In this document: positions 1 to 64,000 of the stretch, in pieces | Layout of the letters: each line of letters starts with the position of its first letter | Position numbering within the stretch: position 1 is the stretch's first letter | From: Escherichia coli | Lineage (GTDB): Bacteria > Pseudomonadota > Gammaproteobacteria > Enterobacterales > Enterobacteriaceae | Length of the DNA stretch: 64,000 nt | NCBI RefSeq assembly: GCF_036507355.1 | Contig: NZ_AP027877.1 | Direction: 5' to 3' (one strand) | Position numbers and translations under genes: made by a program | The notes under the pieces: model-generated | Told to the model about the DNA's origin: nothing | Databases searched by the model: none | The model's input: the letters and a program-made list of their open reading frames with translations, nothing else

Positions 1-741
1 CTGAAAATGCTCGGCGTACCGCGCGCAGAGCTGAAAGCCCGCGTCAAAGAGGCGTTGGCGATGGTGGATGTGGAAGGATTCGAAGACCGCTTTGTCGATC
101 AGATCTCCGGCGGGCAGCAGCAGCGCGTGGCGCTGGCCCGCGCGCTGATCCTCAAGCCGAAAGTGCTGCTGTTTGATGAGCCGTTGAGTAACCTCGACGC
201 CAACCTGCGTCGCAGCATGCGCGACAAGATCCGCGAGTTGCAAAAGCAGTTTGATATCACCTCGCTGTACGTCACCCACGATCAGAGCGAAGCCTTTGCG
301 GTTTCTGATACTGTGCTGGTGATGAACAAGGGACACATCATGCAGATCGGCTCACCGCAGGATCTTTACCGCCAGCCCGCCTCCCGCTTTATGGCGAGCT
401 TTATGGGCGATGCCAACCTGTTCCCGGCAACCTTCAGCGACGGATACGTTGATATCTACGGCTATCATCTGCCGCGCCCGCTGCACTTTGGTACACAGGG
501 TGAAGGGATGGTCGGTGTGCGCCCGGAAGCGATCACGCTCAGCGATCGCGGCGAAGAGAGCCAGCGCTGCGTGATCCGCCATGTCGCCTATATGGGGCCG
601 CAGTATGAAGTGACGGTGGAATGGCACGGGCAGGAGATATTATTGCAGGTCAACGCTACGCGTCTGCAACCGGACGTCGGCGAGCAGTATTATCTTGAAA
701 TCCATCCGTACGGCATGTTTGTTCTGGCGGATGCGGCATAA
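1..741 (+). CDS. afuC: ABC transporter ATP-binding subunit, C-terminal ~246 aa (5' end lies outside window)
   Basis: ABC signature LSGGQQQRVALARAL and Walker B LLFDEPLSNLD in ORF 7..741; symbol assigned from position next to mmuM as in E. coli. Confidence 0.65.
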   Translation: MKMLGVPRAELKARVKEALAMVDVEGFEDRFVDQISGGQQQRVALARALILKPKVLLFDEPLSNLDANLRRSMRDKIRELQKQFDITSLYVTHDQSEAFAVSDTVLVMNKGHIMQIGSPQDLYRQPASRFMASFMGDANLFPATFSDGYVDIYGYHLPRPLHFGTQGEGMVGVRPEAITLSDRGEESQRCVIRHVAYMGPQYEVTVEWHGQEILLQVNATRLQPDVGEQYYLEIHPYGMFVLADAA

Positions 742-759
742 CGTTTTGTGGTTTTGTAG

Positions 760-830
760 GCCGGATAAGGCGCTTGTGCCGCCATCCGGCAATGCCTGAT
801 GCGCTGCGCTTATCAGGCCTACAATGAACG
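760..830. repeat. REP-like palindromic element downstream of afuC
   Basis: gccggataaggcg / gcctgatgcgctgcgcttatcaggcctac motifs typical of enterobacterial REP units. Confidence 0.5.
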
Positions 831-849
831 ATGTAGACCCGATAAACCC

Positions 850-1782
850 TCAGCTTCGCGCTTTTAACGCGGCGATATCCGCAGGCGTGGTGCGACAGCA
901 CCCGCCAATCAACCGTGCGCCAGCGGCCTGCCACTGCGGCAGATAATCCGCCAGCTGCGCGCAATGTTCACCGTGATGATGCCAGGTTTTGCTCACGGCA
1001 TCGTAATGCTCGCCCGAGTTCGGATACACCACCAGCGGCAGCACCGTTAAACCGTGTAAATGCTGCAACGCAGCAGTGGTGTTTTCCAGCGCAATACAGT
1101 TAATGCCTAGCGCCACCACCTGCGGATAACCCGCCAGCAACGCAACCACGTCACGCAGCGGCGTACCGTCGCTCAGGTGTTCGCTGTCGCGCAGGGTAAA
1201 TGAGAACCACGCCCGCGCACGCGGATATGCGGTCAACAGCTCGGCCAACGCCTCAATCTCGGAAAAATTCGGCAGGGTTTCGCAGGCCAGCAGATCGGCC
1301 CCGGCATCCAGCAAGGCTTCCACGCGCGGGCGATGAAACGCCTGAAATGCCTCAACGCTACAATGATAATCGCCACGGTATTCAGAGCCATCCGCCAGAT
1401 ACGCGCCGTAAGGCCCGACGGATCCCGCCACCAGAAGCGTTCCCGCCTGCGGGTTCTCTGCCAGATACGCTTCACGGGCTTTACGCGCCAGCTCCACGCT
1501 TTTGCCAATCAGCGCTTTCGACTGCGCTTCATCCAGACCTCGCGCGGCGAAGCCCGCCGGCGTCGCCTGATAGCTGGCAGTGATCGCGCATTGCGCCCCC
1601 GCCCGGTAGTAATCAAGATGCACTTCGCGGATAAGCTCCGGGTTTTCTACCAGCACTTTGGCTGACCACAGGCTGTCGGCTAAGTTACACCCTCGCGCTT
1701 CCAGCTCCGTCGCCATCGCGCCATCCAGCAGCAGGATATCCTGTTTATCAAGAAGAGCGCGTAACGGATTATTCTGCGACAT
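850..1782 (-). CDS. mmuM: homocysteine S-methyltransferase (310 aa)
   Basis: ORF 850..1926; start placed at internal [28 protein letters not shown], which matches the MmuM N-terminus. Confidence 0.85.
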
Positions 1783-3172
1783 GTTCTGGCTCCTGTTTTG
1801 CGTTTCGGGGTTGAGTAAGGAAATAAGCACCATAGCACAACGCAACAAACGGTAACCCGCACCACAACGCAATTCTCTGCGCTGGATCGAATGCCAGCCC
1901 AACACAGGCCACCAGGCACAGCACAAAACCTAATACTGGCACCAGCGGATACCACGGCGCGCGATAATGTAATTCACTCAATGCCTTACCTTGTTGCAGA
2001 TGACGGCGACGAAAAACAAAATGCGAGGCGCAGATACTCAGCCACACCGCTACCACCGCAAACCCGGAGATTGCCGACAGCGCAACAAATACCGTGTCCG
2101 GGGCCACCACGCTGGAAAACAGCGCCAGCACACCACCGAGCATACTGACCGACAGCGCCGTCAGTGGCACGCCGTTTTTCGTTACTCGCGCAAAACAGGC
2201 CGGTAGCGTACGTTCATTCGACAACGACCACAGCATGCGCCCGGAGGCATATAACCCGGAGTTCGCTGCAGAAAGAATAGCCGTCAGGATCACGAAGTTA
2301 AAAATATCAGCGGCGTACGGGATCCCTACTTTCTCAAATACCAGCACAAACGGGCTTTTCTCCACGCCCGCCTGCTGCATCGGGATCAGCGCTGCCAGCA
2401 CAAACACGGTGCCGATAAAGAAAATAATCAGTCGCGCGATGGTAGTACGAATCGCTACCGGGATAACTTTGCGCGGGTTTTCCGTTTCACCGGCGGCAAT
2501 GCCGATAAGCTCGGTACCCGAAAAAGCAAAGTTCACTGCCACCATAGTCATCAAAATCGGTAAGCCACCGTGCGGGAACCAGCCTTCTGCCGTGATATTA
2601 CTCAGCCCCGGCGCGGGCGAGCCATCCTGCATCGGAATAAAGCCGAAAATCGCCGCCCCACCGAGGATGATAAAGGCGATGATAGTGACCACTTTGACCA
2701 GCGAGAACCAGAACTCCCCTTCGGCAAAAAAGCGCGTGGAGATAACATTCAGACCAAAAATAATCGCGCAGAACACCACGCACCAGACCCATACCGGCAC
2801 CTGTGGAAACCAGTACTGCATACAGAATCCAGCGGCGGTAAAGCTCGAACCCAGCGCCACGGTCCAGGTCAGCCAGTAAAGCCAGGCCACGGTATACCCG
2901 GTAGCCGGACCAAGATAGCGCGCGGCATAAACGTGAAACGCTCCGGTCTCCGGCATCGCGACCGACAGCTCGCCCAGACACTGCATAACCAGCCAGACCA
3001 CCAGCGCACCAATCAGATAGGCCAGCAGCGTTCCCGCCGCTCCAGTGGTGGAAATGATGTACCCGGTATTGAAGAATAATCCTGTGCCAATCACGCCGCC
3101 CAAGGAAAGCATAATCAGGTGACGCGTTTTCATTGTGCGCTTCAGTGGCGCATTTTGTTGTGTTGTTTGCAT
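1769..3172 (-). CDS. mmuP: S-methylmethionine permease, APC family (467 aa)
   Basis: ORF 1769..3196; start placed at [33 protein letters not shown]; polytopic amino-acid permease; overlaps mmuM start. Confidence 0.85.
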
Positions 3173-3347
3173 ATAACCTTCTAAACGCATGGACATCTAA
3201 ACATCCAAAGAAGGTTTGTTATACCGCGTTTGTTAACAGAATGCAAAGTCAACCCTGCACCAGACGCAGATGCCCGCGCCGGGCGCTTAATAGCGGGTGG
3301 GGATTAATAATCAGATACAAAAAGGGCCGCCAGCTCATAACGCCTCC

Positions 3348-4542
<1,195 letters not shown>

Positions 4543-4659
4543 CAAGAGAACGCAACAGCGCACTTGCTTTGCCACAGTTGAATTTTGTGCCGTAACGATG
4601 TGCAAGCATGTAAGCATAAGGAGTCAAGGTATAGCGTGTTACTTAGTTACTCGGATTAA

Positions 4660-5137
4660 CAATCCCAACGTACAGAGCGGCGGATTTACAGAGTCAGCGC
4701 AGTCCCTGCTCCGGCAGTCAGTGGCAGGCGGCGTACTGAAGCAAACCATTATCGATACCGGCATCGGCGATACCATCGGCATGCTGATGTCACACGGCAA
4801 TATTTCTCCCTACATCATGGCGTGGTTGATAACCGTGCTGATCCGTCTGGCAACGGGTCAGGGCGTGGTCTCAGCCATGACGGCGGCGGGGATTATTAGC
4901 GCAGCAATCCTCGACCCGGCAACCGGTCAACTGGTGGGCGTCGACCCGGCGTTGCTGGTGCTGGCAACAGCGGCTGGCTCCAACACGCTGACCCATATCA
5001 ACGATGCTTCGTTCTGGCTGTTCAAAGGCTACTTTGATCTGTCGGTGAAGGATACGCTGAAAACCTGGGGTCTGCTGGAGCTGGTAAACTCCGTGGTTGG
5101 CCTGATAATCGTGTTGATCATCAGCATGATTGCATAA
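4660..5137 (+). pseudogene. 3' fragment of a GntP-family permease gene, 5' part replaced by IS5
   Basis: Only the C-terminal ~150 aa remain (..[71 protein letters not shown]..); the track ORF 4271..5137 reads through the IS5 terminus. Confidence 0.5.
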
Positions 5138-5186
5138 CGTTGATACCGCTCTGGCCCACAGCGCCAGAGCGGTTTTCCATCCTGCC

Positions 5187-5882
5187 TCAACAATCCTCAA
5201 TAATCAGATATACCGCCTTCACCGGACCATGCACCCCAACCACCTTGATAAGCTCAATATCCGCCGTCGAGCTGGGTCCACTGATGATATTAATGCACGA
5301 TGGCATACGCTCACCGGCCTGTGCTTTCTGATGCAGTTTTTCTGCCAGCTGCGCCACGCGCGGCAGGATGGTGCTTTTACGCAGCACGAAAATAGAGGAC
5401 TCCGGCAACAGGCTCAGGGAGCGCCCGCGCTCCGGTGCGGAAAACAGCACCACGCCGCCGGACTCGGTCAGGCCATATTCGGCATACACCACGCCGACTT
5501 TCGCCTGCTCGGCCTGGGTAATATTTTCGCTACCACGCGCCGGATCCCAGACCACGGCGTTGCATTCCTGCTGCAAGCGTTCGGTGATGCCCAGCTCCAC
5601 CAGCCGGCTGTCGCCGCTCAGCACCACCGGCTGCTGACCCAATTCTTCGCACAGGCGCAGTGCCGCGTCTGCGGCCTGGTCCTCGCTGGTCAGTTCGCAG
5701 CGGGCCAGCATCACTTCGCTGGCAAACTGGATAAACGCAGAGCAGCGCTGCTCGGGGCTAAGCTCGGTCAGGCGCTCGTTGGCATAGTTGTTAACCGGTG
5801 CGGCATCCGCTTGCGGTTCGAAGCGCAGCGGGCGACCCAGCGCCTGGGCGATGGTGTTTAAAAACGCGGTACGGTTATCCAT
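5187..5882 (-). CDS. lutC: LutC/YkgG-family lactate utilisation protein C (231 aa)
   Basis: ORF 5187..6029 with internal start MDNRTAFLNTIAQALGRP; 8-nt overlap with upstream lutB end. Confidence 0.75.
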   Translation of the reverse strand: MDNRTAFLNTIAQALGRPLRFEPQADAAPVNNYANERLTELSPEQRCSAFIQFASEVMLARCELTSEDQAADAALRLCEELGQQPVVLSGDSRLVELGITERLQQECNAVVWDPARGSENITQAEQAKVGVVYAEYGLTESGGVVLFSAPERGRSLSLLPESSIFVLRKSTILPRVAQLAEKLHQKAQAGERMPSCINIISGPSSTADIELIKVVGVHGPVKAVYLIIEDC

Positions 5883-7302
5883 TCTTTTTCTCCTGCGCCT
5901 GATGTTTCTTAAACCAGCTGCGGAAGCTCTCGCCGTCAGCATCAGGCAGATCGCGCGCCTCCATCCAGTCACCAATCGCGCCAACCTTGAGCGGGGTTTT
6001 GCCGCCATTGATAAACCAGCTCGCCGCATGCGCGCCCGCCATCATCCCGACTTTCCACAGCCCCGGATGGCTATTGGCATAGGCGAACATCTTGATCGCC
6101 CGTCGCTCGGCTTTCGGCGTAATGCCCTCCTCGGCCATCACCCGGCGATGACGCAGGATCAGTTTTGACAACGGAATACGCACCGGGCAGACGCTGTCAC
6201 AAGCCGTGCACAAAGAACAGGCGTACGGCAGGTCTTTAAAATCTTTATAGCCGCCGAGCAGCGGAGAAATCACCGCGCCGATAGGGCCGGGATAGATAGA
6301 GCCATAGCCGTGCCCGCCGATGTGGCGGTACGCCGGACAGGTGTTCATACAGGCTCCGCAGCGGATGCAGCGCAGCACATCGCGAAACTCTGAGCCCAGC
6401 ACCTGCGAGCGACCGTTATCGACAATCACCAGATGGAACTCTTCCGGTCCGTCAACGTTGTCCGCCTCACGCGGGCCGGTCAGCCAGGTGTTGTAGCCCG
6501 TCAGACGTGCGCCCACGGCGCTGCGCGCCAGCATGGTAATCAGCACATCCACCTCGGCAAAGGTCGGCGCGATACGCTCCATGCCCATCACCGCAATGTG
6601 CGTTTTCGGTAGCGTGGTGCACATGCGCGCGTTGCCTTCGTTGGTCACCAGACACACCGAGCCGGTTTCCGCCACGGCAAAGTTACAGCCAGTAATACCG
6701 ATTTCGGCACTGAGGAAATCCTCGCGGATCTTCTGACGAATGAACAAGGTCATAGCTTCCGGGGTTTCCGGGCCGTCGTACCCCAGACGTTCGTTCAGCA
6801 CGCGGCGGATCTGGTAGCGATCTTTATGAATCGCCGGAACCACGACGTGCGAAGGCGGATCCTGATCCAACTGCAGGATATATTCCCCGAGATCGGTTTC
6901 GATCACCTGGATTCCGGCATCCTGCAACACATGGTTGACGCCGATTTCTTCGGTCACCATCGACTTGGACTTCACCACCTTCTGCGCATTTTTACTCTGC
7001 GCGACCTGCAAAATGTAGCGAGTGGCATCTTCTTTGGTTTTGGCGAAATAGACGTGTCCGCCGTTTTCCGTCACTTTCTCGGAGAGTTGGTACAGGTAAG
7101 CGTCGAGGTTGCTCAGAACGTGATCGCGGATCTGGCTGGCACGATCGCGCCATTCTTCCCAGTGGCCTAACTCATCGACCATTTTTTGCCGATTCGCGCC
7201 GATACGCTCCTGCGCATTAGCTACGGCTTTGCGCATAATCGGATCTTCTATCTGCTGACGAATACGCAGTTTAAATTCTACATCGCTGGTTTTTATCGAC
7301 AT
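5875..7302 (-). CDS. lutB: LutB/YkgF-family iron-sulfur lactate utilisation protein (475 aa)
   Basis: Two ferredoxin-type Cys clusters (CIRCGACMNTCP, CSLCTACDSVCP); length and order match LutB/YkgF. Confidence 0.85.
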   Translation of the reverse strand: MSIKTSDVEFKLRIRQQIEDPIMRKAVANAQERIGANRQKMVDELGHWEEWRDRASQIRDHVLSNLDAYLYQLSEKVTENGGHVYFAKTKEDATRYILQVAQSKNAQKVVKSKSMVTEEIGVNHVLQDAGIQVIETDLGEYILQLDQDPPSHVVVPAIHKDRYQIRRVLNERLGYDGPETPEAMTLFIRQKIREDFLSAEIGITGCNFAVAETGSVCLVTNEGNARMCTTLPKTHIAVMGMERIAPTFAEVDVLITMLARSAVGARLTGYNTWLTGPREADNVDGPEEFHLVIVDNGRSQVLGSEFRDVLRCIRCGACMNTCPAYRHIGGHGYGSIYPGPIGAVISPLLGGYKDFKDLPYACSLCTACDSVCPVRIPLSKLILRHRRVMAEEGITPKAERRAIKMFAYANSHPGLWKVGMMAGAHAASWFINGGKTPLKVGAIGDWMEARDLPDADGESFRSWFKKHQAQEKKNG

Positions 7303-7312
7303 CTCTTTCCCC

Positions 7313-8032
7313 TCAGCGGCTCATCAGCACTTCAGCAATATGCATCACTTTGACCGGCTGGCCTTCCCGTTGCAGTCGACCGCCAATGTTCAGCAGGCAG
7401 CTAACGTCTGCGCCAATCAAAAATTCCGGCTTTGCGTCCATCAGATGTAATACTTTCTCTTTCACCATCTCACCGGATATCTCGGCCATCTTGACCGAGA
7501 ACGTCCCGCCAAAGCCGCAACAGGTATCCTGATCGGCAAACGTCAACAGCTCCAGTCCGCGCACGTTTTTCAGCAGCGTAAGCGGCTCTTCCTTCACTCC
7601 CAGTTTGCGGGTCAGGCTACAGGAAGGATGATACACAGCGCGGCCCTGCAGGCTGGCACCAACGTCCACCACACCCAGTTTGTTGACGATAAAGGAGGTG
7701 AGATCCTGCATACGCGCGGAAACTTTCTCAGCACGCAGCGCCCATTCCGGTTCATCGGCCAGATACGTCGGGTAGCTTTTAACCGCGTAGGTGCAGGAGC
7801 CCGCCGGGGAGATAATCGGATCGTCGTTGTCTTCCAGCGCGGCGATCAGGTTTTTCATCCCGGGAATCGCCTCTTTGATGTAACCGCTGTTGATGGCTGG
7901 CTGACCGCAACACCCTTGCTTCTCGGGGAAATTAACGCGACAACCCAGTTTTTCCAGCAGCAATACGGAGTCTCGTGCCATCCGTGATTTCAGTGCGTCA
8001 CCAATACAGGTGACAAAGAAATTTACATTCAC
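7313..8032 (-). CDS. lutA: LutA/YkgE-family Cys-rich Fe-S oxidoreductase subunit (239 aa)
   Basis: CCG-type Cys-rich domain (FVTCIGD.., CCGQPA.., CCGFGG); first gene of the lutABC-like trio. Confidence 0.85.
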   Translation of the reverse strand: MNVNFFVTCIGDALKSRMARDSVLLLEKLGCRVNFPEKQGCCGQPAINSGYIKEAIPGMKNLIAALEDNDDPIISPAGSCTYAVKSYPTYLADEPEWALRAEKVSARMQDLTSFIVNKLGVVDVGASLQGRAVYHPSCSLTRKLGVKEEPLTLLKNVRGLELLTFADQDTCCGFGGTFSVKMAEISGEMVKEKVLHLMDAKPEFLIGADVSCLLNIGGRLQREGQPVKVMHIAEVLMSR

Positions 8033-8069
8033 AATAACTACTCCATTGCTTCATTTCTGTTTATTGCGC

Positions 8070-8087
8070 TTGATATCGCGATATCAA
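8070..8087. promoter_or_regulatory. Perfect 18-bp palindrome TTGATATCGCGATATCAA between the dld-like stop and lutA start
   Basis: Read directly from sequence; self-complementary; no T-run follows on either strand, so more likely an operator than a terminator. Confidence 0.3.
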
Positions 8088-8106
8088 ACAAATGTTCATT
8101 CGTATT

Positions 8107-9804
8107 TCATGCCCAGTTTTTATGTTTGCTGGTTTTACCAATACCTGGGTTCATAGTGTTGGTCGGATCATTTTCCTGATAAAAACGTGCCAAATTTTCC
8201 GGCGCTTTATACAGATGGCCGACATTGTGTTCCGCCGGATATTGCGCTCCGCGTTGGCGCAGTAATTCCAGCATCTGTTCTTTTAACGCGTGGGCATCTA
8301 CGCCTTTTTTAACGATATAATCCTGATGGAATACATGGCACATAAAATGGCCGTAATAGAGTTTATGCACCAACTGACTGTCAATTTCCGTCGGTAAATG
8401 CTCATACCATTCGGTATCATTGCGGCGTAATGGAATATCCAGCGCGAGAATATCCTCAACCTCGTCAGAATGAACAGCCTGATAACGAATGGCAGCACCC
8501 GCGGCGGCAAAACGATGCAGAAACGCCTTACTGCCCTCTTCCGCGGTACAGGTAAAGAACGCGCCCTCGGCCGATTTAAAATAGTCCGTTAACCATGCCT
8601 GGGCTTCGGCCACACCCTCACCGGACATTTTCAACATCAGATGGTGTTCATAGTTATCGCGCCAGGTCTTCATCCGCGCCGGGAGATGGCTCGGGAACAG
8701 ATGGCTAAAAGCCTGCATCGCGCGGTCGGTAAAGTGCGGGCGAAAGATCTTCACCTTCTCAAGTATGGCCTCGGTACGCCCCTTCAGGTTGAAGAAGAAC
8801 GGCATTTTGTCCGTGCCAAGTTTGTCGATCATCAGGAAGGTATCTTTGCTGTATTTCTCTGCAATATCATAGATATCGCGGTGCATATACTCCCCAGCAA
8901 CCGGCAGGTTTGTAAAATTCGCCAGGATGTGGCGGCGAATCTCAGTCAGGACATCAGTCTGATTGGTACCGATATAAAAGACCTGCTGGTTCTTCTCGGC
9001 TTCAAAGGTATCCAGACGTACGGCAAACACCGCTAACTTGCCCGCACAGCCAGAGGATTCAAACAGGCGATCCGGGTCAGCGTTGTAACGTGCTGGCGTG
9101 TCGGCATTGATGTCCCGCACGCGGCTAACATAGTCGTGATCGTGCGCGTGACGCCCGTCATGGTTGACGAGCACGGCTTCAATCGCATTGTTATCCAGCC
9201 GGGCAAGGATTTGCTCTGGCGTCTGACCTAGCTCAATGCCGAGGTGATTGACCAGCTGCAAGCGTCCCTGTTCATCAATACGGGCAAACAGCGACATCTC
9301 GGTATAAGCCGGGCCACGCTGGACCAGAGAACCGCCGGAGTTATTACAGATACCGCCGATAACCGACGCGCCGATGCACGAAGAGCCAATCACCGAATGC
9401 GGCTCACGGCCAAACGGCTTCAGCGCCTTTTCCAGCGAATACAGCGTGGTGCCCGGATAAGCCAGCACCTGCTTACCCTCATCTAGCACATGCAGACTGT
9501 CCAGCCGCAGCGTGCTGATAATGACGATCTCGCGGTCGTAATCATTACCATTGGGCGTCGAACCCTCAGTCAGGCCAGTGTTCGACGCCTGCATCAGGAT
9601 TATTTTATCGGCCTCAACGCAGGCGCTAAGGACTTTCCAGAGTTCAAGCAAAGAGCCGGGGATAACCACCGCCAGAGCATCACCCTGACCCGAGCGAAAA
9701 CCCTTACGGTAACGCGCAGTTTTTGACGGTTCGGTGAGGATATGAGCAGGGCCAACCAATTGGGTAAGAGTTGTCAAAAAGGTCTTATTATCAGTATGTT
9801 TCAT
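8107..9804 (-). CDS. dld: FAD-dependent D-lactate dehydrogenase, Dld paralogue (~565 aa)
   Basis: Collinear full-length similarity to E. coli Dld (..ARYRKGFRSGQGDALAVV.PGSLLELW.., ..RHILANF.NLPVAGEYMHRDIYDIAEKY..); start chosen at MKHTDNKTFL inside ORF 8107..9852; many substitutions versus K-12 Dld as recalled. Confidence 0.8.
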   Translation of the reverse strand: MKHTDNKTFLTTLTQLVGPAHILTEPSKTARYRKGFRSGQGDALAVVIPGSLLELWKVLSACVEADKIILMQASNTGLTEGSTPNGNDYDREIVIISTLRLDSLHVLDEGKQVLAYPGTTLYSLEKALKPFGREPHSVIGSSCIGASVIGGICNNSGGSLVQRGPAYTEMSLFARIDEQGRLQLVNHLGIELGQTPEQILARLDNNAIEAVLVNHDGRHAHDHDYVSRVRDINADTPARYNADPDRLFESSGCAGKLAVFAVRLDTFEAEKNQQVFYIGTNQTDVLTEIRRHILANFTNLPVAGEYMHRDIYDIAEKYSKDTFLMIDKLGTDKMPFFFNLKGRTEAILEKVKIFRPHFTDRAMQAFSHLFPSHLPARMKTWRDNYEHHLMLKMSGEGVAEAQAWLTDYFKSAEGAFFTCTAEEGSKAFLHRFAAAGAAIRYQAVHSDEVEDILALDIPLRRNDTEWYEHLPTEIDSQLVHKLYYGHFMCHVFHQDYIVKKGVDAHALKEQMLELLRQRGAQYPAEHNVGHLYKAPENLARFYQENDPTNTMNPGIGKTSKHKNWA

Positions 9805-10239
9805 GGAGGGCGGCTCTCCGCTCCTTATATCAGGGCCAGTGAAAATGGCCATAAGTTCATTTGTACGACAAAACAGAATATTCCCTCAATCAATATCCAC
9901 ATGCAATACCCCATTTTATTTCTTTCGGCACCGCTCACATTTTTTAATGAAATTACCACTACCACATAATTCATACTCCGTTCTTTTACTGGATGCCAAA
10001 ACGCTTATTTCATTTATTGCAAAGACCATTTCATACCTATTAATGATTAACTCTAATGGGTATTATTATATTTAGTGGTTATTCATATTTAATAAAAAAA
10101 TAACATTATTTATACAATTATTAACCTTTGTAACTTTATTTCACTGAAGCGATTCAGTTTGCATTTTTTATTTTATTATTAAGGTAGCCTCCTTCCCCCT
10201 AAATATAGTTAAGTCTAAAAAAGTAAATCGAGAATTGTA

Positions 10240-11793
10240 ATGCACGAATATTTAATGTTTGCCCTGGCACTCTCTCCTTTGCTGCTGATGGTATTTTTAA
10301 TACTGAAATTAAAAATGCCCATCCATTATTCCGTACTGATCTCTTTGGTATTCACCGCTGCACTATCGGCAATATTCTGGGAAATGCCCACACAGAATCT
10401 GAAAGCCGCGATAGGCTATGGTGCACTGAAGGGACTATGGCCGATCGTAATTGTTATCCTCGGCGCTATCTTCAGTTATAACGTCATGCAGGCGACCAAA
10501 GCGCTGGATATTCTGCGCGATATTCTCGCCAGCATTAGCGAAGATAAGCGTATTCAGGTGCTGCTGATTTCATGGTGTTTTGGTGGATTTCTTGAAGCCG
10601 CTGCGGGCTATGGCACGGCGGTCGCTATTCCGATCGGTATTCTCATTGCGCTGGGATTCAACCCGTTGAAGGCGGCGATTGCTTCCCTCGTAGCAAATAC
10701 CGTTCCGACCGCATTTGGCGCGGTTGGGATCCCAGTTTCTATTCTGGCAGAGCAGGTTAATCTGCCGGTTTATACCTTAGGCGGAACCATTATTTTGCAG
10801 CTCGCGCTGTTTAATATCCTGCTGCCGTTTGTGATTGTCTGCATTATTGGCGGTGGCCTGAAAGCCATTCGCGGCGTATTTCTGATCACGTTGATTTGCG
10901 GCATTTCCACGCTGGTTCCGCAATATTTTGTCGCCATCCATCTTGGCGCGGAATTACCCGCCTTTGCCGGTAGCCTGGTCAGCCTGTTTGCCGTGGCGAT
11001 GGTCAGTCGCCTGCGCAAAGGGAAAACCGATCCCGAGTGGCGCATTGAGGTCAGCCATACCCGCGAAACCACGCCGCGCTCGGCAAAAGTGTTGTTCCGG
11101 GTTGGCTCTATTTATCTGTTTATTTTTGTGTTTATCCTGCTGTGTTCGCCGCTGTTCCCGACAATAAAAAGCGTGGCATCCCAACTGGCTTCGGTGCTGC
11201 ATTTCACGTTGGCTGACGGCAAAACGATGGCGCTGAAAGTTGAATGGGCGACCACACCGGGGATGCTGATCATCTTTGCGACCATTATCGGCGGTTTTAT
11301 TCAGGGAGCGTCCGCACGTGGGATGCTGGAAGTATTTATCAAAACGATTTTCCAGCTTAAAAACTCTATCGTCGCAATTATGGCGATCGTCGCGCTGGCC
11401 ACGGTGATGGATCTCAGCGGGATTATCTCCACGCTGGCCCAGTCGATTGTCGATCTGACCGGCAGCTCGTACGTCTTCCTCGCCCCGGTGATTGGCGCGC
11501 TGGGCACGTTCGTGACCGGCAGCGATACCAACTCGAACATTCTGTTCGGCAAGCTGCAAACCATTGCCGCCAGCAAGTTACATATCGATCCTAACTGGCT
11601 GGCGGCGGCCAATACCTCTGGCGCTACGGGGGGGAAAATGATTTCGCCGCAAAGCATCGCCATCGCAGTTTCTGCCACCAAAATGGACGGTCAGGCCAAC
11701 CAGATTATGTCTGGCACCATGAAATACTGCTGCGCCTACATTGTGATCCTCGGCCTGAAAGTCGGTCTGTTTTATTACTGGTTTATGGCGTAA
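10240..11793 (+). CDS. L-lactate permease, LctP family (517 aa)
   Basis: Polytopic membrane protein with the LctP-family N-terminus; divergent from the dld-like operon across a 435-bp AT-rich region. Confidence 0.8.
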   Translation: MHEYLMFALALSPLLLMVFLILKLKMPIHYSVLISLVFTAALSAIFWEMPTQNLKAAIGYGALKGLWPIVIVILGAIFSYNVMQATKALDILRDILASISEDKRIQVLLISWCFGGFLEAAAGYGTAVAIPIGILIALGFNPLKAAIASLVANTVPTAFGAVGIPVSILAEQVNLPVYTLGGTIILQLALFNILLPFVIVCIIGGGLKAIRGVFLITLICGISTLVPQYFVAIHLGAELPAFAGSLVSLFAVAMVSRLRKGKTDPEWRIEVSHTRETTPRSAKVLFRVGSIYLFIFVFILLCSPLFPTIKSVASQLASVLHFTLADGKTMALKVEWATTPGMLIIFATIIGGFIQGASARGMLEVFIKTIFQLKNSIVAIMAIVALATVMDLSGIISTLAQSIVDLTGSSYVFLAPVIGALGTFVTGSDTNSNILFGKLQTIAASKLHIDPNWLAAANTSGATGGKMISPQSIAIAVSATKMDGQANQIMSGTMKYCCAYIVILGLKVGLFYYWFMA

Positions 11794-11995
11794 ACCATTG
11801 TCAACCCCGTCAAATTCGCGGCAATCGAATTTGACGACATAGTGACCAAAAAGGTTTACACCGCCCCGGGAACGGAACGAGGCAACAGACTTTACGATTT
11901 GTCGGCGCTGACTAAAATAGCGCCGATGTTTCAAATCGAGGATTGTTGTTATGTTGTTCTGGAAAAAGATGGTGAAGAAGTTCGACGCCTTTTCC

Positions 11996-12350
11996 GGTGA
12001 TGCTGCCAACTTACTGATTTAGTGTATGATGGTGTTTTTAAGGTGCTTGCGTGGCTTCCATTTCCATCAGATGTCCTTCCTGCTCCGCTACTGAAGGCGT
12101 GGTGCGTAACGGCAAAAGCACTGCCGGACATCAGCGCTATCTCTGCTCTCATTGCCGTAAAACATGGCAACTGCAGTTCACTTACACCGCCTCTCAGCCC
12201 GGTACGCACCAGAAAATCATTGATATGGCCATGAATGGCGTCGGATGTCGCGCCAGTGCACGCATTATGGGCGTTGGCCTCAACACGATTTTCCGCCATT
12301 TAAAAAACTCAGGCCGCAGTCGGTAACCTCGCGCATACAGCCGGGCAGTG
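11996..12350 (+). mobile_element. IS1 left portion (~355 bp), truncated by an IS2 insertion
   Basis: IS1 terminus GGTGATGCTGCCAACTTACTGATTTAGTGTATGATGGTG at 11996; intact insA; sequence switches to the IS2 terminus at 12351. Confidence 0.85.
12051..12326 (+). CDS. insA: IS1 InsA (91 aa, variant allele)
   Basis: [68 protein letters not shown].. Confidence 0.9.
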
Positions 12351-12979
12351 TAGACTGGCCCCCTGAATCTCCAGACAACCAATATCACTTAAATAAGTGA
12401 TAGTCTTAATACTAGTTTTTAGACTAGTCATTGGAGAACAGATGATTGATGTCTTAGGGCCGGAGAAACGCAGACGGCGTACTACACAGGAAAAGATCGC
12501 TATCGTTCAGCAGAGCTTTGAACCGGGAATGACGGTCTCCCTTGTTGCCCGGCAACATGGTGTGGCAGCCAGCCAGCTATTTCTCTGGCGTAAGCAATAC
12601 CAGGAGGGAAGTCTTACTGCTGTGGCTGCCGGAGAACAGGTCGTTCCTGCCTCTGAACTTGCTGCCGCCATGAAGCAGATTAAAGAACTCCAGCGCCTGC
12701 TCGGCAAAAAAACGATGGAAAATGAACTCCTTAAAGAAGCCGTTGAATATGGGCGAGCAAAAAAGTGGATAGCGCACGCGCCCTTATTGCCCGGGGATGG
12801 GGAGTAAGCTTCGTCAGCCGTTGTCTCCGGGTGTCGCGTGCGCAGTTGCACGTCATTCTCAGACGAACCGATGACTGGAAGGAAGGCCGCCGCAGCCGTC
12901 ACACGGATGATACGGATGTGCTTCGCCGTATACACCATGTTATCGGAGAGCTGCCCACATATGGTTATCGTCGGGTATC
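12351..12979 (+). mobile_element. IS2 left ~630 bp, 3' part deleted
   Basis: IS2 terminus TAGACTGGCCCCCTGAATCTCCAGACAACCAATATCACTTAAATAAGTGATAGTC at 12351; insC intact; insD reading frame leaves IS2 after ..PTYGYRRV near 12979. Confidence 0.85.
12442..12807 (+). CDS. insC: IS2 OrfA / InsC (121 aa)
   Basis: [56 protein letters not shown]..; A7 slippery run at 12707-12713. Confidence 0.9.
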
Positions 12980-13235
12980 CGGTCCCACCTTGCAGGTTTT
13001 ACGTACCCGCCAGTCGCCCGATGGCTGCGAGGATGGCAGTTACTACTACCTCGTGGATATGCAGAGAAAAACCGTCCAGCCACTGATGAATGCGCTGTGT
13101 ATTGCCGATAACATCAAACTGGAATACCAGGAGGTGACGGACCCGTATACCAAAGAAAAATACTTTGAGTACGCCCATGACGGCAAACTGATGGGGCAGC
13201 TACTGATACCCTCGAACCCTGACAATCAGGAATAA
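12765..13235 (+). pseudogene. Chimeric ORF: IS2 InsD N-terminus fused in frame to the 3' part of a YafY/YfjS-family lipoprotein gene
   Basis: N-terminal half is InsD (..[21 protein letters not shown]); C-terminal half (..[39 protein letters not shown]..) parallels the intact lipoprotein at 55404..55856. Confidence 0.7.
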
Positions 13236-13258
13236 AAACAACGATAAAGGAAACAGAA

Positions 13259-13726
13259 ATGACAATACGTTCACTAAGTCGGTTTGTGCTGGTGGGTGTA
13301 CTGCTCGCGAGCTTTAATGCCTCTGCTATCCCGGGGTTCTGGCAGCAGGGTTACGGTCAGGGCAATACGGAATACAGTGTGACCGAAGCCAGCGGGAAGA
13401 CGTTTACCATCAACTGCACAGGGAACCCGGACCAGAATGGTTTTTATCAGCATTCAGTCTTTCTTACCCTTGCCGATGACAAGATGGTCAGTTCGCACGA
13501 TGACGACACTACTATCACCGTAGTGATGGATCACCAGCAGTACATTATTCCGTCCAGCCTGGGCTGGCGTAACGGCGATAACGCCTGGTTTGACTTCATC
13601 AGCAATATCTCTGAGGCCGGGCAGTTCGACGTCTACGTCAATGACCACAAAGCAGGGACCTTCACTGCGGACCGGAAGAACGCTGAGAAAGTTCTGTCCA
13701 CTCTCGGAGACTGCAGCAACGACTGA
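13259..13726 (+). CDS. Secreted protein of unknown function, prophage-remnant module (YkfB-position)
   Basis: N-terminal signal peptide [23 protein letters not shown]; position between lipoprotein fragment and DUF905 gene. Confidence 0.55.
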
Positions 13727-13802
13727 TAGTAGTATCTTCCCCAGCAAATCCACCCCGACAGCTAGCAGGCTGCCGGGGTTTTCTTTTATCAGGAGCCCGA
13801 AA

Positions 13803-14042
13803 ATGACCCAATCCGTGTTGCTGCCACCGGGGCCTTTCACCCGGAGACAAGCGCAAGCGGTCACTACCACGTACAGCAATATCACACTCGAAGACGACCA
13901 GGGCAGTCACTTCCGTCTGGTGGTTCGTGATACTGAAGGCCGGATGGTCTGGCGGGCATGGAACTTTGAGCCGGATGCCGGTGAAGGTCTTAACCGCTAT
14001 ATCCGCACCTCAGGCATCCGTACAGACACGGCCACCCGCTGA
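13803..14042 (+). CDS. Small DUF905-like protein (79 aa, YkfF-position)
   Basis: ATG at 13803 inside ORF 13590..14042; size and position as in CP4-6/CP4-57-type modules. Confidence 0.5.
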
Positions 14043-14139
14043 TCGCGAAGCATTTACCCGCATTCACCTCCCCGAACACACTTTATATCCCCATACGCCA
14101 GCCATCGCCGCTGGCGTTTTTATTGACGGAGACATACCC

Positions 14140-14598
14140 ATGACAACACAGACGCAGCACGACCTCGCACCCGCTAACCAACCCGAATTTGAACTGACCG
14201 TCACGCCGGTCCCCGATGAACAGCGTATCGATTTCTGGCCACAGTACTTTGGCGCTATCCCGCAGTGGCTACTCCTGGAGCCGCATATCTTCGCCTGGAT
14301 GGACCGCTTCTGTGAGGGCTACAGCGGTGGTATCTGGTCGTTCTACACCCTCAGCAATGGCGGCGCATTTATGTCCCCCGAGCCTGACAACGATGAGACA
14401 TGGCGTCTGTTTAACTGCCTGAACGGTAACGATGCCCAAATGAGTGCAGAAGCAGCAGGTATTGCTGTCTGCCTGATTGCGTATAGCCACCATGCCTGCC
14501 GTACAGAATGTGACGCGATGACCGCACACTATTACCGCCTGCGGGAGTATGCCATGCAACATCCAGAGGCTCACGCCATTCTGCGTATTATCGACTGA
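14140..14598 (+). CDS. Antirestriction protein, ArdB/KlcA-like (YafX/YfjX family)
   Basis: ..[51 protein letters not shown].. ; paralogue of 58068..58538. Confidence 0.75.
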   Translation: MTTQTQHDLAPANQPEFELTVTPVPDEQRIDFWPQYFGAIPQWLLLEPHIFAWMDRFCEGYSGGIWSFYTLSNGGAFMSPEPDNDETWRLFNCLNGNDAQMSAEAAGIAVCLIAYSHHACRTECDAMTAHYYRLREYAMQHPEAHAILRIID

Positions 14599-14613
14599 CC
14601 GAAGGAGCAACAG

Positions 14614-15090
14614 ATGAAACAGCTTTCCTTTTTACCCGGCGAGATGACGCCACAGGACCGGCGTCTCATTCAGCGGGCGCTCAGGGCTCTGGACCGCCAC
14701 CTGCATGAGCCCGGCGTAGCCTTCACCTCTACCCACGCCGTACGTGAATGGCTGCGACTGCATATGGCCGCGCTTGAGCGGGAAGAGTTCCGGGTGTTGT
14801 ATCTGGACAACCAGAATCAGTTGATTGCCCATGAAACGCTCTTCACCGGCACGATTAACCGCACCGAGGTGCATCCCCGGGAGGTGGTCAAACGTGCTCT
14901 GCACTTCAACGCGGCGGCGGTGATACTCGCGCATAACCATCCTTCCGGCGAGACGACACCTAGCCAGGCCGACAAAACCCTCACGCAGCGACTGGTTCAG
15001 GTGCTTCAGCTGGTGGATATCCGTGTCCCTGACCATCTGATTGTCGGTGGCAGGCAAATCTATTCGTTCGCAGAACACGGTCTGCTTTGA
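14614..15090 (+). CDS. RadC-like JAB-domain protein (YkfG/YfjY/YeeS family)
   Basis: JAMM-like motif ..AAAVILAHNHPSGETTPSQADKTLTQRL.. Confidence 0.8.
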   Translation: MKQLSFLPGEMTPQDRRLIQRALRALDRHLHEPGVAFTSTHAVREWLRLHMAALEREEFRVLYLDNQNQLIAHETLFTGTINRTEVHPREVVKRALHFNAAAVILAHNHPSGETTPSQADKTLTQRLVQVLQLVDIRVPDHLIVGGRQIYSFAEHGLL

Positions 15091-15098
15091 GGTATTAC

Positions 15099-15320
15099 AT
15101 GAAAATTATCAGTAAACGCAGGGCAATGACGATATACCGCCAGCATCCTGAGTCCCGAATCTTTCGCTACTGCACCGGCAAATACCAGTGGCACGGTAGC
15201 GTCTGTCATTACACCGGCAGGGACGTTCCGGATATCGCCGGAGTCCTCGCGGTATACGCCGAACGCCGCCAAGACCGCAATGGGCCCTATACCTGCCTGA
15301 TGAGCATCACCCTGAACTGA
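15099..15320 (+). CDS. DUF987 protein (YkfH/YpjJ/YeeT family)
   Basis: MKIISKRRAMTIYRQHPESRIFRYCTGKYQWHGSVCHYTG.. ; paralogue at 59050..59271. Confidence 0.7.
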   Translation: MKIISKRRAMTIYRQHPESRIFRYCTGKYQWHGSVCHYTGRDVPDIAGVLAVYAERRQDRNGPYTCLMSITLN

Positions 15321-15338
15321 CAATAGTGGAGAACTGTA

Positions 15339-16018
<680 letters not shown>

Positions 16019-16399
16019 ACATTGCGTACAACCTTCCCGATTTACATTTCTGAACTTCCTCCCTTGTTTACCTATTGCGTAATGCGCCTGCTACTACCCG
16101 GCAGGCGCGTTATCTTTTTACGGACAAACAATCATGCAACCAGAAGTTGAAGTATTAACCGATCATAATGAGCTAATTTGTTCGAGCTTTATTGAACACA
16201 TTGCCAACACATTAAATTTAGGAGTGGTGTACAACTAAACCTGCAGCCAAGGATGTATAGTGAGCGAAGCCCTATCAGGCCTTTTTGGTCAGTAGATAAG
16301 ATTGATCTTCGTTGATAGAATTTACTTACACCAGCTGTTACATTAAGATAATTTTTTGGTGGGAGAATGATAAGATCTTACGTAACAATTTGATTTTAA

Positions 16400-16475
16400 T
16401 GGTGCCGATAATAGGAGTCGAACCTACGACCTTCGCATTACGAATGCGCTGCTCTACCAACTGAGCTATATCGGC
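16400..16475 (-). tRNA. thrW: tRNA-Thr (anticodon CGU)
   Basis: Reverse complement reads GCCGATATAGCTCAGTTGGTAGAGCAGCGCATTCGTAATGCGAAGGTCGTAGGTTCGACTCCTATTATCGGCACCA. Confidence 0.9.
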
Positions 16476-16589
16476 CCTGAAAGGACATGTTCACGAACGT
16501 GAATCACGGTGGACAAGGTTAAAACTAACCGGGCGATGCGTCAATGGCCTTGTGAATCAAATGGCTACTTTTGCATCACCCGATTTTAT

Positions 16590-17843
16590 TTACGCACGAA
16601 TGGTGTAATCACCAATGCCGATCCACTTGTAAGTGGTCAGTGCTTCCAGCCCCATTGGGCCACGCGCGTGGAGTTTTTGTGTGCTTACCGCCACTTCCGC
16701 ACCCAGTCCAAACTGGCCGCCGTCGGTAAAACGCGTAGAGGCGTTAACGTAAACAGCGGACGAATCCACTTCGTTAACAAAACGCTGGGCGTTGCGCATA
16801 TCGCGGGTCAGGATCGCATCGGAGTGTTGTGTGCCGTGTTCACGAATATGGGCGATGGCATCGTCAAGATCGCTGACGATTTTGACGTTCAAATCTAATG
16901 ACAGAAACTCATCGTCATACTCTTCGGCTTTAACCGCCACCACCTTCGCGGGGCCTGCCTGCAACTGTGTCAGCGCAGCTGCATCTGCGTGTAATGTCAC
17001 GCCGCTTTCCGCCATTTGTTTGCTTAATACGGGCAGGAAGCTATCGGCGATGTTTTTATTCACCAGCAACGTTTCTACCGTATTACATGTGCTCGGACGC
17101 TGAGTTTTCGCATTGACGATTACTTTCAGGGCTTCAGCAATCTCTGCACTTTCATCAACATAAATATGGCATACGCCTATACCACCTGTGATCACCGGGA
17201 TCGTCGACTGCTCGCGGCACAGTTTATGCAAACCAGCCCCGCCGCGCGGGATCAGCATGTCGATGTATTTATCCATACGCAGCATTTCACTGACCAGCGC
17301 ACGGTCAGGATTATCAATCGCCTGCACGGCACCCGCCGGTAAGCCACAGGATTTCAGGGCGTCCTGAATCACCGCCACCGTTGCCGCGTTAGTGCGACAG
17401 GTTTCTTTGCCACCACGCAGGATCACCGCATTACCGGTTTTCAGGCACAGCGAAGCGACATCAACCGTCACGTTCGGGCGCGCTTCATAAATCACGCCAG
17501 TAACCCCCAGCGGTACGCGACGACGCTCAAGACGCAGGCCGCTGTCCAGTACGCCGCCATCGATTACCTGCCCCACCGGATCGGCGAGGTTGCACACCTG
17601 GCGCACATCATCGGCAATGCCTTTCAGCCGTGCGGGCGTCAGTGCCAGACGGTCAAGCATCGCTTCGCTAAGGCCATTGGCTCGCGCGTCAGCAACATCC
17701 TGGGCGTTAGCGTTGAGGATGATTTCGCTTTGTGCTTCCAGTTCATCGGCGATTTTTTCCAGCACGCGATTTTTTTCGCGGCTGGAGAGTTGCGCTAATT
17801 TATACGAGGCTTGCTTCGCGGCAATGCCCATTTGTTCCAGCAT
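16590..17843 (-). CDS. proA: gamma-glutamyl phosphate reductase (417 aa)
   Basis: Full-length match to ProA. Confidence 0.95.
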
Positions 17844-17854
17844 CGGCCAGCTCC

Positions 17855-18958
17855 TTAACGGGTAATCATGTCATCACGGTGAACGGCAACCGGGCCGTAT
17901 TCATATCCCAGTATTGCATCAATTTCTTGCGAGTGGTGTCCGGCAATACGGCGTAATGCATCGCTGTTGTAACGACTGACGCCGTGGGCGATATCGCGAC
18001 CTTCGAGGTTACAAATGCGGATGACTTCACCACGCGAGAAATTGCCAGTCACGCTTTTAATGCCTTTCGGCAACAGGGAGCTGCCGCATTCAAGAATGGC
18101 GGCAGTTGCCCCTTCATCTACCGTGATTTCACCCGCCGGCGGCGCACCGAAAATCCAGCGTTTACGGTTTTCAAGCGGAGTCGCCTGGGCATGGAACAGC
18201 GTACCGACGGAAATGCCTTCCATCACATCACCAATGACGCCCGGCTTGCTGCCCGCGGCAATAATGGTGTCGATACCCGCACGGCAAGCCACGTCCGCGG
18301 CCTGCAATTTGGTACTCATGCCGCCAGTTCCGAGGCCTGAAACGCTGTCACCGGCAATCGCGCGCAGTGCGTCATCAATACCGTAAACATCTTTAATCAA
18401 TTCTGCCTGCGGATTACTGCGCGGGTCAGCGGTATACAAACCTTTTTGATCGGTCAGTAACAACAGTTTATCGGCACCCGCCAGAATCGCCGCCAGTGCA
18501 GAAAGGTTGTCGTTATCGCCGACTTTAATCTCTGCCGTAGCGACAGCATCGTTCTCATTGATTACCGGAACGATATTGTTATCGAGCAACGCACGCAGGG
18601 TGTCGCGGGCGTTCAGGAAGCGTTCACGGTCTTCCATATCAGCACGGGTCAGCAGCATTTGCCCGACGTGAATGCCATAAATTGAAAACAGCTGTTCCCA
18701 CAGTTGAATCAGTCGACTCTGCCCTACCGCCGCCAGCAGTTGTTTCGAGGCGATAGTCGCTGGCAGTTCTGGGTAACCCAGGTGCTCACGTCCGGCGGCG
18801 ATCGCGCCCGACGTCACAATAACAATCCGATGCCCGGCGGCATGTAACTGCGCGCACTGGCGAACAAGTTCAACGATATGGGCACGGTTCAGGCGGCGCG
18901 ATCCGCCTGTTAGCACACTGGTGCCGAGTTTTACCACCAGCGTCTGGCTGTCACTCAT
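17855..18958 (-). CDS. proB: glutamate 5-kinase (367 aa)
   Basis: Start at [19 protein letters not shown] inside ORF 17855..19045. Confidence 0.95.
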
Positions 18959-19245
18959 GATTCTCTGCCATTCAATTTTAGGAAAAATGATATCAAACGA
19001 ACGTTTTAGCAGGACTGTCGTCGGTTGCCAACCATCTGCGAGCAAAGCATGGCGTTTTGTTGCGCGGGATCAGCAAGCCTAGCGGCAGTTGTTTACGCTT
19101 TTATTACAGATTTAATAAATTACCACATTTTAAGAATATCATTAATCTGTAATATATCTTTAACAATCTCAGGTTAAAAACTTTCCTGTTTTCAACGGGA
19201 CTCTCCCGCTGAATATTCGCGCGTTAATTAAAATCAGGAATGAAA

Positions 19246-20301
19246 ATGAAAAAGAGCACTCTGGCATTAGTGGTGATGGGCATTGTGGCATCTGCATCCG
19301 TACAGGCCGCAGAAATATATAACAAAGACGGTAATAAACTGGATGTCTATGGCAAAGTTAAAGCCATGCATTATATGAGTGATAACGACAGTAAAGATGG
19401 CGACCAGAGTTATATCCGTTTTGGTTTTAAAGGCGAAACACAAATTAACGATCAACTGACTGGTTATGGTCGTTGGGAAGCAGAGTTTGCCGGTAATAAA
19501 GCAGAGAGTGATACTGCACAGCAAAAAACGCGTCTCGCTTTTGCCGGGTTGAAATATAAAGATTTGGGTTCTTTCGATTATGGTCGTAACCTGGGCGCGT
19601 TGTATGACGTGGAAGCCTGGACCGATATGTTCCCGGAATTTGGTGGCGACTCCTCGGCGCAGACCGACAACTTTATGACCAAACGCGCCAGCGGTCTGGC
19701 GACGTATCGGAACACCGACTTCTTCGGCGTTATCGATGGCCTGAACTTAACCCTGCAATATCAAGGGAAAAACGAAAACCGCGACGTTAAAAAGCAAAAC
19801 GGCGATGGCTTCGGCACGTCATTGACATATGACTTTGGCGGCAGCGATTTCGCCATTAGTGGGGCCTATACCAACTCAGATCGCACCAACGAGCAGAACC
19901 TGCAAAGCCGTGGCACAGGCAAGCGTGCAGAAGCATGGGCTACAGGTCTGAAATACGATGCCAATAATATTTATCTGGCAACTTTTTATTCTGAAACACG
20001 CAAAATGACGCCAATAACTGGCGGCTTTGCCAATAAGACACAGAACTTTGAAGCGGTCGCTCAATACCAGTTTGACTTTGGTTTGCGTCCATCGCTGGGT
20101 TATGTCTTATCGAAAGGGAAAGATATTGAAGGTATCGGTGATGAAGATCTGGTCAATTATATCGATGTCGGTGCTACATATTATTTCAACAAAAATATGT
20201 CAGCGTTTGTTGATTATAAAATCAACCAACTGGATAGCGATAACAAATTGAATATTAATAATGATGATATTGTCGCGGTTGGCATGACCTATCAGTTTTA
20301 A
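19246..20301 (+). CDS. phoE: outer membrane phosphoporin PhoE (351 aa)
   Basis: [37 protein letters not shown].. ending ..VGMTYQF. Confidence 0.95.
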
Positions 20302-20309
20302 TGATTATT

Positions 20310-20330
20310 GCCGGATGTGATGCATCCGGC
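20310..20330. terminator. Shared hairpin between convergent phoE and crl
   Basis: gccggatg-tgatg-catccggc immediately after the phoE stop. Confidence 0.5.
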
Positions 20331-20339
20331 ACATTTCAC

Positions 20340-20798
<459 letters not shown>

Positions 20799-22043
20799 TT
20801 AACACAAGCGTTTTTCGATCCAGTCGGTGATTTCCTGAAGACCTTTGTCAAAATTCCGATACACCGGGTTAAATGGGATCTCTAATAATTTACCGTCAGC
20901 AGATGATGAGGTGATTAAGCGTGAGTCCTCTTCCGGGCTGAACGGATCGTTCTTCCAGTAGCCTGATAACATTGGCGTTGGGCAGCGACGTCCCAGCAAT
21001 CCTTGCACTTTTAATGAATAGCGATTCAGCTCCACGCGCAACGCTTCATCGGAAGCATCATGCATCCCCAAACGACTCGCCAGAACGTCAAGATACATTT
21101 CCGGCACCTGTTGCTGGCACTTAAAATCACTCAACAGGGTATGAACTACCGGACCAAGACAGGCAACCGCTTTCAGACGCGGCGATTCAAGATATGCCAG
21201 ACGCACGGCAACGTTAGCGCCGAAACGGAAACCAAAGGCCGCGACGCGAGTGTGATCCACCCACGGTACGTTAGGCAGAGCCTTTAAGACGTGCTGATGC
21301 AACAGGCTGGAGTCCTGGGTGAGCTTCCATTTTGATGAAAAGCCCACCGACGGCATATCAATAGTCAGCATCGCAATGCCGCGCGGCGCAAAATAACGTT
21401 CATACAGGCTGTAATAGTCCGTCTGCATCGCATCCAGACCACCACACATTAATACCGTCGGGAACGGGCCATCGCCTTTCGGCATATGCAAAAAGCCGGT
21501 GATGGGCGCACCGCCGGGTACGGTAAACTCCATCTGCCGCATCGTGCCCGGCAGACGCTGAGCGGCCTCTTCATAGGCGCGGTTTGACAAAGTCTGCGCT
21601 TGCTCGGCCAGGTCATCTCCTTTCAGATGAGGATAGGCGGCAATGTTGTACAACGTAGCCGCATGCAGCCAGTGACGACCACTGAGTTGCGGATCTTCTT
21701 CCGCACAGGCTTTTTGTTGCCACACCATCGCCTGGGTGGCCCACTCATAAATCCAGTTGCCGCCACGGTAGCCAATCACCGTATCGTATAAATCATCGTC
21801 GGTACGTTCGGCATCGCTCATCACAATACGTGCCTGGACGTCGAGGATTTCGCGTGGGTCAATGCCGCGCCAGATCCACATCAGACGGTTAATCATGCGA
21901 TACCAGTGAGGGATGGTTTTACCATCAAGGGCCGACTGCACAGGCGGTTGTGCGCCGTGATTAAAGCGGCGGACTAGCGTCGAGGTTTCAGGATGTTTAA
22001 AGCGGGGTTTGAACAGGGTTTCGCTCAGGTTTGCCTGTGTCAT
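20799..22043 (-). CDS. frsA: esterase FrsA (414 aa)
   Basis: Full-length match; alpha/beta hydrolase. Confidence 0.9.
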
Positions 22044-22134
22044 GGATGCAGCCTCCAGAATACTTACTGGAAACTATTGTAACCCGCCTGAAGTTAAAAA
22101 GAACAACGCCCGGCAGTGCCAGGCGTTGAAAAGA

Positions 22135-22593
22135 TTAGCGACCGGAGATTGGCGGGACGAATACGACGCCCATATCCCACGGCTGTTCGATCCAGGTATC
22201 TTGCGGGATATCAACAACATAATCATCAACCAGCGGACGACCAGCCGGTTTTGCAAAGATGGTGACAAAGTGCGCTTTTGGATACATTTCACGAATCGCA
22301 ACCGCAGTACCACCGGTATCCACCAGGTCATCAATAACGATGAAGCCTTCGCCATCGCCTTCTGCGCGTTTCAGCACTTTAAGCTCGCGCTGGTTGTCGT
22401 GATCGTAGCTGGAAATACAAACGGTATCGACATGACGAATACCCAGTTCACGCGCCAGTAACGCACCCGGTACCAGACCGCCACGGCTTACGGCAATAAT
22501 GCCTTTCCATTGTTCAGAAGGCATCAGTCGGCTTGCGAGTTTACGTGCATGGATCTGCAACATGTCCCAGGTGACGATGTATTTTTCGCTCAT
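22135..22593 (-). CDS. gpt: xanthine-guanine phosphoribosyltransferase (152 aa)
   Basis: [50 protein letters not shown].. Confidence 0.95.
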
Positions 22594-22853
22594 GTGAAGT
22601 GTCCCAGCCTGTTTATCTACGGCTTAAAAAGTGTTCGAGGGGAAAATAGGTTGCGCGAGATTATAGAGATCTGGCGCACTAAAAACCAGTATTTCACATG
22701 AGTCCGCGTCTTTTTACGCACTGCCTCTCCCTGACGCGGGATAAAGTGGTATTCTCAAACATATCTCGCAAGCCTGTCTTGTGTTGACAACATTTTCTGC
22801 TAACCCTGTGACCTGCAATACTGTTTTGCGGGTGATCGACAAGGAGACTTAAC

Positions 22854-24311
22854 GTGTCTGAACTGTCTCAATTATCTCCACAGCCGCTGTGGGATATTTT
22901 TGCCAAAATCTGTTCTATTCCTCACCCGTCCTATCATGAAGAGCAACTCGCTGAATACATTGTTGGTTGGGCAAAAGAGAAAGGTTTCCATGTCGAACGC
23001 GATCAGGTAGGTAATATCCTGATTCGTAAACCTGCTACAGCAGGTATGGAAAATCGTAAACCGGTCGTCTTGCAGGCCCACCTCGATATGGTGCCGCAGA
23101 AAAATAACGACACCGTGCATGACTTCACGAAAGATCCTATCCAGCCTTATATTGATGGCGAATGGGTTAAAGCGCGCGGCACCACGCTGGGTGCGGATAA
23201 CGGCATTGGTATGGCCTCTGCACTGGCGGTTCTGGCTGACGAAAACGTGGTTCACGGTCCGCTGGAAGTGCTGCTGACCATGACCGAAGAAGCCGGTATG
23301 GACGGTGCTTTTGGCTTACAGAGCAACTGGTTGCAGGCTGATATTCTGATTAACACCGACTCCGAAGAAGAAGGTGAAATCTACATGGGTTGCGCGGGGG
23401 GTATCGACTTCACCTCCAACCTGCATTTAGATCGTGAAGCGGTTCCAGCTGGTTTTGAAACCTTCAAGTTAACCTTAAAAGGTCTGAAAGGCGGTCACTC
23501 CGGCGGGGAAATCCACGTTGGCCTGGGTAATGCCAACAAACTGCTGGTGCGCTTCCTGGCGGGTCATGCAGAAGAACTGGACCTGCGTCTTATCGATTTC
23601 AACGGCGGCACACTGCGTAACGCCATCCCGCGTGAAGCCTTTGCGACCATTGCTGTCGCAGCTGATAAAGTCGACGCCCTGAAATCTCTGGTGAATACCT
23701 ATCAGGAGATCCTGAAAAACGAGCTGGCAGAGAAAGAGAAAAATCTGGCCTTGTTGCTGGACTCTGTAGCGAACGATAAAGCTGCCCTGATTGCGAAATC
23801 TCGCGATACCTTTATTCGTCTGCTGAACGCCACCCCGAACGGTGTGATCCGCAATTCCGACGTGGCAAAAGGTGTGGTCGAAACCTCCCTGAACGTCGGT
23901 GTGGTGACCATGACTGACAATAACGTAGAAATTCACTGCCTGATCCGTTCTCTGATCGACAGCGGTAAAGACTACGTGGTGAGCATGCTGGATTCGCTGG
24001 GTAAACTGGCTGGCGCGAAAACCGAAGCGAAAGGCGCATATCCTGGCTGGCAGCCGGACGCTAATTCTCCGGTGATGCATCTGGTACGTGAAACCTATCA
24101 GCGCCTGTTCAACAAGACGCCGAACATCCAGATTATCCACGCGGGCCTGGAATGTGGTCTGTTCAAAAAACCGTATCCGGAAATGGACATGGTTTCTATC
24201 GGGCCAACAATCACCGGTCCACACTCTCCGGATGAGCAAGTTCACATCGAAAGCGTAGGTCATTACTGGACACTGCTGACTGAACTGCTGAAAGAAATTC
24301 CGGCGAAGTAA
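22854..24311 (+). CDS. pepD: cytosol nonspecific dipeptidase (485 aa, GTG start)
   Basis: MSELSQLSPQPLWDIFAKICSIPHPSYHEEQLAEYIV.. Confidence 0.95.
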   Translation: MSELSQLSPQPLWDIFAKICSIPHPSYHEEQLAEYIVGWAKEKGFHVERDQVGNILIRKPATAGMENRKPVVLQAHLDMVPQKNNDTVHDFTKDPIQPYIDGEWVKARGTTLGADNGIGMASALAVLADENVVHGPLEVLLTMTEEAGMDGAFGLQSNWLQADILINTDSEEEGEIYMGCAGGIDFTSNLHLDREAVPAGFETFKLTLKGLKGGHSGGEIHVGLGNANKLLVRFLAGHAEELDLRLIDFNGGTLRNAIPREAFATIAVAADKVDALKSLVNTYQEILKNELAEKEKNLALLLDSVANDKAALIAKSRDTFIRLLNATPNGVIRNSDVAKGVVETSLNVGVVTMTDNNVEIHCLIRSLIDSGKDYVVSMLDSLGKLAGAKTEAKGAYPGWQPDANSPVMHLVRETYQRLFNKTPNIQIIHAGLECGLFKKPYPEMDMVSIGPTITGPHSPDEQVHIESVGHYWTLLTELLKEIPAK

Positions 24312-24322
24312 TTATTTGATTT

Positions 24323-24358
24323 GCTGCCGGATGGCGTTTAATCGCCTTCCGGCAGTTT
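24323..24358. terminator. Hairpin between convergent pepD and prfH remnant
   Basis: ctgccggatggcg..cgccttccggcag inverted repeat followed by TTTCA. Confidence 0.45.
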
Positions 24359-24367
24359 CATCCTTCA

Positions 24368-24925
24368 TTATCCTTCGATAAAAGCCATCCCTGTGAACGT
24401 TCGTCGCGGGTTGCCACGTTCAATCTGGTGATGGAACATTCGCCGCTGCGATTTCAGCGCCGCGCTATTTTCCTGTTGCTGCTGCCCCAGCTTCCAGGCA
24501 ATCAGCAATCGCGCCAGCCGTTTGTTAGCATGCTGGCTGCGCTCTGACTGAACCTTCACGCTAATACCGGATGCCAGATGCGTGGCGCGTACCGCCGAGT
24601 CGGTTTTATTGACATGTTGACCGCCCGGCCCCGACGAACGCAGCGTCTCATAACGGATTGCATCCGATTGTTCCTGCTCATCAGCGGTAAAACGCCCAAT
24701 GCCCAGAAACCAGTTTTTGCGCCCATGATGAGGCCGATACGGACTCGGACAAATCCACTGAATAGTGCCGCACCAACTTTCGCTTAATGCCCATGCGTTA
24801 TCGCCATCCAGAGAAATCAGCGCCGAACGCAGCGTGTCAGAGTAGCGGCCTGTTTCTGTTTCCAGCACCGTTACCGCGACGTCTTGTCGGGTAAAAACGA
24901 CCAACAGAGAAGAACGCTGCGCCAA
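24368..24925 (-). pseudogene. prfH: peptide chain release factor H homologue, N-terminally truncated
   Basis: Carries the GGQ motif (..[21 protein letters not shown]..) but lacks the N-terminal segment of full-length PrfH. Confidence 0.75.
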
Positions 24926-25103
24926 TCGGGTAGCCGCGTCCGGGGTGTAAATCTGGCATCCCCACTACGCGCTGCATGTTGGGTAAATTTGCCGTGGTGT
25001 GTAATTGTTGGATCGCTAAACTCTCGATCCACAGGTCATCAGATGCGATAATAAATACCGCATCGGATAAGGGACGAATATATTTGCCCATGTACCATTC
25101 CAT
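24837..25103 (-). pseudogene. ykfJ: RtcB-family RNA ligase N-terminal fragment
   Basis: ..[31 protein letters not shown] then out of register; abuts the prfH remnant. Confidence 0.7.
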
Positions 25104-25408
25104 TTATACTCGTCATACTTCAAGTTGCATGTACTGCGACTGCGTTCGTTCACCCCAGTCACTTACTTATGTAAGCTCCTGGGGATTCACTCGCTTGTCG
25201 CCTTCCTGCAACTCGAATTATTTAGAGTATATAAATATAAAAATCAGGAAATGGCAGACGAATCCAGGGCAAGAAAAAAAGAATTAATCCTGGAAAGATC
25301 TGCAAAGAGTCATTGATAAAGGATTTGTCATGATTTACCTCCTTGCAGTTTGTGGAATAAGAAAACGCGCACATACCAGGCGGGCGTTATTTTCATTGCA
25401 AGCTGGAT

Positions 25409-25861
25409 TTAATGTTGCGGTTTATATCGCATATAAAAATTAGTAAACCAAGCTCCACGGCATTCAACGCGCTGCTGCTTAACTGTCTGAAAACCATAAC
25501 GTTCAAAAAAGGGTTTTGCGGTTATGCTGGCGTCCACCGTAAGTTCGGATTCAGACTTAATCAAAGGTTTTAACAAAGCGCTGGCAACCCCACGGCGGGT
25601 GTATTCAGGGTCAACAAATAACATATCGATATAATGTTCAATGCGGGAAATAAAACCAACCGGTTGTGCATTAATGACTGCAACCCGCACTTGTGATTTC
25701 GCGAGTTTCTCCTTCCAGCGAGATTCGTCAATCTGCGCCCAGGCGGCAATTTGTTGTGGTGAATAATGCTGACTGGCGGTCATCGTAACCGCTCTAATGA
25801 AAATAGCGCATAGTTGCTGAAAATCGCCAGGCTGATAGTTTCTTATTTGTATGTTATTCAT
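25409..25861 (-). CDS. yafP: GNAT-family acetyltransferase YafP (150 aa)
   Basis: [25 protein letters not shown]..; start codon overlaps the dinB stop (ATGA). Confidence 0.8.
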
Positions 25862-26913
25862 AATCCCAACACCAGTTGTCTTTCCATTTGCGGGTCAAGC
25901 AACGTCACGTGCAGCCCCACCAGACGCACACCTCGCCCGCCGCGGCGTTCATCCCAGGTTTTACGCGCGGTGGCGATTAAGTCAGCTTTATTCAGCCGCG
26001 GCCAGACGTGCTCCTGAGTGGTTTGCTGAAAATCGTCGAACTTTAATTTCACTCCCTGGCGAGCAATCAGTAAATCAGGTTTTACCTTTGCCAGACGGCG
26101 TTCAAGTTCCGGATACAGCCGCTCGATAATCGCTTCACATTCAGACCAGTGATGAATATCTTCCGCCATCGTGCGTTCCACGCCGACGGATTTTCGTAAC
26201 CGTTCGCTGTTAACGTCGCGCTCGTCAATCCCCTGACTACGCTCCCACAAAATGCGGCCAAATTTGCCAAAGCGTTTAAGCAGAATCACCAGATCACACT
26301 TTTGTACATCACCGCAGGTCCGCAGCCCCATCGCTTCCAGCTTTGCCGCTGAGACTTTGCCAACACCGGGAATTTTTGCCAGCGGTAAGGTTTGCAGAAA
26401 TGCCGGAACTTCTGCCGGCGTAATCACAAACTGGCCGTTGGGTTTATTCATGTCGGAGGCGATTTTGGCGAGAAACTTTACTGGTGCCACGCCCGCAGAC
26501 GCCGTCAGTTGCAGCTCGCTGAAAATCGTCTGGCGGATTTCCTGGGCGATGAGGGTCGCAGAACCGTGGCAATGGACGCTATCGGTGACATCGAGATAAG
26601 CCTCATCCAGTGACAACGGTTCAATGCGCGAGGTGTAGCGCGAGAAGATTTCACGGATATGATTTGAGGCTTCTTTGTAGGCGTCAAAGCGCCCCGGAAG
26701 CAAGGTGAGATGTGGGCATAATTTGAGCGCCATCCCTGTCGGCATAGCGCTGCGTACGCCAAATTTACGCGCGGGATAATTGGCGGTGCTGATCACCCCC
26801 CGACGTTCGCGGCTGCCGCCAATAGCAATAGGGATATCGCGCAGGGCGGGATTGTCGCGCATCTCCACTGCGGCGAAAAAGCAGTCCATATCCACATGAA
26901 TGATTTTACGCAT
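25858..26913 (-). CDS. dinB: DNA polymerase IV (351 aa)
   Basis: [34 protein letters not shown].. Confidence 0.95.
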
Positions 26914-26983
26914 TACTCACCTCTCAACACTGGTAAAGTATACAGTGATTTCAGGGTTTGAGAAATGCGTAAAGATTCAGCAT

Positions 26984-27874
26984 TTAGCGCGTTCGCTGCG
27001 AAAGCACCTGCTGCTTATCCAGCTTTTGCACCAGCGGCTGCACCACTTTATCCCCATGCTGACCAAAGTATTGATACAGCGTATCGGACGCACTTTTGGT
27101 CAGCACCATAATCTCAATACGCCGATTGCCCGCGCTTTGCGGATTTTTGGCATCCAGCAGCATCTGGTCCGCCATTGCGCTTACCTGCATCACTTTATCT
27201 TCCGGCATTCCGGCCTCTTCCAGCACCCGACGAGCTGAAAGCGCGCGATCGCCCGAAAGGTTCCAGTTGTTGTAGATATTGTTTTTGTAGGCCATCGCAT
27301 CGGTATGCCCGGTAATAATAATTTTGTTATCGAGCGAGTCGAACACTGGCGCGAGCTCCACCAGCAAAGTTTTAAAGAACGGCATAATCTGCGCGCTGCC
27401 GCGTTCGAACATATTGCGATTCTGGTCGTCTTTAATCAGCACGCGTAATCCCTGCGGGACAATCTCCATCTCCAGATTCGCTTCCATATGCGCATCACGG
27501 GCAATGGTGTTGATACTGGTTGCCAACTCGCCAAGCTCGGTGGCGGATTTCTTCTTCAGCAGCGCCGTTTTCTCATTCACATCACGCGCTTTTTTCTCCG
27601 TCTCTTCCGGCACCGCCACGGTGGCAGGTTTTGGCGGATGAGACGGGCTGATTTTATTTAACGGCGACAGCCCACCACCGTTAAAAATCGACTGCCCGTG
27701 CAGCGCGGCGATAATGCTTTCACGCTCGGATTTACTGACGCTGTTGACAATCAACTTTATCGTCGTCACCAAAGGGGCCGAGCGTATTTCCGAGGTTTCT
27801 GCCCGCTTTACCCTGGACGCGATGCCCGGCAAGCAGATGGCGATTGACGCCGATCTTAACGCCGGGTTGATCAA
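26984..27874 (-). pseudogene. lafU: Flag-2 MotB-like LafU remnant (OmpA-like C-terminal domain only)
   Basis: C-terminal OmpA/MotB domain (..IIITGHTDAMAYKNNIYNNWNLSGDRALSARRVLEEAGMPEDKV..NRRIEIMVL); N-terminal part of the ORF is non-native and overlaps lfhA. Confidence 0.6.
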
Positions 27875-29453
27875 CCAGGCACAGGCGCAAACCCGGCGTA
27901 AAGATGTTGCCAGCGAGGCCGATTTCTACGGCGCGATGGACGGGGCATCGAAGTTTGTGCGCGGGGATGCCATCGCCGGGATGATGATTCTGGCGATCAA
28001 CCTAATCGGCGGCGTCTGTATCGGCATCTTTAAATACAACCTGAGCGCCGACGCCGCCTTCCAGCAATATGTGCTGATGACCATCGGCGATGGGCTGGTG
28101 GCGCAGATCCCTTCCCTACTGCTCTCCACCGCGGCGGCGATTATCGTCACCCGCGTCAGCGACAACGGCGATATCGCCCATGACGTGCGCCACCAACTGC
28201 TGGCAAGCCCGACGGTGCTCTACACCGCCACTGGGATCATGTTTGTGCTGGCGGTGGTGCCAGGAATGCCGCACCTGCCGTTTTTGCTGTTCAGCGCCCT
28301 GCTTGGCTTTACCGGCTGGCGGATGAGCAAACGCCCGCAGGCGGCGGAGGCGGAGGAGAAAAGCCTCGAAACGCTAACCCGCACCATCACCGAAACCAGC
28401 GAGCAACAGGTCAGTTGGGAAACCATTCCGCTGATCGAGCCCATCAGTTTAAGCCTCGGCTTCAAGCTGGTGGCGCTGGTCGATAAAGCGCAGGGTAACC
28501 CGCTCACCCAGAGGATTCGCGGCGTGCGGCAGGTGATTTCCGACGGCAACGGCGTGCTGCTGCCGGAGATCCGCATTCGGGAAAACTTCCGTCTCAAGCC
28601 GAGCCAGTACGCCATTTTCATCAACGGCATTAAGGCTGATGAAGCGGATATTCCGGCGGATAAACTGATGGCCCTGCCCTCCAGCGAAACCTACGGCGAG
28701 ATTGACGGCGTGCTGGGGAACGACCCGGCGTACGGGATGCCAGTGACCTGGATCCAGGCGGCGCAGAAAGCGAAGGCGCTGAATATGGGGTATCAGGTGA
28801 TCGACAGCGCCAGCGTGATTGCCACCCATGTGAACAAGATTGTCCGCAGCTATATTCCTGATTTGTTTAACTATGATGACATCACGCAGTTGCATAACCG
28901 TTTGTCGTCGATGGCACCGCGCCTGGCGGAGGATTTAAGCGCGGCGCTCAATTACAGCCAATTGCTGAAAGTGTACCGGGCGCTGCTGACCGAAGGCGTT
29001 TCCCTGCGCGATATCGTCACCATCGCCACCGTGCTGGTCGCAAGTAGCACGGTGACCAAAGATCATATTCTGCTGGCAGCTGATGTGCGCCTGGCACTGC
29101 GGCGCAGCATTACCCATCCGTTCGTTCGCAAGCAGGAGCTGACGGTGTATACGCTGAATAATGAGCTGGAAAATCTGCTGACCAACGTGGTGAATCAGGC
29201 GCAACAGGGCGGGAAAGTGATGCTCGACAGCGTGCCGGTCGACCCGAATATGCTCAACCAGTTCCAGAACACGATGCCGCAGGTAAAAGAGCAGATGAAA
29301 GCGGCGGGGAAAGACCCGGTGCTGCTGGTGCCGCCGCAGCTTCGCCCTTTGCTGGCGCGCTATGCGAGATTGTTTGCGCCGGGGCTGCATGTGCTGTCGT
29401 ATAACGAAGTGCCGGATGAGCTGGAGTTGAAGATAATGGGGGCGCTGATGTAG
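27714..29453 (+). pseudogene. lfhA: Flag-2 FlhA-like LfhA, missing ~130 N-terminal residues
   Basis: Begins mid-protein at ..VVTKGAERISEVSARFTLDAMPGKQMAIDADLNAGLI.. (FlhA family). Confidence 0.7.
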
Positions 29454-29454
29454 G

Positions 29455-29665
<211 letters not shown>

Positions 29666-29675
29666 CTGCGCACAA

Positions 29676-30173
29676 TTATGAAATGATACGCTCCCCGGCA
29701 CTAAAATCCGTTATGTCTCCCGCCCAACCAATGGGATATAACCCTCGCGCCACATCGCGATGGAACGTTGAGAATGGCCAATCACTCACTTGCTTTACCC
29801 AGCCATGTTTCACTGGATTTATATAAATATAATCAACATGATGTCGGTAATCTGTGGTATTGCGAATGGCATGCTCCCAAAAACGCGGTTGCCAGATATT
29901 TTTCAATCCGCAAGCATGGGTGAACTGCTTTTTAATCTCCCGCCAGCGAGAGGAAAAATCATCATCGCTTTCGGGTAATGTCCATATGCAATGCATATGC
30001 TCCGGCAAAACGACCCAGGCGTTAATTTCAAAAGGTCTGTCTCGCTTAACGTTAATAATGGCGTTACGGAGCGTCTGGAACTGGGTGGTCAGAAGATGGC
30101 TTCGACGATTCCGTAAATTTACCGTGAAAAACCATGTTCCCCCCTTGATGTAATACCGACGATATTCCGACAT
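29676..30173 (-). CDS. rayT: REP-associated tyrosine transposase (165 aa)
   Basis: MSEYRRYYIKGGTWFFTVNLRNRR.. ; flanked by REP units on both sides. Confidence 0.85.
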   Translation of the reverse strand: MSEYRRYYIKGGTWFFTVNLRNRRSHLLTTQFQTLRNAIINVKRDRPFEINAWVVLPEHMHCIWTLPESDDDFSSRWREIKKQFTHACGLKNIWQPRFWEHAIRNTTDYRHHVDYIYINPVKHGWVKQVSDWPFSTFHRDVARGLYPIGWAGDITDFSAGERIIS

Positions 30174-30249
30174 AGCGACTCCTTTTTCTCAACGGTAAGA
30201 GGAAAAGGAAAGGTCGGCAATGAGGTGATGGAATAACGGGAAAGCGGCT

Positions 30250-30350
30250 CGCAAAAACGCACAGATTTGTAGGCATGATAAGACGCGCCAGCGTCGCATC
30301 AGGCACCTGCGTACAACTGCCGGATGCGGCGTGAATGCCTTATCCGTCCT
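30250..30350. repeat. REP unit on the other side of rayT
   Basis: Same tgtaggcatgataagacgcgccagcgtcgcatcaggca..ccggatgcggcgtgaatgccttatccg motif. Confidence 0.65.
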
Positions 30351-31098
30351 ACAAAATCGTCTCTTCCGTCAAAATCCGTCGCGCGCCCAAAAAATGATCC
30401 TGCCAGAAAGGTTCAGCTAACCGACTTACCCGAATGGTTTCCCCGGTGCGCGGTGACTCAATAAACTGACCGTCGCCCAGATACACCCCCATATGGTCGG
30501 CAATCTCGCGGCTGTGGATATGGAAAAACAGCAAATCTCCCCGGCGCAGGTCGTTATTCGCCACAATCGTTGCCCGATGGTAGTGATACATCTCATTAGC
30601 CGTACGCGGGAGCTTCGCCTCGAGGATCTTGTTGTAGGCATAAAAAACCAACCCGCTACAGTCGAAGCCTTTATCGGGCCGCGTGCCACCCCAGACGTAA
30701 GGCTTGCCAAGCTGCTGCTCCAGGCGGTGAATCGCCACTTCGGTAATGTTATGCAGATGGTCGCTGCTTAAAAAGTGGTTGTTTTCCGCCAGCGCCTGCC
30801 AGCGTCTGTCACTCGCCTTGAGCGGCGCAGGAAACCATTCTGGATGCTGTTTTATCTGTTCGCGGTTGTGCTGGCGCAGCGCCCTTCTGCTTTCGGCATT
30901 GCCTTCCACAATATAGCTGGCCTGTTTTTTCAGATGGGTTTGGTACTGTTTTAATAAACGCGCACGGTTTTGCATCCGCTGGCGGGCGGCGTAGCTGAAA
31001 GAGATATGTGATGTGGTGGCGCTGGCAAATGAAGAAAACGGCAAACAAATCAACAGTAATCCCGACAATACAAAGGATGGAATCGACGGCAAGGACAT
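30349..31098 (-). CDS. yafL: NlpC/P60-family lipoprotein peptidase YafL
   Basis: NlpC/P60 motif ..GKPYVWGGTRPDKGFDCSGLVFYAY..; start taken at MSLPSIPSFVLSGLLLICLP inside ORF 30349..31158. Confidence 0.75.
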   Translation of the reverse strand: MSLPSIPSFVLSGLLLICLPFSSFASATTSHISFSYAARQRMQNRARLLKQYQTHLKKQASYIVEGNAESRRALRQHNREQIKQHPEWFPAPLKASDRRWQALAENNHFLSSDHLHNITEVAIHRLEQQLGKPYVWGGTRPDKGFDCSGLVFYAYNKILEAKLPRTANEMYHYHRATIVANNDLRRGDLLFFHIHSREIADHMGVYLGDGQFIESPRTGETIRVSRLAEPFWQDHFLGARRILTEETIL

Positions 31099-31307
31099 AC
31101 TCAATAATGGCTGGTCATGCTTTAATGTTGCAGTGTATCCCGGATCGTTTCTGAACAAACTTAATAAACCATTATTATAAAATTAACATATATATTTCAG
31201 TGGATTATGTAAATACATCAGTTTATTGAATTGCTCATGAATTGCCGCTGTTGCTCAATTGAGCTACAATTCAAGCTGAATATATATACAGCACAGGAGA
31301 TATCCCA

Positions 31308-31568
31308 ATGGCTGCAAATGCATTTGTTCGTGCCCGAATCGATGAGGATTTGAAGAATCAGGCGGCGGACGTACTGGCCGGGATGGGGCTGACCATCTCT
31401 GACCTGGTTCGCATAACCCTCACAAAGGTCGCGCGTGAAAAGGCATTGCCGTTTGATTTACGCGAGCCTAATCAATTAACCATTCAATCAATCAAAAACA
31501 GCGAAGCTGGCGTTGGTGTTCATAAGGCCAAAGACGCCGATGATTTATTTGATAAATTAGGAATTTAA
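31308..31568 (+). CDS. dinJ: antitoxin DinJ (86 aa)
   Basis: MAANAFVRARIDEDLKNQAADVLAGMGLTISDLVRITLTKVAREKALPFDLREPNQ.. Confidence 0.9.
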   Translation: MAANAFVRARIDEDLKNQAADVLAGMGLTISDLVRITLTKVAREKALPFDLREPNQLTIQSIKNSEAGVGVHKAKDADDLFDKLGI

Positions 31569-31570
31569 AT

Positions 31571-31849
31571 ATGATTCAAAGGGATATTGAATACTCGGGA
31601 CAATTTTCAAAGGATGTAAAACTTGCACAAAAGCGTCATAAGGATATGAATAAATTGAAATATCTTATGACGCTTCTTATCAATAATACTTTACCGCTTC
31701 CAGCTGTTTATAAAGACCACCCGCTGCAGGGTTCATGGAAAGGTTATCGCGATGCTCATGTCGAACCGGACTGGCTCCTGATTTACAAACTTACCGATAA
31801 ACTTTTACGATTTGAGAGAACTGGAACTCACGCGGCGCTCTTTGGGTAA
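31571..31849 (+). CDS. yafQ: mRNA interferase toxin YafQ (92 aa)
   Basis: MIQRDIEYSGQFSKDVKLAQKRHKDMNKLKYLMTLLINNTLPLPAVYKDHPLQGSWKGYRDAHVEPDWLLIYK.. Confidence 0.9.
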   Translation: MIQRDIEYSGQFSKDVKLAQKRHKDMNKLKYLMTLLINNTLPLPAVYKDHPLQGSWKGYRDAHVEPDWLLIYKLTDKLLRFERTGTHAALFG

Positions 31850-32004
31850 AGCCCGCTTCCGATGAAATTTGTAAACCCTGCGCCGACAGGCTTGCGTAAA
31901 ACTCTTTTGGTGATAATGTGAGCCTTCCAAATCCAGACTATTCCGATTTGGGATCCATTTTGCCGTCCTGGCGTGTGTAACCGTTTTATCAAGGAATAAG
32001 CAGT

Positions 32005-32745
32005 ATGCGTAAAATCGCATTAATTCTTGCGATGTTGTTGATCCCGTGCGTTTCGTTTGCCGGTTTGCTGGGCAGCAGTAGCTCGACCACGCCAGTGAGC
32101 AAAGAGTATAAGCAGCAGTTGATGGGATCCCCTGTCTACATCCAGATCTTCAAGGAAGAACGTACGCTCGATCTCTACGTCAAAATGGGCGAGCAATATC
32201 AACTGCTCGACAGCTATAAAATCTGTAAATATTCCGGCGGCTTAGGGCCAAAACAGCGTCAGGGCGATTTCAAAAGCCCGGAAGGGTTTTATAGCGTCCA
32301 GCGTAATCAATTAAAACCAGACAGCCGTTACTACAAAGCGATTAATATTGGTTTCCCCAATGCCTATGACCGTGCGCATGGTTATGAAGGGAAATACCTG
32401 ATGATCCACGGCGATTGTGTTTCCATCGGCTGCTACGCGATGACCAATCAGGGCATTGACGAGATTTTCCAGTTCGTTACTGGCGCACTGGTATTTGGTC
32501 AGCCGAGCGTGCAAGTGAGCATTTACCCGTTCCGCATGACCGACGCTAATATGAAGCGCCATAAATATTCCAACTTTAAGGACTTCTGGGAGCAGCTGAA
32601 GCCAGGCTACGACTACTTTGAGCAAACCCGTAAGCCACCGACCGTTTCTGTGGTCAATGGTCGTTACGTGGTCAGCAAGCCGTTAAGCCACGAAGTTGTG
32701 CAACCACAGCTGGCATCAAACTACACGCTCCCCGAGGCAAAATAA
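32005..32745 (+). CDS. yafK: L,D-transpeptidase-family protein YafK (246 aa)
   Basis: Signal peptide plus YkuD-like domain (..[23 protein letters not shown]..). Confidence 0.85.
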
Positions 32746-33483
32746 GCGCCATTCGCCTGGCATAATCTTTTGCCAGGTTTCATTGCCCGTCAGCGGCTGT
32801 GTTGCAATCACCGTGACCACATCATTCGGTGTGGTCTGCGAGCTGAAGTCGATTTCCACATCCTGATCCAGCAACGTTGCCACGCCAAACGGCGCGCGGC
32901 GGGTGATCCAGTGTAAATTAGTCGAGCAATACGCCATTACATAGCGCCCGTCAGAAAGCAGCATGTTGAAAACGCCCTTCTGCCGCAGTTCATCCGCCAG
33001 TGAGGCGATATATTTAAATACCGCCGCCATGTTGCCCGGTGTGCGCGGGTAACGCTGCGTTAATTTATGCAGGAGCCAGCAGAAGGCTTTTTCGCTGTCG
33101 GTTTCGCCTACCGGGCGGAAGTTGCCGGTTTCCAGTGATTTGTAGCCCGTCAGTTGTCCGTTATGGGCATAAGTCCAGTTACGCCCCCATAACTCGCGGG
33201 TAAATGGGTGAGTATTTTCCAGCGCCACCTCGCCCCGATTAGCCTGGCGAATATGAGCCACCACCGAACAGGATTTTATCGGGTAGTCCTGGACAAGTTT
33301 GGCGATGGGGGAATTAAAGCTGGGTTGTGGATCTTTAAATGTGCGACAGCCTTTACCTTCGTAAAAGGTAATGCCCCAGCCATCTTTATGTGGCCCGGTT
33401 CCACCACCACGCTGTACAAGCCCGGTGAAACTAAAGCAGATATCGGTAGGGACGTTGGCGCTCATCCCGAGCAATTCGCACAT
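32716..33483 (-). CDS. yafJ: class II glutamine amidotransferase YafJ (255 aa)
   Basis: Starts [12 protein letters not shown] (Ntn-hydrolase Cys2) inside ORF 32716..33498. Confidence 0.85.
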
Positions 33484-33544
33484 GGGTAACCTCCACAACA
33501 GCGGGAGCGCATGGCCCCCGGCGAAGATTGATTTAAGAATTTTC

Positions 33545-33585
33545 AGGTCGGATGCGGCGTGAACGTCTTATCCGGCCTACGCCAG
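33545..33585. repeat. REP unit between yafJ and gmhA
   Basis: gtcggatgcggcgtgaacgtcttatccggcctacgcc. Confidence 0.6.
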
Positions 33586-33587
33586 AC

Positions 33588-34166
33588 TTACTTAACCATC
33601 TCTTTTTCAATTAACTGGATCAGGATATGGATCACTTTAATATGGATCTCCTGAATGCGGTCGGCATAACCAAAGTGCGGAACGCGAATTTCGATATCCG
33701 CCGTGCCAGCCATTTTGCCGCCGTCTTTACCGGTCAGGGTGATCACTTTCATCCCCTTCTCATGCGCCGCCGCGATCGCTTTGATCACGTTTGCAGAGTT
33801 ACCGGAGGTGGAGATCCCAAGCAGTACATCCCCTTCGCGACCTACCGCTTCAACGTAACGGGAGAAAATATCATTGAAACCGAAATCGTTACCGACGCAT
33901 GAAATATGACTAACGTCAGAAATAGCAATCGCCGGGTAGCCCGGACGGTTTTCACGGTAGCGACCGGTCAACTCTTCGGCAAAGTGCATGGCGTCGCAAT
34001 GGGAGCCGCCGTTGCCGCAGGAAAGCACTTTGCCACCGGCTTTAAAGCTATCTGCTAACAGGACCGCCGCGCGCTGAATGGCGTGAATATTGGCGTCATC
34101 TTTTAAAAAGTTAGCCAGCGTTTCCGCCGCTTCGTTCAGTTCGTTACGAATAAGATCCTGGTACAT
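33588..34166 (-). CDS. gmhA: phosphoheptose isomerase (192 aa)
   Basis: Start at [21 protein letters not shown] inside ORF 33588..34328; SIS domain. Confidence 0.9.
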
Positions 34167-34405
34167 GAGGATATCCTTCAGCATAAATGTAATAGACAAA
34201 ATGCAGTGTACCGGATACCGCCAAAAGCGAGAAGTACGGGCAGGTGCTATGACCAGGACTTTTTGACCTGAAGTGCGGATAAAAACAGCAACAATGTGAG
34301 CTTTGTTGTAATTATATTGTAAACACATTGCTAAATGTTTTTACATCCACTACAACCATATCATCACAAGTGGTCAGACCTCCTATAAGTAAGGGGCTTT
34401 TCGTT

Positions 34406-36850
34406 ATGATGATTTTGAGTATTCTCGCTACGGTTGTCCTGCTCGGCGCGTTGTTCTATCACCGCGTGAGCTTATTTATCAGCAGTCTGATTTTGCTCGC
34501 CTGGACAGCCGCCCTCGGCGTTGCTGGTCTGTGGTCGGCGTGGGTACTGGTGCCTCTGGCCATTATCCTCGTGCCATTTAACTTTGCGCCTATGCGTAAG
34601 TCGATGATTTCCGCGCCGGTATTTCGCGGTTTCCGTAAGGTGATGCCGCCGATGTCACGCACTGAGAAAGAAGCGATTGATGCGGGCACCACCTGGTGGG
34701 AGGGCGACTTGTTCCAGGGCAAGCCGGACTGGAAAAAGCTGCATAACTATCCGCAGCCGCGCCTGACCGCAGAAGAGCAAGCGTTTCTCGACGGCCCGGT
34801 AGAAGAAGCCTGCCGGATGGCGAATGATTTCCAGATTACTCATGAGCTGGCTGATTTGCCGCCGGAGTTGTGGGCGTACCTTAAAGAGCATCGCTTCTTC
34901 GCGATGATTATCAAAAAAGAGTACGGCGGACTGGAGTTCTCAGCTTATGCCCAGTCTCGCGTGCTGCAAAAACTCTCCGGCGTGAGCGGGATCCTGGCGA
35001 TTACCGTCGGCGTGCCGAACTCATTAGGCCCGGGCGAGCTGCTGCAACATTACGGCACTGACGAGCAGAAAGATCACTATCTGCCGCGTCTGGCGCGTGG
35101 TCAGGAGATCCCTTGCTTTGCACTGACCAGCCCGGAAGCGGGTTCCGATGCGGGCGCGATTCCGGACACCGGGATTGTCTGCATGGGCGAATGGCAGGGC
35201 CAGCAGGTGCTGGGGATGCGTCTGACCTGGAACAAACGCTACATTACGCTGGCACCGATTGCGACCGTGCTTGGGCTGGCGTTTAAACTCTCCGACCCGG
35301 AAAAATTACTCGGCGGTGCAGAAGATTTAGGCATTACCTGTGCGCTGATCCCAACCACCACGCCGGGCGTGGAAATTGGTCGTCGCCACTTCCCGCTGAA
35401 CGTACCGTTCCAGAACGGACCGACGCGCGGTAAAGATGTCTTCGTGCCGATCGATTACATCATCGGCGGGCCGAAAATGGCCGGGCAAGGCTGGCGGATG
35501 CTGGTGGAGTGCCTCTCGGTAGGCCGCGGCATCACACTGCCTTCCAACTCAACCGGCGGCGTGAAATCGGTAGCGCTGGCAACCGGCGCGTATGCTCACA
35601 TTCGCCGTCAGTTCAAAATCTCTATCGGTAAGATGGAAGGGATTGAAGAGCCGCTGGCGCGTATTGCCGGGAACGCTTATGTAATGGATGCTGCGGCATC
35701 GCTGATTACCTACGGCATTATGCTCGGCGAAAAACCTGCCGTGCTGTCGGCTATCGTTAAGTATCACTGTACTCACCGCGGGCAGCAGTCGATTATTGAT
35801 GCGATGGATATCACTGGTGGCAAAGGCATTATGCTCGGGCAAAGCAACTTCCTGGCGCGTGCTTACCAGGGCGCACCGATTGCCATCACCGTTGAAGGGG
35901 CTAACATTCTGACCCGCAGCATGATGATCTTCGGACAAGGAGCGATTCGTTGCCATCCGTACGTGCTGGAAGAGATGGAAGCGGCGAAGAACAATGACGT
36001 TAACGCGTTCGATAAACTGCTGTTCAAACATATCGGTCACGTCGGTAGCAACAAAGTTCGCAGCTTCTGGCTGGGCCTGACGCGCGGTTTAACCAGCAGT
36101 ACGCCAACCGGCGATGCCACTAAACGCTACTATCAGCATCTTAACCGCCTGAGCGCCAACCTCGCCCTGCTTTCTGATGTCTCGATGGCGGTGCTGGGTG
36201 GCAGCCTGAAACGTCGTGAGCGTATCTCGGCACGTCTGGGTGATATTTTAAGCCAGCTTTACCTCGCCTCTGCCGTTCTGAAGCGTTATGACGACGAAGG
36301 CCGTAATGAAGCCGACCTGCCGCTGGTGCACTGGGGTGTACAGGATGCGCTGTATCAGGCAGAACAGGCGATGGACGATTTACTGCAAAACTTCCCGAAC
36401 CGCATGGTTGCCGGGCTGCTGAATGTGGTGATCTTCCCGACCGGACGTCATTATCTGGCACCTTCTGACAAGCTGGATCATAAGGTGGCGAAGATTTTAC
36501 AAGTGCCGAACGCCACCCGTTCACGTATTGGTCGCGGTCAGTACCTGACGCCGAGCGAGCATAATCCGGTTGGTTTACTGGAAGAGGCGTTGGTGGATGT
36601 GATTGCCGCCGACCCGATTCATCAGCGGATCTGTAAAGAGCTGGGTAAAAATCTGCCATTTACCCGTCTGGATGAACTGGCGCACAACGCGCTGGCGAAG
36701 GGGCTGATTGATAAAGATGAAGCCGCTATTCTGGTGAAAGCTGAAGAAAGCCGTCTGCGCAGTATTAACGTTGATGACTTTGATCCGAAAGAGCTGGCGA
36801 CGAAGCCGGTAAAGTTGCCGGAGAAAGTGCGGAAAGTTGAAGCCGCGTAA
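34406..36850 (+). CDS. fadE: acyl-CoA dehydrogenase FadE (814 aa)
   Basis: Start at [24 protein letters not shown] inside ORF 34328..36850. Confidence 0.95.
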
Positions 36851-36858
36851 TTGAATAA

Positions 36859-36883
36859 CGGAGCCGAAAGGCTCCGTTTCTTT
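36859..36883. terminator. Intrinsic terminator between convergent fadE and ivy
   Basis: cggagccgaaaggctccg hairpin followed by TTTCTTT. Confidence 0.65.
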
Positions 36884-36892
36884 ATCCGCTAA

Positions 36893-37366
36893 TTATTTAA
36901 AATTAAAGCCATCCGGATGGTTTTCCAGGCTGCCGGTCAACGCCGCGAACAGCACCGTTTTACCATCAATCGAAAGCGCATCGTTCACATTCAGCCAGGT
37001 GAGTTTCTCTTGCGACGTTTTCTCATCAATAGTCGAGAACAGCCCCGTCATCTGATTAGATTTCTCGGACCACATCACAGCGATACGTTGCGAGCCACAG
37101 TCATGCGGTTTGCACGCGCTCATCACCTGATACGTCTCATCTCCCAACGTTACGGTTTGTGCGGGAGTATAAGTACCGCCTTTCATCACCCATGCAGGTA
37201 GCTTATGCCCTTGCACCATCTGATTAAACGCAGCTTTGGTGGTTTCGCCCTTTGCCAGGCTGCTAATGGTTAAATCATCCTGCGCCATTGCACTGGTGGC
37301 GATGACCAGAGCGGCGACTGTCGTTATTGCCTTAAACATCATTCCTCCCGAGCTTATCCTGCCCAT
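36893..37366 (-). CDS. ivy: inhibitor of vertebrate lysozyme (157 aa)
   Basis: Signal peptide plus ..CKPHDCGSQRIAVMW.. motif. Confidence 0.9.
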   Translation of the reverse strand: MGRISSGGMMFKAITTVAALVIATSAMAQDDLTISSLAKGETTKAAFNQMVQGHKLPAWVMKGGTYTPAQTVTLGDETYQVMSACKPHDCGSQRIAVMWSEKSNQMTGLFSTIDEKTSQEKLTWLNVNDALSIDGKTVLFAALTGSLENHPDGFNFK

Positions 37367-37519
37367 GTTATTAACCTCCTAAAGCCTGGCGATAACACGA
37401 TAATTTGCAAATCAGATATTTCCAATATCAGCATTTGTTATCAATTTATTCTGCGCTAAGGCAACTGCCTGATAAGGTGTTAAAGTTATAAAACCCTTCG
37501 CATAAAGGAGTTGTACACC

Positions 37520-38287
37520 GTGCCTGGTTTGAAGATTACGCTTTTGCAGCAACCACTGGTGTGGATGGATGGCCCTGCCAACCTGCGTCATTTTGATCGT
37601 CAACTGGAAGGTATTACCGGGCGCGATGTGATCGTTCTACCGGAGATGTTTACCAGCGGCTTTGCCATGGAAGCGGCTGCTTCGTCGCTAGCACAAGATG
37701 ACGTAGTGAACTGGATGACAGCCAAAGCGCAGCAGTGCAATGCGCTGATTGCAGGCAGTGTTGCATTACAAACGGAGTCTGGTTCGGTTAACCGCTTTTT
37801 GCTGGTTGAGCCGGGCGGCACGGTACATTTTTATGATAAGCGTCATCTGTTCCGCATGGCAGATGAGCATCTGCATTATAAAGCGGGCAATGCGCGAGTG
37901 ATTGTGGAATGGCGCGGCTGGCGTATTTTGCCGTTGGTGTGCTACGACTTACGTTTTCCGGTGTGGTCGCGCAATCTCAACGATTATGACCTCGCCATCT
38001 ACGTTGCCAACTGGCCTGCTCCGCGCTCTCTGCACTGGCAGGCATTGCTGACGGCCCGCGCGATTGAGAATCAGGCGTATGTGGCGGGATGCAATCGCGT
38101 CGGCAGCGATGGCAACGGCTGCCATTATCGCGGTGACAGCCGGGTGATTAATCCACAGGGCGAGATTATCGCTACTGCCGACGCGCATCAGGCAACGCGC
38201 ATTGATGCGGAGCTGTCGATGGCGGTGTTAAGGGGATATCGCGATAAGTTTCCGGCATGGCGGGATGCGGATGAGTTTAGGTTGTAG
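37520..38287 (+). CDS. yafV: nitrilase-superfamily omega-amidase YafV (GTG start)
   Basis: [31 protein letters not shown].. inside ORF 37511..38287. Confidence 0.9.
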
Positions 38288-38289
38288 TG

Positions 38290-38530
38290 AGTGGGTGTTG
38301 TGTTTAGGGCTGGGGAGAGTCGGGGAAGACTACGAAAGCCCGCTCTCCTGCGACCACTTTTATCATAGGAGTGTGGAAGTGCTTTTCCATCAATCGCGAT
38401 GACGTCTTTGTCATTTGATGAATGGCAGTCACGCATCCAGTTAATAAAGCATTCGTGAAATTATACTGAACGGATACAAGACATAACTCTAATTATGGTG
38501 CCGTGAACAGGATTACCATTTTCAAAATTA
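38290..38530 (-). pseudogene. H-repeat (ISAs1-family) transposase fragment, yafF-like
   Basis: Minus-strand reading ..[27 protein letters not shown].. matches the mid-region of H-rpt transposases (YhhI-like); ~85% identical to a second copy at 40301..40455. Confidence 0.5.
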
Positions 38531-38560
38531 CGATATTATTTGCAGTAATTATGTTATTAA

Positions 38561-39040
38561 TCATTGTGATATTTCCATCTCTGTGATTAATACCGGATAA
38601 GCATTTAATTGCAGAGTTTGCACGAAATTATCGCAGATAACTGGCAATAACAATAACCCATCAGCCCGCTGCTGTAATACCTCCATTCGTTCTACTGATT
38701 CAACATTAACAACCAAACCAAGGGCATTTAGCGATTTAAGGATCTCCAGATGTTCACTCATCCAGCGCAGAGAAAAAGGATCATCACCAATTATAAAAAC
38801 AGGCCCCCAGCCGGTTAATAACTGGCGTTTCATTACGGAGCCAGGATGAAGTCGAGTACATATTACAGGAAATACCCCCTGTTGCGATGGTTCCGATGAT
38901 GTGGATAATTCAGAAATATTTTGCATTGTTAGTGAAGAATTAACATCCATTAATAATGGTGAAACAACCTCACTTTCCTTGCTAGTAATGGCTGCACTAA
39001 TCTGAAAGGAAAATAACAATATTATTACGTATAAACTCAT
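38561..39040 (-). CDS. Small secreted or membrane protein of unknown function (159 aa from MSLYVIILLFSFQISAAITS)
   Basis: ORF 38561..39073; N-terminal hydrophobic signal-like segment; possibly the counterpart of K-12 ykfM by position (uncertain). Confidence 0.45.
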   Translation of the reverse strand: MSLYVIILLFSFQISAAITSKESEVVSPLLMDVNSSLTMQNISELSTSSEPSQQGVFPVICTRLHPGSVMKRQLLTGWGPVFIIGDDPFSLRWMSEHLEILKSLNALGLVVNVESVERMEVLQQRADGLLLLPVICDNFVQTLQLNAYPVLITEMEISQ

Positions 39041-39139
39041 TTTTAACATAACACATTCAATCCGTTTATTCATGTTATAGAATAATGATGCTATAAATCA
39101 TCATTAATGTTCAATTATTTAATCACACAATTTAAAAAA

Positions 39140-39571
39140 TCATTGACCAATGTGAATTGGCAATGTACCACTCAAGTTAAAATCACTGAATATTTTATCA
39201 ATTTCTCTTGCAGTTTCTATATATTTAACCTCTTTCGTACTTGCATTATAAATAGCCCAAGCCTCGGAATGGGATGTTTCACCAAACCTTACAAAAAAAC
39301 TTGATTTCATATTATTATATAAATTAACATCAGGAAAAGGATCTTCTCCAAAATTAGTAGTATTGAATAATGAAAGTTCGTATCGCTTAGAAAATTCTAT
39401 TGGTAGGATAGCTTCACTGCCATCAATAGCATTCATCCAGAGTTTGTTACCATTATATTCCAACAATAATCTCTGTTTTGCATGTGTCTTATCTCGTTCT
39501 TTAACGACAGCGAATACCTTTTTAACAACTTGCTGTGCGGATGGTCCTATTGTATTACCAAAAGCTGGCAA
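39140..39571 (-). CDS. Hypothetical protein, start uncertain (TTG start in track; out-of-frame ATG with strong SD just upstream)
   Basis: ORF 39140..39571; AT-rich; lies between two H-rpt fragments. Confidence 0.35.
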   Translation of the reverse strand: MPAFGNTIGPSAQQVVKKVFAVVKERDKTHAKQRLLLEYNGNKLWMNAIDGSEAILPIEFSKRYELSLFNTTNFGEDPFPDVNLYNNMKSSFFVRFGETSHSEAWAIYNASTKEVKYIETAREIDKIFSDFNLSGTLPIHIGQ

Positions 39572-39799
39572 CCCGATTTTGCCATAAACACTCTCCTAAA
39601 TGAAATAAATATCCGTTTTATCGGCCTCGACAATATCTACCATTTATCCCTCCAAACAAGACCTGACTCCAGGACAAGAGCATAGTGTGTAGTAAACACT
39701 TCATGCTCTTGCCCTGACCATTGAAATAACAACTTTCGTTTGTTTACTGTACGCTGTCTAAATAGCTGCGTGGAATAAAGTTGCACTTTTTATCATCCC

Positions 39800-40640
39800 T
39801 TGCAGAGCAAGATTACGAAAGCCCGCCCCCGCAAGGACTGACGCGAGGTAGTCTCTGTCCGCAGCTGCTTTTCACATCTTACATCTTGCCCCTGCCATGA
39901 GTATCTTATCTTTCGTTAAAATATTAATAGCGATCTTCCGTATCCCTGAAAATAATTCTGCTGCATTTCCTCTTCTTATTTTGAAGTCATCTTTATTCAT
40001 TACCACGTCCAGATGCCAGTGCAATTTATTCTCCACTTGCCAGTGATTTCGGTTCGCTGTGGCGAACTTCTCTGCGGTTAAATCAGCAGAAATGCTATAA
40101 TATCTGACCGTCATTTCGGGATTTTTCTTTTGTTCTGCTATTATTGAGCGAAATGAGACTGCCATGCATAATTTCTTCAGCCCTTTCCATTCAAACGTAA
40201 AATCAATAAATTCATCAGAGACATGCAAACAATATGAAGACGGATTTTAATGACATAAATTGCTCCCTTGTGACGACTCTTGTCATAAGAGTGCCGGAGC
40301 GTTTTTCCATCAATTGCGATGATGTCTTTATCATCTGAAGAATGACAGTCACGCATCCAGTTAATAAAGCACTCGTAAAATTTTGCAGGACTGATACAGG
40401 ATACAACTCTGGCAATGATATCGTGAACAGGAATACCATTTTCAAAATCACCATATCACTTCAAAAAATCGAGATGTGTTTCCCCAAATCCTCTATATCT
40501 TCCCAGCCTTATGCACCAGAAATAACGGCGCAAATAGTTAACAGATAGAATATCTGGCAATTTATGTTCCACTTTCCAGGCTTGCCTGTAATCGGGGATA
40601 ATAGAAATATGTTCCATCAATTTTTTAAGTTCCATTTTAC
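39800..40640 (-). pseudogene. H-repeat (ISAs1-family) transposase, disrupted by internal deletion and frameshifts
   Basis: N-terminus [26 protein letters not shown].. near 40640, mid part ..[11 protein letters not shown].., C-terminal part 39872..40228 (..[45 protein letters not shown]..). Confidence 0.7.
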
Positions 40641-40892
40641 CCCCCTTAATTATGCAATGAGTATTTGATCATGTATAAGCAATGAAAAACAGCTTTAGGT
40701 AATAAGGAACACCTCAATTATTGAACATAAAATGCGAATTATTTAGTACAAAAAAAGCAGTATTACGTGATTTTTCCCTGGGAGTACAGTGTGAAGTTTC
40801 CGGCATGGCGGGATGCGGATGGGTTTGAACTGGGGTGATTAGGCACTACATGTCTACATTTTCCCGGTCACCACCCCCTCAATCTTATGAAC

Positions 40893-42953
40893 TTAACCTC
40901 GGCTCACCGTTTTCGATTCCATCCAATAAATGACCCGGTTGGATGTGGGCTGATCGCCAACAACTTTGCCATCTGCAGAGATTAGCTTCAGCTCTTTATT
41001 AGCCTCATCACCGAAGTAAATCATACGGTAGCGAAAATAACCGCCCCAGGGTTCACGTCCACCCAGCGGACTTTGCATAAACCAGGCGCGGGAGTCGTGA
41101 ACCTGGTCATCATAGAGGGCCAGTAATTCAGCGCATGGCTGAGTACGCGTTCCCGTTCCCAGTGAATCAATAAAAAATTGTGGATAGAGTCCGTCTCCCA
41201 TAGCCTTAATTTGCTGATATTCTTTTGCTTCATCATCGCCATTAATCAGATACACCGGATATTTAGGAATGACATCCACAAGAATCTGAATGGCTTTCTC
41301 CATGACGCTGCCGTTAATATCGCGCGTCCATCCTTTATAATCGCTCTGAAATTCTCGGGCTGCCTCTCGCAACTGATACTGAGCATTGGTTGGGTCAAGG
41401 ATAGGAATGCCCTGATTACTTTCATCAAGTGTGCCATTCCCTTTCTGCTTGTTCGCCCGCTCTTTTTCAATATTTTCCATTTGTTCTTTACGCGCTTTAG
41501 CCTCTTTATCAAGTCCATCTTTATCCAGCTGTGGCGCCTTAATATAAAAAGGTTGCACAAGAAGGCTGTTATTCGCATAGCGACCGATACGCCAGGCGGT
41601 GATCCAGCCGATCTGATCGCTAATTGCGCTTTCAAGAACCTGGGCAAGTTGATAGGAGTGATAACCTTCCCTCGTATCAATCATTTCTTCTGTACCCTGC
41701 AAGGTGGTGTTCAGCAGCGTTTGTCGCCAGATGTTGAAGCGTTTTGTTAATGAATTAGCAATCGTAAATTCCTTTACACTAGAAGGACTCATAATTCGCA
41801 GAGGCGACACACCTTTTATTAATGGAGTAACAAATTTAGAATAAACAGCAAGTGGTGCTCCTGAATCAAATGCAGCAAGATACATATCATGCAGTGCTAT
41901 CTGAGAAAGAATTTCGCCTGAGTCACCACAGGACTTCCCCTGATCGCGAACGGGATAGCCACCACCGACATCAGAGTGCATCCCCGGATAGATAATTTCC
42001 TCTGCATTTAAAGGATAATTTCCGTCTGGACGACGGATTGAATCCAGCGGAAAGCACAGCCGCTGCTCATGCGCGGCAACGAAGTGGCGGCAGCATTTAA
42101 TCAGGCCGGGAAACTGCCTCTCATCAGGGAGTTGCTGAGTACTATCGGCCCATCCCATATGACCGGCAGCGCCCGGTAAAACATGCGCCGCCCCCACAGA
42201 AGCTACGGTATCCAGCAGCCCCAAAAACTCAATACTGACAGCTAACCCGGCCAGCATCACCTGTTGCTCCTGCGGGCAAGCTAACTGAGTCAACCAGTTA
42301 ACAAAAGTTCGTGCTTCCGCTGCGCCACGGGAAAATCCGTAGATAAACAGCTTTACGTTTAGCAGGCGCGGACTGGCTTGCTCTAACAGTCCCTGTAATT
42401 TTTCCAGGTAGGGGTTAATCACATTGCGACGATTCACTTCACCAGTCATAGGCCAGGGAGCGCGCATAAGAGGAATGTGCTCTTTTGCCACATTATCATC
42501 CAGTCGCTTATGGGAAGGGTCAATGGAATAGCTCAGGGCATCCACGAGGCGTAATAATGCCCAATTAATTCGATCTTCACCACCAGTAGCGAACTCCAGC
42601 CCGCTGTTGCTGTAATCCATTTCACCTATCTTGGGAAATGGTGTGCCTACACCCGGTATATAGTAGTTAAAATATCCCTGTTCTTCTGCGTTCTGATAGG
42701 TCGTATGAAACAGTTTGGCAATATTGGTTGGGTGTCCAGGAGTGTCATTATATTCATTATTATTTGTACCATCAAAAAACAGACTAATATGCAGACTTTG
42801 ATTACACGTAAAGCCAATTCTAAATCCAGCCTGTTTACTACAGTTGGTTTTGTGCTCTTCTGTTTTATTGATTTGTTTTAGGTAGTTCGCGTTTACCTGC
42901 GCTTCAGATAATATTAATCGCCCATCTTCAGGGAACACCGGGGGGCATAACAC
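40893..42953 (-). CDS. Tle1-family phospholipase effector, DUF2235 alpha/beta hydrolase (686 aa)
   Basis: DUF2235 hallmarks: N-terminal ..HISLFFDGTNNN.. and GxSxG nucleophile elbow IYGFSRGAAEARTF; sits downstream of a vgrG stub and a DUF4123-like gene. Confidence 0.75.
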   Translation of the reverse strand: MLCPPVFPEDGRLILSEAQVNANYLKQINKTEEHKTNCSKQAGFRIGFTCNQSLHISLFFDGTNNNEYNDTPGHPTNIAKLFHTTYQNAEEQGYFNYYIPGVGTPFPKIGEMDYSNSGLEFATGGEDRINWALLRLVDALSYSIDPSHKRLDDNVAKEHIPLMRAPWPMTGEVNRRNVINPYLEKLQGLLEQASPRLLNVKLFIYGFSRGAAEARTFVNWLTQLACPQEQQVMLAGLAVSIEFLGLLDTVASVGAAHVLPGAAGHMGWADSTQQLPDERQFPGLIKCCRHFVAAHEQRLCFPLDSIRRPDGNYPLNAEEIIYPGMHSDVGGGYPVRDQGKSCGDSGEILSQIALHDMYLAAFDSGAPLAVYSKFVTPLIKGVSPLRIMSPSSVKEFTIANSLTKRFNIWRQTLLNTTLQGTEEMIDTREGYHSYQLAQVLESAISDQIGWITAWRIGRYANNSLLVQPFYIKAPQLDKDGLDKEAKARKEQMENIEKERANKQKGNGTLDESNQGIPILDPTNAQYQLREAAREFQSDYKGWTRDINGSVMEKAIQILVDVIPKYPVYLINGDDEAKEYQQIKAMGDGLYPQFFIDSLGTGTRTQPCAELLALYDDQVHDSRAWFMQSPLGGREPWGGYFRYRMIYFGDEANKELKLISADGKVVGDQPTSNRVIYWMESKTVSRG

Positions 42954-43298
42954 GGAAAAGCCAGACCACTTATTTTGCTGGACATGTTGCTGGTTCTTTT
43001 ACTTTGAGAGATTTTAATTGATGGGTATTGTTTCTACGACAATAAAGTTTTGACAAAGAAGCAAATAAAATGCATATCTTTCGATTGTCACACATTGGAA
43101 TATCGACAGAGCATTGATGATATTACGCAAAATATATTGCAGCCAAGTGAACTGACATTACGATCGAACACAAATGCAACATGATGGATACTACCATTAC
43201 ATGTCGAGCTTGATTTTCCGTTTATTTCACGATTATCTCTTGATATTAACAGCTACGGACTTTTAAACAGATAAATCTCCCCGTACATCACCACAATA

Positions 43299-44069
43299 TT
43301 ATCCTTCGAAGTCCCGCAAAGCTCCGAAATATTTCGCGTCATTGGCTCTGAAAGCAATATCAAGACAGTGGGCAAAATAGCTTTCCTGACTGAGTTCACT
43401 GACTGCTTTCTCCTTCATCAGGACTTCAGCGTCGCAGATACAGCCCATCAATCCCACCTGTACATCATCCACCCGATTCATCTCCGGGTTGTCAGTAAGC
43501 CTGCGTTCTGGTGAAAAACTTCCTGATTTCCAGTTAATCTCACCATCACGGTCTAACCAGCTCCAGAACAACGCAATATCAGTAAATGTCGCCTGCTGCT
43601 CGTTAGTCAAAACATGTGTGAACAGTAAAGGGAACACCCGATTATCATAGTAACGCAGCAATCCGGTCTGTTCTTCCCACTGAACCTGTGACAATACCTG
43701 AAGATGCCGCCCCAGCAGGTCGAATGTAAGAGGGGATATCAACAAAGTAAGACGCGGCGTATCAGCAAATGACGCCATCAGTTGTGCCAGAAATTTGCGA
43801 TGGCTACTGAGCGCAAAGTACAGGCGTAACACTACAGGGGAATACTCCATCGTCTCAGCTTCAGGCGTTCCTTCAAACAGGGCATACCAGTGAATGGCTG
43901 GCGACAGATGAAGCATATCATTTTGCAAAGGTTGGTCGGTTCCAGCCTGGTCAACAAGCACATCTATGTAATCCAAACCAGCGGCAGAACAGAATGATTC
44001 AGCTTGCTTCAGCCAGATAATATATTTGTCTTGATCGGTAGCGTGTGGCGATACTGTTATCATTGTCAT
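43299..44069 (-). CDS. DUF4123-like T6SS effector adaptor/chaperone (256 aa)
   Basis: Size and position (between vgrG 3' end and effector) typical of DUF4123 adaptors; assignment from context and general sequence character. Confidence 0.5.
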   Translation of the reverse strand: MTMITVSPHATDQDKYIIWLKQAESFCSAAGLDYIDVLVDQAGTDQPLQNDMLHLSPAIHWYALFEGTPEAETMEYSPVVLRLYFALSSHRKFLAQLMASFADTPRLTLLISPLTFDLLGRHLQVLSQVQWEEQTGLLRYYDNRVFPLLFTHVLTNEQQATFTDIALFWSWLDRDGEINWKSGSFSPERRLTDNPEMNRVDDVQVGLMGCICDAEVLMKEKAVSELSQESYFAHCLDIAFRANDAKYFGALRDFEG

Positions 44070-44075
44070 TCTCCC

Positions 44076-44447
44076 TTATCCACGAGGCGCAAAAACGGCG
44101 GCGGCTTCTTGCGCCCTTTTCAGGCACTCCTTACACACCGATTTTTCTGGCGCTTCCTCACCCTCATCGTTGTTATCATTCTGATCGGACGATGCATTAC
44201 TATCATTTTGCTCAGCCGCTAAACTTTTATCATCTGCCAGCGCTTTCAGAACCGCCGGTTGCAGCGTCGGCACCGGCGTTCCCGGACTACCGCCGCTATT
44301 GAGATTGATTTTCGGCCCGACGATGTCCACGCTCCCTGAATGGATGACCACAAACGAGCCGCCCACCTTCAGGCTTATCCGGCTGCTGCTCTCCAGCACC
44401 ACATCGCCCTCCACCTTTAACCACGCCACCGCAGTCAATGGCATCAC
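44076..44447 (-). pseudogene. vgrG: vgrG 3'-terminal stub (123 aa)
   Basis: ..KVEGDVVLESSSRISLKVGGSFVVIHSGSVDIVGPKINLNSGGSPGTPVPTLQPAVL.. aligns to the C-terminus of the vgrG at 47531..49237; shared DNA segment 44366..44402 = 47916..47952. Confidence 0.75.
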
Positions 44448-44652
44448 CGGTTCTGGCGGTAGGTTTATCGTCGATAAAGGCGAAAGAGGTGTTTCCGGCT
44501 CTTAAGAAATATTTACGCACATGCACCAGCATTACAGAAAATAAAACCTGCGATACATTTTAATCAATAAGGTTGCTTTACCAAGCTTCCATCGATATTG
44601 ATGGAAAATTCATTAGACCTAATATGAACAGAATGTTGCTCATCATCTTTAT

Positions 44653-45339
44653 CTAATATTTGATTAACAAAAAAAACGTATTTTTATCAAATTCATAATT
44701 ATCACATCCCTCTCCACTAAATGATATAGCTCTAAAATCATATTCATTACATGAGTATCTTTTCATCAAAATAGAGAGGAATGTTTCATTAATTGATTTT
44801 AATACAAACCATTTTCTCCTAACAAGTTTGTAGTTTAATGTTTTTATATGATAATTATTTAAACTGGGGAGAAATGAATGCATATCATTCAATTTTACAT
44901 CAAAATATATTTTTTTACCTGCCGTAATTTCCACCCATCGGCTCAAATTCAAATCAAGCTCAAAGGGACAAAAGCCTCCTAGATAGTCTAAGCTAATATT
45001 TCCTGATGTAATCAAGAATTCGTCATCACACAAAGCATCAAATACATCTCCATTTCCTTTTTGGAAGTTCTTTGGATAATATATTCTGGGGAGAAAATAC
45101 GATTTAGTACTACTGTTATAAAAAGTTATAGTGGCTAAAATATTTTCAGCATGTGGCTTAACCACCAATTTAACAACAACATCATTTGTTAATTCATTAC
45201 TTATATTTTCCTCTGGCGCTAAATTATGGCTAAGATAAATAATTGGTTTCCCATTGTCACTTCTTCGTTCAAAACCGAATCTGTATTTTTTTACAAAAAG
45301 ATTCTCATTATCTATTGCAATTGCAATAGATAATGGCAA
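44653..45339 (-). CDS. AT-rich hypothetical protein, candidate immunity partner of the upstream HExxH protein; start uncertain
   Basis: ORF 44653..45339 begins at TTG; an ATG with signal-like peptide MKRLAFYNLNYVVLMVFFFVFC lies upstream in another frame across T-homopolymer runs. Confidence 0.35.
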   Translation of the reverse strand: MPLSIAIAIDNENLFVKKYRFGFERRSDNGKPIIYLSHNLAPEENISNELTNDVVVKLVVKPHAENILATITFYNSSTKSYFLPRIYYPKNFQKGNGDVFDALCDDEFLITSGNISLDYLGGFCPFELDLNLSRWVEITAGKKIYFDVKLNDMHSFLPSLNNYHIKTLNYKLVRRKWFVLKSINETFLSILMKRYSCNEYDFRAISFSGEGCDNYEFDKNTFFLLIKY

Positions 45340-45512
45340 AAAACAAAGAAAAAAACCATCAGTACAACATAATTTAGATTATAGAAAGCCAACCTCTTCA
45401 TCTTATTTCCCCGTCAACTCATCAAAACATTTTTCTATCTCTTTTATTTTATCCTCTACTTTTTTTGCTAACATATTCTCATCTTGAGCTTCAATATCTT
45501 CATTATTTAATT

Positions 45513-46205
45513 TTATATAAAATATCTTTCAACATTATATGCATTCTCAAATAACTGATCTTTACGCAATGTAACCAGATCATTAGCCACTGAAACATGT
45601 TTCTCATAGCTAACTTCATCCTTATTACTTGTTGCGAACTTATTAATACCCGTATAATCCTGAGTCCACATACCACCTTTTTGATTGTCACCCCAATACC
45701 AAAATATATGGGACATTTCATGGCAAAGTGTACTTACATGAGAGTCTCTACCTGTAACCGACTGTTTTATACCATGTCTGTATTCAAAATGCGCTCCGAT
45801 ATTTACAATGTAAGGAGGATCAAGATGTGGACTAATAAAAGCAGCAAATTCATTGCAGTTCGTATAATCTTTATAGCTTTCGATCGTCAAACCATTTGCA
45901 ATCGTCATTATTCGTCTGATGCCATCCATTATGAATAGTCTCGCTTGCATTCGTTTCCCAGTATCTTCCCCAACCTTTCTGATTTTTATAATGTCCTCGC
46001 CTTTAAGGCCAAAAACTTTAATAAAATCTCGTTGTTGCTCCCCCTCCCATGACATAATATCATCTGCTCTTTTCAATAAAACCATTTTCTGTGCTTTACA
46101 AGCCTTACTCATCATTATTTTAAATTTATTTGTAATTTTTTGCGGTACTACACATACTTGCGACTCGGGTTGTGAAGTCCCACTAGTATTATTATTCCCT
46201 GCCAT
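45513..46205 (-). CDS. HExxH zinc-metallopeptidase-like protein, candidate T6SS effector (230 aa)
   Basis: ATG at 46205 preceded by GGAGGGG; motif HEMSH followed by ..WTQDYTG.. (aspzincin-like spacing); N-terminal 16 codons of track ORF 45513..46334 come from the IS600-like terminus. Confidence 0.5.
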   Translation of the reverse strand: MAGNNNTSGTSQPESQVCVVPQKITNKFKIMMSKACKAQKMVLLKRADDIMSWEGEQQRDFIKVFGLKGEDIIKIRKVGEDTGKRMQARLFIMDGIRRIMTIANGLTIESYKDYTNCNEFAAFISPHLDPPYIVNIGAHFEYRHGIKQSVTGRDSHVSTLCHEMSHIFWYWGDNQKGGMWTQDYTGINKFATSNKDEVSYEKHVSVANDLVTLRKDQLFENAYNVERYFI

Positions 46206-46349
46206 AATGCCCCTCCGGCTCAATATAAAAAGCATCCGAAAATAACAATTGGACTTTAATTTCCTGTGCTGTATCTGTATAAAAGTGAGGTAGCCTGAGT
46301 TTAACGGACACTCCTTCCTGAAATAGAATGGCATCAGAAGGAGCTAATA

Positions 46350-46652
46350 ATGAGCAGAAAAACCCAACGTTACTCTAAAGAGTTCAAAGCCGAAGCTGTC
46401 AGAACGGTTCTTGAAAATCAACTTTCGATCAGTGAAGGCGCTTCCCGATTATCTCTTCCTGAAGGCACTTTAGGACAATGGGTTACCGCCGCCAGAAAAG
46501 GGCTCGGTACTCCTGGTTCCCGCACGGTGGCTGAACTGGAATCTGAAATTCTGCAACTGCGTAAGGCGTTAAATGAAGCTCGCCTTGAGCGAGATATATT
46601 AAAAAAAGCAACAGCGTATTTTGCACAGGAGTCGCTGAAAAATACGCGTTAA
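46350..46652 (+). CDS. IS3-family transposase OrfA (IS600-like)
   Basis: MSRKTQRYSKEFKAEAVRTVLENQLSISEGASRLSLPEGTLGQWV..; HTH plus leucine zipper. Confidence 0.85.
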   Translation: MSRKTQRYSKEFKAEAVRTVLENQLSISEGASRLSLPEGTLGQWVTAARKGLGTPGSRTVAELESEILQLRKALNEARLERDILKKATAYFAQESLKNTR

Positions 46653-46687
46653 TCGAACAATGGCGACAACAATTTCCCATTGAAGCG

Positions 46688-47506
46688 ATGTGTCAGGTAT
46701 TTGGTGTATCCAGGAGCGGTTATTACAACTGGGTACAGCATGAACCCTCAGACAGAAAACAAAGTGATGAGCGGCTAAAACTGGAGATTAAGGTGGCACA
46801 TATCCGCACTCGCGAAACATATGGAACCCGGCGGCTCCAGACGGAGCTGGCAGAGAATGGCATCATCGTTGGTCGTGACCGACTGGCACGTCTTCGTAAG
46901 GAGCTAAGGCTACGCTGTAAGCAGAAACGCAAGTTCAGAGCGACTACGAACTCGAACCACAATCTGCCAGTTGCGCCAAATCTGCTGAACCAGACGTTCG
47001 CTCCTACAGCACCAAATCAGGTCTGGGTGGCGGACCTGACGTATGTTGCCACACAGGAGGGATGGTTGTACCTCGCTGGCATCAAAGATGTTTATACGTG
47101 CGAAATTGTCGGCTACGCCATGGGAGAGCGCATGACAAAAGAGCTGACAGGTAAAGCCCTGTTTATGGCGCTCAGGAGCCAGCGCCCACCTGCCGGGCTA
47201 ATCCACCACTCTGATCGAGGTTCACAGTACTGCGCATACGATTACCGGGTCATACAGGAGCAGTTTGGTCTGAAAACATCAATGTCGCGTAAAGGTAACT
47301 GTTACGACAACGCTCCGATGGAAAGCTTCTGGGGAACGCTGAAAAATGAGAGCCTGAGCCACTATCGTTTTAATAACCGGGATGAAGCCATCTCAGTAAT
47401 ACGGGAATACATTGAGATTTTCTACAATCGTCAGCGTCGTCACTCTCGTCTGGGGAATATCTCCCCGGCAGCCTTCAGGGAAAAATATCATCAGATGGCT
47501 GCTTAA
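46688..47506 (+). CDS. IS3-family transposase OrfB, DDE integrase domain (IS600-like)
   Basis: ..WVADLTYVATQEGWLYLAGIKDVYTCEIVGYAM..HHSDRGSQYCAYDY.. Confidence 0.85.
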   Translation: MCQVFGVSRSGYYNWVQHEPSDRKQSDERLKLEIKVAHIRTRETYGTRRLQTELAENGIIVGRDRLARLRKELRLRCKQKRKFRATTNSNHNLPVAPNLLNQTFAPTAPNQVWVADLTYVATQEGWLYLAGIKDVYTCEIVGYAMGERMTKELTGKALFMALRSQRPPAGLIHHSDRGSQYCAYDYRVIQEQFGLKTSMSRKGNCYDNAPMESFWGTLKNESLSHYRFNNRDEAISVIREYIEIFYNRQRRHSRLGNISPAAFREKYHQMAA

Positions 47507-47530
47507 AAAAAGAATAAATGGTAGTGTCCG

Positions 47531-49237
47531 CTATTGCCAGTACACCTCAAATATTTCTGTATATCCCTCTCTGTCTGTTTCACCACGCGTCTGTGTGCCA
47601 TCCTCAAAAAAGGCAATATACTGCGTCTCTGAATACGGTATCCCGTCATCGTCCGTAAAATGGAACTGGAGGGTATATTTTTCAGGATCATCTTCATCGT
47701 CACCGCCATCACCTCCTCCGTCACTCCCTGCGGGATTGCCACTATCCTCTCCGGAGTCATCACTGCCATCATCACTGCTCTCATCCTCCGGAGCCTCCAG
47801 CACCGCCGGCTGCATCGTCCCCACCGGTGTCCCCGCACTGCCCCCACCGTTCAGGTTTATCTTCGGCCCGGCAATATCCACTCCGCCCGGCTGAATGACG
47901 ATAAACGAGCCACCCACCTTCAGGCTTATCCGGCTGCTGCTCTCCAGCACGATATCCCCGTCCACTTTTATCCCCAGCGCGCCACTCACCTTCTCCGCCA
48001 GGTCCCCCTTCACCACCAGGCTGTGTTTCCCCTCCACCAGACTGATATGGTTCCCCGTCGTCTTATGCTCCTGCTTCCCTTCCACCGTCACTTTACGGTC
48101 GTTTCTGACGTACAGACCGTCATCGTGACTCACGCTCACCGTCCGGTCATTCGTCACCTTCAGAGTCTGGTCATTACGTACCGTGATACGCCGGTCGTTC
48201 GCCACCGTGATACTCTGGTCGTGGCCCCCCTCTTTTTTTGTACCGACCTGAACCGTCTGACCCTTCACCACCGTTATCTTCTGGTCGTTACCGATGGTTT
48301 CCGTATGGTCATGTTTTACATCCGTTGTCCGGTCGTTGAGCACCTCCGTATCCATGTTCTTCTGCGCATGGATATACACCTGCTCATTACTGGTGGCGTC
48401 TTCAAACCGCAGCTCGTTAAATCCGCTTCCTTTATAGGTTTTTGACCGTATCGTCATCTGCGTCTTCGTTCCCGGCAGGTCGCCCGGGGAGCGGTTGTCC
48501 TCATGGTACGTCCGCCCCATGATTATCGGCTGGTCCGGGTCTCCGTTCAGAAAATCAACAATCACCTCCTGGCCCACCCGCGGTATCGCCAGATTACCGA
48601 ACCCCGGCCCCGCCCACGCCTGCGATACCCGCACCCAGCATGAACTCGCCTCCGTCATCCCGTGATAACGGTCCCAGTGGAACTTCACCCGTACCCGGCC
48701 ATGTTCATCGCAGAAGATTTCCTCTCCCGCAGGCCCGGTGACAATGGCACTCTGCGGCCCGTCCACCTTCGGTTTGCTTTGCAGCCGTGGACGCCACGTC
48801 CGGTCCGCCGGTATCACCTCTAACTGATTTCCCAGCGTGGTTCCTCTCCCTTGGCTGCCGTGCAGCGCCTGCGGCTGGCTTCCTGACAGTATGCTCTGTA
48901 CCACCTGCCATTCACGGTTCAGCATCTTCTGCGGATGCCCCGTCAGCGTAAACCGCGTTCCCGGCCACAGCCTCGGCGAATTACTCTGCCCTGTGGCCTT
49001 TTCCGCATCACTGCGCAGGCTCTCCATCTGGTACAGCGTGAAATCCTTGCCGTGCTGCTCATCCTTGAACCTTCCCGGATAATCAAATATTTCATACTGC
49101 GCCAGCTGTCCGTTCAGGTTCTCACCCTGCTGCTCATACATCCCCGGCCAGTCCGGCACCTTAAACGTGTAATCCTGGCTCTGCACCGACGACGGGCGGA
49201 CATGCGCCTCATACGCTACCGCCCGGGTTTCCGGCAT
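47531..49237 (-). pseudogene. vgrG: vgrG lacking ~270 N-terminal residues; 3' end runs into the IS600-like element
   Basis: Starts within the gp27-like region (..VRPSSVQSQDYTFKVPDWPG..), contains gp5 OB-fold segment (..VDGPQSAIVTGPAGEEIFCDEHGRVRVKFHWDR..) and Asp/Glu/Gly-rich C-terminal extension; last 6 codons are IS sequence. Confidence 0.8.
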
Positions 49238-49290
49238 CCGCCATCTCCCTCATGAAAGCGTAACTCCTTACTGACACTCATTTTTTACAC

Positions 49291-49330
49291 GTACAAAAAC
49301 AACATCCTGCACGAAGGCAGGATGTTGTTG
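49291..49330 (-). terminator. Intrinsic terminator downstream of hcp
   Basis: Minus-strand caacatcctgc-cttcgtg-caggatgttg followed by TTTTTGT. Confidence 0.6.
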
Positions 49331-49338
49331 ACTCAGAT

Positions 49339-49857
49339 TTATGCTTCCAGCGGTGCACGCCAGTCATCGGCACCAGAAGTACCGGATTTGATGTGCTCCC
49401 ACTCAACCTTACGGTATGCCAGTGATACTGCGAGCAATTGCGTAAACTCACGCTGTGCAGGGTCCTGGCAGTGCGGCATGTGCAGGTTCATGTCCACAAT
49501 CGTCGCGTCAGTAAGACGTGTGGTGAAGTAGTGCTCCTGCTTGCCTTCAACTGAAGTACGCCACCAGTGCAGCTCCACTTTCGGCAGCATTTCACCGGAG
49601 GCCAGCGCGTTGTACAGCAGCGGAACGGCTTTGTTCAGCGCCACGGTGAAAATGAACGGTTTGTGCGCGCGCTGCCCGGAAGGTTGACCAGACTGTGGAT
49701 CGGTTGGAACAGTAACGTTATGCAGAAACTCCTGCACCAGCATTTCATCTTCGTGTCCCTGCACGTAGATATTGCCGACAGAATCTGCGGTGAAAGCACC
49801 GGCAGTGATGTTCCCCTGGGTCTGACCTGTAATTGAAATGTAACATGGGGTTGGCAT
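49339..49857 (-). CDS. hcp: T6SS tube protein Hcp (172 aa)
   Basis: MPTPCYISITGQTQGNITAGAFTADSVGNIYVQGHEDEMLV..HKPFIFTVALNKAVPLLYNAL.. Confidence 0.9.
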   Translation of the reverse strand: MPTPCYISITGQTQGNITAGAFTADSVGNIYVQGHEDEMLVQEFLHNVTVPTDPQSGQPSGQRAHKPFIFTVALNKAVPLLYNALASGEMLPKVELHWWRTSVEGKQEHYFTTRLTDATIVDMNLHMPHCQDPAQREFTQLLAVSLAYRKVEWEHIKSGTSGADDWRAPLEA

Positions 49858-50559
49858 TTATGAACTCCTTGTGAAATTATCAACTGCTGTTTTACGAACA
49901 ACCCGTCGTTAATCCCCGACGGGTTAGAGTGTGATGCGGCTCACATCAGGAACCACACCCTTTTCTTTATTCGAGTTACAGGCACACGTAATTAGCACCT
50001 ACTGAAAAACTCTTTTATGGTGTTTAAATATATTTTTAGTCAATTTCAGAACACGGTCACATAAGCTAAAAATATATCAACTTCAACAGCAGAATTATCC
50101 ATAACGTATCTTCCCCCCCATAAAAATCCACAGCCGCGTCAAAAACAAATTATTACGACACTTACTCCGCCATCGTTCCAGCACGCAATTAAGATATTCC
50201 TTAAAGGAATTCCTTATGATGTATTGCCAGCAATTAATTAATTGATAAAACCATACATAAAACTTATTAATCAATTTAATAAATGCATATAAATCAATAT
50301 ATTATTGTATTTGATTGACCGTAAAATCATATTCATCAAGTCTATAAATACCAAAATCTATTTCACTATAATATATTAGCAAGGAAGAATGCATCTCTTT
50401 CTAAAATATAAATAGTTCTTTTAATATTTTATTTCATGAGTAGAATACTGATCACAACAGAAGGAAGGTTACATTATCTAACTGCCACTGAAACGGTATC
50501 TTCGGTATTTTTATGCAGTACGAAAATGCTGTGCTCATGGTCTGAACGGGAACATTTTT

Positions 50560-50715
50560 ATGAGCAAAATGAACAACAATGGCGGCAGTGTCGCGCCGAA
50601 AGAAAGAATCAGCGTTCGGTATACACCAAAAGTTGATGGGGTGGCTGCTGATATCGAATTGCCGCTGAATTTATTGATCACCGGCAATCTGAAAGGGAAA
50701 CCAGATAACACGCCG
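50560..50715 (+). pseudogene. tssB: tssB (sheath small subunit) 5' stub, ~52 codons, cut by IS3-family element
   Basis: MSKMNNNGGSVAPKERISVRYTPKVDGVAADIELPLNLLITGNLKGKPDNTP then IS terminus; TssB N-terminal pattern; too short for the ORF track. Confidence 0.55.
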
Positions 50716-50772
50716 TGAATCGCCACGGGTTTAACAGACACCTCAGAGTCATTTAAGATGGCTTAAAGAGAG

Positions 50773-51057
50773 GTGCCCATGAGCGGTAAGCGTTATCCCG
50801 AAGAGTTTAAAATTGAAGCAGTCAAACAGGTTGTTGATCGCGGTTATTCTGTTGCCAGCGTTGCAACACGTCTCGATATCACCACCCACAGCCTTTACGC
50901 CTGGATAAAGAAGTACGGTCCGGATTCTTCCGCTAATAAAGAACAGTCAGATGCTCAGGCCGAGATCCGCCGTCTCCAGAAAGAGCTGAAGCGGGTTACC
51001 GACGAACGGGACATATTAAAAAAAGCCGCGGCGTACTTCGCAAAGCTGTCCGACTGA
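50773..51057 (+). CDS. IS3-family transposase OrfA
   Basis: MPMSGKRYPEEFKIEAVKQVVDRGYSVASVATRLDITTHSLYAWIKKY.. Confidence 0.85.
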   Translation: MPMSGKRYPEEFKIEAVKQVVDRGYSVASVATRLDITTHSLYAWIKKYGPDSSANKEQSDAQAEIRRLQKELKRVTDERDILKKAAAYFAKLSD

Positions 51058-51113
51058 GGTACGCCTTTATCCGTGACAACACCTGTTGCTGGCCTGTTCG
51101 CCTGCTCTGTCGG

Positions 51114-51926
51114 GTGCTGGATGTTCATCCCAGTGGTTTTTACGCCTGGCTTCAGCAGCCGCATTCACAACGCCATCAGGCAGACCTGAGGCTGACAGGG
51201 CAGATTAAACAGTTCTGGCTGGAATCGGGATGCGTCTATGGTTATCGCAAAATCCATCTGGATCTGCGGGACAGCGGGCAACAGTGCGGAGTGAACAGAG
51301 TCTGGCGACTGATGAAACGTGTCGGGATAAAGGCTCAGGTCGGATACCGGAGCCCGCGGGCACGTAAAGGCGAGGCCAGTATCGTGTCGCCCAACAGGCT
51401 CCAGCGACAGTTCAATCCGGATGCTCCGGATAAGCGTTGGGTAACGGACATAACCTACATCAGGACCCACGAAGGCTGGCTGTATCTTGCCGTGGTTGTT
51501 GATCTGTTCTCACGCAAAATTATCGGCTGGTCCATGCAATCCCGGATGACAAAGGACATTGTCCTGAACGCACTGCTGATGGCTGTATGGCGCCGTAATC
51601 CCCAAAAACAGGTGCTGGTTCATTCGGATCAGGGCAGTCAGTACACAAGCCATGAGTGGCAGTCGTTCCTGAAATCACACGGCCTGGATGGCAGCATGAG
51701 CCGTCGCGGTAACTGCCATGATAATGCGGTTGCAGAAAGCTTTTTCCAGTTGTTGAAACGCGAACGGATAAAGAAAAAGATCTACGGAACGCGGGAAGAA
51801 GCCCGCAGCGATATTTTTGATTACATCGAAATGTTTTATAACAGTAAGCGTCGGCATGGTTCCAGCGATCAGATGTCACCGACAGAATATGAAAACCAGT
51901 ATTATCAACGGCTCGGAAGTGTCTAG
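51114..51926 (+). CDS. IS3-family transposase OrfB (DDE integrase domain)
   Basis: ..WVTDITYIRTHEGWLYLAVVVDLFSRKIIGWSM..VHSDQGSQYTSHEW.. Confidence 0.85.
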   Translation: MLDVHPSGFYAWLQQPHSQRHQADLRLTGQIKQFWLESGCVYGYRKIHLDLRDSGQQCGVNRVWRLMKRVGIKAQVGYRSPRARKGEASIVSPNRLQRQFNPDAPDKRWVTDITYIRTHEGWLYLAVVVDLFSRKIIGWSMQSRMTKDIVLNALLMAVWRRNPQKQVLVHSDQGSQYTSHEWQSFLKSHGLDGSMSRRGNCHDNAVAESFFQLLKRERIKKKIYGTREEARSDIFDYIEMFYNSKRRHGSSDQMSPTEYENQYYQRLGSV

Positions 51927-52198
51927 ATTATCCGTGGCGATTCAGTTGTCAAGCAGATAGAAGCCATCTAGGTCAGGGGGAATGACTAGGAATTACTCCC
52001 CAAGGGTAGCGTACGTCTACACACATCAAATTACCTCCCGGACAGGGACATAGTAGAAATATTGTGTATTGCAATTATGGATACTGTCATCGTCTAGGTA
52101 GTTCGCCAGCTTTATAGTGTTTTACTGAATTTGGCCACCTGAGCAGAGGTGATATGGGAGAGTGATTTTCATACGCTCTCGTATGGTTTCCGGCCTGA

Positions 52199-52426
52199 AT
52201 GCAGTGTTCATCACGCGATCCGCACGGTGAAATTACAGCTCACAGACTGTGGGGAAACCCGGGGCGCTGGGTGATTGAAGACGACCTGTCCAGTTACTTC
52301 GACACCGTACACCATCGACTGCTGATGAAAGCCGTACGCCGCAGGATCAGTGACGCACGTTTTATGGCCCTCCTGTGGAAAACCATCAAGGCGGGCACAT
52401 CGAGGTCGGTCTCTTTCGGGCGGTAA
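52199..52426 (+). pseudogene. Reverse transcriptase fragment (ykfC-like)
   Basis: ..VIEDDLSSYFDTVHHRLLMKAVRRRISDARFMALLWKTIKAG.. resembles RT finger/palm motifs; no continuation. Confidence 0.45.
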
Positions 52427-52429
52427 GTG

Positions 52430-52684
52430 ACGCCGCGCCAGCTGACGTTGCCACGAATATTCGCCAATACGCTGCCAGACTTCGGTATGAAAGCGCAGAA
52501 TCAATGACCGGTAATCGGCCATGCTTTCGCGGTACGGCAGCGTCAACGTAAAGCAGAACACCACGAGTCGTGGGTAATGGTCAACGGCCTGTTGCAGAAA
52601 GGCTCGTGTATTTGTCGTGTCAGTCGAATTGCCGGAGACGATGGAGGGAGAATAAGGATTCATAACGGCGCTCTCAATGAACAC
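52430..52684 (-). pseudogene. Inovirus Gp2-family protein, N-terminal fragment
   Basis: ..AFLQQAVDHYPRLVVFCFTLTLPYRE.. resembles the N-terminus of Gp2-family proteins of CP4-type islands; remainder of the track ORF is antisense to the RT fragment. Confidence 0.4.
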
Positions 52685-52888
52685 TGGTGTGATGGACAGG
52701 AGTGTGATGTTGCAGGTGTGCTGCTCATCATCGATCCCATATCATTACGTTCGCTCACTAAGACGGAGTGCCTTTCGTCATTTAACCTGTCACAATCCAA
52801 ATAATTTCAGACAGATATTATCTCCGTGAATCCCCCGCCTCCTTAACCGGAGCGCGGGGATTTTTCTTTTTCACGTTGAGAACTCTGT

Positions 52889-53771
52889 ATGACTAAACCT
52901 CACGGCCTTCAGGCCCTTGAACAACCGCTGGCGTCGCTTCCCGATGCGCTTCGCCAGCTTATTCTTGAACGTATTCAGAATCTCACCCACTATGAGCCGG
53001 TGATTGGTATCATGGGCAAAAGCGGTGCCGGTAAGTCTTCGCTCTGTAACGAACTCTTCCGGGGTGAGGTCTCCCCCGTCAGTGATGTGAACGCCTGTAC
53101 CCGTGAAGTGCTGCGCTTCCGGCTGCGCAGCGGGCGTCACAGTCTGGTGATTGTTGATTTACCGGGTGTGGGAGAAAACGGGCAACGGGACCATGAATAC
53201 CGTGCCCTGTACCGGCGTATGCTGCCGGAACTGGACCTGGTTCTGTGGGTCATTAAGTCCGATGACCGGGCGCTGTCGGTGGACGAGCAGTTCTGGCGCG
53301 GTGTGATGCAGCCTTACCAGCAGCAGGTGGTGTTCGTGATTAACCAGGCCGACAAAATAGAACCCAGCCATGAATGGGATACCCGTTCTGGTACTCCCTC
53401 AGCACAGCAACAGAAAAATCTTCAGGAAAAGCAGGTTGCCATTACCACGATGTTTAAGCCACATCACCCGGTCTGCGTGGTATCCGCATGTACCGGATGG
53501 GGCGTGGAGGATATGGTAGCAACCATGATGCGCTGTCTGCCGGACCGCGCCACCAGCCCAGTAGCGACACAGTTGCACGGGAGGCTCTGCACGGAGCCGG
53601 TAAAGTCGCAGGCCCGTGACGGCTTCGGTGAGGCGGTGGGGCGGTGGGGCGGGTGTTCGATACGGCAGAATCATCGTTATTCCTGCCTGCGCCGCTGAAG
53701 ACGGTGATACGTACCGTGCGTGATGCTGTGGTGTCTGTAGCCCGCGCGGTCTGGGACTGGATCTTCTTCTG
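52889..53771 (+). pseudogene. YeeP/YfjP-family GTPase with 3' frameshift from an 8-bp tandem duplication
   Basis: P-loop GKSGAGKSSLCN; cggtgggg repeated in tandem at 53634..53649; removing one copy restores ..GEAVGRVFDTAESSLFLPAPLKTVIRTVRDAVVSVARAVWDWIFF. Confidence 0.65.
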
Positions 53772-54032
53772 AATGAGTAAAAGGTCATCAGGACTGTAGT
53801 GAATGACTCTGTTTATTCACCGCCTGGTAGATGATTATTTCCAGGCAGACATAACCTGTCCTGACCAGCAAAAGATACCACCAGTCATAAGCGCGTCACC
53901 ACTGCCGACGTTGCATCCACACAGTCTTCTTGCACCAGGCGTTTCGCTACGTATGACGGACACAACCTGTCAGTCCCATCCTTTACAGTAATACCTTCTT
54001 TATTAATCAATTACCCAACACGGAGATAATAC

Positions 54033-54736
54033 ATGTCTCAGGCTGAGCGTCGTTATGACCGCCTGTCTGTCCGGCTTTCTCTAATTATCAGCCGTCTGCT
54101 CGCGGGTGAAACGCTGAATATGCGCAAACTGGCCGCTGAGTTTGGCATCTCGGAGCGTACCCTACATCGTGATTTCCGCGAGCGTCTGATTTATCTCGAC
54201 CTCGAATATCAGGATGGCTGCTGCCGTCTGCTGACCGGAGGCCGTCAGGAGATTCGGGAGGAGGCCGCAATGCAGTTTGCCCGTCAGTCAGGCACTGGCG
54301 CGTTGTTTCCTGATATGGACCACCATCTGGTCAATTCATTGCTGAGCAGCAAGGACTCCTCGCCATGTCTTATCTGGCATCCGTAACGTCTTCCCGCCCA
54401 GGCATCTTCACACGACTGGTCAGGGCGGTATCAGAAAACAGGAAGGTAACCCTGCTGGCTGACGGATGCCGTTGCGACAACCTTGCCCCCTACCGACTGA
54501 TTTTCAGCACCGGTGGGTGGTTTCTGGTGGGGGAACACCTTGCCCGGATAACCGTTTTTGCACTGCACACAGTTCACTCCGTGACGTTTCACGCGGAAAC
54601 CTTCACACCAGACGGACATTTCACCCGCATTCTGTCACACCCGGATTTTTTACAGGCGTTACCTCATTTTCATGTTTTTCATTCACTACTCGCTGACGGC
54701 AGTTACGGGCAGCTTACCCATAAGGAACAGGCATGA
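54033..54736 (+). pseudogene. YfjR-like HTH/WYL transcriptional regulator split into two overlapping ORFs by a frameshift
   Basis: ORF 54033..54386 carries the HTH (..[20 protein letters not shown]..); ORF 54365..54736 carries a WYL-like segment (..APYRLIFSTGGWFLVG..); combined length ~233 codons. Confidence 0.55.
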
Positions 54737-55368
54737 AATTACTCACCTCGGCGGCGCTGGCCGCCAGCCTCTGCATTACCTCTGTGACCCCGGCCATCGC
54801 AGAAAATATCGTGGGTTCAGTTAAGGCCTGGCAGTACATGCAGGCTGATGGCTGGAAATCCGCTGATGGATACGATGATAACCGCATGCATAACGAGTTA
54901 TACCAGGCGGTCGTTCTTGATAATTATCCCTGGACGAATCACTTTCTGCTTCGTAGCAGAGGCGGTAGTTCGCTTTATCTGGCAGACAAGAAAGCTAAAA
55001 CTGTCAAATACATCGATATAAAACCTCGCGACGAGTATCCGTTACATCTTCAGGTTGTTTATCGGGGAATTGATGACGGGAGTGGCTGTTATTTCGCCAT
55101 TGTAGATGACCGAATGGCAAACTACTGGACGATTGTTGAAGATCGTCTTCTCTATCAGGACCCACCTGTTGAAGACGTCGATGCGAAAGCAGCTGAGCTT
55201 AGAAAACAACTCACGCCGGAAGTCGTGATGATGGTGAAGGATAATTGTATTGACAAACAGCAGCAGGCTGCACTGGCAGCTAAGCGTTCTGAAAAAGATC
55301 GAGAGTTGCAACAGTGGGTGGCGAAACAGAGCCTGGCGGAATTATGTCGTCGTACCGGCAACTGCTGA
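54733..55368 (+). CDS. Secreted protein of unknown function (211 aa)
   Basis: Signal peptide MKLLTSAALAASLCITSVTPAIA. Confidence 0.5.
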   Translation: MKLLTSAALAASLCITSVTPAIAENIVGSVKAWQYMQADGWKSADGYDDNRMHNELYQAVVLDNYPWTNHFLLRSRGGSSLYLADKKAKTVKYIDIKPRDEYPLHLQVVYRGIDDGSGCYFAIVDDRMANYWTIVEDRLLYQDPPVEDVDAKAAELRKQLTPEVVMMVKDNCIDKQQQAALAAKRSEKDRELQQWVAKQSLAELCRRTGNC

Positions 55369-55403
55369 CCCGCTGAAAACAACCATAACAGGGAGTTTTT
55401 AAC

Positions 55404-55856
55404 ATGAATATATTTACTACGCGTCTGACGACCTCTCTGGTGGTCATCGGCACTCTGCTGCTCTCCGGCTGCGACAGCAAGGAAGATGCAGGCGTGAAGA
55501 CGATTGCCCGATTTAAGGACCTGACTCCGCCGCCCTTCAGCGACGTGGTGGCGCATAAATCCGATATCGAGCAGGAATGGGTAAAAAAGGATGCCTTCGG
55601 CACACCGCTATACACGGTAATGAAAACTCGCCAGTCGCCGGAAGGCTGTGAGTCCGGCAGTTATTACTACATTGCTGATATGCAGCAGAAAACGGTGCAG
55701 CCGCTGATAGCCGCCCTGTGTCTCGCGGACAATATTACTCTGAGCTTCCGGATCGAGACCGACAGCTACACGGGTGAGAAATCGGTGGTGTATTCGCACG
55801 ATGGCAAGGAAATGGGGAAACTCTTGCTGCCGGATAACCAGGAGAACCATCCATGA
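55404..55856 (+). CDS. YfjS/YafY-family lipoprotein (150 aa)
   Basis: Lipobox LLLSGC; C-terminal half parallels the fragment at 12980..13235. Confidence 0.65.
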   Translation: MNIFTTRLTTSLVVIGTLLLSGCDSKEDAGVKTIARFKDLTPPPFSDVVAHKSDIEQEWVKKDAFGTPLYTVMKTRQSPEGCESGSYYYIADMQQKTVQPLIAALCLADNITLSFRIETDSYTGEKSVVYSHDGKEMGKLLLPDNQENHP

Positions 55857-56305
55857 AGAAGCTGAAAGGTGTTATCTCTGCTGCAGTCCTGAGTCTGTAT
55901 TTGCTGACACCGGCCCATGCTGATGGCGGTTTTCAGGGTGCCATCAAAGGCGGCATTCCGGCCTACACCCGCGATGTAAAACACAACAACCCCTTCTGGT
56001 GTAACCAGTACAAACTGGTGAGAAAGATGTGTGAAGTGGTTTCGCAATCGGAAAATGGGCGCGTTGCCATTGTCAGAATGGTCCCCACCGACTGGAAATG
56101 CCCCAACGGTATCTGGGGTGTGGTTGACCGTTCTAATGGTGACGCCATGGAGTTGGTCCCGACGGCGAAAATGTCCCTGGAGCAGTACTGCAGCAAGGCA
56201 TTCAGTGCAGGTTTTGTCAAACCACAGAACAGGAAATCACTGGCCGACGTCGTGATGTACTACAACGGCAAGCCAGTCGGTTCTTTCGAATACATTGAAG
56301 AGTGA
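55853..56305 (+). CDS. Secreted Cys-containing protein of unknown function (150 aa)
   Basis: Signal peptide MKKLKGVISAAVLSLYLLTPAHA. Confidence 0.55.
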   Translation: MKKLKGVISAAVLSLYLLTPAHADGGFQGAIKGGIPAYTRDVKHNNPFWCNQYKLVRKMCEVVSQSENGRVAIVRMVPTDWKCPNGIWGVVDRSNGDAMELVPTAKMSLEQYCSKAFSAGFVKPQNRKSLADVVMYYNGKPVGSFEYIEE

Positions 56306-56367
56306 ACTCCCCGCCTCAGGGAGAAGCTTCCCGTATTCATTTAACACATTAAAAATAAAGGAAAAGA

Positions 56368-56910
56368 ATGAACTGGCATTATGAGAAAAATGGCGTGCGT
56401 CACGACAATGTGACCGAAGCCGACATAACCGAACGTATTCAGCGCGGGGAGCTGAATGCCTCAACGCTGGTATGGCAACAGGGCATGACGGAATGGCAGC
56501 CGCTGTCAGCCACGCCGCTGGCAGATGTCCTGAAACAATGTGCGGTTCCCCCCGCGCTGCCCGGCAATCGTATCCCCGGAAGCATGGTCTGGACGCTGGC
56601 CTTTGCGCCCCTGATTGGGTATGCCCTGGAGATGTGGACGGCCGGGCTGAGCGGAATGGAATTTGAAGAGGCGTATGCCGCCGTGACGGAGGGGCAATAC
56701 TGGTTTATCACACTGATACTGAATATTGCGCTGGGGTATCTGGATGAACGACGGCTCCGTAAATCCGGCGTTGATACCGCCGCCTTTGGCTGGCTGGCCT
56801 GGCTGGTTCCGTTTTATCTGTGGCGTCGGGCAAAAGCCCTCGGACAGAAACCGGCTTACTTCTGGGTCTGGCTGGTCACGCTGACAGTGACAGTCCTGGG
56901 CGCAGGATAA
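56368..56910 (+). CDS. GYF/DUF4339-like N-terminal domain fused to a multi-pass membrane region (180 aa)
   Basis: ..LVWQQGMTEWQPLSATPLADVL.. followed by hydrophobic helices. Confidence 0.45.
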   Translation: MNWHYEKNGVRHDNVTEADITERIQRGELNASTLVWQQGMTEWQPLSATPLADVLKQCAVPPALPGNRIPGSMVWTLAFAPLIGYALEMWTAGLSGMEFEEAYAAVTEGQYWFITLILNIALGYLDERRLRKSGVDTAAFGWLAWLVPFYLWRRAKALGQKPAYFWVWLVTLTVTVLGAG

Positions 56911-56969
56911 CCGGCATCAGCGCTGTCCGGCCCGGATGAGCAGGCAAGTTAAATCAAGGAACAATATCA

Positions 56970-57800
56970 ATGAACAACATGCTGAAAAGTGTTATTTCCG
57001 CTGCGACCCTGAGTCTGTGTCTGCTGACACCCGCTCATGCAGAAGAGCAACGTTATATCAGTATTCCCAGCGTCTTCGGGGAAGGTAAGCACGTGTCCCG
57101 TTCAGACCATTACAGCTACATACCGACCATTACCCTGCTGGAGAACCTGCAGCGTGAAGGATTCCAGCCGTTCTTTGCCTGCCAGACCCGCGTCAGGGAC
57201 CAGAGCCGCCGTGAGCATACGAAACATATGCTGCGCCTGCGTCGCTCCGGGCAGATAACCGGTCAGCAGGTGCCGGAAATTATCCTGCTCAATTCGCATG
57301 ACGGTTCGTCCAGTTACCAGATGTTGCCGGGGTATTTCCGTGCCATCTGTACCAACGGTCTCGTCTGCGGGCAGTCATTTGGCGAGGTGCGAGTGCCACA
57401 CCGGGGAAATGTCGTGGAGAAAGTGATTGAAGGCGCTTACGAAGTCCTCGGTGTGTTCGACCGGGTGGAAGAGAAGCGTGATGCGATGCAGTCGCTTTTA
57501 CTCCCGCCACCGGCACAACAGGCTTTTGCCAGAGCCGCGCTGACGTACCGCTTCGGGGAAGAGCACCAGCCGGTGACGGAAGCGCAGATACTGACACCCC
57601 GCCGCTATGAAGACCGTCAGGATGACCTGTGGTCAGTTTTTAATCGGTGCCAGGAGAACCTGCTCAAAGGGGGGCTGCCAGGACGTACTGCCAAAGGCAA
57701 ACGCAGCCATACCCGCGCGGTGAAAGGCATCGACGGCGACGTTAAGCTCAACCGGGCACTCTGGGTGATGGCGGAAAAACTGCAGCAGGCGCTGAGCTGA
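56970..57800 (+). CDS. DUF932-family protein (YfjQ/YafZ-like) with an atypical signal-peptide-like N-terminus
   Basis: ..EIILLNSHDGSSSYQMLPGYFRAICTNGLVCGQSFGEVRVPHRGNVVEKVIEGAYEV..; first ~25 codons nearly duplicate the 5' end of the gene at 55853. Confidence 0.6.
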   Translation: MNNMLKSVISAATLSLCLLTPAHAEEQRYISIPSVFGEGKHVSRSDHYSYIPTITLLENLQREGFQPFFACQTRVRDQSRREHTKHMLRLRRSGQITGQQVPEIILLNSHDGSSSYQMLPGYFRAICTNGLVCGQSFGEVRVPHRGNVVEKVIEGAYEVLGVFDRVEEKRDAMQSLLLPPPAQQAFARAALTYRFGEEHQPVTEAQILTPRRYEDRQDDLWSVFNRCQENLLKGGLPGRTAKGKRSHTRAVKGIDGDVKLNRALWVMAEKLQQALS

Positions 57801-58067
57801 TGCCACCACTGCCTGATAACGCCCACCCGGCCGCCATTAATCCTGCCCCCTGGAGAACAACCCCGGCAGCCGCCCCATCTCCGATGACGACCTGTGCGCC
57901 TGTGCTCACACCTTCTTTATCGTCCCGGTGAACTCAGTTTCTGCCGGTTAAGTCTCGCTGACGGCCACTGGCCCTCACACTGTGATGAAGACGGCTATGC
58001 GCAGTCCTGTCCGTCACTCCGATTGAACCGGTATCCCCAACACAATGAATGAAAGAGGAAAAACAAC

Positions 58068-58538
58068 ATGACCGATAACACTCTGCCACTGTTCACACCC
58101 GCAGCAGATGCTCCTGCTGCGGCTCAGCATCAGATTATCGCTATACCGGTAACCGATGAGAACCGCATCAGCTTCTGGCCGCAGCACTTTGGCAGCATTC
58201 CGCAGTGGATAATCCTTGAGCCGACCATCTTCGCGTGGATGGACCGCTTCTGCACGGACTACAGCGGCGGCATCTGGAATTTTTACACGCTGAGCAACGG
58301 CGGCGCGTTTATGGCCCCGGAAGTGGAGAACGATGAACTCTGGTCGCTGTTTAACACGATGAACGGCAACGGCGGTGACATGAGTGCCGAAGCTGCAGGG
58401 ATTGCGGTCTGTCTGATGGCTTTCAGCCACCATGCCTGCCGTACCGAATGCGACGCCATGACGGAGCACTACTACCGCCTGCGGGACTACGCGCTCAACC
58501 ACGCGGAATGCAACGCCATCATGCACATCATCGACTGA
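58068..58538 (+). CDS. Antirestriction protein, ArdB/KlcA-like (156 aa)
   Basis: ..[51 protein letters not shown].. Confidence 0.8.
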
Positions 58539-58549
58539 GGTCAGCCGCT

Positions 58550-59029
58550 ATGGAGCAACAGTTACCGTTGTTTGCCCGTGAATTAGCCCCTGCCGACCAG
58601 CAGACAGTCAGGAAAGCCTTATCTCTGCTGGAGTGCCAGCTACGTGAAACCGGCGCGTCATTTACTTCCAGCCATGCTGTCCGCGACTGGCTGCGCCTGC
58701 AGCTCGCGTCACTGGAGCGGGAAGAGTTTACCGCGCTCTTTCTCGATAACCAGCATCGCCTGATAGCCCACGAAACGCTATTTACCGGCACCATCAACCA
58801 TACGCAGGTCCATCCCCGCGAAGTGGTGAAGGCCGGTCTGAAGCATAACTGCGCCGCTGTCATTGTCGCCCATAGCCATCCCTCCGGGGAGGCTGAACCC
58901 AGCAAGGCAGACCGTCAGGTCACTACGCGTATTCAGCAGGCGCTGGACCTGGTTGATATCCGCTTGCTGGACCACCTGGTGGTCGGCGGCATGGAGATCA
59001 CCTCGTTTGCAGATCGTGGCTGGCTGTAG
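58550..59029 (+). CDS. RadC-like JAB-domain protein
   Basis: Start [14 protein letters not shown] inside ORF 58448..59029; ..[27 protein letters not shown].. Confidence 0.8.
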
Positions 59030-59049
59030 CACAACAGGAGAATAACCGA

Positions 59050-59271
59050 ATGAAAATTATCAGTAAACGTCAGGCTATGGCGATATACCGCCAGCATCCG
59101 CAGTCCCGGTTGTTTCCCTTCTGCACGGGTAAATACAAATGGTCTGGCAGCATCTGCCACTACGCTGGGCAGGAGGTTCAGGATATCAGCGGTGTGCTCG
59201 CGGTCTTCGCTGAACGCCGTCAGAACCGCAACGGCCCCTATGTCGTATTACGCAGCGTCACGCTGAATTAA
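59050..59271 (+). CDS. DUF987 protein
   Basis: MKIISKRQAMAIYRQHPQSRLFPFCTGKYKWSGSICHYAGQEV.. Confidence 0.7.
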   Translation: MKIISKRQAMAIYRQHPQSRLFPFCTGKYKWSGSICHYAGQEVQDISGVLAVFAERRQNRNGPYVVLRSVTLN

Positions 59272-59294
59272 CACACGTTTAAGGAAGGCTAAAA

Positions 59295-59654
59295 TTGTCG
59301 AATAAAATACCGACAGTAAACCACGATATCACTGAACCCTGGTGGGGGCTTAAACGCAGTATCACGCCCTGTTTTGGCGCACGGCTGGTGCAGTCGGGCA
59401 ACTGTCTGCATTATCTCGCTGACCGGGCCAGCATCACCGGACAGTTCAGCGACGGGGATTTACGGCATCTCGACCAGGCATTTCCACTGCTGCTCAAACA
59501 GCTTGAACTGATGCTCACCAGCGGTGAACTCACTCCCCGCCATCAGCACTGTGTCACGCTCTATGCAAAAGGGCTGACCTGCGAGGCCGACTCCCTCGGC
59601 TCGCATGGTTACGTATACCTGGCGATTTATCCGACACCAGCGGCAACCGCGTAA
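59295..59654 (+). CDS. Type IV TA antitoxin, CbeA/YeeU family (TTG start)
   Basis: ..[79 protein letters not shown]; SD aaggaagg upstream. Confidence 0.8.
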
Positions 59655-59704
59655 AGCTTCTTACTACTTACCCTCGTTTTACCCATCAACAAAGAGATCC
59701 CACT

Positions 59705-60082
59705 ATGCAAACCCAACCACTATCCTCAACGCAGGAGGCTACATCACGCCCGTCACCGGTGGAGATCTGGCAACGGCTTCTGAGCCACCTGTTGGATCGT
59801 CACTACGGTCTGACGCTTAACGACACGCCGTTTGGCAACGACGGTGTGATTCAGGAGCATATCGACGCCGGTATATCACTGTGCGACGCCGTGAATTTTA
59901 TTGTGGAGAAGTACGATCTGGTGCGCATCGATCGTCACGGTTTCAGTACAGAAACACAGTTGCCGCGTCACACCAGTATCGATATTCTCCGCGCCCGCAA
60001 AGCCACCGGGTTGATGACTCGCAACGATTACAGAACGGTGACCGACATCACCACCGGTAAATACCGTGGGGGGCATCGATGA
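59705..60082 (+). CDS. Type IV TA toxin, CbtA/YeeV family (125 aa)
   Basis: ..[64 protein letters not shown].. Confidence 0.8.
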
Positions 60083-60570
60083 AGTTATCCCTGACGGTAG
60101 AAGCCGACGCCATCAACGTTCTGGCCCTGAATGCGGGCCGGATCGCTGTGGATATTGACGGCATTGAACTGGCTGCGCTGATCGATGTGGTCTGTGATAA
60201 CGGTTATTCCCTTCGCGTTGCTGACTCCCCCGGAAAGCTGGTCGTTGAAGATCCGCTTCCACCCGTCGCCCGCGTTAATGGCATCCAGTGCAGTACCGCG
60301 CATATTACGGAGAAAGACAACGCTCTGCTGTTTACTCTTTCACACCAGAATGAAGACTTTGGTGAGTCGGAATGGATTAGTTACACCGGGTCGGGTTATC
60401 TGCTCCACCTGGGTGCCTGGTCATTTCCGGTCTTACGCCTCAAACGTCTCGGTCTGTCGAAAGCCTGCCGTCGGTTAGTAGTGACGCTTATCCGTCGCTA
60501 CGCCGTTGGCATTGTTCATCTGGATGCCTTTGGCGAAGTGCTGCCGGGCTTTGACATTTTCGACTGGTAA
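60079..60570 (+). CDS. YeeW-like protein (DUF5983-type) downstream of cbtA
   Basis: Position and size typical of yeeW homologues in KpLE2/CP4-type modules. Confidence 0.5.
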
Positions 60571-60601
60571 ATCTTCTCACCAATAAGCACAGGATATTCT
60601 C

Positions 60602-60805
60602 ATGGAGAAATTAACCACCGAAGTGGCTCTCAACGTTCTGATTGACTGGCTGCAGGACAACATCGATTGTGGGAACATGATTATTTTCGACAACGACGAA
60701 GACAACACCGATTCAGCAGTGCTGTTGCCCTGGATTGAACGTGCGCGTCAGGACGTTCGCGATCTCCGTCATCTTCAACTTCTGCGACAGACCAGTACAG
60801 ATTAA
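60602..60805 (+). CDS. Small acidic protein (67 aa), DUF957-like by position
   Basis: ORF with ATG start; conserved slot after yeeW in such islands. Confidence 0.4.
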   Translation: MEKLTTEVALNVLIDWLQDNIDCGNMIIFDNDEDNTDSAVLLPWIERARQDVRDLRHLQLLRQTSTD

Positions 60806-60885
60806 CCACCGAACAGTACTCATCACTTACTCATAATCGCCAGCCCTCACCGGCTGGCGCTTTGCTTTATATAAGGAACGAAATA

Positions 60886-61730
60886 ATGTCAGAGCTTACT
60901 CTCACCAAACCCGAAGTATTAACCGGCCACACCGACGTGATTTGCTCCACCAGCATTGAGCGTATTGTCACGGGACGTAATGCCGCGCTGGCGCAGATTG
61001 AAGTGCTCATGCAACAACTGGACGATGTTTCGATGCTGACCCGCAGTCTCGGGGGAAAAACCGCGCTGGACTGGGCTATGAAGCAGGATTTCCGTTGCGG
61101 CTGCTGGTTGATGGAGAAACCAGAAACGGCGATGAAAGCTATTACCCGTAATCTCGATCGCAGCATATGGCGAGACCTGATGAAGAAGTCGGGCATGATT
61201 TCGCTCATGGATGCTCAGGCTCGTGACCAGTGGTACAACAGTCTGGAAAAGGATGACATTCCTGCCGTCAGCGAAGAGAATATTCTCAGCACGTTTGAGC
61301 AACTGCATCTGAACAAGGGCGAGGTGTTTGAGCGCGGAGTGATAAATGTGTTCAAAGGTTTAAGCTGGAATTTTAAGACAAATTCCCCTGCAAGTTTGGG
61401 GCGAAAATTATCGTTACCGGACTAGTCAAGTTCGATCGGTGGGGATTTGGGCTTAACTGGGGCTGGCAGCGTGACCGGTTAGCTGACCTTGAGCGTATGC
61501 TGATGCTTCTTGATGGCAAACCGGTTCCCTACAACCGCGCTGACGTTACCCGTCGTCTCAGCGATCATATCCATGAGAACAGGCACAGTAACCGTTACGA
61601 GGATGAGATGTTTGTGATTAAGTATTTTCAGAAGGGAACTGCACACATCGTATTCAAGCGACCTGAGTTGATTGATAAGCTGAACAACATCATCGCCCGA
61701 CACTATCCGGGAGCACTGCCAGCGAGATGA
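60886..61730 (+). pseudogene. DUF4942-like protein gene interrupted by a frameshift near 61400..61440
   Basis: ORF 60862..61425 (start MSELTLTKPE after SD aaggaa) and ORF 61497..61730 are joined by an alternative frame (..IIVTGLVKFDRWGFGLNWGWQRDRLADLERMLMLLDGK..). Confidence 0.45.
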
Positions 61731-61862
61731 GAGGTGAGTGAGTTGTCCGAAGCTATCTCAGGTGAGCCAGTGCAAGCCGGACGGCAATGGCATACTGGAT
61801 GGCATACCGAAAAAAACAAGCATAAAAAAGGCCATGCTAATCAATAGCATGGCCTCGAATAG

Positions 61863-61939
61863 TGGCGGAACGGACGGGACTCGAACCCGCGACCCCCTGC
61901 GTGACAGGCAGGTATTCTAACCGACTGAACTACCGCTCC
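61863..61939 (-). tRNA. aspV: tRNA-Asp (anticodon GUC)
   Basis: Reverse complement reads GGAGCGGTAGTTCAGTCGGTTAGAATACCTGCCTGTCACGCAGGGGGTCGCGGGTTCGAGTCCCGTCCGTTCCGCCA. Confidence 0.9.
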
Positions 61940-62071
61940 GCGTTGTGTTCCGTTGGGAACGAGGCGAATATTACGGATTGCCTCACCCTTCGTCAATGGT
62001 TTTTCTCATCTTTTGAATCGTTTGCTGCAAAAATCGCCCAAGTCGCTATTTTTAGCGCCTTTTACAGGTAT

Positions 62072-62803
62072 TTATGCCCGCCAGAGGCAGCTTCCGCCTT
62101 TCTTCTGCACCAGATCGAGACGGGCTTCATGTGCTGCAAGCTCTTCATCTGTCGCAAAAACAACGCGTAACTTACTTGCCTGACGTACAATGCGCTGAAT
62201 TGTTGCTTCACCTTGTTGCTGCTGTGTCTCTCCTTCCATCGCAAAAGCCATCGACGTTTGACCACCGGTCATCGCCAGATAAACTTCCGCAAGGATCTGG
62301 GCATCGAGTAATGCCCCGTGCAGCGTTCGTTTACTGTTATCTATTTCGTAGCGGGCACATAACGCATCGAGGCTGTTGCGTTTACCGGGAAACATTTTCC
62401 TCGCCACCGCAAGGCTATCGGTGACCTTACAGAAGGTGTTGGTCTTCGGAATATCACGCTTAAGCAACGAGAACTCGTAGTCCATAAAGCCGATATCGAA
62501 CGCTGCGTTATGGATCACCAACTCCGCGCCGCGGATATAGTCCATGAACTCATCGGCTACTTCGGCAAACGTGGGCTTATCGAGCAAAAACTCATCGGCA
62601 ATACCGTGTACGCCAAAGGCTTCCGGATCCACCAGCCGATCGGGTTTGAGATAAACATGGAAGTTATTGCCCGTCAGGCGACGGTTCACCACTTCAACGG
62701 CACCAATCTCAATGATCTTGTGGCCTTCATAGTGCGCACCAATCTGGTTCATACCGGTGGTTTCGGTATCGAGAACGATCTGGCGTGTAATTGCAGTGCT
62801 CAT
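62072..62803 (-). CDS. dnaQ: DNA polymerase III epsilon subunit (243 aa)
   Basis: Start [20 protein letters not shown] inside ORF 62072..62812. Confidence 0.95.
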
Positions 62804-62867
62804 AGCGGTCATTTATGTCAGACTTGTCGTTTTACAGTTCGATTCAATTACAGGAAGTCTACCAGAG

Positions 62868-63335
62868 ATGCTTAAACAGGTAGAAATTTTCACCGATGGT
62901 TCGTGTCTGGGTAATCCTGGACCTGGGGGCTACGGCGCTATTTTACGCTATCGCGGACGCGAGAAAACTTTTAGCGCTGGCTACACCCGCACCACCAACA
63001 ACCGCATGGAGTTGATGGCCGCTATTGTCGCGCTGGAGGCGTTAAAAGAACATTGCGAAGTCATTTTGAGTACCGACAGCCAGTATGTCCGCCAGGGTAT
63101 CACCCAGTGGATCCATAACTGGAAAAAACGTGGCTGGAAAACAGCAGACAAAAAACCAGTAAAAAATGTCGATCTCTGGCAACGTCTTGATGCTGCGCTG
63201 GGGCAGCATCAAATCAAATGGGAATGGGTTAAAGGCCATGCCGGACACCCGGAAAACGAACGCTGTGATGAACTGGCTCGTGCCGCGGCGATGAATCCCA
63301 CACTGGAAGATACGGGCTACCAAGTCGAAGTTTAA
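62868..63335 (+). CDS. rnhA: ribonuclease HI (155 aa)
   Basis: Start [26 protein letters not shown] inside ORF 62757..63335. Confidence 0.95.
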
Positions 63336-64000
63336 GCCTGTGGTTTACGACATTGCCGGGTGGCTCCAACCGCCTGGCGAATTCGTGGCTTGTTTTTACT
63401 CTGTTTCATCGGATTTAGCGTTAAAGGAATAGTCCGTTTCCGGGCAACAATAAGTTGTAAGCAACCAAGCGCAGGAATATGCGCATTCAAAAGTTTTCCT
63501 CCGTGTTTGTTCCATGGGAGAACGTGGAAACGGCTGGCGTGTAGCACTTCAAAATTCAACAAAGAGAGCCAGTCCAGTTGCCGCATCAGAGTAAACATCC
63601 GGCTGTTATAGGGCGAGGTTTTGCGCAATACCGGCACAAGTTTGCGTAATCCCATTAAACTAATGGGATTGAAGCCACTAATGACCAGCCAGCCATCATC
63701 AATCAATACCCGATCGGCTTCACGCAATAAACGATGCGGATCGGTGCACCACGGCAATGTATGTGCCAGTAGACAAACATCAACGGATTTATCGGCAAAA
63801 GGAAGATGAAGTGGATCCGCCTGCACCTGGACGGGCATTCCTTGCGCAGAAACATTCACTTGATGAGAAACCGCGCACGCTTCGCAATTGATTTCTGCGC
63901 TTAAATTGCCAATCTTAAGCAGATGAAAACCATACATTTTAGTGAACCACGGGTTGAGCTGGCGCTCCAGCGCCTTGCGATAAAGCTCTCCCCAGGGCAA
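63332..64000 (-). CDS. yafS: SAM-dependent methyltransferase YafS, 5' end beyond window
   Basis: ..[35 protein letters not shown]..; convergent with rnhA. Confidence 0.8.

Follow-up and report, generated by a model that had tools for sequence, protein, structure and literature searches.

We describe here what is, with a probability of roughly 85%, an accessory respiratory lactate-utilization set of Citrobacter freundii-complex origin, carried by insertion sequences into the thrW-linked variable region of E. coli. In the stretch of 64,000 nucleotides that we analyzed (the window), positions 5187-11793 hold lutC, lutB, lutA, and a second dld gene on the minus strand, and, on the plus strand, a divergent gene for an lctP-family permease. 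Each of the five genes is intact and lies where the original prediction, made from the sequence alone, had placed it, and curated models match above their cut-offs. The features of the region are these:

3348-4542, minus strand: IS5-family element (ISKpn26-like), the left boundary (NF033581, 363 bits)
4544-4723: 180-bp orphan segment between the IS5 and the gntP fragment
4724-5137, plus strand: 3′ third of the gluconate-permease gene gntP (NF007459 profile positions 310-446 of 447)
5187-5882, minus strand: lutC (ykgG paralogue), LUD-domain subunit, 231 aa
5875-7302, minus strand: lutB (ykgF paralogue), iron-sulfur subunit, 475 aa
7313-8032, minus strand: lutA (ykgE paralogue), CCG-domain subunit, 239 aa
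8107-9804, minus strand: dld2, second quinone-dependent FAD D-lactate dehydrogenase, 565 aa
9805-10239: AT-rich divergent control region, 435 bp, GC 0.35
9860-9872: GntR/FadR-type palindrome TTTGTACGACAAA, candidate site by consensus match
10144-10157: Cra-consensus palindrome CTGAAGCGATTCAG, candidate site by consensus match
10240-11793, plus strand: lctP, LctP-family lactate permease, 517 aa
11995-12350: IS1 fragment, 356 bp, the right boundary in this lineage (92-100% identity to IS1 copies in the fetched loci)
12351-12978, plus strand: left 628 bp of an IS2 inserted in the IS1 (96% identity to IS3-family (IS2) copies)

All five products can be assigned to known families. The adjacent A-B-C order, with a CCG domain in A and LUD domains in B and C, identifies a LutABC/LldEFG/YkgEFG gene set. 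LutB scores 759.8 bits against TIGR00273 (cut-off 444.8) and combines the LUD domain with Fer4 (two 4Fe-4S motifs) and LutB_C, as Pfam matches at the same position in near-identical drafts show; of its two CxxCxxCxxxC motifs, one begins at residue 312 and the other at residue 362. In drafts that are at least 99.9% identical in nucleotides, PF02754 (CCG) matches at the position of lutA and PF02589 at the position of lutC. LutA has two Cys-Cys pairs, at residues 41/42 and 171/172. The lutC sequence is labelled LutC/YkgG family protein by PGAP, and the 280-aa reading frame that extends to 6029 is an over-extension. Dld2 belongs to the Dld equivalog NF008387 (1043 bits vs. a cut-off of 391, over positions 3-567 of the 570 in the profile). 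It is full length, it has both the FAD-binding PCMH domain and the Dld-specific membrane-binding domain (PF01565 and PF09330 both match), and it aligns end to end with the E. coli Dld structure PDB 1F0X, residues 2-564 against 5-567. An alternative in-frame upstream ATG at 9852 would give a protein of 581 aa. The permease is a member of the LctP family (TC 2.A.14), with 402.5 bits against TIGR00795 (cut-off 341.15) over its full length (residues 4-509 of 517), and PF02652 also matches.

Judging from these families, LctP would import lactate, Dld2 would act as a peripheral-membrane FAD enzyme that converts D-lactate to pyruvate and passes the electrons to quinone, and LutABC would form an iron-sulfur complex that oxidizes L-lactate to pyruvate. 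For LutABC the assignment draws on the 95% identity to E. coli YkgE and YkgF (95.0% aa for LutA, 95.2% for LutB). In E. coli MP1 respiring nitrate, YkgEFG acts as a respiratory L-lactate dehydrogenase, and the ykgEFG mutant has a phenotype that depends on L-lactate and nitrate (PMC9701030). The genes dld2, lutA, lutB, and lutC, which follow each other on the minus strand with gaps of 74, 10, and -8 nt, would be transcribed as one operon, and lctP in the opposite direction from the shared 435-bp control region. In E. coli, the module would then duplicate the host dld and ykgEFG, and add a LutABC-coupled permease that has been lost from E. coli sensu stricto.

The bracketing by insertion sequences inside the thrW island, another element of the prediction, is confirmed: an IS5-type element stands at the left, an IS2-interrupted IS1 stub at the right, and the variable DNA adjoins thrW. 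The IS5-type element has an intact 326-aa transposase at 3494-4474, and its terminal repeats can be read directly. It occupies the boundary at which K-12 has its IS5, in inverted orientation and with 95.6% identity to the K-12 copy, and in TC24, G47-1, DAX4, and draft genomes it adjoins the module without a break. The 4-mers beside it differ (CTCC vs. CAAG), thus there is no target-site duplication. The prediction had missed two segments between this element and lutC, the 180-bp orphan and the gntP fragment. The orphan accompanies every occurrence of the module in its E. coli chromosomal form, and it has no match in the Citrobacter loci, the plasmid loci, or any fetched locus.

At the right end, homology to Citrobacter stops at 11996, and the plasmid and DAX4 forms extend about 245 bp more. 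The terminal repeat of the IS2 can be read at 12351. The IS2 stub is itself truncated against CP4-6-type prophage remnants, and an open reading frame at 12765-13235, which begins in the stub, aligns with residues 1-72 of the IS2 TnpB model; draft genomes have a further 5.6 kb past the junction of stub and prophage remnants. From 12976 to 17000, the window follows K-12 with 99.4% identity, beginning near ykfB, passing thrW, and reaching into proA. The gene for tRNA-Thr(CGT), thrW, is at 16400-16475, with the module 4.4 kb away, and a tRNA is the sole match in an Rfam scan of 3000-17000. This variable DNA adjoining thrW, with its CP4-6-type genes, is a thrW-associated island of the CP4-6 type. 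The same slot in K-12, from the mmuP-proximal IS5 to ykfB, does hold other cargo, as the prediction had it (ykfC′, IS30, perR, ykfA, and yafZ). We rejected a composite transposon because the flanking IS families differ, an IS5 type on the left and a truncated IS1 on the right, and because a target-site duplication is absent. A better description of the module is cargo that IS-mediated recombination and deletion have moved, and such a rearrangement would have brought the Citrobacter block into the E. coli chromosome beside thrW.

The source of the block is found in Citrobacter. A region of 7.3 kb (4724-11996) is 96.9% identical, uninterrupted, to the C. portucalensis chromosome CP145154, where the native order is uxuR-uxuB-uxuA-gntP, then lutCBA-dld divergent from lctP, then a pdxK-type kinase, a tyrosine permease, and tyrosine phenol-lyase. 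In Citrobacter gntP is full length (447 aa), and the homology of the window to its chromosome begins exactly at 4724; the gntP fragment marks the left breakpoint of the captured DNA. Dld2 has 86.4% aa identity (77.7% nt) to the canonical E. coli Dld and 99.1-99.5% aa identity to Citrobacter Dld, which bears out the prediction that it is a xenologue and not a recent duplicate. LutC is 86.6% identical in amino acids to canonical YkgG and 99.1% to a Klebsiella plasmid copy.

Not every relative qualifies as a parent. The species representative, C. portucalensis A60, was rejected as donor: dld is absent from it, and other strains of the complex have dld. Nor are the Klebsiella plasmids supported as direct parent of the window copy, since the plasmid form begins 32 bp deeper in gntP, at 4756 rather than at 4724; that form also carries neither the 180-bp orphan nor the IS5. 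The window copy and the plasmid form are related via a common Citrobacter-derived ancestor, with later mosaicism. An E. coli plasmid also has a second, independent capture, from a C. gillenii-like lineage, at 97.5% identity.

About 105 of the 5426 complete E. coli genomes (~2%) contain the whole block. Its absence from the other ~98%, and from this position in K-12, agrees with the proposal of an acquired block. In the E. coli genomes that have it, its positions are variable and IS-rich, and the canonical dld is also kept, in 59 of the 59 chromosomal records among the best 60 dld matches. A further 142 plasmids carry at least 80% of the block at ~97% identity, and Klebsiella accounts for 124 of the 206 matching records. 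On one IncFIB/FII plasmid the module sits between the ars and pco clusters, and on one IncHI2 plasmid beside ars genes. The cassette is mobile among Citrobacter, Klebsiella, Salmonella, and E. coli, often on plasmids that also bear arsenic and copper resistance. As annotations of it already exist in those ~105 genomes and 142 plasmids, the module is real but ordinary.

As for regulation, the control region contains two palindromes, TTTGTACGACAAA, a candidate GntR/FadR-type site, and CTGAAGCGATTCAG, a candidate Cra site, both by consensus match. Both lie within blocks conserved among Citrobacter variants whose spacers are ~20% different. The GntR/FadR-type box is also kept upstream of canonical ykgE, and the Cra-type box has stayed intact in the cryptic Escherichia, where lctP is still present, and has decayed in E. 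coli, where lctP is lost. These palindromes suggest control by regulators of the host core genome, Cra-type near lctP and GntR/FadR-type near dld2, which might bind there. On the other hand, the LldR/PdhR-type box TGGTNNNACCA has no match in the control region, and over the whole window it is no more frequent than expected by chance. Scans of 4500-12100 with promoter and terminator consensus sequences gave counts at or below the shuffled expectation, so the sites that they list are not evidence. The module carries no regulator gene, and none linked to lctP-lutABC is evident, by size and position only, among the neighboring reading frames in six Enterobacterales genera.

Is the module used at all? 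E. coli already has lldPRD, dld, and ykgEFG, and therefore the module looks redundant. It could be a passive passenger that IS5, IS1, and plasmid traffic brought along and that hitch-hiking keeps, for instance with metal-resistance cargo; it would then have little or no expression and bring no lactate-related benefit to E. coli. That ykgEFG or dld mutants have no gut fitness defect in colitis models (PMC9701030) is in keeping with such passive carriage, as are the missing regulator gene, the adjoining ars and pco clusters, and the variable IS-rich positions. But passengers would be expected to accumulate pseudogenes, as has happened to the neighboring gntP, and we find the five genes intact in each copy inspected, whether in E. 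coli, on plasmids, or in drafts; a dld deletion is seen only in some Citrobacter chromosomes. All five genes are under purifying selection, with omega from 0.008 to 0.085 (lutC, 0.085), so that permease, D-lactate dehydrogenase, and L-lactate complex make up the self-contained module that had been predicted. The conserved operator-like boxes, and at least two independent captures from different Citrobacter lineages, also argue against a passenger, which we consider unlikely.

If the module is instead an accessory lactate-utilization set in use, the cassette could, tentatively, be a mobile fitness determinant, by which permease-coupled respiratory use of both lactate enantiomers is restored to E. 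coli and added to Klebsiella. It would be selected in lactate-rich niches that offer an electron acceptor (inflamed gut, urinary tract, and food are examples). Such selection would account for the repeated captures and for the way the cassette has spread on conjugative plasmids with multi-resistance and metal resistance. Lactate levels go up when the gut is inflamed, and blooms of Enterobacteriaceae are supported by it (PMC9701030); a transferable cassette that joins uptake to the oxidation of both enantiomers could therefore be a niche-adaptation trait.

The substrate might also be something other than lactate. In that case, enzymes and permease would serve mainly for other 2-hydroxy acids (glycolate, 2-hydroxybutyrate, glycerate), widening the substrate range. 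The permease is clearly not an LldP equivalog (257.8 bits vs. a cut-off of 918) nor a GlcA equivalog (256.9 vs. 1121), the LctP family includes glycolate carriers, and the native Citrobacter neighbors are hexuronate and gluconate genes. But Dld2 is 86% identical to the characterized E. coli D-lactate dehydrogenase over its full length, and LutA and LutB are 95% identical to YkgE and YkgF, proteins that behave as an L-lactate dehydrogenase. Moreover, LctP is a separate branch from LldP and GlcA, one that accompanies lutABC: among the loci fetched, more than 40 genomes, from Enterobacterales and Sutterella, have lctP beside lutABC. Across Enterobacterales lctP is the usual partner of lutABC, and this conserved linkage is what one would expect of a cognate lactate carrier. 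We find a preference for other 2-hydroxy acids quite improbable.

An origin of the block within E. coli, from duplicates of ykgEFG and dld that later diverged, can be dismissed even though four of the five genes have E. coli paralogues, because the block is 83% (ykgEFG) and 77.7% (dld) identical in nucleotides to these paralogues vs. 96.9% to a syntenic Citrobacter chromosome that includes the gntP fragment, lctP has no counterpart in E. coli sensu stricto, and dld and ykgEFG are unlinked in K-12. K-12 matches the block through ykgEFG only, at another locus; neither is the block present in the K-12 slot, nor is dld2 identical to the canonical dld. In annotation, the block should be treated as a xenologous second copy from Citrobacter, neither a misassembly nor a duplication.

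The history of ykgEFG itself bears on what the module adds. The lctP gene beside ykgEFG has been deleted in E. coli and retained in the cryptic Escherichia clades, and the K-12 ykgEFG operon is a remnant of a locus that formerly had its own permease. A dld remnant upstream of E. coli ykgE cannot be claimed, given how weak the alignment is there. Since E. coli ykgEFG has lost its partner lctP, the module supplies a permease-coupled set.

In comparison with known systems, the module is of a known kind and leaves the known enzyme mechanisms unchanged. Its three Lut subunits agree in kind, order, and domains with those of E. coli ykgEFG, B. subtilis lutABC, and Shewanella lldEFG. With respect to E. 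coli ykgEFG, it is a second, xenologous copy (LutA and LutB 95% aa, LutC 87% to YkgG), as had been suspected of its lutABC-like genes, and here lutABC shares one putative operon with dld2 and is paired with its cognate lctP, which the ykgEFG locus has lost. Dld2 has the same FAD_binding_4 and Lact-deh-memb domains as E. coli Dld (1F0X), but the canonical dld lies between pbpG and bglX and dld2 upstream of lutABC, and dld2 is Citrobacter-derived, its presence varying among strains of the C. freundii complex. Bacillus lutABC has a LutR-type regulator gene beside it, and the module has none. One locus that combines a permease with D- and L-lactate dehydrogenases, as the module does, is found in the lldP-dld-II-lldEFG cluster of Shewanella oneidensis and in lldPDE of Pseudomonas, an arrangement that allows use of either enantiomer. 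The D-lactate enzyme of the module is of the E. coli Dld type, whereas that of the Shewanella-type cluster is of the Fe-S Dld-II type; the permease gene is divergent in the module and co-transcribed in the Shewanella and Pseudomonas clusters, and the module is without a linked LldR-type regulator.

Close parallels are two clusters that have been mentioned in passing, a lactate utilization cluster on the E. coli plasmid pFec10 (PMC7984374), and a lutABC(P)/hsdMSR region in ST127, ST117, and ST95 (PMC9769692). Both have the same gene set of LctP, Dld, and a second YkgEFG. Their identity to K-12 (Dld >85%, YkgE 94%) matches that of the module, a likeness in identity levels. The ST127 region resembles the DAX4 and G47-1 contexts in having a type I restriction system nearby. 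The sites differ: a P1-derived IncY plasmid for pFec10, a tRNA-Phe island for the ST127-type region, and the thrW region for the module.

The module, a lutCBA-dld operon candidate with a divergent lctP, occupies window positions 5187-11793 and consists of five genes, called from an ORF listing together with curated family models. Its features and surroundings are as follows.

1-3347: left flank, fbpC', mmuM and mmuP
3348-4542: left flank, IS5/ISKpn26-type element
4544-4723: orphan segment of 180 bp, between IS5 and the gntP stub
4724-5137: gntP, 3' third only, a profile match
5187-5882, minus strand: lutC, 231 aa, intact
5875-7302, minus strand: lutB, 475 aa, intact (TIGR00273, 760 bits against a cut-off of 445)
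7313-8032, minus strand: lutA, 239 aa, intact
8107-9804, minus strand: dld, 565 aa, intact (NF008387, 1043 bits against a cut-off of 391)
10240-11793, plus strand: lctP, 517 aa, intact (TIGR00795, 402 bits against a cut-off of 341)
11995-12350: IS1 fragment, right of lctP, interrupted by IS2
12351-12978: left 628 bp of IS2, interrupting IS1
right of the IS2 stub: CP4-6-type genes, then thrW (16400-16475), then proA

The original prediction had described this anatomy correctly (five genes, IS5 on the left, IS1/IS2 on the right, inside the thrW island), and the gntP stub and the orphan segment are all that it overlooked. It had also placed other cargo in this slot in K-12, and there we find ykfC', IS30, perR, ykfA and yafZ in place of the module.

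Pfam assignments, taken from the same-position genes of draft genomes at ≥99.9% nucleotide identity, are consistent with the gene calls (CCG; LUD, Fer4 and LutB_C; LUD; FAD_binding_4 and Lact-deh-memb; Lactate_perm). LutB carries two CxxCxxCxxxC motifs, LutA has two Cys-Cys pairs, and the module Dld aligns over its full length with 1F0X, the E. coli enzyme of solved structure. An upstream in-frame ATG at 9852 gives a 581-aa form of Dld that some annotations use. The lctP-encoded permease scores far under the equivalog cut-offs for LldP and GlcA. The four minus-strand genes are probably a single operon, because they are separated by only 74, 10 and -8 nt, and a spacer of 435 bp (35% GC) lies between dld and the divergent lctP. 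All five genes are under strong purifying selection, with omega between 0.008 and 0.085 against their Citrobacter orthologues.

Where does the module come from? Duplication within E. coli can be rejected. Against the comparison set of 5426 complete E. coli genomes, the module lutCBA matches the canonical ykgEFG in 5226, at only ~83% nucleotide identity, and the module dld is ~77.7% identical to the canonical dld; at the protein level, identity to the E. coli paralogues is 86.6% for LutC, 95.2% for LutB, 95.0% for LutA and 86.4% for Dld. When the permease was searched against one genome per species, its closest relatives proved to be on Citrobacter chromosomes (93-98% aa). The C. portucalensis chromosome CP145154 aligns with window 4724-11996 in an uninterrupted stretch of 7274 bp at 96.9% identity, and its Dld is 99.1% identical to that of the window. 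The view that this Dld is a xenologue and not a duplicate is thus borne out, and both the observation and the interpretation of the original prediction stand.

In CP145154 the native context on the left is uxuR-uxuB-uxuA-gntP(full length) followed by lutC-lutB-lutA-dld and the divergent lctP, and to the right of lctP are a pdxK-type kinase, a tyrosine permease and tyrosine phenol-lyase. The homology to Citrobacter breaks on the left within gntP, and on the right at the start of IS1. The forms found on plasmids and in DAX4 (an E. coli genome with the module in another position) extend ~245 bp further on the right than the window form.

The presence of dld varies inside the C. freundii complex, since it is deleted in the species representatives and intact in other strains such as CP145154. 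In the representatives the locus is gntP, then lutCBA, then the divergent lctP, and a clean deletion of ~1.63 kb between lutA and lctP leaves the last 23 codons of dld, decayed (junction in comparison locus L018 at 9440-9640; also in L019-L023, L027, L038 and L042).

By these comparisons the locus was captured at least two times, because the E. coli plasmid pLR-62-2_1 carries a variant only 83% identical to the block that matches the C. gillenii chromosome at 97.5% over 8 kb. Complete E. coli genomes hold two allele groups of the block, at ~99.7% and ~97% identity. The alleles are also mosaic, because window and DAX4 are 99.8-100% identical over gntP'-lutCBA, but identity falls to 93-99% in the stretch that runs from the 5' half of dld to the end of lctP (window 9100-11996); for the two E. 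coli groups this indicates that distinct Citrobacter-type alleles recombined, either during the capture or later.

The entire block is present in 105-107 of the 5426 complete E. coli genomes, and among the 60 best dld matches all 59 chromosomal records also keep the canonical dld. The position of the module differs from genome to genome: in TC24 and G47-1 it adjoins ykgE or yagU and an IS1-afuB' junction (TC24 has its ykgEFG and lutABC copies side by side), and in DAX4 it is found in another island, which is rich in IS elements and has a type I restriction system. Many draft genomes have the arrangement of the window itself, because they match window 1-12977 at 99.9-99.99% identity.

Among the plasmids of PLSDB, 142 contain 80% or more of the block, with ~97% identity, and Klebsiella accounts for 124 of 206 matching records. 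On an IncFIB/IncFII plasmid the block sits between ars and pco clusters, and on the IncHI2 plasmid of Salmonella Senftenberg 775W it adjoins ars genes. A higBA toxin-antitoxin pair, phage-like genes and an ars operon lie beside the module both on the Klebsiella IncFIB/FII plasmid and on the 775W plasmid, and the pco copper cluster is on the far side in the Klebsiella plasmid only. Finding this neighborhood on replicons of two unrelated types suggests that both share a larger mobile region.

As for the route into the thrW region, we looked for a target duplication around the IS5-type element and found none (the flanking 4-mers are CTCC and CAAG). The element meets mmuP at the exact K-12 IS5 boundary (comparison locus L111, 5287-6481), and it is ISKpn26-like, has the opposite orientation to the K-12 IS5 and shares just 95.6% identity with that copy. 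TC24 and G47-1 have the same parts circularly permuted, as IS5, module, IS1 and afuB'-fbpC-mmuM-mmuP. Because of this permuted order, and of the missing target duplication, we infer that the module may have arrived by IS-mediated recombination and deletion, and not by transposition of a defined composite element. The 180-bp orphan segment accompanies the module in all of its E. coli chromosomal copies, and no match to it was found in the fetched Citrobacter and plasmid loci.

The neighboring cargo fbpC-mmuM-mmuP (window 1-3363) is mobile as well, because many E. coli plasmids of 64-147 kb carry it at 99.9% identity. Beside the IS2 stub (window 12976-12983), the window lacks ~5.6 kb that closely related drafts have (L007, L011, L014 at 1240-6870), with genes for GTPase, DUF932, WYL, BrxR-like and SNF2-like proteins; this is a deletion abutting the truncated IS2.

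Two conserved palindromes in the control region are candidate regulatory sites, to be taken as leads only. TTTGTACGACAAA (9860-9872) is conserved and also kept upstream of the canonical ykgE, and it agrees with the GntR/FadR-type pattern T.GT...AC.A. CTGAAGCGATTCAG (10144-10157), which presumably follows the Cra consensus, is preserved in every locus that has lctP and has degenerated in E. coli, which lacks that gene. A search of the control region for an LldR/PdhR-type box found none, and a generic promoter scan of the module region did no better than chance.

The module is of a known kind, hundreds of records already carry its annotation, and published papers have mentioned such a cluster. 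Plasmid pFec10 is reported to carry LctP, a Dld >85% identical to that of K-12 and a second ykgEFG, and its authors consider the driving force of the acquisition unknown (PMC7984374). A lutABC(P)/hsdMSR region near tRNA-Phe is described in E. coli ST127 and in further lineages of the species (PMC9769692). YkgEFG acts as a respiratory L-lactate dehydrogenase during nitrate respiration and is dispensable in colitis models (PMC9701030); a literature search for a functional study of the module itself found none. Our additions are modest: the Citrobacter chromosomal source with its two breakpoints, a second independent capture, the presence and absence of dld in the C. freundii complex, and the scar that the deletion of lctP left beside the native ykgEFG of E. 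coli.

That scar bears on how the module compares with known lut loci. In most Enterobacterales and in Sutterella, a permease gene of this type immediately precedes lutABC within a shared operon; in Citrobacter, lctP is divergent from lutABC; and in the cryptic Escherichia clades, lctP lies between ykgE and rclR. E. coli sensu stricto aligns to the cryptic-clade locus as far as the lctP start codon, followed by a 68-bp internal remnant and then rclR, a scar of ~1.7 kb (E. coli ykgE-rclR spacer, L002 13427-13961, against cryptic Escherichia, L106 8508-10740). Because only this remnant is kept, K-12 ykgEFG is a lut operon from which the cognate permease has been lost, and the Citrobacter module gives the complete set, plus an added Dld.

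Follow-up and report, generated by a model that had tools for sequence, protein, structure and literature searches.

The perfect palindrome TTGATATCGCGATATCAA at positions 8070-8087 of the window, i.e., of the whole 64,000-nt stretch of Escherichia coli DNA under study, is a real and evolutionarily constrained element, which is specific to the form of the lctP / dld-lutABC module derived from Citrobacter freundii. Its best explanation, tentative at a probability of about 0.4, is a small stem-loop in the polycistronic mRNA, situated in the spacer between dld and lutA, or in the leader of lutA, that would act post-transcriptionally. A chromosomal regulator, most likely YieP in addition to FNR, is probably borrowed by the module at the promoter of dld and not at the palindrome, as judged from sequence similarity.

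The palindrome is composed of two exact arms of 9 nt and lies within a gap of 74 nt (8033-8106) between the TGA stop codon of dld (8109-8107) and the GTG start codon of lutA (8032), both genes being encoded on the minus strand. Sequence and position of the palindrome as well as the length of the gap are exactly those given in the original prediction. A T-run following the palindrome is absent from either strand, and no site resembling a terminator or a sigma-70 promoter was revealed by a consensus scan of 8033-8106. When the window was simulated with a first-order Markov model, 0.31 perfect palindromes with arms of at least 9 nt were expected per 64 kb, and 28% of the simulations contained at least one; the window has three of them. 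The palindrome alone is thus not statistically remarkable; it is raised above chance by the conservation of its arms compared to the variable flanking remnant of dld (see below). No second copy with up to three mismatches occurs in the 64-kb window. A repeat finder, for which arms of 9 bp are too short, listed no inverted repeat. Another perfect 18-bp palindrome, ATTCTGCCATGGCAGAAT, is located at 4367-4384 within an IS5 element (transposase ORF at 3494-4474), and a perfect 30-bp palindrome, CATTATCTATTGCAATTGCAATAGATAATG, which is far above chance length, is found at 45306-45335 in an AT-rich spacer of a region encoding a type VI secretion VgrG and an M35 peptidase.

The gene dld (8107-9804, minus strand) encodes an FAD-dependent membrane D-lactate dehydrogenase with the Pfam domains Lact-deh-memb and FAD_binding_4. 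It is followed on the same strand by lutA/ykgE (7313-8032; GTG start, 239 aa, a CCG cysteine-rich domain protein), lutB/ykgF (5875-7302, according to the annotation of an identical island in strain G3/10), and lutC/ykgG (5187-5882; the annotated gene comprises 696 nt, the mechanically predicted ORF reaches 6029). Divergently oriented, a gene for an L-lactate permease of the lctP family is located at 10240-11793 on the plus strand. The ORF of dld extends up to an ATG at 9852 (581 aa). This ORF appears to be 16 codons too long, the true start being probably the ATG at 9804 (565 aa), which is preceded by GGAGAG, because pKOXM1A (ATAG) and C. gillenii (ATC) do not have the ATG further upstream.

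The lctP / dld-lutABC block constitutes an accessory island with IS elements on both sides, present in 99 of 5,426 complete E. coli genomes. The module also occurs on approximately 137 plasmids, mostly large IncF/IncH plasmids and mostly from Klebsiella, with further representatives in Raoultella, Salmonella, and E. coli. Between LutA of the module and the chromosomal LutA of the Citrobacter freundii complex the identity amounts to 95-99%, and the module originates from Citrobacter. There, the native neighbourhood comprises genes for a beta-eliminating lyase, a Trp/Tyr permease, and a kinase as well as lctP, lutABC, and gntP. A regulator gene adjoining the module was found neither on the plasmids nor in the island nor in the native Citrobacter neighbourhood, so the earlier statement that the module encodes no regulator holds for the module itself and extends to its native locus. 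The gntP permease gene, in native Citrobacter located downstream of lutC, is truncated in the window by an element of the IS5/ISKpn26 family (3494-5137). The island adjoins mmuP/mmuM here and has another site and a different arrangement in G3/10.

In most chromosomes of the C. freundii complex dld is internally deleted, leaving the promoter, few bases of the 5' end, and about 75 nt of the 3' end before lutA. Considering six Citrobacter species that share this deletion, 0 of 18 columns are variable in the arms of the palindrome compared to 17 of 52 in the dld remnant and spacer (Fisher p=0.0036). In the palindrome centre, CGCG, two of four columns are variable. The A-rich lutA leader GCAATAAACAGAAATGAAGCAATGGAGTAGTTATT between palindrome and GTG (8033-8067, minus strand; Shine-Dalgarno GGAG at 8041-8044) varies in 3 of 35 columns and can be aligned with the leaders of Escherichia, C. 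gillenii, Tenebrionibacter, and Intestinirhabdus. Due to the fact that the palindrome is kept and constrained where dld is deleted, it goes with lutA and not with dld.

On the plasmids and in most Citrobacter chromosomes the perfect palindrome comprises 22 bp, GCTTGATATCGCGATATCAAGC, which represents the ancestral form; the window carries a C to T exchange at the second base of this 22-mer, giving GTTTGAT at its beginning. The exact palindrome is kept in Citrobacter sp. wls619, C. braakii, and C. portucalensis. Variants of the centre (numbered according to the 18-mer) are C8 to A in two species, C8 to A combined with G11 to A in C. werkmanii, and G11 to C in one metagenome contig. The gene dld has been lost repeatedly between promoter and lutA, as a whole gene in Escherichia and by internal deletion in the C. 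freundii complex, and the deletion in C. youngae ATCC 29220 is larger than in the C. freundii complex.

It is doubtful that the palindrome has no function of its own, in which case a chance palindrome would owe its conservation to a constrained region upstream of lutA or to the young age of the lineages. Such an origin would agree with the number of palindromes expected by chance, with the unexceptional folding energy described below, and with several tolerated disruptions. On plasmid NZ_CP061751.1 (L005) an IS1 is inserted at the centre of the palindrome, in three species (L010, L015, L069) a secondary deletion rewrites its first base and thus the left arm, and in all of these cases lutABC is intact; C. 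youngae ATCC 29220 carries a degraded copy, TTGGTAAAAGATATCAA. Against a lack of function stands the contrast between the invariant arms and the adjacent non-coding remnant in the same genomes. Furthermore, substitutions are compatible with wobble pairing or lie outside of the arms, and unrelated sequences form a hairpin at this position in other lineages. The plasmid NZ_CP061751.1, in which homology begins at the palindrome centre, was also considered as an indication of a recombination junction or transposon end, but is merely an IS1 insertion.

Besides the island and plasmid form, an intact dld directly before lutA was found only in C. gillenii, Citrobacter sp. Res13, and an E. coli IncHI1B plasmid. 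The C. gillenii-type spacer comprises 130 nt and has at the homologous place an unrelated GC-rich hairpin, CCGGGCGGCGATGTGCCGCCGG, followed by TTTT. At the same position, ykgE of E. coli K-12 is preceded by the hairpin CCCCCGGTGGGGGG, and in the cryptic Escherichia clades CCCCGGAAGGGG is part of a longer stem. In each lineage the hairpin ends right before a conserved A-rich leader, (GC)AATAAACAGAAATGAAGCAATGGAG-N8-GTG. Judged from these comparisons, the sequence of the palindrome is lineage-specific, and the recurring feature is a stem-loop at that position. The original prediction had been made dependent on conservation of the motif in homologous dld-lutA spacers; this was confirmed for the C. 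freundii-complex lineage but not for the nearest intact spacers or Escherichia ykgE, where unrelated GC hairpins take its place. Because hairpins have been swapped between lineages with the position being kept, a sequence-specific protein site is disfavoured. In Vibrionaceae and Pasteurellaceae, lctP-lutA spacers contain long perfect inverted repeats with arms of 12-15 bp, e.g., TGTGTTCAGCGTGAAATATCACGCTGAACACA, approximately at -55 to -85 from lutA (L046, L047, L049, L051-L058, L070, L073).

In the sense RNA a stem-loop of 22 nt is predicted at 8068-8089 (minus strand), GUUUGAUAU-CGCG-AUAUCAAGC, with nine pairs including one U.G. For the window form the fold energy amounts to -6.6 kcal/mol (z=-3.2 when this 22-mer is taken alone), compared to -9.0 kcal/mol for the perfect 22-mer. 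A context of 101 nt is no better folded than shuffled sequences (z=+0.28), 20% of the shuffles of a 45-nt segment fold better than the native segment (p=0.20), and analogous segments across the lineages gave p values from 0.015 to 0.66. Four independent point substitutions in the arms, all of them transitions, keep the pairing in the sense RNA as G.U (GC to GU, CG to UG, AU to GU, and UA to UG). The same four changes produce A.C mismatches in the antisense RNA, and each of them breaks the symmetry of the DNA. All other substitutions (C8A, G11A, G11C) fall into the 4-nt loop. Altogether, 96.6% of the cells are paired, four pairs being altered on one side and one pair being broken by a deletion variant; a double compensatory change was observed for 0 of 9 pairs. 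Under simple neutral models four wobble-compatible changes have a probability of approximately 0.01-0.06. A search with the Rfam 15 covariance models of both strands of 7800-10300 gave no match at E<=1.

Taken together, the constraint on the arms and a variation that is confined to the loop or compatible with wobble pairing lean towards RNA. The weak energy of the hairpin and the lack of double compensatory changes keep this inclination slight, and conserved arms with a variable centre would equally suit an operator of a dimeric protein.

RNAalifold across the lineages, whose hairpin sequences are not alignable, returned only a helix of five pairs, GCAAU/AUUGU, around the Shine-Dalgarno sequence. 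This conserved helix brackets the Shine-Dalgarno sequence of lutA (8033-8060, minus strand), with a UA to UG change in Escherichia, and may modulate translation initiation.

Assuming that the RNA is the functional form, a single promoter upstream of dld, equipped with a YieP-type box, would transcribe dld-lutABC as one operon. Read-through transcription is the simplest reading because the gap contains neither a terminator-like nor a promoter-like site. The palindrome would be transcribed as a hairpin with nine pairs and a loop of 4 nt that ends approximately 35 nt before the start codon of lutA, and would represent a spacer hairpin or, where dld is lost, a hairpin in the 5' leader of lutA. Most likely it would serve as a structural insulator or stability element which, irrespective of the upstream sequence, prevents base pairing of the A-rich leader of lutA on which ribosomes are loaded. 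Additionally or instead, it may act as a barrier or as a 5' cap after processing. As an outcome, the output of LutABC would be independent of dld.

We regard it as unlikely that the palindrome is instead the operator of some dimeric factor which binds to TTGATAT-N4-ATATCAA within the transcribed region and uncouples lutABC from dld by local repression or as a roadblock. Its symmetry as DNA, perfect over 18 bp here and over 22 bp in the ancestral form, and the classic operator pattern of invariant arms with a variable centre in six species are in agreement with such a site, as are the weakness of the RNA hairpin and the absence of a regulator gene from the module. Except for the outer bases discussed below, though, known operators are not matched. 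Operators of the FadR subfamily of GntR regulators, including LldR, PdhR, GlcC, and DgoR, share TKGT and ACMA boxes in a palindromic arrangement, with GT and AC being 3 nt apart, or 2 nt in some groups (PMC4494728). Compared to the TKGT-N3-ACMA consensus, TTGATATCGCGATATCAA contains no GT...AC pair arranged in this way, and it shows no similarity to the YieP motif derived from ChIP-exo, atTTGTaTGAcaAAT. The comparison with LldR, PdhR, and other GntR-family operators, which had been proposed as a check, was thus negative for both motifs.

The consensus of FNR is TTGAT-N4-ATCAA. The outer bases of the palindrome are perfect FNR half-sites, TTGAT and ATCAA, but are spaced by 8 bp instead of 4 bp. 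Although the half-sites are alike and the homologous operon of K-12, YkgEFG of which works in anaerobic nitrate respiration, depends on FNR, the palindrome lies at a great distance from the promoter, and in K-12 it is the upstream promoter region to which the FNR effect has been mapped. To our knowledge, operators of the NarL 7-2-7, IHF, ModE, LacI-family (central CG), and TetR types do not fit the palindrome either.

A regulator with several targets might have left further copies of its site, for which a search before other lactate genes had been suggested. In 876 kb of related loci, palindrome matches were restricted to the homologous position, and the viral contigs of IMG/VR gave 0 matches. 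A BLAST search of PLSDB (72,556 plasmids) with a query of 34 nt returned the module itself and partial chance matches in Sulfitobacter, Ralstonia, Sphingobium, and Bacillus. Including the window, the palindrome was therefore found in no other context, and this adds to the unrelated GC hairpins of the sister lineages, to the distance of 1.75 kb from the promoter, and to the arm substitutions, which break the symmetry uncompensated, as evidence against an operator. The original reading as a regulator binding site is disfavoured in view of the missing consensus match, the swap in sister lineages, the lack of a second copy, and the presence of a YieP-type box upstream of dld.

Three kinds of transcription signals were compared to the palindrome. 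A sigma-54 promoter was rejected, as the adjoining upstream sequence, CTGAACCTTTGCT, does not contain the GG that is typical of a -24 element. In case of a sigma-70 promoter, for which -35 and -10 hexamers at a spacing of 16-18 bp with A2 and T6 in the -10 hexamer were demanded, TTGATA is a good -35 hexamer, but it is not followed by a -10 hexamer having A2 and T6, and nothing was detected by the scan of the gap. It is very unlikely that this TTGATA is the -35 hexamer of an internal promoter which expresses lutABC independently of dld, with a -10 hexamer in CAATAAAC. TTGATA equals TTGACA at five of six positions and is followed at a distance of 16 nt by AATAAA, conservation extends over all 57 nt from palindrome to GTG, and in the metagenome contig L109 a deletion joins the -35 region of the upstream promoter directly onto the palindrome, with lutA intact. 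On the other hand, besides the deficient -10 candidates, the K-12 leader is without a usable -35 hexamer at this place, and yet the YieP site, situated about 120 nt further upstream, exerts an approximately 10-fold control on ykgEFG.

The third signal, an intrinsic terminator, likewise is a hairpin soon after a stop codon, and the palindrome starts 20 nt past the stop codon of dld. It differs, however, by its AU-rich stem with two to three G-C pairs and by the missing U-run on either strand; with the negative scan, this corroborates the original argument against a terminator. A descent of the palindrome from an intrinsic terminator or attenuator of dld, which in its decayed form would lower read-through into lutABC, is considered highly improbable. 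The C. gillenii-type spacer, in which TTTT follows the GC-rich hairpin at the corresponding place, would be in line with such a history, but even this form remains under the threshold of the scan, and the palindrome is retained and constrained where dld is gone. A literature search for a terminator or attenuator of ykgE revealed nothing relevant.

Returning to the promoter that is presumed to drive the transcript with the stem-loop, a GntR box of the YieP type, TTTTGTCGTACAAAT, is located upstream of dld at 9859-9873 (minus strand). It agrees in 13 of 15 bases with the K-12 ykgE site ATTTGTCATACAAAT (L002, 3478-3492), which is the reverse complement of the YieP motif, and TTGTCGTACAA at 9861-9871 fits TKGT-N3-ACMA exactly. 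The version of pKOXM1A is CTTTGTCATACAAAT. A core, TTGTCATACAA, is shared by the regions preceding lutA in Escherichia, Proteus, and all loci of the C. freundii complex. Just upstream of the box, putative hexamers of a core promoter, TTGCAT-N17-GAATAT, are situated at 9878-9906 (minus strand), and this promoter block (candidate TTGCAT-N17-GAWTAT) is common to the window, K-12, C. braakii, C. gillenii, and C. youngae. The stretch preceding dld and the one preceding ykgE in K-12 are homologous; in effect, the promoter of K-12 is the same, with dld being absent.

In K-12, YieP is a repressor of ykgEFG, and deletion of yieP raises ykgEFG expression approximately 10-fold (PMC7642389). By Reg-Seq, a repressor site of YieP was independently located directly behind the position of RNA polymerase at the ykgE promoter, and FNR was identified as an activator (PMC7567609). 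By similarity to these sites, the box at 9859-9873 is probably the real operator of the operon and would be bound by YieP. Since YieP is chromosomally encoded, the module can do without its own regulator gene. The idea that the module recruits a chromosomal regulator can thus be retained in part: it very probably depends on one, as none is encoded in the module, but the site of recruitment is most likely the YieP-type box upstream of dld rather than the palindrome.

The lctP / dld-lutABC module is widely mobilised metabolic cargo, and lactate respiration adds to the fitness of enterobacteria when the gut is inflamed (PMC9701030). To understand the spread of the module, its control in a new host needs to be known. 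The promoter region upstream of dld suggests that the module plugs into the YieP control, and probably also the FNR control, of its host. It is tempting, if rather improbable, to assign more to the 22-bp palindrome, namely that as an operator of a further enterobacterial transcription factor, or as a hairpin for an RNA-binding regulator, it switches LutABC (L-lactate oxidation) apart from Dld (D-lactate oxidation). If so, a stereo-specific control of lactate oxidation would move with the module onto plasmids and islands of Klebsiella and E. coli, because the palindrome travels with the module. As it stands, we regard the palindrome as a small and constrained element of the leader, presumably with a modest effect; the main gain is the corrected location of the probable operator, and no new question is raised.

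Compared to known systems, the palindrome resembles the operators of LldR and PdhR in being an AT-rich palindrome at lactate or pyruvate genes, but it is without GT and AC boxes and its half-site spacing is incompatible. The YieP operator of K-12 ykgEFG belongs to the same operon family (lutABC corresponds to ykgEFG) and has its 13/15 copy in the homologous promoter block of the window; the palindrome is a different element, 1.75 kb downstream and after dld. Intercistronic or 5'-leader stem-loops set differential mRNA stability or translation, e.g., the REP element of malE-malF and the 5' hairpin of ompA. In comparison to these two, the hairpin of the palindrome is much shorter and weaker (nine AU-rich pairs, -6.6 to -9 kcal/mol) and is not a member of a repeated family. 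Like them, it is a predicted transcribed hairpin without a terminator tail, whose position is kept while its sequence changes.

Follow-up and report, generated by a model that had tools for sequence, protein, structure and literature searches.

Which events produced the nested insertion sequences that border the lactate-utilisation genes in the thrW island of this Escherichia coli strain, and does the resulting structure still serve any purpose? The window, i.e. the whole 64-kb stretch of DNA that was analysed, is E. coli chromosome and collinear with K-12 from 278.5 to 234.9 kb, in the opposite direction. Its gene order from the left is afuC'-mmuM-mmuP, an IS5-family element, the lactate module, the nested IS scar and the right end of CP4-6, the latter being a K-12-like island end (ykfB to ykfI) that is followed by thrW and proA/proB. 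The lactate module comprises a gntP fragment, lutC/B/A-like genes, a dld-type D-lactate dehydrogenase gene and a lactate permease gene. The initial annotation had read the adjoining DNA as an IS1 interrupted by IS2, with the IS2 in turn truncated and fused in frame to a fragment of a lipoprotein gene. Our answer, to which we assign a probability of about 0.88, is that the region is a non-functional, strain-specific scar of successive mobile-element events in a CP4-6-type thrW island.

The references IS1A, IS1F, IS2A and the CP4-6 region of NC_000913 (K-12) were aligned to the window by blastn. As proposed, the DNA is composed of truncated IS1, IS2 and yafY segments, and the alignments fixed their boundaries to the base. 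The features are as follows.

8107-9852: dld-type D-lactate dehydrogenase gene, part of the lactate module.
10240-11793, plus strand: lactate permease gene (lctP), the last gene of the lactate module (Pfam Lactate_perm, TIGR00795).
11996-12350, plus strand: left fragment of IS1, nt 1-355 of 768, with IRL and insA intact, insB' and IRR absent.
12051-12326, plus strand: insA ORF, 91 aa, GTG start, intact (Pfam domains).
12351-12978, plus strand: left fragment of IS2, nt 1-628 of 1331, with IRL, insC and 71 codons of insD.
12442-12807, plus strand: insC (OrfA of IS2), 121 aa, intact (NCBIfam NF006928).
12759-12765, plus strand: A6G slippery heptamer of the IS2 -1 frameshift, intact (from the sequence).
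12765-13235, plus strand: chimeric ORF of 156 aa, InsD 1-71 followed by YafY 63-147 (ORF list, K-12 alignment).
12976-12978, no strand: deletion junction with the 3-bp microhomology TAT, IS2 nt 626-628 coinciding with yafY codons 62/63.
12979-13235, plus strand: 3' part of yafY, codons 63-147 and stop, 99.5% identical to CP4-6 of K-12.

Since the matches to known elements are near-identical, chance is no issue for the assignment of these segments. The permease is clearly recognized (Pfam Lactate_perm, E = 3e-125; TIGR00795, 402 bits with a cutoff of 341), and the IRL of IS1 begins 202 bp downstream of its gene. The terminal inverted repeat of IS1, GGTGATGCTGCCAACTTACTGAT, is present, and the window from position 11996 on equals nt 1-44 of IS1A exactly. 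Over 11996-12350 the identity to nt 1-355 amounts to 92.4% with IS1A and to 97.2% with IS1F (blastn). The fragment is a mosaic of isoforms, nt 45-265 being IS1F-like and nt 266-355 IS1A/B-like; other strains carry a pure IS1A/B copy at the same site. Both domains of InsA score above their cutoffs (Zn_ribbon_InsA, E = 6e-20; HTH_Tnp_IS1, E = 2e-29; PF03811, PF12759). The second inverted repeat and insB' (DDE) are missing, and no further IS1 sequence was found in the 64-kb window. In relatives that possess the right half of IS1, the target duplication of 8-9 bp is absent, as the flanks CGCCTTTTCC and GATGAAGCC differ. A mosaic IS1 without a flanking target duplication shows that the IS1 itself has been rearranged, and recombination between IS1 copies has shaped the boundary of the lactate module.

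The lctP/IS1 junction on the left of the window's fragment is the same in the strains G47-1, EC2001 and AH04 and in the loci L021-L028. The view that this is the right-hand boundary of the lactate module is borne out by the junction of ...GACGCCTTTTCC with GGTGATGC, which is unchanged in all carriers examined. To judge from these alignments, the left end of IS1 is the conserved right edge of the module.

The change from IS1 to IS2 lies between 12350 and 12351, where it had been placed before: IS1 finishes with ...GGGCAGTG and the IRL terminus of IS2 opens with TAGACTGGCCCC (blastn). Window positions 12351-12978 are 96.3% identical to nt 1-628 of IS2A. InsC matches NF006928 ('IS2 repressor TnpA') with 276 bits at a cutoff of 229 and shows no amino-acid difference to InsC of K-12. 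Because all 15 nucleotide differences in insC are synonymous, the IS2 was a functional isoform when it was truncated and not a decayed copy. Full-length copies of this isoform occur in E. coli genomes at 99.6% identity. The A6G heptamer, which we take to be the site of the -1 frameshift of IS2, is intact, and a simulated -1 frameshift at this site yields a 264-aa chimera of InsC, InsD' and YafY'. There was no match to the DDE (rve) domain of OrfB, NF006918 reaching 146 bits against a cutoff of 597, since only residues 1-71 of InsD are left. Neither the IRR nor any other IS2 sequence was found within the 64-kb window. The IS1 piece, with one end only and no catalytic domain, is apparently a fragment that is no longer mobile, and the same should apply to the IS2 piece: both are expected to be immobile because each has a single end and lacks the catalytic domain. 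The fragments may nevertheless still express the small regulators InsA and InsC, and such residual proteins could act on other IS copies.

Relatives of the locus allow the order of events to be reconstructed. About a dozen complete genomes possess the lactate module with the identical lctP/IS1 junction, all with a whole IS1 of the IS1A/B type, and in these the IS1 is followed by afuB'-fbpC-mmuM-mmuP. A contiguous IS1/IS2 junction was not found in any of 5,426 complete E. coli genomes. Relatives with the nested structure were located by an exact-protein look-up of the lactate permease, which led to draft genomes and one metagenome contig. They match the window to at least 99.9% over 7.7 kb, with three of them (L023, L024 and L027) reaching 99.97-99.99%. 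These three have the arrangement IS1(1-355)-IS2(1-627)-IS2(1100-1331)-IS1(351-768), to the right of which lies a type III restriction endonuclease gene; an L023-type sequence is that of contig AASCZM010000017.1 in GCA_012288505.1. In four others (L021, L022, L025 and L067), IS2(1-627) is joined to the middle of an SNF2-type helicase gene, after which come brxR, ykfA, yafZ, a WYL regulator gene, a ypjK-like gene, an intact yafY and the remainder of the island. In L026, IS2(1-205) is joined to yafW.

Two of these groups account for the succession of events that had been proposed. That IS2 transposed into IS1 follows from the 5-bp direct repeat CAGTG (IS1 nt 351-355), which flanks IS2 in L023, L024 and L027. 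The later deletion from within IS2 into the island is evident from L067, which is collinear with the window on both sides of the junction and has exactly 5,635 bp extra between IS2 nt 627 and yafY codon 62 (reverse complement of L067, 1-8855 = window 4123-12977 and 14491-20906 = window 12976-19391). L067 retains the whole yafY, of which the window has the part from codon 62/63 on. The assumption of at least two events holds as a minimum, since the mosaic IS1 without target duplication adds a rearrangement of its own.

In the first step, IS1, which already formed the right edge of the lactate module (gntP'-lutCBA-dld-lctP), was hit by IS2 after nt 355, with generation of the 5-bp target duplication; the relatives display the traces of this step directly. 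In the second step, for which the net difference is visible and the mechanism is reconstructed, a deletion would have extended from IS2 nt 626-628 rightwards to codon 62/63 of yafY and would have been sealed at a microhomology of 2-3 bp. Right of the junction, window positions 12976-16646 correspond to NC_000913 266369-262700 with 99.5% identity (blastn), from yafY codon 62/63 through thrW/proA, and the TAT overlap is defined by the three-way comparison of the window, IS2A and K-12. Between the window and L067, there are 2 SNPs in the 3.6 kb of island right of the junction, whereas the core genes proA/proB are about 2% different. The island being near-identical and the core genes diverged, the same island lineage must occur in different strain backgrounds. 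SNPs group the window with the L023 group and L026, while two derived SNPs unite the group of L021 and L067. A whole IS2 within this IS1 was not recovered from any genome; the window's form could descend directly from such a full-length form, from the L023 type or from the L021/L067 type.

The deletion would have taken the right-hand parts of IS2 (704 bp) and IS1 (418 bp). Judging from the relatives, it would also have removed a cluster of type III restriction-modification, OLD-like, DUF4391, SNF2 and brxR genes and, further to the right, ykfA, yafZ, the WYL regulator gene, the ypjK-like gene and codons 1-62 of yafY. The content of this cluster is seen in the brxR loci L064-L071, which adjoin ykfA and read brxR-SNF2 (1092 aa)-DUF4391-OLD-like-DUF2130-MTase-Res (1023 aa), and in L023 the Res gene lies directly to the right of IS1. 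Summing up the lengths in the relatives, we estimate the total loss at about 18 kb compared to an ancestor with a whole IS2. This sum assumes that the L023-type island has the same gene set as L064, the Res alleles being only 91-93% identical, and the stretch from Res to SNF2 was taken from the L064 type and not from an L023-type genome. By this comparison, the window appears to have lost a BrxR-linked type III restriction/SNF2 defence cluster.

BLAST searches with 200-bp junction probes did not detect the IS2/yafY junction in 5,426 complete E. coli genomes, exact-pattern scans did not detect it in GTDB representatives and metagenome contigs, and the exact look-up of the chimeric 156-aa protein in a public gene index gave no record. 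The exact scar allele is known from one genome only. Such uniqueness, together with a repeat on one side of the junction, is what one would expect if the assembler had falsely joined a multi-copy IS to unique DNA and the real genome were of the L067 or the L023 type. However, the IS2 isoform of the window departs from the common IS2 at about one position per 27 bp and is effectively unique for an assembler, the leftmost 980 bp of the nest recur in more than 20 independent assemblies, and a random misjoin is not expected to fall exactly on a recurrent IS2 breakpoint with microhomology. An assembly artefact is therefore very improbable.

A genuine junction might also represent one of the two halves left by an inversion or translocation that broke IS2 and yafY, so that the missing genes would persist elsewhere in the chromosome. 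Our view is limited to 64 kb of the genome, and the region evidently rearranges, as the order of mmuPM/afuC and the lactate module differs between the window and G47-1-type strains. Yet the window contains neither IS2 nt 629-1331 nor IS1 nt 356-768, ykfA, yafZ or the 5' end of yafY, and the only paralogous island found in it is 67-75% identical. Moreover, the graded, one-sided losses in L023, in L021/L067, in the window and in L026 (at IS2 nt 205) form the pattern of deletions. We regard such a rearrangement as quite improbable and prefer a deletion.

The deletion left an open frame. IS2 halts in insD after ...PTYGYRRV, and the frame continues into YafY 63-147 up to the native stop codon, just as had been noticed at the outset. 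Residues 1-72 of the chimera match positions 1-72 of the 301 positions of IS2 TnpB (NCBIfam), and residues 71-156 match positions 28-113 of 113 of PF20494 (YfjS_YafY; Pfam, E = 3.9e-47). Its YafY part, which RefSeq annotates in yafY as 'YfjS/YafY family lipoprotein', differs from K-12 YafY 63-147 by a single amino acid, E92R. Residues 1-62 of K-12 YafY are replaced by InsD residues 1-71, and the signal peptide and the lipobox (YafY residues 1-21; L-I-A-C in K-12) are missing from the chimera. YafY should be inactivated because of this loss; as far as its sequence tells, the yafY remnant is a gene fragment and cannot be a lipoprotein.

It has to be considered whether the InsD'-YafY' chimera might be a selected, functional gene, for instance a new regulator or a relocalised YafY domain. 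The frame is open across the junction to the native stop codon, the IRL promoter region of IS2, insC and the A6G frameshift site are all intact, and a second IS2 stump, L073, is likewise fused in frame. However, an in-frame fusion has a prior probability of one third, and other stumps are out of frame: in L023 the frame stops after 2 codons, in L021 it runs into the antisense strand of the helicase gene, and L051 is out of frame as well. Furthermore, the YafY part is without signal peptide and lipobox and the InsD part without the catalytic domain, and the junction is known from a single genome. A selected function of the chimera is thus extremely improbable. The in-frame reading would be an accident, with a one-in-three prior that carries no weight, and the fusion ORF is most likely a pseudogene.

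The most unusual aspect of the scar is the position at which IS2 is broken. Three sister alleles, those of L023, L021 and the window, break IS2 within nt 626-628, with IS2 nt 1100, the SNF2 gene and yafY as the respective partners. Outside the island, a scan of metagenomes with nt 600-627 of the isoform gave 35 copies, one of which (L051) continues into arsC after a break at nt 626-631. A scan of viral contigs, in which nt 610-627 had to precede a non-native base, detected a single copy, L073, of the IS2A type. It is broken after nt 627 and continues, through a TA microhomology, inside a phage esterase gene, where 825 bp of the host DNA are absent. Other 3' truncations among the 122 IS2 copies in the viral contigs lie at nt 688, 1020 and 1158; the phage collection contains only 10 IS2 copies, which are too few to be informative. 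Full-length InsD as a query recovered only full-length proteins among its best 120 matches. A profile-free search with InsD 1-150 against 1.84 billion representative proteins revealed about 25 near-identical N-terminal fragments with foreign tails, and five distinct clusters of these end exactly at ...RRV. DNA was obtained for three of the five clusters: L195 and L197 read GGGTA at the break and then unrelated sequence, and in L196 an ISL3-family element of 1,766 bp lies between IS2 nt 626 and 627, with IS2 resuming beyond it.

Altogether, at least 10 independent junctions in many unrelated genomes show a break of IS2 at nt 626-628, and their partners differ. At the DNA level, the junction lies at nt 626-628 in the window, L023, L021, L073, L195 and L197 and at nt 626-631 in L051. 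The endpoints cluster significantly in two independent sets (p = 0.0025 for the metagenome and viral sets, p = 1.4e-4 for the island lineage), and there is a smaller cluster at InsD residue 59, approximately nt 591. IS2 nt 626-628 is a real hotspot, with a clustering far beyond chance. The IRL side is kept at every deletion junction, and no mirror truncation starting at nt 628 was present in the viral contigs scanned. Microhomologies were found at the junctions of the window (TAT), L021/L067 (GGTA), L023 (GTA), L073 (TA) and L051 (TATGGG). Since the breakpoint is recurrent, the left endpoint of the deletion was not random. The deletion probably started with a site-preferred break or strand transfer at nt 626-628, which would have been followed by microhomology joining downstream. 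Literature searches on the thrW lactate module and on truncated IS2 returned nothing relevant.

Several explanations for the hotspot were discarded. The DNA of nt 580-730 shows no unusual folding (z = +1.0), which speaks against secondary structure as the cause, and a shared 'CGG' motif just past the junction is broken by L073 and L195. Selection for in-frame products does not fit either, since the frame is preserved in the window and L073 but lost in L023, L021 and L051. An internally deleted IS2 without nt 628-1099 that spreads as a mini-IS was rejected, because the complete genomes contain only full-length copies of the isoform and never that junction. IS2(1-627) as a mobile unit is contradicted by L073, whose flanks are not contiguous target DNA, 825 bp being absent between them.

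A more specific explanation would be a cryptic internal end of IS2 at nt 628-647 (TGGGCGCTGCTTCGCAGACA), which the transposase pairs with the IRR and which thereby gives rise to one-sided deletions. In the normal pathway of IS2, the 3'-OH of the IRR attacks 1-2 nt outside the other end (PMC3299598). Strand transfer of the IRR just outside the cryptic end would leave a 3'-OH at T626/A627, and microhomology joining downstream would complete the deletion. In line with this, the crossover intervals all intersect at nt 626-627, only the IRL-side stump is ever kept without a mirror truncation in the viral contigs, nt 628 opens with TGG like the outer end of the IRR and thus provides the canonical CA-3' on the other strand, and the sole internal copy of the inverted-repeat core hexamer CAGACA is located at nt 642-647. 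The anchoring of the IS2 transposase maps to positions 20-42 of the inverted repeat (PMC3299598). However, CAGACA lies 6 nt closer to the cryptic end than it does to the true ends, and the cryptic end has no element III (TATCACTT). The similarity of nt 628-669 to IRL and IRR is not significant, as 12.7% of interior 42-mers align equally well (gapped), and ungapped similarity tests to the ends of IS1 or IS2 gave p of about 0.08 at best. In addition, the unrelated ISL3-family element in L196 uses the exact site, which speaks for target properties of the DNA and not for the IS2 transposase, and the microhomologies seen at all junctions are compatible with end-joining or template switching that can do without a transposase. 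We consider a cryptic end possible but doubtful. The alternative is a fragile or target site intrinsic to the DNA in combination with microhomology joining.

Put more generally, there might be, though with a rather low probability, an undescribed internal site of IS2 (T626/A627, insD codon 71) of recurrent, transposase-driven strand transfer or cleavage. Such a site would generate stumps that retain orfA together with one-sided deletions, by which the BrxR-linked cluster might have been stripped in one or several steps. If this were true, a pathway of deletion from a fixed endpoint inside the element would exist in IS2 and perhaps in further copy-out/paste-in IS. Should the hotspot be confirmed and explained, the annotation of IS2 remnants would be affected, since many 'partial IS3-family transposase' calls would share this endpoint, and there would be consequences for models of IS-linked deletions in the genome reduction of E. 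coli and Shigella as well as for the side reactions of copy-out/paste-in transposition.

The scar as such is of an ordinary, common kind and probably without function. It is of use in that it orders and dates events in the thrW island of one strain, shows where a mobile lactate-utilisation module has its fixed right edge, documents the putative loss of an anti-phage defence cluster, and led to the recurrent IS2 breakpoint, its one unusual point.

Strains of the G47-1, EC2001 and AH04 type have the same gntP'-lutCBA-dld-lctP module, there next to the region of a heat-resistance locus. Their IS1 is complete and uninterrupted, is of the IS1A/B type and has 24-27 differences from the window in 355 bp. 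The genes afuB'-fbpC-mmuM-mmuP come after IS1 in these strains, whereas in the window they lie to the left of the module. The sister alleles (L023/L024/L027, L021/L022/L025/L067 and L026) are much closer, as they share the lactate module and the lctP/IS1 and IS1(355)/IS2(1) junctions at no less than 99.9% identity. They differ in the partner of the IS2 stump, which is IS2 nt 1100 in the L023 group, the SNF2 gene in L021/L067 and yafW in L026; yafY codon 63 is the partner in the window only.

A comparable nest exists in CP4-6 of K-12, where IS911A is interrupted by IS30A (insN split by insI1). It likewise belongs to the thrW island family and consists of an IS within an IS, and it shares with the window the annotation as gene fragments and the nature of a fossil of sequential transposition. 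However, the K-12 nest keeps both outer halves and the whole inner IS, whereas the window keeps only nt 1-628 of the inner IS2. In the window, a later deletion took away the right half of the outer IS1 and also fused the IS2 stump to yafY.

In classical adjacent deletions promoted by IS1, IS10 or IS30, the fixed endpoint is the terminus of the IS, and the whole IS is kept. The series to which the window belongs resembles them, since the loss is one-sided and extends from a fixed point to variable distal points that are nested in the sister genomes. In contrast to these deletions, that of the window has its fixed endpoint inside the element (IS2 nt 626-628) and has removed the IS2 sequence distal to it, and microhomology of 2-6 bp is present at the junctions.

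The break within IS2 that is seen in the window is not peculiar to this strain. Truncation at IS2 nt 626-628, directly after the InsD residues ...PTYGYRRV, was found at at least ten independent junctions, both in DNA and among surveyed N-terminal InsD fragments:

12976-12978, IS2 break in the window
Same break in loci of other genomes or contigs: L021 and L023 (sister alleles of the island), L051 (metagenome), L073 (viral contig) and L195, L196 and L197 (DNA behind surveyed fragments)
Same break at the protein level: P0155, P0160 and P0162-P0164

The part of IS2 that is retained is always the side of the left inverted repeat, and the sequences to which it is joined are unrelated, namely yafY, a SNF2 gene, IS2 nt 1100, arsC, a phage esterase gene, the tnpA genes of IS66 and IS200, and others. 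The junctions show 2-6 bp of microhomology. In one of the cases, precisely this site is occupied by an inserted ISL3-family element.

There is also a smaller second cluster of truncations after InsD residue V59 (...RIHHV; IS2 nt ~591), with three different foreign tails (P0190, P0196 and P0214). The heptamer GTTATCG is present at this second site (nt 589-595) and again at nt 614-620.

Judging from relatives, what the window has lost includes a gene cluster headed by BrxR and adjoining ykfA (loci L064-L071; 7268-9789 in L021). This cluster encodes a SNF2 helicase (1092 aa), DUF4391, an OLD-like ATPase/TOPRIM protein, DUF2130, an N6/N4 methyltransferase and a type III Res protein. The gene content of this region varies in L070 and L072, and the site resembles a slot of CP4-type islands in which anti-phage defence genes are readily exchanged.

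On the other side of the scar, the junction between lctP and IS1 is identical in the window (11996-12350) and in loci L006 (strain G47-1), L007 and L008, but the IS1 isoform depends on the strain: it is an IS1F/IS1B mosaic in the window, whereas G47-1, EC2001 and AH04 carry a pure IS1A/B. Since, moreover, target duplications are absent in the relatives that retain both IS1 ends, the sequences suggest that copies of IS1 have recombined or undergone gene conversion with one another. The module order is permuted between the window (1-11995) and the same three loci:

1-11995 plus IS1 fragment, window: fbpC-mmuM-mmuP-IS5-gntP'-lut-dld-lctP-IS1'
Strains with the heat-resistance region: IS5-gntP'-lut-dld-lctP-IS1-afuB'-fbpC-mmuM-mmuP-mhpT

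The lactate module behaves as one block with IS5 and IS1 at its borders. Approximately 15 kb beyond it in G47-1, past the mhp genes, is the heat-resistance locus (clpK, sHSP20, yfdX, kefB-GI and others). In another E. coli (L012; GCA_020515135.1), a lutB/ykgF-type gene is joined directly by IS1 to ykfA of the thrW island, which adds another IS1-bounded rearrangement linking this island with genes for lactate utilisation.

The window differs from K-12 in other respects. A non-K-12 island between yafV and aspV contains T6SS remnants, two IS3-family transposase genes and a second CP4-type module (ykfA-like, DUF932, DUF5983):

38348-61857, non-K-12 island (23.5 kb)
40893-42953, Tle1-like phospholipase (T6SS remnant)
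47531-49237, VgrG fragment (T6SS remnant)
DUF4123 (T6SS remnant), in the same island
55404-55856, intact YfjS/YafY paralogue in the second CP4-type module

The crl gene is unbroken (20663-20670), at the point where K-12 MG1655 carries IS1I. Upstream of mmuP lies one further element:

3348-4542, IS5-family element, ISKpn26-like (95.6% identity to IS5A)

It shares its boundary with the IS5A of K-12 but has the opposite orientation, which is consistent with an inversion or an exchange between IS5 copies.

Follow-up and report, generated by a model that had tools for sequence, protein, structure and literature searches.

A probable decayed end of a CP4-6-type island beside thrW in Escherichia coli: DUF4942 remnants, an att arm and a candidate integrase arm-type site

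What occupies the short AT-rich spacer between a CbtA-type toxin gene and the tRNA gene thrW in Escherichia coli, and does it hold a gene, a regulatory RNA, or the remains of an attachment site? The question was raised by an original prediction made for a window of 64,000 nucleotides (i.e., the whole stretch of DNA analysed here, from GCF_036507355.1, NZ_AP027877.1), in which the spacer was described as unannotated, a 34-codon ORF was pointed out, and an att remnant, a small protein, or a small RNA was suggested as its content. The spacer lies where it had been placed, at positions 16019-16399, and measures 381 bp from the toxin stop codon (16016-16018) to the 3' end of thrW; its GC content of 38.6%, as against 51.0% for the whole window and 54.6% for the adjoining island genes, bears out the description as AT-rich. 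In the current analysis, we describe this spacer as what is very probably the decayed right-hand end of a CP4-6-type integrative island in thrW, made up of a terminator, the stumps of a DUF4942 gene, an att arm, and the start of the att core. Parts of this picture are already known: the ORF had been annotated as pseudogene ykfN and the junction as CP4-6 attL, and the terminator and arm are standard kinds of element. The assignment of ykfN to DUF4942, the identification of a 3' stump, and an arm motif whose geometry is conserved across different tRNA targets are new here, and in practical terms the thrW end of CP4-6-type islands is now precisely mapped.

The left border of the spacer is formed by a toxin gene of the ykfI type (15677-16018, plus strand; Pfam CbtA_toxin, E 2.2e-68; K-12 ykfI 263328-263669), upstream of which lies an antitoxin gene of the yafW type (15339-15656, plus strand; Pfam CbeA_antitoxin, E 1.7e-49) that aligns to K-12 yafW. 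The right border is thrW itself, a tRNA-Thr(CGU) gene on the minus strand (16400-16475; ARAGORN; Rfam tRNA, 71.8 bits) whose 3' end faces the spacer, and beyond thrW come proA and then proB. The spacer sequence recurs in E. coli K-12 MG1655 at 262947-263327, in the opposite orientation and with 100% identity; of 5426 complete E. coli genomes, 454 carry it, almost always at 99% identity or more. As for its being unannotated, this holds for the pipeline annotation, which places no feature under the spacer among the matches listed (460 matching E. coli records), but not for the curated MG1655 record, which carries the pseudogene ykfN (b4626) at 263150-263212, equivalent to window 16134-16196. In the same curated record, the CP4-6 prophage feature begins at 262898, within thrW (window 16448).

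Although distinct from K-12, the window is ~98.8% identical to it over 12976-20670. Upstream of 12976, IS elements have rearranged the island, which there differs from that of K-12 in having an IS1 fragment, lactate-utilisation genes, and an IS5-family element; positions 1-12975 contain afuC-mmuM-mmuP (1-3363), the IS5-family element (3348-4542), and the IS1 fragment (11992-12350), and genes for D-lactate dehydrogenase, L-lactate permease, and ykgEF-like products occupy ~4.5-12 kb of the window. Among the complete E. coli genomes in the collection, colinearity with window 1-22000 never extends over more than 74% of it.

The spacer opens with a leader of ~113 nt (16021-16133, plus strand) that travels with DUF4942 genes: it aligns upstream of DUF4942 in 10 other contexts, among them sites next to hsdM where the toxin gene is absent. 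Within this leader, a terminator scan, folding, and covariation converge on a hairpin with a 14-bp stem (16079-16113) followed by CTTTTT (whole element 16079-16120, plus strand), which is the sole terminator-like site that the scan returned in the region. The hairpin has a folding energy of -23.1 kcal/mol (z -3.9), with none of 200 shuffles equally stable, and is kept in 10 homologous leaders, with 4 of its 14 pairs changed on both sides. It shares with Rho-independent terminators its GC-rich stem (7 of the 14 pairs are G-C), 7-nt loop, T-run, and compensatory changes, and is thus classed as an intrinsic terminator, presumably that of the antitoxin-toxin transcript, which would end here, normally just upstream of the DUF4942 gene. 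It differs from the usual Rho-independent terminator in that only ~14-20 nt separate it from the downstream start codon and it travels together with the gene that begins there; because of this position and company, it would also limit or gate read-through into DUF4942 in intact islands. In E. coli B1, A4, A38, and D217-5 (L008-L011), a DUF4942 gene with the same ~110-nt leader and hairpin is found at a distance from any toxin-antitoxin pair, flanked on one side by the divergently oriented hsdM gene of a type I restriction-modification system and on the other by mcrB or DUF6088, and there the leader begins where the toxin stop codon would be.

The sequence that follows the leader derives from a DUF4942 gene. 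When searched in the 'distant' mode, the first ~185 nt of the spacer match hundreds of other E. coli genomes, under features named 'DUF4942 domain-containing protein', and the 5' half of the spacer is 85-89% identical to the toxin-DUF4942 junction of intact islands. In UPEC_U013, for example, the toxin gene is followed by 114 nt and then by an 834-bp DUF4942 gene, and the alignment begins at the toxin stop, continues past the start codon, and ends at about window 16205, where the DNA alignments to other DUF4942 genes end as well. A 5' remnant comprising the first 23-24 codons (16134-~16206, plus strand) can thus be delimited, and the K-12 ykfN annotation (16134-16196) falls within it. The spacer copy has the same leader, terminator hairpin, start codon, first 23 residues, and position as the DUF4942 (PF13708) genes that follow cbtA-family toxin genes at E. 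coli island ends, but ~225 codons of the intact gene are missing from it.

Where the other end of this gene went was revealed by ECC-1470, which carries a related island at thrW in the same orientation, with a DUF4942 gene that is full length (846 bp), has an internal stop, and ends 104 bp before thrW. A local alignment of 16200-16399 to this island begins exactly at the TAA at 16297-16299, which corresponds to the DUF4942 stop codon, and runs on to thrW. Megablast and blastn searches with 16200-16399 against E. coli returned, besides copies of ~99-100% identity, only a handful of diverged ones, of which ECC-1470 was examined, and the intervening 90 nt (16207-16296) gave no BLAST match. The stretch 16207-16299 was then aligned globally to the last 96 nt of eight DUF4942 genes and scored against 1000 shuffles. 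Against ET210, 63 of 82 positions are identical (0/1000 shuffles as good), and against U013 60 of 83 (4/1000), while the other six alleles gave weaker alignments that were marginal or not significant; ET210 and U013 are the alleles closest to the 5' stump. The best local match lies at the colinear offset from the stop in six of the eight genes. We thus describe 16207-16299 (plus strand) as a degraded, out-of-frame DUF4942 3' remnant whose ancestral stop is the TAA at 16297-16299. Together, the 5' alignment, the stop-codon alignment, and the 3'-end alignments indicate that the spacer keeps both ends of one DUF4942 gene minus roughly codons 25-248; the gene would have lost its middle by internal deletion, with two stumps left behind. 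Since the intact U013 protein has its Pfam DUF4942 domain at residues 83-271 (230 bits), the whole domain is deleted here. Searches with intact DUF4942 gave no match in PDB, NCBIfam, or PADLOC.

These remnants also account for the 34-codon ATG ORF (MQPEVEVLTDHNELICSSFIEHIANTLNLGVVYN), which is present as described, with the same translation, at 16134-16238 on the plus strand and consists of ykfN and a read-on tail. Only residues 1-23 match DUF4942 proteins, with 17 of 23 residues identical to the DUF4942 N-terminus (E 2e-10), and a Pfam search with the 34-residue product returned 0 families at E up to 1; judged by Pfam domain the ORF does not belong to DUF4942 (PF13708), whereas judged by homology it is a remnant of it. 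The open frame extends 13 codons past the annotated ykfN pseudogene, and the last 10-11 codons derive from the out-of-frame 3' remnant. With ykfN (b4626) of K-12 MG1655 it agrees in sequence and position, without a single difference. An older database may have listed ykfN under 'YdiA family', a label on which nothing here relies. A search of the accessible literature for ykfN retrieved no relevant paper. On these alignments, the ORF reads as the DUF4942 5' stump running into out-of-frame debris, that is, as a pseudogene and not as a small-protein gene.

Kluyvera provides the comparison by which a functional product can be judged. Kluyvera ascorbata (L024 3395-6415) and K. georgiana (L033 12550-14316) carry the same deleted version of DUF4942 at the same thrW island end, and the spacer is ~98% identical between Kluyvera and the window, compared with 89% in K. 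ascorbata over a 3-kb region that includes proA, which points to a recent exchange of the island end between Escherichia and Kluyvera. That the ORF was retained after the deletion as a functional small protein is a reading to which we give next to no credence. Its ATG and leader do belong to a real gene, and codons 1-31 are identical in E. coli and the two Kluyvera species; however, such identity carries no signal because the spacers as a whole have diverged so little, and with 6 substitutions in 381 nt a stretch of 93 nt would be expected to have none ~22% of the time (our own arithmetic). Nor is the ORF, taken alone, evidence for a gene, because an ATG ORF of at least 34 codons arises in 1097 of 2000 shuffles of the spacer (55%). 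Conservation of the small ORF across genomes had been proposed as a check, and here the proposal of a small protein gives way: an 8-bp indel after window 16232 changes the tail in Kluyvera, where the ORF ends in ...GVV and a stop, and distant relatives read on to 278 amino acids, so that the comparison shows no sign of selection on a 34-residue product. The ORF thus lacks the frame and stop conserved in diverged relatives that would mark a functional small-protein gene, and the strong terminator 14-20 nt upstream leaves no room for a promoter. The curated record, too, lists a pseudogene, and no discussion of the ORF was found in the literature searched. We have therefore removed the ORF, in which the start of a 278-codon DUF4942 gene has become joined out of frame to other sequence, from the small-protein candidates, and the curated K-12 pseudogene call is right.

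The window contains a second island end of the same build. The aspV island (59705-61939) ends beside the 3' end of its own tRNA with the same module, namely a CbtA toxin gene (59705-60082), a DUF5983 gene (60079-60570), a leader hairpin (~60841-60862), and a DUF4942 gene (60887-61730); the last appears frameshifted near 61390, its open frame matching only positions 1-91 of the 190 in the profile. A spacer of ~130 bp with a different hairpin precedes aspV (61863-61939, minus strand), and no copy of the thrW-arm motif described below was found in the aspV island end. This island also carries type VI secretion cargo, all on the minus strand, comprising a Tle1-like phospholipase effector (40896-42953), a DUF4123 adaptor (43302-44069), and a truncated VgrG-like protein (47534-49237). 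DUF4942 at island termini has been inactivated in three independent ways, by internal deletion in the K-12 type and Kluyvera (window 16134-16299), by an internal stop in ECC-1470 (L004 7143-7988), and by a frameshift in the aspV island (window 60887-61730), which suggests that DUF4942 decays readily or is counter-selected.

A further possibility is that the spacer encodes a small regulatory RNA, for example one derived from the 3'-UTR of the toxin mRNA, with its end at the terminator, or one transcribed from the AT-rich arm. An ncRNA predictor singled out the gap between thrW and ykfI, 25 nt of which changed in a tiling-array experiment (PMC6505713); genomic SELEX placed RpoH and RpoE holoenzyme peaks in this convergent gap (PMC5493296). 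Promoter-like sites are found at 16293-16321 and 16325-16352, and the leader with its hairpin folds well (z -4.3). Against this, the four promoter-like sites found are within noise (1.8 +/- 1.4 expected), folds outside the terminator are no better than those of shuffles (z -1.3 and -1.4), and the leader is accounted for as the 5' region of DUF4942 genes. A search of 13000-19000 against Rfam 15 at E up to 1 yielded, in the region of the spacer, tRNA alone, and the small RNA that had been suggested finds no known family there; we regard this explanation as very improbable and retain the reading of an island end. By our own coordinate conversion, the centre of the SELEX peak (K-12 old coordinate 262270) falls at about window 16300, near the start of the att arm. 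A thrW terminator or a small RNA within the arm was also considered and dropped, the folds of 16255-16300 (plus strand) and 16250-16399 (minus strand) being no better than those of shuffles.

The suggestion of an island-tRNA junction with an att sequence fared better. A 60-nt att identity block on the minus strand (16389-16448) comprises the 3' 49 nt of thrW and 11 nt beyond the CCA, the latter (16389-16399) lying inside the spacer, where the first 11 nt of what would be the core repeat run on into thrW, and the adjoining ~90 bp have the features of a conserved recombination arm. In K-12 this block is repeated (L001 4899-4958 = 39207-39266): 60 nt are perfectly conserved, or 70 nt at 96%, at a spacing of 34,308 bp and just beyond intF, and the direct repeat of the thrW 3' end that was to be looked for at the distal boundary is therefore present in the K-12 reference. 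The 64-kb window contains no second thrW 3' end; judging from the K-12 map, the distal copy would be found outside the window, ~18 kb ahead of position 1. The empty site reconstructed from thrW and the yagP flank occurs at 100% identity in ATCC 8739 and other strains, and with at least 80% query coverage in 1897 of 5426 genomes, and this natural equivalence of the empty site with thrW joined to the distal flank confirms the island boundary. A distal direct repeat and a cognate tyrosine integrase are found in the K-12 reference, the empty site in other strains, and repeated candidate arm sites at conserved spacing across related loci (see below), as befits a tRNA-targeting att site. The 60-nt repeat, the boundary in thrW, and the size agree with CP4-6 attL/attR (thrW / ptwF-intF) in GenBank and in the published account, which gives 34,308 bp, the same as the repeat spacing found here (PMC3105296). 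The arms of attL/attR were not found dissected in the searchable literature; a 20-nt motif and its fixed spacing are described here.

In ECC-1470 (thrW at L005 133-210) and Enterobacter wuhouensis (L029), the tRNA 3' end rebuilt by the island reads ...GGCATCA instead of ...GGCACCA, and CCA is not encoded. The ECC-1470 thrW also has a compensatory pair change in its T-stem, and the original thrW 3' end is found at the distal att site.

Can such an island still move? It had been argued that both islands appear fixed since no integrase gene adjoins either tRNA. The observation is correct, in that no integrase gene lies next to thrW or elsewhere in the window, but the conclusion does not follow for the CP4-6-type family, because the integrase sits at the far end of the island beside a partial tRNA copy (31-34 kb away in K-12 and ECC-1470) and CP4-6 of K-12 is reported to excise, in 1-27 per 100,000 cells (PMC3105296, Wang et al.). 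A fixed island, with the spacer as nothing but a dead att remnant, would be consistent with the absence from the 64-kb window of an integrase gene, a second thrW 3' copy, and a second motif copy, and with the IS rearrangement upstream of 12976 relative to K-12, through which the distal end may have been lost. On the other hand, the distal integrase would be located before window position 1, and the window retains an intact att core and arm that do not differ from those of K-12, where excision is reported; we consider a fixed island unlikely. The arm would still be functional in the strain from which the window comes, where it may nevertheless be an orphan. More generally, the absence of an integrase beside a tRNA gene should not be equated with an immobile island, given that this family keeps the integrase at the other end.

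Between the DUF4942 stop and the core, the remaining ~90 bp of the island terminus would constitute the integrase-distal terminal arm of the att site (16300-16388). This stretch is 75% identical to that between the DUF4942 stop and thrW in ECC-1470, and its layout recurs beside tRNA-Thr or tRNA-Arg in 12 other Enterobacterales loci. Its putative elements are of three kinds. Paired ATTGAT / GTTGAT boxes (16301-16316, plus strand) come first, a GTTGAT-N4-6-GTTGA(T) pair preceding the motif on both arms in nearly all related loci, and may be protein-binding elements of the arm. They are followed by a 20-nt double TTACA motif, ACTTACACCAGCTGTTACAT (16324-16343, plus strand), with two half-sites 12 bp apart, which is a candidate integrase arm-type site by virtue of its repeat near intF and its fixed distance from the tRNA. 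At the tRNA end, a CGTAAC box is combined with a match to the IHF consensus (16381-16395; AATCAAATTGTTA on the minus strand at 16383-16395), the latter read from sequence only.

The 20-nt motif first stands out in K-12, where a second direct repeat of 26 nt (25 of 26 identical) has one copy at 263001-263026 (window 16320-16345) and the other at the 5' boundary of intF as annotated; in the window, the motif occurs as a single copy, against 0.03 expected. The pattern ACTTACACCAGCNNTTACAT was then scanned for in one genome per species (100,044 species, 298 Gb, both strands), which returned 34 loci, compared with ~9 expected by chance (18 fixed bases; our own arithmetic). Because the scan was for an exact motif, invariance among the hits is given by construction, and it is their position, their duplication, and the internal repeat in K-12 that constitute independent evidence. 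At least 21 of the 34 loci have one of two geometries, into which the Enterobacterales hits divide as two classes. In class A, the motif follows ~25 nt behind a DUF4942 stop, and 56-58 nt separate its end from the 3' end of a tRNA gene on the opposite strand; the tRNA is tRNA-Thr(CGT) in Kluyvera and Enterobacter wuhouensis and tRNA-Arg(TCT) in Serratia, Erwinia, Enterobacter, Brenneria, Winslowiella, and Citrobacter; in Buttiauxella agrestis, a tRNA-Arg end is seen in the sequence, and ARAGORN called no tRNA gene at the locus. A CGTAAC-N3-TTGA-N-TTTAA element at the tRNA end is common to the thrW- and argU-specific members of this class. In class B, 35-55 nt separate the motif from the start codon of an integrase gene downstream, and the CCA end of a partial tRNA copy precedes the first base of the motif by 175-178 nt (the copy being that of thrW, argU, or two further tRNAs in Halomonas and an uncultured proteobacterium). 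Paired (G/A)TTGAT boxes stand just before the motif in both classes, and five genomes have one class A and one class B locus on the same contig.

The fixed distances from the tRNA end on both arms, with thrW, argU, and other tRNAs as targets, make the motif a likely integrase arm-type site, and spacing, duplication, and domain content all favour 16324-16343 as a candidate pair of half-sites that IntF likely binds. K-12 IntF, encoded outside the window, has an Arm-DNA-bind_3 domain (Pfam, E 1e-10) in addition to its Phage_integrase domain (E 4e-17), and this protein, made from the other island end, would most likely engage the arm elements in the excision/integration complex. Whether IntF-family integrases generally use one such 20-nt site (ACTTACACCAGC-NN-TTACAT), at fixed distances on both arms and with different tRNAs (thrW, argU, and at least two others), is a broader claim, towards which we lean with some reserve. 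The arrangement resembles that of the heterobivalent tyrosine integrases, such as lambda Int and IntS of KplE1 (PMC2951348), in that repeated short sites flank a core overlapping the 3' end of a tRNA gene, arm binding is assigned to a domain of its own in the integrase, and the int promoter region overlaps the arm, resulting in negative autoregulation. It differs from them in the sequence of the candidate motif and in the int gene, which adjoins the partial tRNA copy and reads away from it, as in the 'OD shape' of PMC2951348. In such an arrangement of gene and tRNA, the promoter has been argued to overlap the recombination region (PMC2951348, Panis et al.).

The regulation of intF brings the distal copy of the motif into play. 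IntF represses a PintF fragment (-145 to +71) ~23-fold (PMC2951348, Panis et al.), and this fragment includes the distal motif copy. A consensus promoter scan upstream of K-12 intF gave no sigma-70 promoter overlapping the motif, and the idea of an operator therefore rests on the sequences of other species and on PMC2951348. One could argue that the thrW-proximal 100 bp are inert and that the motif is hitch-hiking sequence, a promoter element present in two copies, or the target of the excisionase-like YkgV: it overlaps weak -35/-10-like hexamers on both arms (e.g., TTTACT-16-TAGAAT upstream of int in Serratia and Lelliottia), and YkgV, an HTH_17 protein, is encoded near intF. However, both arms keep a fixed distance between the motif and the tRNA end, whichever tRNA is targeted and even in genera with diverged surroundings, the integrase bears an arm-binding domain, and the IntF-dependent repression was obtained with a fragment that carries the distal copy (PMC2951348). 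An inert arm has, on this evidence, only a slim chance of being the right description, and we continue to favour an integrase arm-type site. If the broader claim is right, the IntF family would show how, in nature, an unchanged arm module can be paired with exchanged core specificities, and the int-proximal copy of the motif would double as an operator for integrase autoregulation. The analysis also provides a testable candidate IntF arm site, conserved from Escherichia to Serratia and Erwinia. A literature search with the motif sequence retrieved only unrelated primers.

The same comparison of loci bears on the start of intF. In this region (L001 39020-39097, K-12 297019-297096), the annotated start, which gives a protein of 466 amino acids, has probably been placed 25 codons too early, as the conserved N-terminus, MALSRQKFTFER, begins at a downstream ATG. 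A TAG right after the motif closes the upstream int frame in Serratia, Erwinia, Lelliottia, and Winslowiella, where the downstream ATG has an AGGAG ahead of it; the 441-aa form of IntF translates cleanly.

Follow-up and report, generated by a model that had tools for sequence, protein, structure and literature searches.

An rtcB2-prfH operon for ribosome rescue and repair reduced to two remnants, very probably inactive, by a 1,027-bp deletion in an Escherichia coli chromosome

The region between yafP and pepD in the window (the whole 64,000-nucleotide stretch of E. coli DNA that was analysed) holds, with a probability of about 95%, two inactive pieces of rtcB2-prfH, the operon for ribosome rescue and repair, made by one 1,027-bp deletion. 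The allele is the ykfJ/prfH deletion of K-12, which has been in the literature since 2006 and was experimentally tested in 2022; it is an already known and ordinary allele. The two pieces descend from prfH and rtcB2, but both fail defining features of functional members of their families. The coordinates of the features are collected in Table 1.

Mechanical calling of open reading frames gives two frames on the minus strand, 24368..24925 (185 aa) and 24837..25103 (88 aa), in the E. coli chromosomal gene order frsA-gpt-pepD, prfH-rtcB2 remnants, yafP-dinB-lafU-lfhA. The 185-aa frame matches the NCBIfam PrfH model TIGR03072 over profile positions 31-200 of 200 (E = 2.9e-82; 275 bits, cutoff 166.65), and also the Pfam RF-1 domain PF00472 (E = 2.3e-24). 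The 88-aa frame matches the models of PrfH-linked RtcB, NF007153/TIGR03073, only over profile positions 1-69 of 379 (E = 8.7e-31 for NF007153), and its score of 107 bits is below the family cutoff of 407; the match of the stub to Pfam RtcB (PF01139) covers positions 1-33 of 426, with 23 bits against a cutoff of 27. Both family matches break off exactly at the junction described below, and the two frames overlap by 89 nt in different frames. The abutment of an N-terminal RtcB fragment and a PrfH without its N-terminus, as described in the initial annotation, is thus real and far beyond chance. Plus-strand open reading frames inside the region are short (35-69 aa) and without support.

Table 1. 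Position and nature of the features at the rtcB2-prfH remnant locus, in coordinates of the window
Feature	Coordinates	Strand	Description
rtcB2 5' remnant	24894..25091	-	codons 1-66 (MGKYIRPL...FFSVGRF), N-terminal motif included; equivalent of K-12 ykfJ
rtcB2 out-of-frame tail	24837..24893	-	codon 67 completed across the junction, then 21 codons in the -1 frame of prfH DNA; TGA at 24837-24839
Deletion junction	24885..24893	-	one surviving copy (TACCCGACA) of the 9-bp imperfect direct repeat TACCCGRCA
prfH 3' remnant	24368..24889	-	codons 32-204 and TAA stop, 173 aa; without ATG, RBS and residues 1-31
GGQ motif (G120 G121 Q122), peptidyl-tRNA hydrolase domain	24617..24625	-	intact in sequence and translation
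Adjacent inverted repeat	24324..24355	.	16-nt arms with 88% complementarity and a 0-nt loop; located between the stops of the convergent genes pepD and prfH
ERIC-type imperfect palindrome, 127 bp	25105..25231	.	inverted arms 25105-25129 / 25207-25231; not part of the deletion

The rtcB2 remnant keeps nucleotides 1-200 of the gene, that is 66 codons and 2 nt, and is deleted from codon 67 onward. Its true ATG is at 25091, the start annotated in the intact loci, and not at 25103; residues 1-4 of the mechanical 88-aa frame lie upstream of both the family match and this annotated start. RtcB2 residues 1-66 are almost identical to those of the sampled intact alleles, and the position directly upstream of prfH and the flanks from yafP to pepD are the same. 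The full-length ligase domain (∼379 aa, in which the metal-binding and His-GMP catalytic residues lie) is not present, residues 67-379 being deleted, and the PGAP annotation of the stub in A30 and O157 reads 'RtcB family protein, missing C-terminus'.

The second remnant is by descent the prfH gene, as its score is above the curated equivalog cutoff of TIGR03072. Of a full-length PrfH (∼204 aa, with residues 1-31 in its rRNA-recognition domain) only residues 32-204 are present, and these are identical at 172 of 173 positions to the same residues of EcPrfH in the structure PDB 7SA4 (chain 8), with E166G as the only change. PGAP labels this piece 'missing N-terminus', and its K-12 counterpart b0236 is annotated as a pseudogene. 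The GGQ motif had been reported as intact in the initial annotation, and residues G120, G121 and Q122 are indeed retained.

Alignment of the window with intact rtcB2-prfH loci of E. coli (STEC313, Z135-7, 702/18 and others) displays one contiguous gap of 1,027 bp with flanks of more than 95% identity, which bears out the earlier proposal that a single deletion took most of rtcB and the start of prfH. With reference to intact STEC313, in which rtcB2 (1140 nt) and prfH (615 nt) overlap by ATGA, the deletion spans rtcB2 nt 201-1140 (codons 67-379) and prfH nt 1-91 (codons 1-31), and includes the overlapping ATGA stop/start, the prfH RBS and the prfH ATG. As whole-locus alignment with MAFFT misplaced the 200-nt rtcB2 stub and inflated the between-class distances, anchor-based extraction of both parts was used instead.

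In intact alleles, the two copies of the direct repeat flank the 1,027-bp segment, TACCCGGCA in rtcB2 and TACCCGACA in prfH; the repeat is perfect over 6 bp and agrees at 8 of 9 positions over 9 bp. The left context in most intact alleles other than STEC313 is TTTT-TACCCGGCA-CTGG in rtcB2, and the right context is GAAGC-TACCCGACA-AGACG in prfH; the left copy reads TACCCGGCA in nine of the 13 intact alleles and the right copy TACCCGACA in seven of the 13. The window, A30 and O157 have ...TTTTTACCCGACAAGACG across the junction and K-12 has ...TACCCGGCAAGACG, the surviving repeat copy being TACCCGACA in the window and TACCCGGCA in K-12 and some other strains, while the form TTTTTACCCG(A/G)CAAGACG is common to the window, K-12, O157:H7, A30 and others. 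The breakpoint can be placed to within the 9-bp repeat and no finer. A blunt breakpoint without microhomology, as seen from STEC313 alone, was rejected; it is due to SNPs in the STEC313 allele, and other intact alleles show TACCCGRCA at both ends. The presence of a repeat at the breakpoints, a classical signature, points to replication slippage or illegitimate recombination between short direct repeats as the probable mechanism of the deletion.

A 100-nt probe of the junction is covered to at least 80% in 2,689 of 5,426 complete E. coli genomes, and the 1,027-bp deleted segment is at least 80% present in 2,675 of them, indicating that the two alleles split the species about evenly. Junction carriers include K-12, O157:H7 and O55:H7; intact examples are O104:H4, O111:H8 and many clinical isolates. 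Its occurrence in 2,689 complete genomes, reference strains among them, shows that the junction is no assembly artefact of the window. A repeated and independent origin of the short form might be read from the existence of two junction variants, TACCCGACA and TACCCGGCA, and deletion at a direct repeat could in principle recur. However, the 13 deletion alleles compared, K-12 MG1655, O157:H7 and A30 among them, all have the junction at one position and differ there by only two SNPs, both inside the repeat, where they are explicable by the site of crossover resolution or by a later synonymous CGA/CGG change. Moreover, nucleotide diversity of the rtcB2 stub is 0.009 in the sample of 13 deletion alleles as compared to 0.032 in 13 intact alleles, and this near-invariance favours a single origin. 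A recurrent origin is accordingly unlikely given the invariant stub, and that the short form arose repeatedly or is an artefact is, taken together, a highly improbable reading.

This allele has itself been shortened further in some strains. A nested deletion of 169 bp is found in four of the 13 junction alleles (APEC E123, RIVM_C039629, 2021CK-01784 and CNR65D6); it is equivalent to window positions 24534-24702, is flanked by GCAT microhomology, removes GGQ and shifts the frame. These doubly deleted alleles have the same primary 1,027-bp junction as the window, but the extra loss is theirs only, the window retaining the 24534-24702 segment. The 169-nt segment is present in 4,755 of the 5,426 complete genomes and its flanks in about 5,364-5,376, so that ∼600 genomes have lost the segment; these are probably about a fifth of the junction carriers, if all of them carry the junction. 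The loss was counted by segment presence, as a 100-nt cross-deletion probe was unusable: pieces less than 550 bp apart were joined, and intact loci scored 100%.

Examination of expression signals was directed to the in-frame starts available to the prfH remnant. None of GTG 24868, TTG 24904 and TTG 24925 is preceded by a Shine-Dalgarno (SD) sequence above background, their duplex energies ranging from -1.5 to -3.7 against a window background of -2.5 ± 2.5. GTG 24868 is the start of the historical 166-aa K-12 annotation; TTG 24925 is a mechanical extension of the PrfH frame into rtcB2-derived DNA and is meaningless as a start; an in-frame stop lies upstream of these candidates at 24967. The native prfH ATG with its GGAGGG SD (duplex ΔG -9.8 kcal mol−1) lay inside the deleted segment, and the start and RBS of prfH, coupled to rtcB2 through the ATGA overlap, are lost with it. 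The search for an in-frame full-length PrfH start with a ribosome-binding site, which would have spoken against the initial annotation, thus found none. The rtcB2 stub keeps its native start and a weak SD (ΔG -5.2). A simple scan of 24200-25450 called no sigma-70-like promoter, and its terminator-like calls, lying inside coding sequence, were unconvincing and were rejected. The inverted repeat between the pepD and prfH stops is likely to form a bidirectional terminator hairpin, as judged from its arms; the simple terminator scan did not call it.

The function of the intact system defines what has been lost. PrfH binds the A site of 70S ribosomes cleaved after A1493 of 16S rRNA and hydrolyses the peptidyl-tRNA; once the 30S subunit is free, its 16S rRNA is resealed by RtcB2 (PMC9304027). 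The rRNA-recognition domain of PrfH comprises residues 2-98 and 180-204, where residues 9-12 make up one of the walls of the A1493P pocket and are in contact with C1914; Q122, mutated by Tian et al. (2022), is the catalytic residue, and H294 of RtcB2 was mutated in the same work (PMC9304027). The pocket wall falls in the deleted residues 1-31, and the 66-residue RtcB2 stub is without the entire catalytic core, H294 included. Baranov (2006) reported a deletion of ∼1000 nt in K12, W3110 and O157 relative to CFT073 and argued that any truncated product would be without a central β-strand of domain 2 (PMC1586002); Tian et al. regarded both K12 proteins as 'presumably inactive' (PMC9304027). Maviza (2022) found colicin E3 sensitivity unchanged on knocking out the truncated pair in BW25113, and that the intact operon of ATCC 25922 protects against colicin E3 and, on a plasmid, rescues BW25113 (PMC9223846). 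The missing residues 9-12, the PGAP and K-12 pseudogene annotations and the BW25113 knock-outs all agree with the earlier judgement that the gene is probably not functional. We infer that both remnants are non-functional in the source strain, which would therefore be without this defence against 16S-cleaving ribotoxins.

The observation that could argue for a residual role is the state of the prfH remnant itself. Its frame is open over 173 codons in nine of the 13 sampled deletion alleles, the GGQ is intact, and synonymous changes make up most of its polymorphism (pN/pS 0.11 for the five deletion alleles sampled first, as compared to 0.07 in intact alleles). An N-terminally truncated PrfH might on this account still be made, from GTG 24868 or by re-initiation after the RtcB2 stub, whose native start and weak SD are kept and whose stop at 24837 lies within the prfH frame, and purifying selection would then maintain a GGQ-dependent or other activity. 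In its more specific form, a start-less PrfH(32-204) would be translated at a low level and kept by selection for a GGQ-dependent or ribosome-binding role unrelated to colicin E3 repair. Such a retained role, if true, would explain the open frame and the mostly synonymous variation in ∼80% of the carriers. The variants private to the deletion class, 9 synonymous to 6 nonsynonymous, do include fewer nonsynonymous changes than naive neutrality predicts (binomial p = 0.003), though in a comparison with only 13 of ∼2,675 intact genomes; they do not differ from those of the intact class, 31 to 12 (Fisher p = 0.52; 9 deletion and 13 intact alleles), and the counts speak neither for nor against residual constraint.

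This pattern is, however, open to a simpler explanation. In the five-allele comparison, 16 of the 28 segregating sites have both states among intact alleles, and among the nine deletion alleles, where 34 sites segregate, no more than 15 variants do not occur in the 13 intact alleles; some of these variants are probably 'private' just because so few of the ∼2,675 intact alleles were sampled. The 3' half of prfH in K-12 also has a haplotype like that of intact STEC313. The shared variation and this STEC313-like half indicate recombination between the two classes on the pepD side, and import from intact alleles accounts for the low nonsynonymous variation more simply than the residual constraint that could also produce it. 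The lack of an SD before any in-frame start, the loss of residues 1-31 with the pocket wall and a central β-strand of the recognition domain, the further loss of the GGQ segment in about one fifth of junction carriers and the BW25113 knock-outs without effect on colicin E3 sensitivity (PMC9223846) all stand against a truncated but active PrfH. Its synthesis under purifying selection is hence considered very unlikely, and a role of PrfH(32-204) apart from colicin E3 repair no less so.

The stop of the RtcB2 stub raises another route to a PrfH product. The programmed frameshift site of RF2 is CUU UGA C, and the stub stop lies in the context CUC-UGA-C (24845-24836), where a +1 slip would land exactly in the prfH frame at a GAC codon and fuse the stub to PrfH residues 49-204. 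Judged on the letters of the site, however, the slipped tRNA-Leu(GAG) would face UCU with a middle-position mismatch, in place of the UUU available in RF2, and no SD stimulator of the AGGGGG type precedes the site by 3 nt; an AGG at a distance of 7 nt is all that could serve. Every intact allele has this site within normal prfH coding sequence (Y47-S48-D49), so that the resemblance would have come about by chance from the deletion, and the product would carry 21 junk residues and be without PrfH residues 1-48. Programmed +1 frameshifting was rejected on account of the mispairing and the missing properly spaced stimulator, and its likelihood appears vanishingly small.

The counterpart in K-12 MG1655, the pseudogenes ykfJ (b0235) and prfH (b0236) at NC_000913 253467-254202, is the same locus between yafP and pepD, with the same 1,027-bp deletion, junction position and stub and remnant lengths and ∼98% nucleotide identity; it differs by a few SNPs, with CGG in the junction repeat in place of CGA in the window, and E166G is a difference from K-12 that the window allele has in common with A30. 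Compared with the intact operon (ATCC 25922, CFT073, STEC313; PDB 7SA4), which occupies the same genomic position, the retained parts are orthologous and nearly identical, whereas RtcB2 67-379, the ATGA translational-coupling overlap, the prfH SD and ATG and PrfH 1-31 are absent from the window; of the two forms, only the intact one gives protection against colicin E3 (PMC9223846). The GGQ peptidyl-tRNA hydrolase domain is held in common with ArfB (YaeJ) and RF1/RF2, and the remnant weakly matches the prfB, prfA and ArfB models, but every score is far below the cutoffs, so that the remnant is not a member of these families, and it is without a complete ribosome-recognition module of any kind.

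Variation is also seen at the borders of the locus. On the pepD side, some intact-operon strains have a gene for a 'metal-dependent hydrolase' after prfH, replacing pepD-proximal sequence, and their PrfH ends in ...FIAV or ...FVAV, not in ...FIEG; the changed end and the hydrolase gene suggest a different 3' junction or an insertion there. On the yafP side, the palindrome at 25105-25231 lies 14 nt upstream of the rtcB2 ATG and occurs in multiple copies per genome; it is named ERIC-type after the consensus. STEC313 and some strains with the deletion, NT1F31 for one, do not have the 72-bp core of this repeat. An Rfam scan found no known RNA in the remnants, the only hit being a sub-threshold full-length V_AS5 match over the palindrome (48.9 bits; gathering score 96).

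K-12 and A30, the closest match, have the toxin-antitoxin pair yafN-yafO between dinB and yafP; it is absent from the window, where dinB (25858-26913) overlaps yafP (25409-25861) by 4 nt (25858-25861), as in STEC313. The combination of a K-12-type rtcB2-prfH deletion and a dinB operon without yafNO marks the window as a mosaic. The best match of positions 20000-32000 among the 5,426 complete E. coli genomes is A30, with 98.1% over 12 kb, and O157:H7/O55:H7 reach 98.0%; the 1.1-kb remnant region alone is 99.7% identical to A30. Either the source strain is not closely represented among these genomes or the 20000-32000 segment is recombinant.

Farther out, lafU (minus strand) and lfhA, an N-terminally truncated FlhA homologue (27714-29453, plus strand), overlap head-to-head within 26984-29453, which is presumably the scar left where the Flag-2 lateral-flagella cluster was deleted, as known from K-12; this would be a second deletion-fused remnant pair, 2 kb from that of rtcB2-prfH. 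Two Rfam matches to naRNA4 (REP-derived) above the gathering score, at 29531-29608 and 30272-30349 on the minus strand, flank the position of the REP-associated transposase rayT of A30. The tRNA-Thr(CGT) gene thrW (16400-16475) adjoins proA and is the attachment site of CP4-6 in K-12; the 16 kb beyond it (1-16400) may be an integrated island.

The sequence of events that best explains the locus can be put as follows. PrfH of intact strains frees the peptide from ribosomes cut at 16S A1493/G1494 by colicin E3-type toxins, and RtcB2 religates the rRNA. One deletion between the imperfect 9-bp repeats has cut out rtcB2 codon 67 through prfH codon 31. What is left is 66 codons of RtcB2, followed by 22 codons out of frame, and PrfH 32-204, which has no start but still bears the GGQ; having probably arisen once, this allele would have spread by descent and recombination. 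To the literature are added the base-level breakpoints in the 9-bp repeat, the ∼50:50 allele split in 5,426 genomes and the nested 169-bp deletion, details which are modest and leave the known picture of the system unchanged. At this locus, a ribosome-repair defence against toxins that cleave 16S rRNA, such as colicin E3 and CdiA-CT(ECL), is naturally polymorphic for presence and absence; the strain of the window carries the null allele and is predicted to be without that protection, like K-12 and O157:H7.

Follow-up and report, generated by a model that had tools for sequence, protein, structure and literature searches.

The stretch of Escherichia coli DNA analysed here (the window, 64,000 nucleotides) carries, in our reading and with high confidence, the dinB operon under LexA control in its common two-gene form, an allele that lacks the 759-bp yafN-yafO type II toxin-antitoxin cassette and would have been taken from a pool of two-gene alleles rather than created by a private deletion. 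The two-gene form is an already published, species-wide polymorphism with a distribution of roughly 50:50 and is in that respect ordinary. Mildly new are the length of the repeat bounding the cassette (7 bp), an updated frequency of the two operon forms, a haplotype break at the dinB/yafP junction and the low synonymous divergence of yafNO.

The dinB-yafP junction and its predicted expression

In the window, yafP lies directly downstream of dinB on the same strand and both reading frames are intact (Table 1). An earlier note on this DNA had claimed that the two genes overlap by ATGA, and this is borne out by the sequence and the list of open reading frames: the dinB stop codon TGA (25860..25858) overlaps the yafP start codon ATG (25861..25859), with TG common to both. 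A protein identical to the DinB of the window matches the Pfam families IMS, IMS_HHH and IMS_C, and one identical to its YafP matches Acetyltransf_1, Acetyltransf_7 and Acetyltransf_10.

Table 1. Positions of the dinB operon features and of neighbouring loci in the window
Feature	Position	Strand	Basis or remark
dinB, DNA polymerase IV, 351 aa, intact	25858..26913	-	ORF list; 99.4% identity to K-12 DinB, full length
yafP, GNAT-family N-acetyltransferase, 150 aa, intact	25409..25861	-	ORF list; 98.0% identity to K-12 YafP, full length
ATGA overlap of dinB and yafP	25858..25861	-	tcat on the + strand; junction GGGATTATGAATAAC
ATTATGA, single copy	25858..25864	-	Alignment with K-12; present twice, as a direct repeat flanking the 759-bp yafNO block, in four-gene strains
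LexA (SOS) box CTGTATACTTTACCAG, predicted, upstream of dinB	26930..26945	-	Identical to K-12
Sigma-70-like promoter match TTCTCA-16-TATACT, overlapping the LexA box	26937..26964	-	Consensus scan, 9/12; pattern match only
Truncated and fused rtcB and prfH	24368-25103		As the K-12 ykfJ/prfH pseudogenes
Flag-2 lateral-flagella deletion scar	26984-29453		Colinear with the K-12 lfhA and lafU pseudogenes
dinJ-yafQ toxin-antitoxin pair	31308-31849		Intact, 86 aa and 92 aa
Site of IS1I (in crl) in MG1655	20663-20670		No IS1; K-12 alignment continuous
Segment adjoining aspV, about 23 kb	38348-61857		Mostly absent from the K-12 regions compared
Segment with afuC, mmuM and mmuP	1-12976		These genes 99.85% identical to K-12
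IS5-like copy	3348-4542		95.6% identical to K-12 IS5
IS1 fragment	11992-12350		

The K-12 gene order given in the earlier note, dinB-yafN-yafO-yafP, is correct according to the MG1655 annotation (dinB b0231, yafN b0232, yafO b0233 and yafP b0234). The four-gene operon of MG1655 resembles that of the window in its site between lafU and ykfJ/prfH/pepD and in its LexA box, and it differs by an extra 759 bp consisting of the yafN upstream region, yafN (97 aa) and yafO (132 aa). Alignment of the two operons leaves one exact gap of this length in the window, which confirms that no yafN-yafO pair separates dinB and yafP there. In K-12, the block is entered at the end of dinB after GGGATTATGA (continuing with TGTATAC) and left at the start of yafP after TATATTATGA (continuing with ATAAC), so that it is bounded by a 7-bp direct repeat, ATTATGA, a copy of which is kept both at the end of dinB and just before yafP in all nine of the four-gene loci listed. 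The flanking repeat is thus 7 bp long, compared with the "two ATGA sequences" described previously (Gutierrez et al., 2011, NAR 39:4192, PMC3105422), which is mildly new. No transposon-like inverted repeat was seen by eye at the ends of the yafNO block.

A copy of yafNO elsewhere in the window, which had been named beforehand as the observation that would speak against its absence, was not found by tblastn and blastn over the 64 kb: searches with K-12 YafN, YafO and the 755-bp yafNO DNA returned nothing intact or degraded, the best E values being 0.14-0.23. The window accordingly holds no type II toxin-antitoxin system composed of a gene for a YafN (Phd/YefM-type) antitoxin and one for the YafO toxin.

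Two differences from K-12 lie in the 87 nt preceding the dinB ATG, both outside the LexA box. That the operon is SOS-regulated, as stated in the earlier note, agrees with the exact match of this box to K-12, and because of this match SOS control of dinB-yafP is probably intact in the window. A consensus scan of the coding strand between dinB and yafP gave no promoter-like or terminator-like match, which together with the 4-nt overlap suggests that dinB and yafP would be co-transcribed from the LexA-repressed promoter. YafP may then be translated by termination-reinitiation, ribosomes stopping at the dinB TGA and restarting at the overlapping ATG; such coupling is suggested because only a weak GGGA is present 2 nt upstream of the yafP ATG. 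Termination-reinitiation is the usual behaviour of ATGA overlaps. Frameshifting, not reinitiation, has been suggested for the dinB/yafP overlap (Gutierrez et al., 2011), a term that we think is less apt than reinitiation for YafP.

Frequency and origin of the two-gene allele

The junction represents a genuine allele, not something due to chance, since a 101-bp query centred on it is covered by at least 80% in 2,566 of 5,426 complete RefSeq E. coli genomes (47%). All 25 two-gene sequences examined, the window being one of them, have exactly GGGATTATGAATAAC at the junction. K-12 yafNO DNA was found in 2,847 of the same genomes (52%), so that the two counts add up to 5,413, and it appears that almost no genome combines both states. 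The Clermont markers arpA, chuA, yjaA and TspE4.C2 map far from the dinB region in K-12. In an earlier study, the two-gene operon was present in 40% of 98 sequenced genomes and in 50% of the ECOR strains, always fused with the ATGA overlap, and by phylogroup almost all A strains were four-gene, all B1 strains two-gene, and B2 and D mixed (Gutierrez et al., 2011). The two-gene operons of CFT073, UTI89 and all ECOR B1 strains share with the window an intact dinB and yafP, the ATGA overlap, the lack of yafN and yafO and the junction sequence, without any structural difference (Gutierrez et al., 2011). The window differs from them in a rarer synonymous T at 25869 (GTG TTG, not GTG CTG) and in having its flanking haplotypes in a combination that was not sampled elsewhere.

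These counts bear on two broader claims of the earlier note. Its statement that yafNO is absent from this genome holds for the 64-kb window, while absence from the whole genome is likely only, by way of the near-exclusive counts. Its description of a strain-level difference is right insofar as a two-gene operon stands against the four-gene operon of K-12, but does not hold as a peculiarity of one strain, since the polymorphism is published and concerns about half of the species. It could be argued that yafNO sits elsewhere in the source genome, considering that the DNA examined amounts to 64 kb and that yafNO matches occur on plasmid records at 8 places. However, the median is one yafNO place per genome among the 5,426, and the near-complementary counts leave little room for genomes with both states, so two-gene genomes would rarely, if ever, keep yafNO at another site; a relocated copy is therefore very improbable. 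An assembly or sequencing artefact in which the two ATTATGA copies collapsed and the cassette was dropped is less probable still, to the point of being negligible: a short repeat exists and nothing more, whereas the identical junction occurs in the independent complete genomes counted above, the dinB and yafP frames are both intact and a 7-bp repeat is too short to collapse an assembly.

For the origin of the allele, 16 E. coli loci across the identity range, the 3 best junction matches, 4 GTDB outgroup loci and 15 loci encoding an identical DinB or YafP were compared. Two-gene and four-gene alleles are interspersed in neighbour-joining (NJ) trees of dinB and of yafP, with the two-gene strains GN02350 and ST131 beside the four-gene strain IHE3034, and the window beside the four-gene strains O157:H7 and K-12. 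A single clade of all two-gene alleles, which would indicate a single origin, is not seen in either tree. The nearest match on the yafP side comes from a four-gene strain, E. coli A30 (L035, CP028745), with 3 differences in the 2,965 nt from yafP to pepD (25864..22900). On the dinB side, the same strain diverges from the window by 3.2%, beginning at 25869, 11 nt from the junction, which places the break in similarity at the dinB/yafP junction (25858-25869).

The sequences that meet at this break recur in other strains. The yafP haplotype of the window is found again, with no SNP from 25400 to 25868, in the two-gene loci L033, L034 and L039, and in other loci this haplotype is found combined with several dinB haplotypes. 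On the dinB side, the alleles of the window at 25869, 25909, 25924 and 25933 are common to the two-gene strains 33F4 and 23S01245-7, from which the window differs at no site between 25786 and 25893, and the T at 25869 is also present in the two-gene loci L037 and L038. As junction-adjacent sequence recurs in other two-gene strains, the allele appears to have been inherited or imported and not to have arisen by private deletion; most likely, the window would have inherited it or imported it by homologous recombination from the existing two-gene pool. From these sequence comparisons we conclude that the dinB-yafP region is strongly mosaic. The 759-bp heterology, if it stops recombination tracts, would account for blocks that end at the junction.

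The main competing explanation is a recent in-situ deletion private to the lineage of the window, in which yafNO disappeared from a four-gene immediate ancestor through slipped-strand or short-homology recombination involving the two ATTATGA copies. This would apply to the window the deletion model of Gutierrez et al. (2011), and it can draw on the direct repeats that flank the cassette in every four-gene locus listed, on the 99.9% identity of the yafP-to-pepD side to four-gene A30, on the grouping of the window with four-gene O157:H7 and K-12 in both trees and on other known deletions in the module, namely in E1V33, where yafO is reduced to 8 codons, and in H177, which has only the yafN half. 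Against it, the dinB-side divergence from A30 means that removing the cassette from A30 would not yield the window, and both junction-proximal haplotypes already exist in other two-gene strains, so that we consider a private deletion improbable, if clearly less so than relocation or an artefact. A30 being four-gene, a recent change of state in the lineage of either the window or A30 is possible.

No match of at least 99% to the window on both sides of the junction was present in any collection, which means that descent is not directly traceable. Loci with an identical DinB or YafP show at most 99.7% identity to the window, and this on one side of the junction only. By megablast of a 1.7-kb, a 3.9-kb and two 24-kb pieces, best identities among the 5,426 complete genomes were 97.4-98.9%, with none above about 98% over 24 kb, none above 97.4% over dinB-lfhA and none at 99% over dinB-yafP; over the conserved backbone the limit is about 97.4-98.3%. 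On this sequence evidence, the source lineage seems to be unrepresented among these genomes and may be a Shigella or a rare lineage.

Polarity of the yafN-yafO difference

Two published views differ on how the two operon forms are related. According to one, recombination between the repeats deleted yafNO independently on at least three occasions (Gutierrez et al., 2011), while the other regards dinB-yafP as an undisturbed bicistronic operon with yafNO inserted in its intercistronic region (Fraikin et al., 2020, PMC7167474). In the same publication a comparable situation is found at relA-mazEF-mazG, another locus with other genes, where a type II toxin-antitoxin pair lies between two cistrons in some strains and the bicistronic operon is undisturbed in others (Fraikin et al., 2020).

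Several observations favour deletion. Direct repeats such as these 7-bp copies classically give rise to deletions, further losses within the module are known (the 8 remaining yafO codons of E1V33, the yafN-only H177 and one strain with a yafO pseudogene), and four-gene operons occur in E. whittamii, in SCPM-O-B-8794 and, as reported previously, in E. fergusonii (Gutierrez et al., 2011). In addition, two-gene and four-gene B2 strains hardly differ in their flanks, and a GC content of 42-44% is common to yafN, yafO and yafP, compared with 54% for dinB. In favour of insertion are the invariant two-gene junction, which is simplest if ancestral and at which the haplotype blocks end, and the two-gene operon of Escherichia sp. 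MOD1-EC7003, which is about 5% diverged. The outgroups are thin: a scan with YafP using one genome per GTDB species yielded four Escherichia loci (two four-gene, one two-gene and one with yafO deleted) and an unrelated planctomycete GNAT protein at 35% identity, with E. fergusonii, E. albertii, E. marmotae and E. ruysiae not recovered, probably because exact peptide patterns were unmatched.

The divergence of the cassette itself also speaks to this question. Between K-12 and E. whittamii, synonymous divergence (dS) is 0.29 for dinB and 0.17 for yafP but 0.088 for yafN and 0.037 for yafO, and between K-12 and IHE3034 the corresponding values are 0.23 and 0.18 compared with 0.088 and 0.036. Overall, synonymous divergence is 3-8 times lower in the yafNO cassette than in dinB and yafP (L001 6955-7709 compared with L005, L023, L021 and L003), which suggests a recent horizontal spread of yafNO. 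In line with this, K-12 and E. whittamii share 98.0% identity over the yafNO block, compared with 92.5-94.6% for lafU, dinB, yafP, prfH and pepD (Fisher p = 2e-6). Between K-12 and SCPM-O-B-8794, identity is 96.3% for yafNO and 94-95% for the flanks, a contrast that is not significant (Fisher p = 0.14); the cassette is therefore not young in every comparison. A model of purely vertical inheritance and loss, under which cassette divergence should track that of the flanks, fails for E. whittamii and the B2 strains and roughly holds for SCPM-O-B-8794.

Neither simple model accounts for everything, and probably both deletion and insertion with subsequent spread operate. Tentatively, and with somewhat less than even confidence, we consider that the two-gene form may be ancestral and that yafNO would be a later insertion, which duplicated ATTATGA and spread by recombination between Escherichia lineages and even species, making the K-12 form the derived one. 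If true, this would overturn the published conclusion that yafNO was deleted independently three times or more. That yafNO is less diverged than its flanks at synonymous sites was seen in a small sample, but evidence of this kind, repeated at scale, could decide between deletion and insertion.

Further forms of the operon were encountered among the loci compared. In Escherichia sp. E1V33 (L002 3676-4000), a third form, dinB-yafN-(yafO remnant)-yafP, retains only the initial 8 codons of yafO, which run into the yafP start region at a TTAT microhomology. What is left is an orphan antitoxin and a 10-codon yafO remnant ORF, and here too this ORF terminates in ATGA where yafP starts. The E1V33 form resembles the window in its locus, in the context of the yafP start and in the partial removal of the module at a short repeat, but keeps the antitoxin gene yafN and loses only the toxin, whereas the window is without both. 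In at least one E. coli genome, H177, the yafN half is all that is left of the module. In the four-gene strain E. coli SY019 (L019 772-1170), the annotation gives an intact yafN but a yafO pseudogene interrupted by a stop codon, representing another route to toxin loss.

Neighbouring loci and consequences for the strain

The backbone of the window is colinear with K-12 around 213-278 kb. Upstream of dinB, the Flag-2 scar consists of a truncated lafU and a 579-aa lfhA fragment that abut and overlap; at the same site, motA, lafU and other Flag-2 genes are instead kept in six of the loci compared (L027, L031, L033, L037, L038 and L040). On the yafP side, an 88-aa N-terminal fragment of RtcB is fused to a prfH fragment, and several other strains have full-length rtcB (379 aa) and prfH (204 aa) at this position. 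The crl gene is presumably uninterrupted in the window.

Larger differences from K-12 are found towards the ends of the window. The island adjoining aspV has partial matches in other strains, where the annotation names a T6SS VgrG, a Tle1-like effector, IS600, ISAs1, a type III restriction-modification system and genes of CP4-type elements, and none of the 5,426 complete E. coli genomes covers at least 80% of it (38.3-62.0 kb). At the opposite end, afuC, mmuM and mmuP are followed by the IS5-like copy, whose identity to its K-12 counterpart is low by comparison, and by about 7.4 kb that are unmatched in the K-12 regions compared, together with the IS1 fragment.

The neighbouring toxin-antitoxin module dinJ-yafQ, 5.4 kb from dinB, is retained although yafNO is missing. 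For the window itself the allele matters little, being one of two common alleles of a well-studied operon. Nevertheless, the strain would lack the ribosome-dependent mRNA interferase YafO together with its antitoxin YafN, and results obtained with yafNO in K-12 would not be applicable to it. It resembles instead CFT073, the strain used to show the functional link between DinB and YafP, and the pairing of these two proteins, kept in the two-gene form, has been argued to represent the functionally linked core of the operon (Gutierrez et al., 2011).
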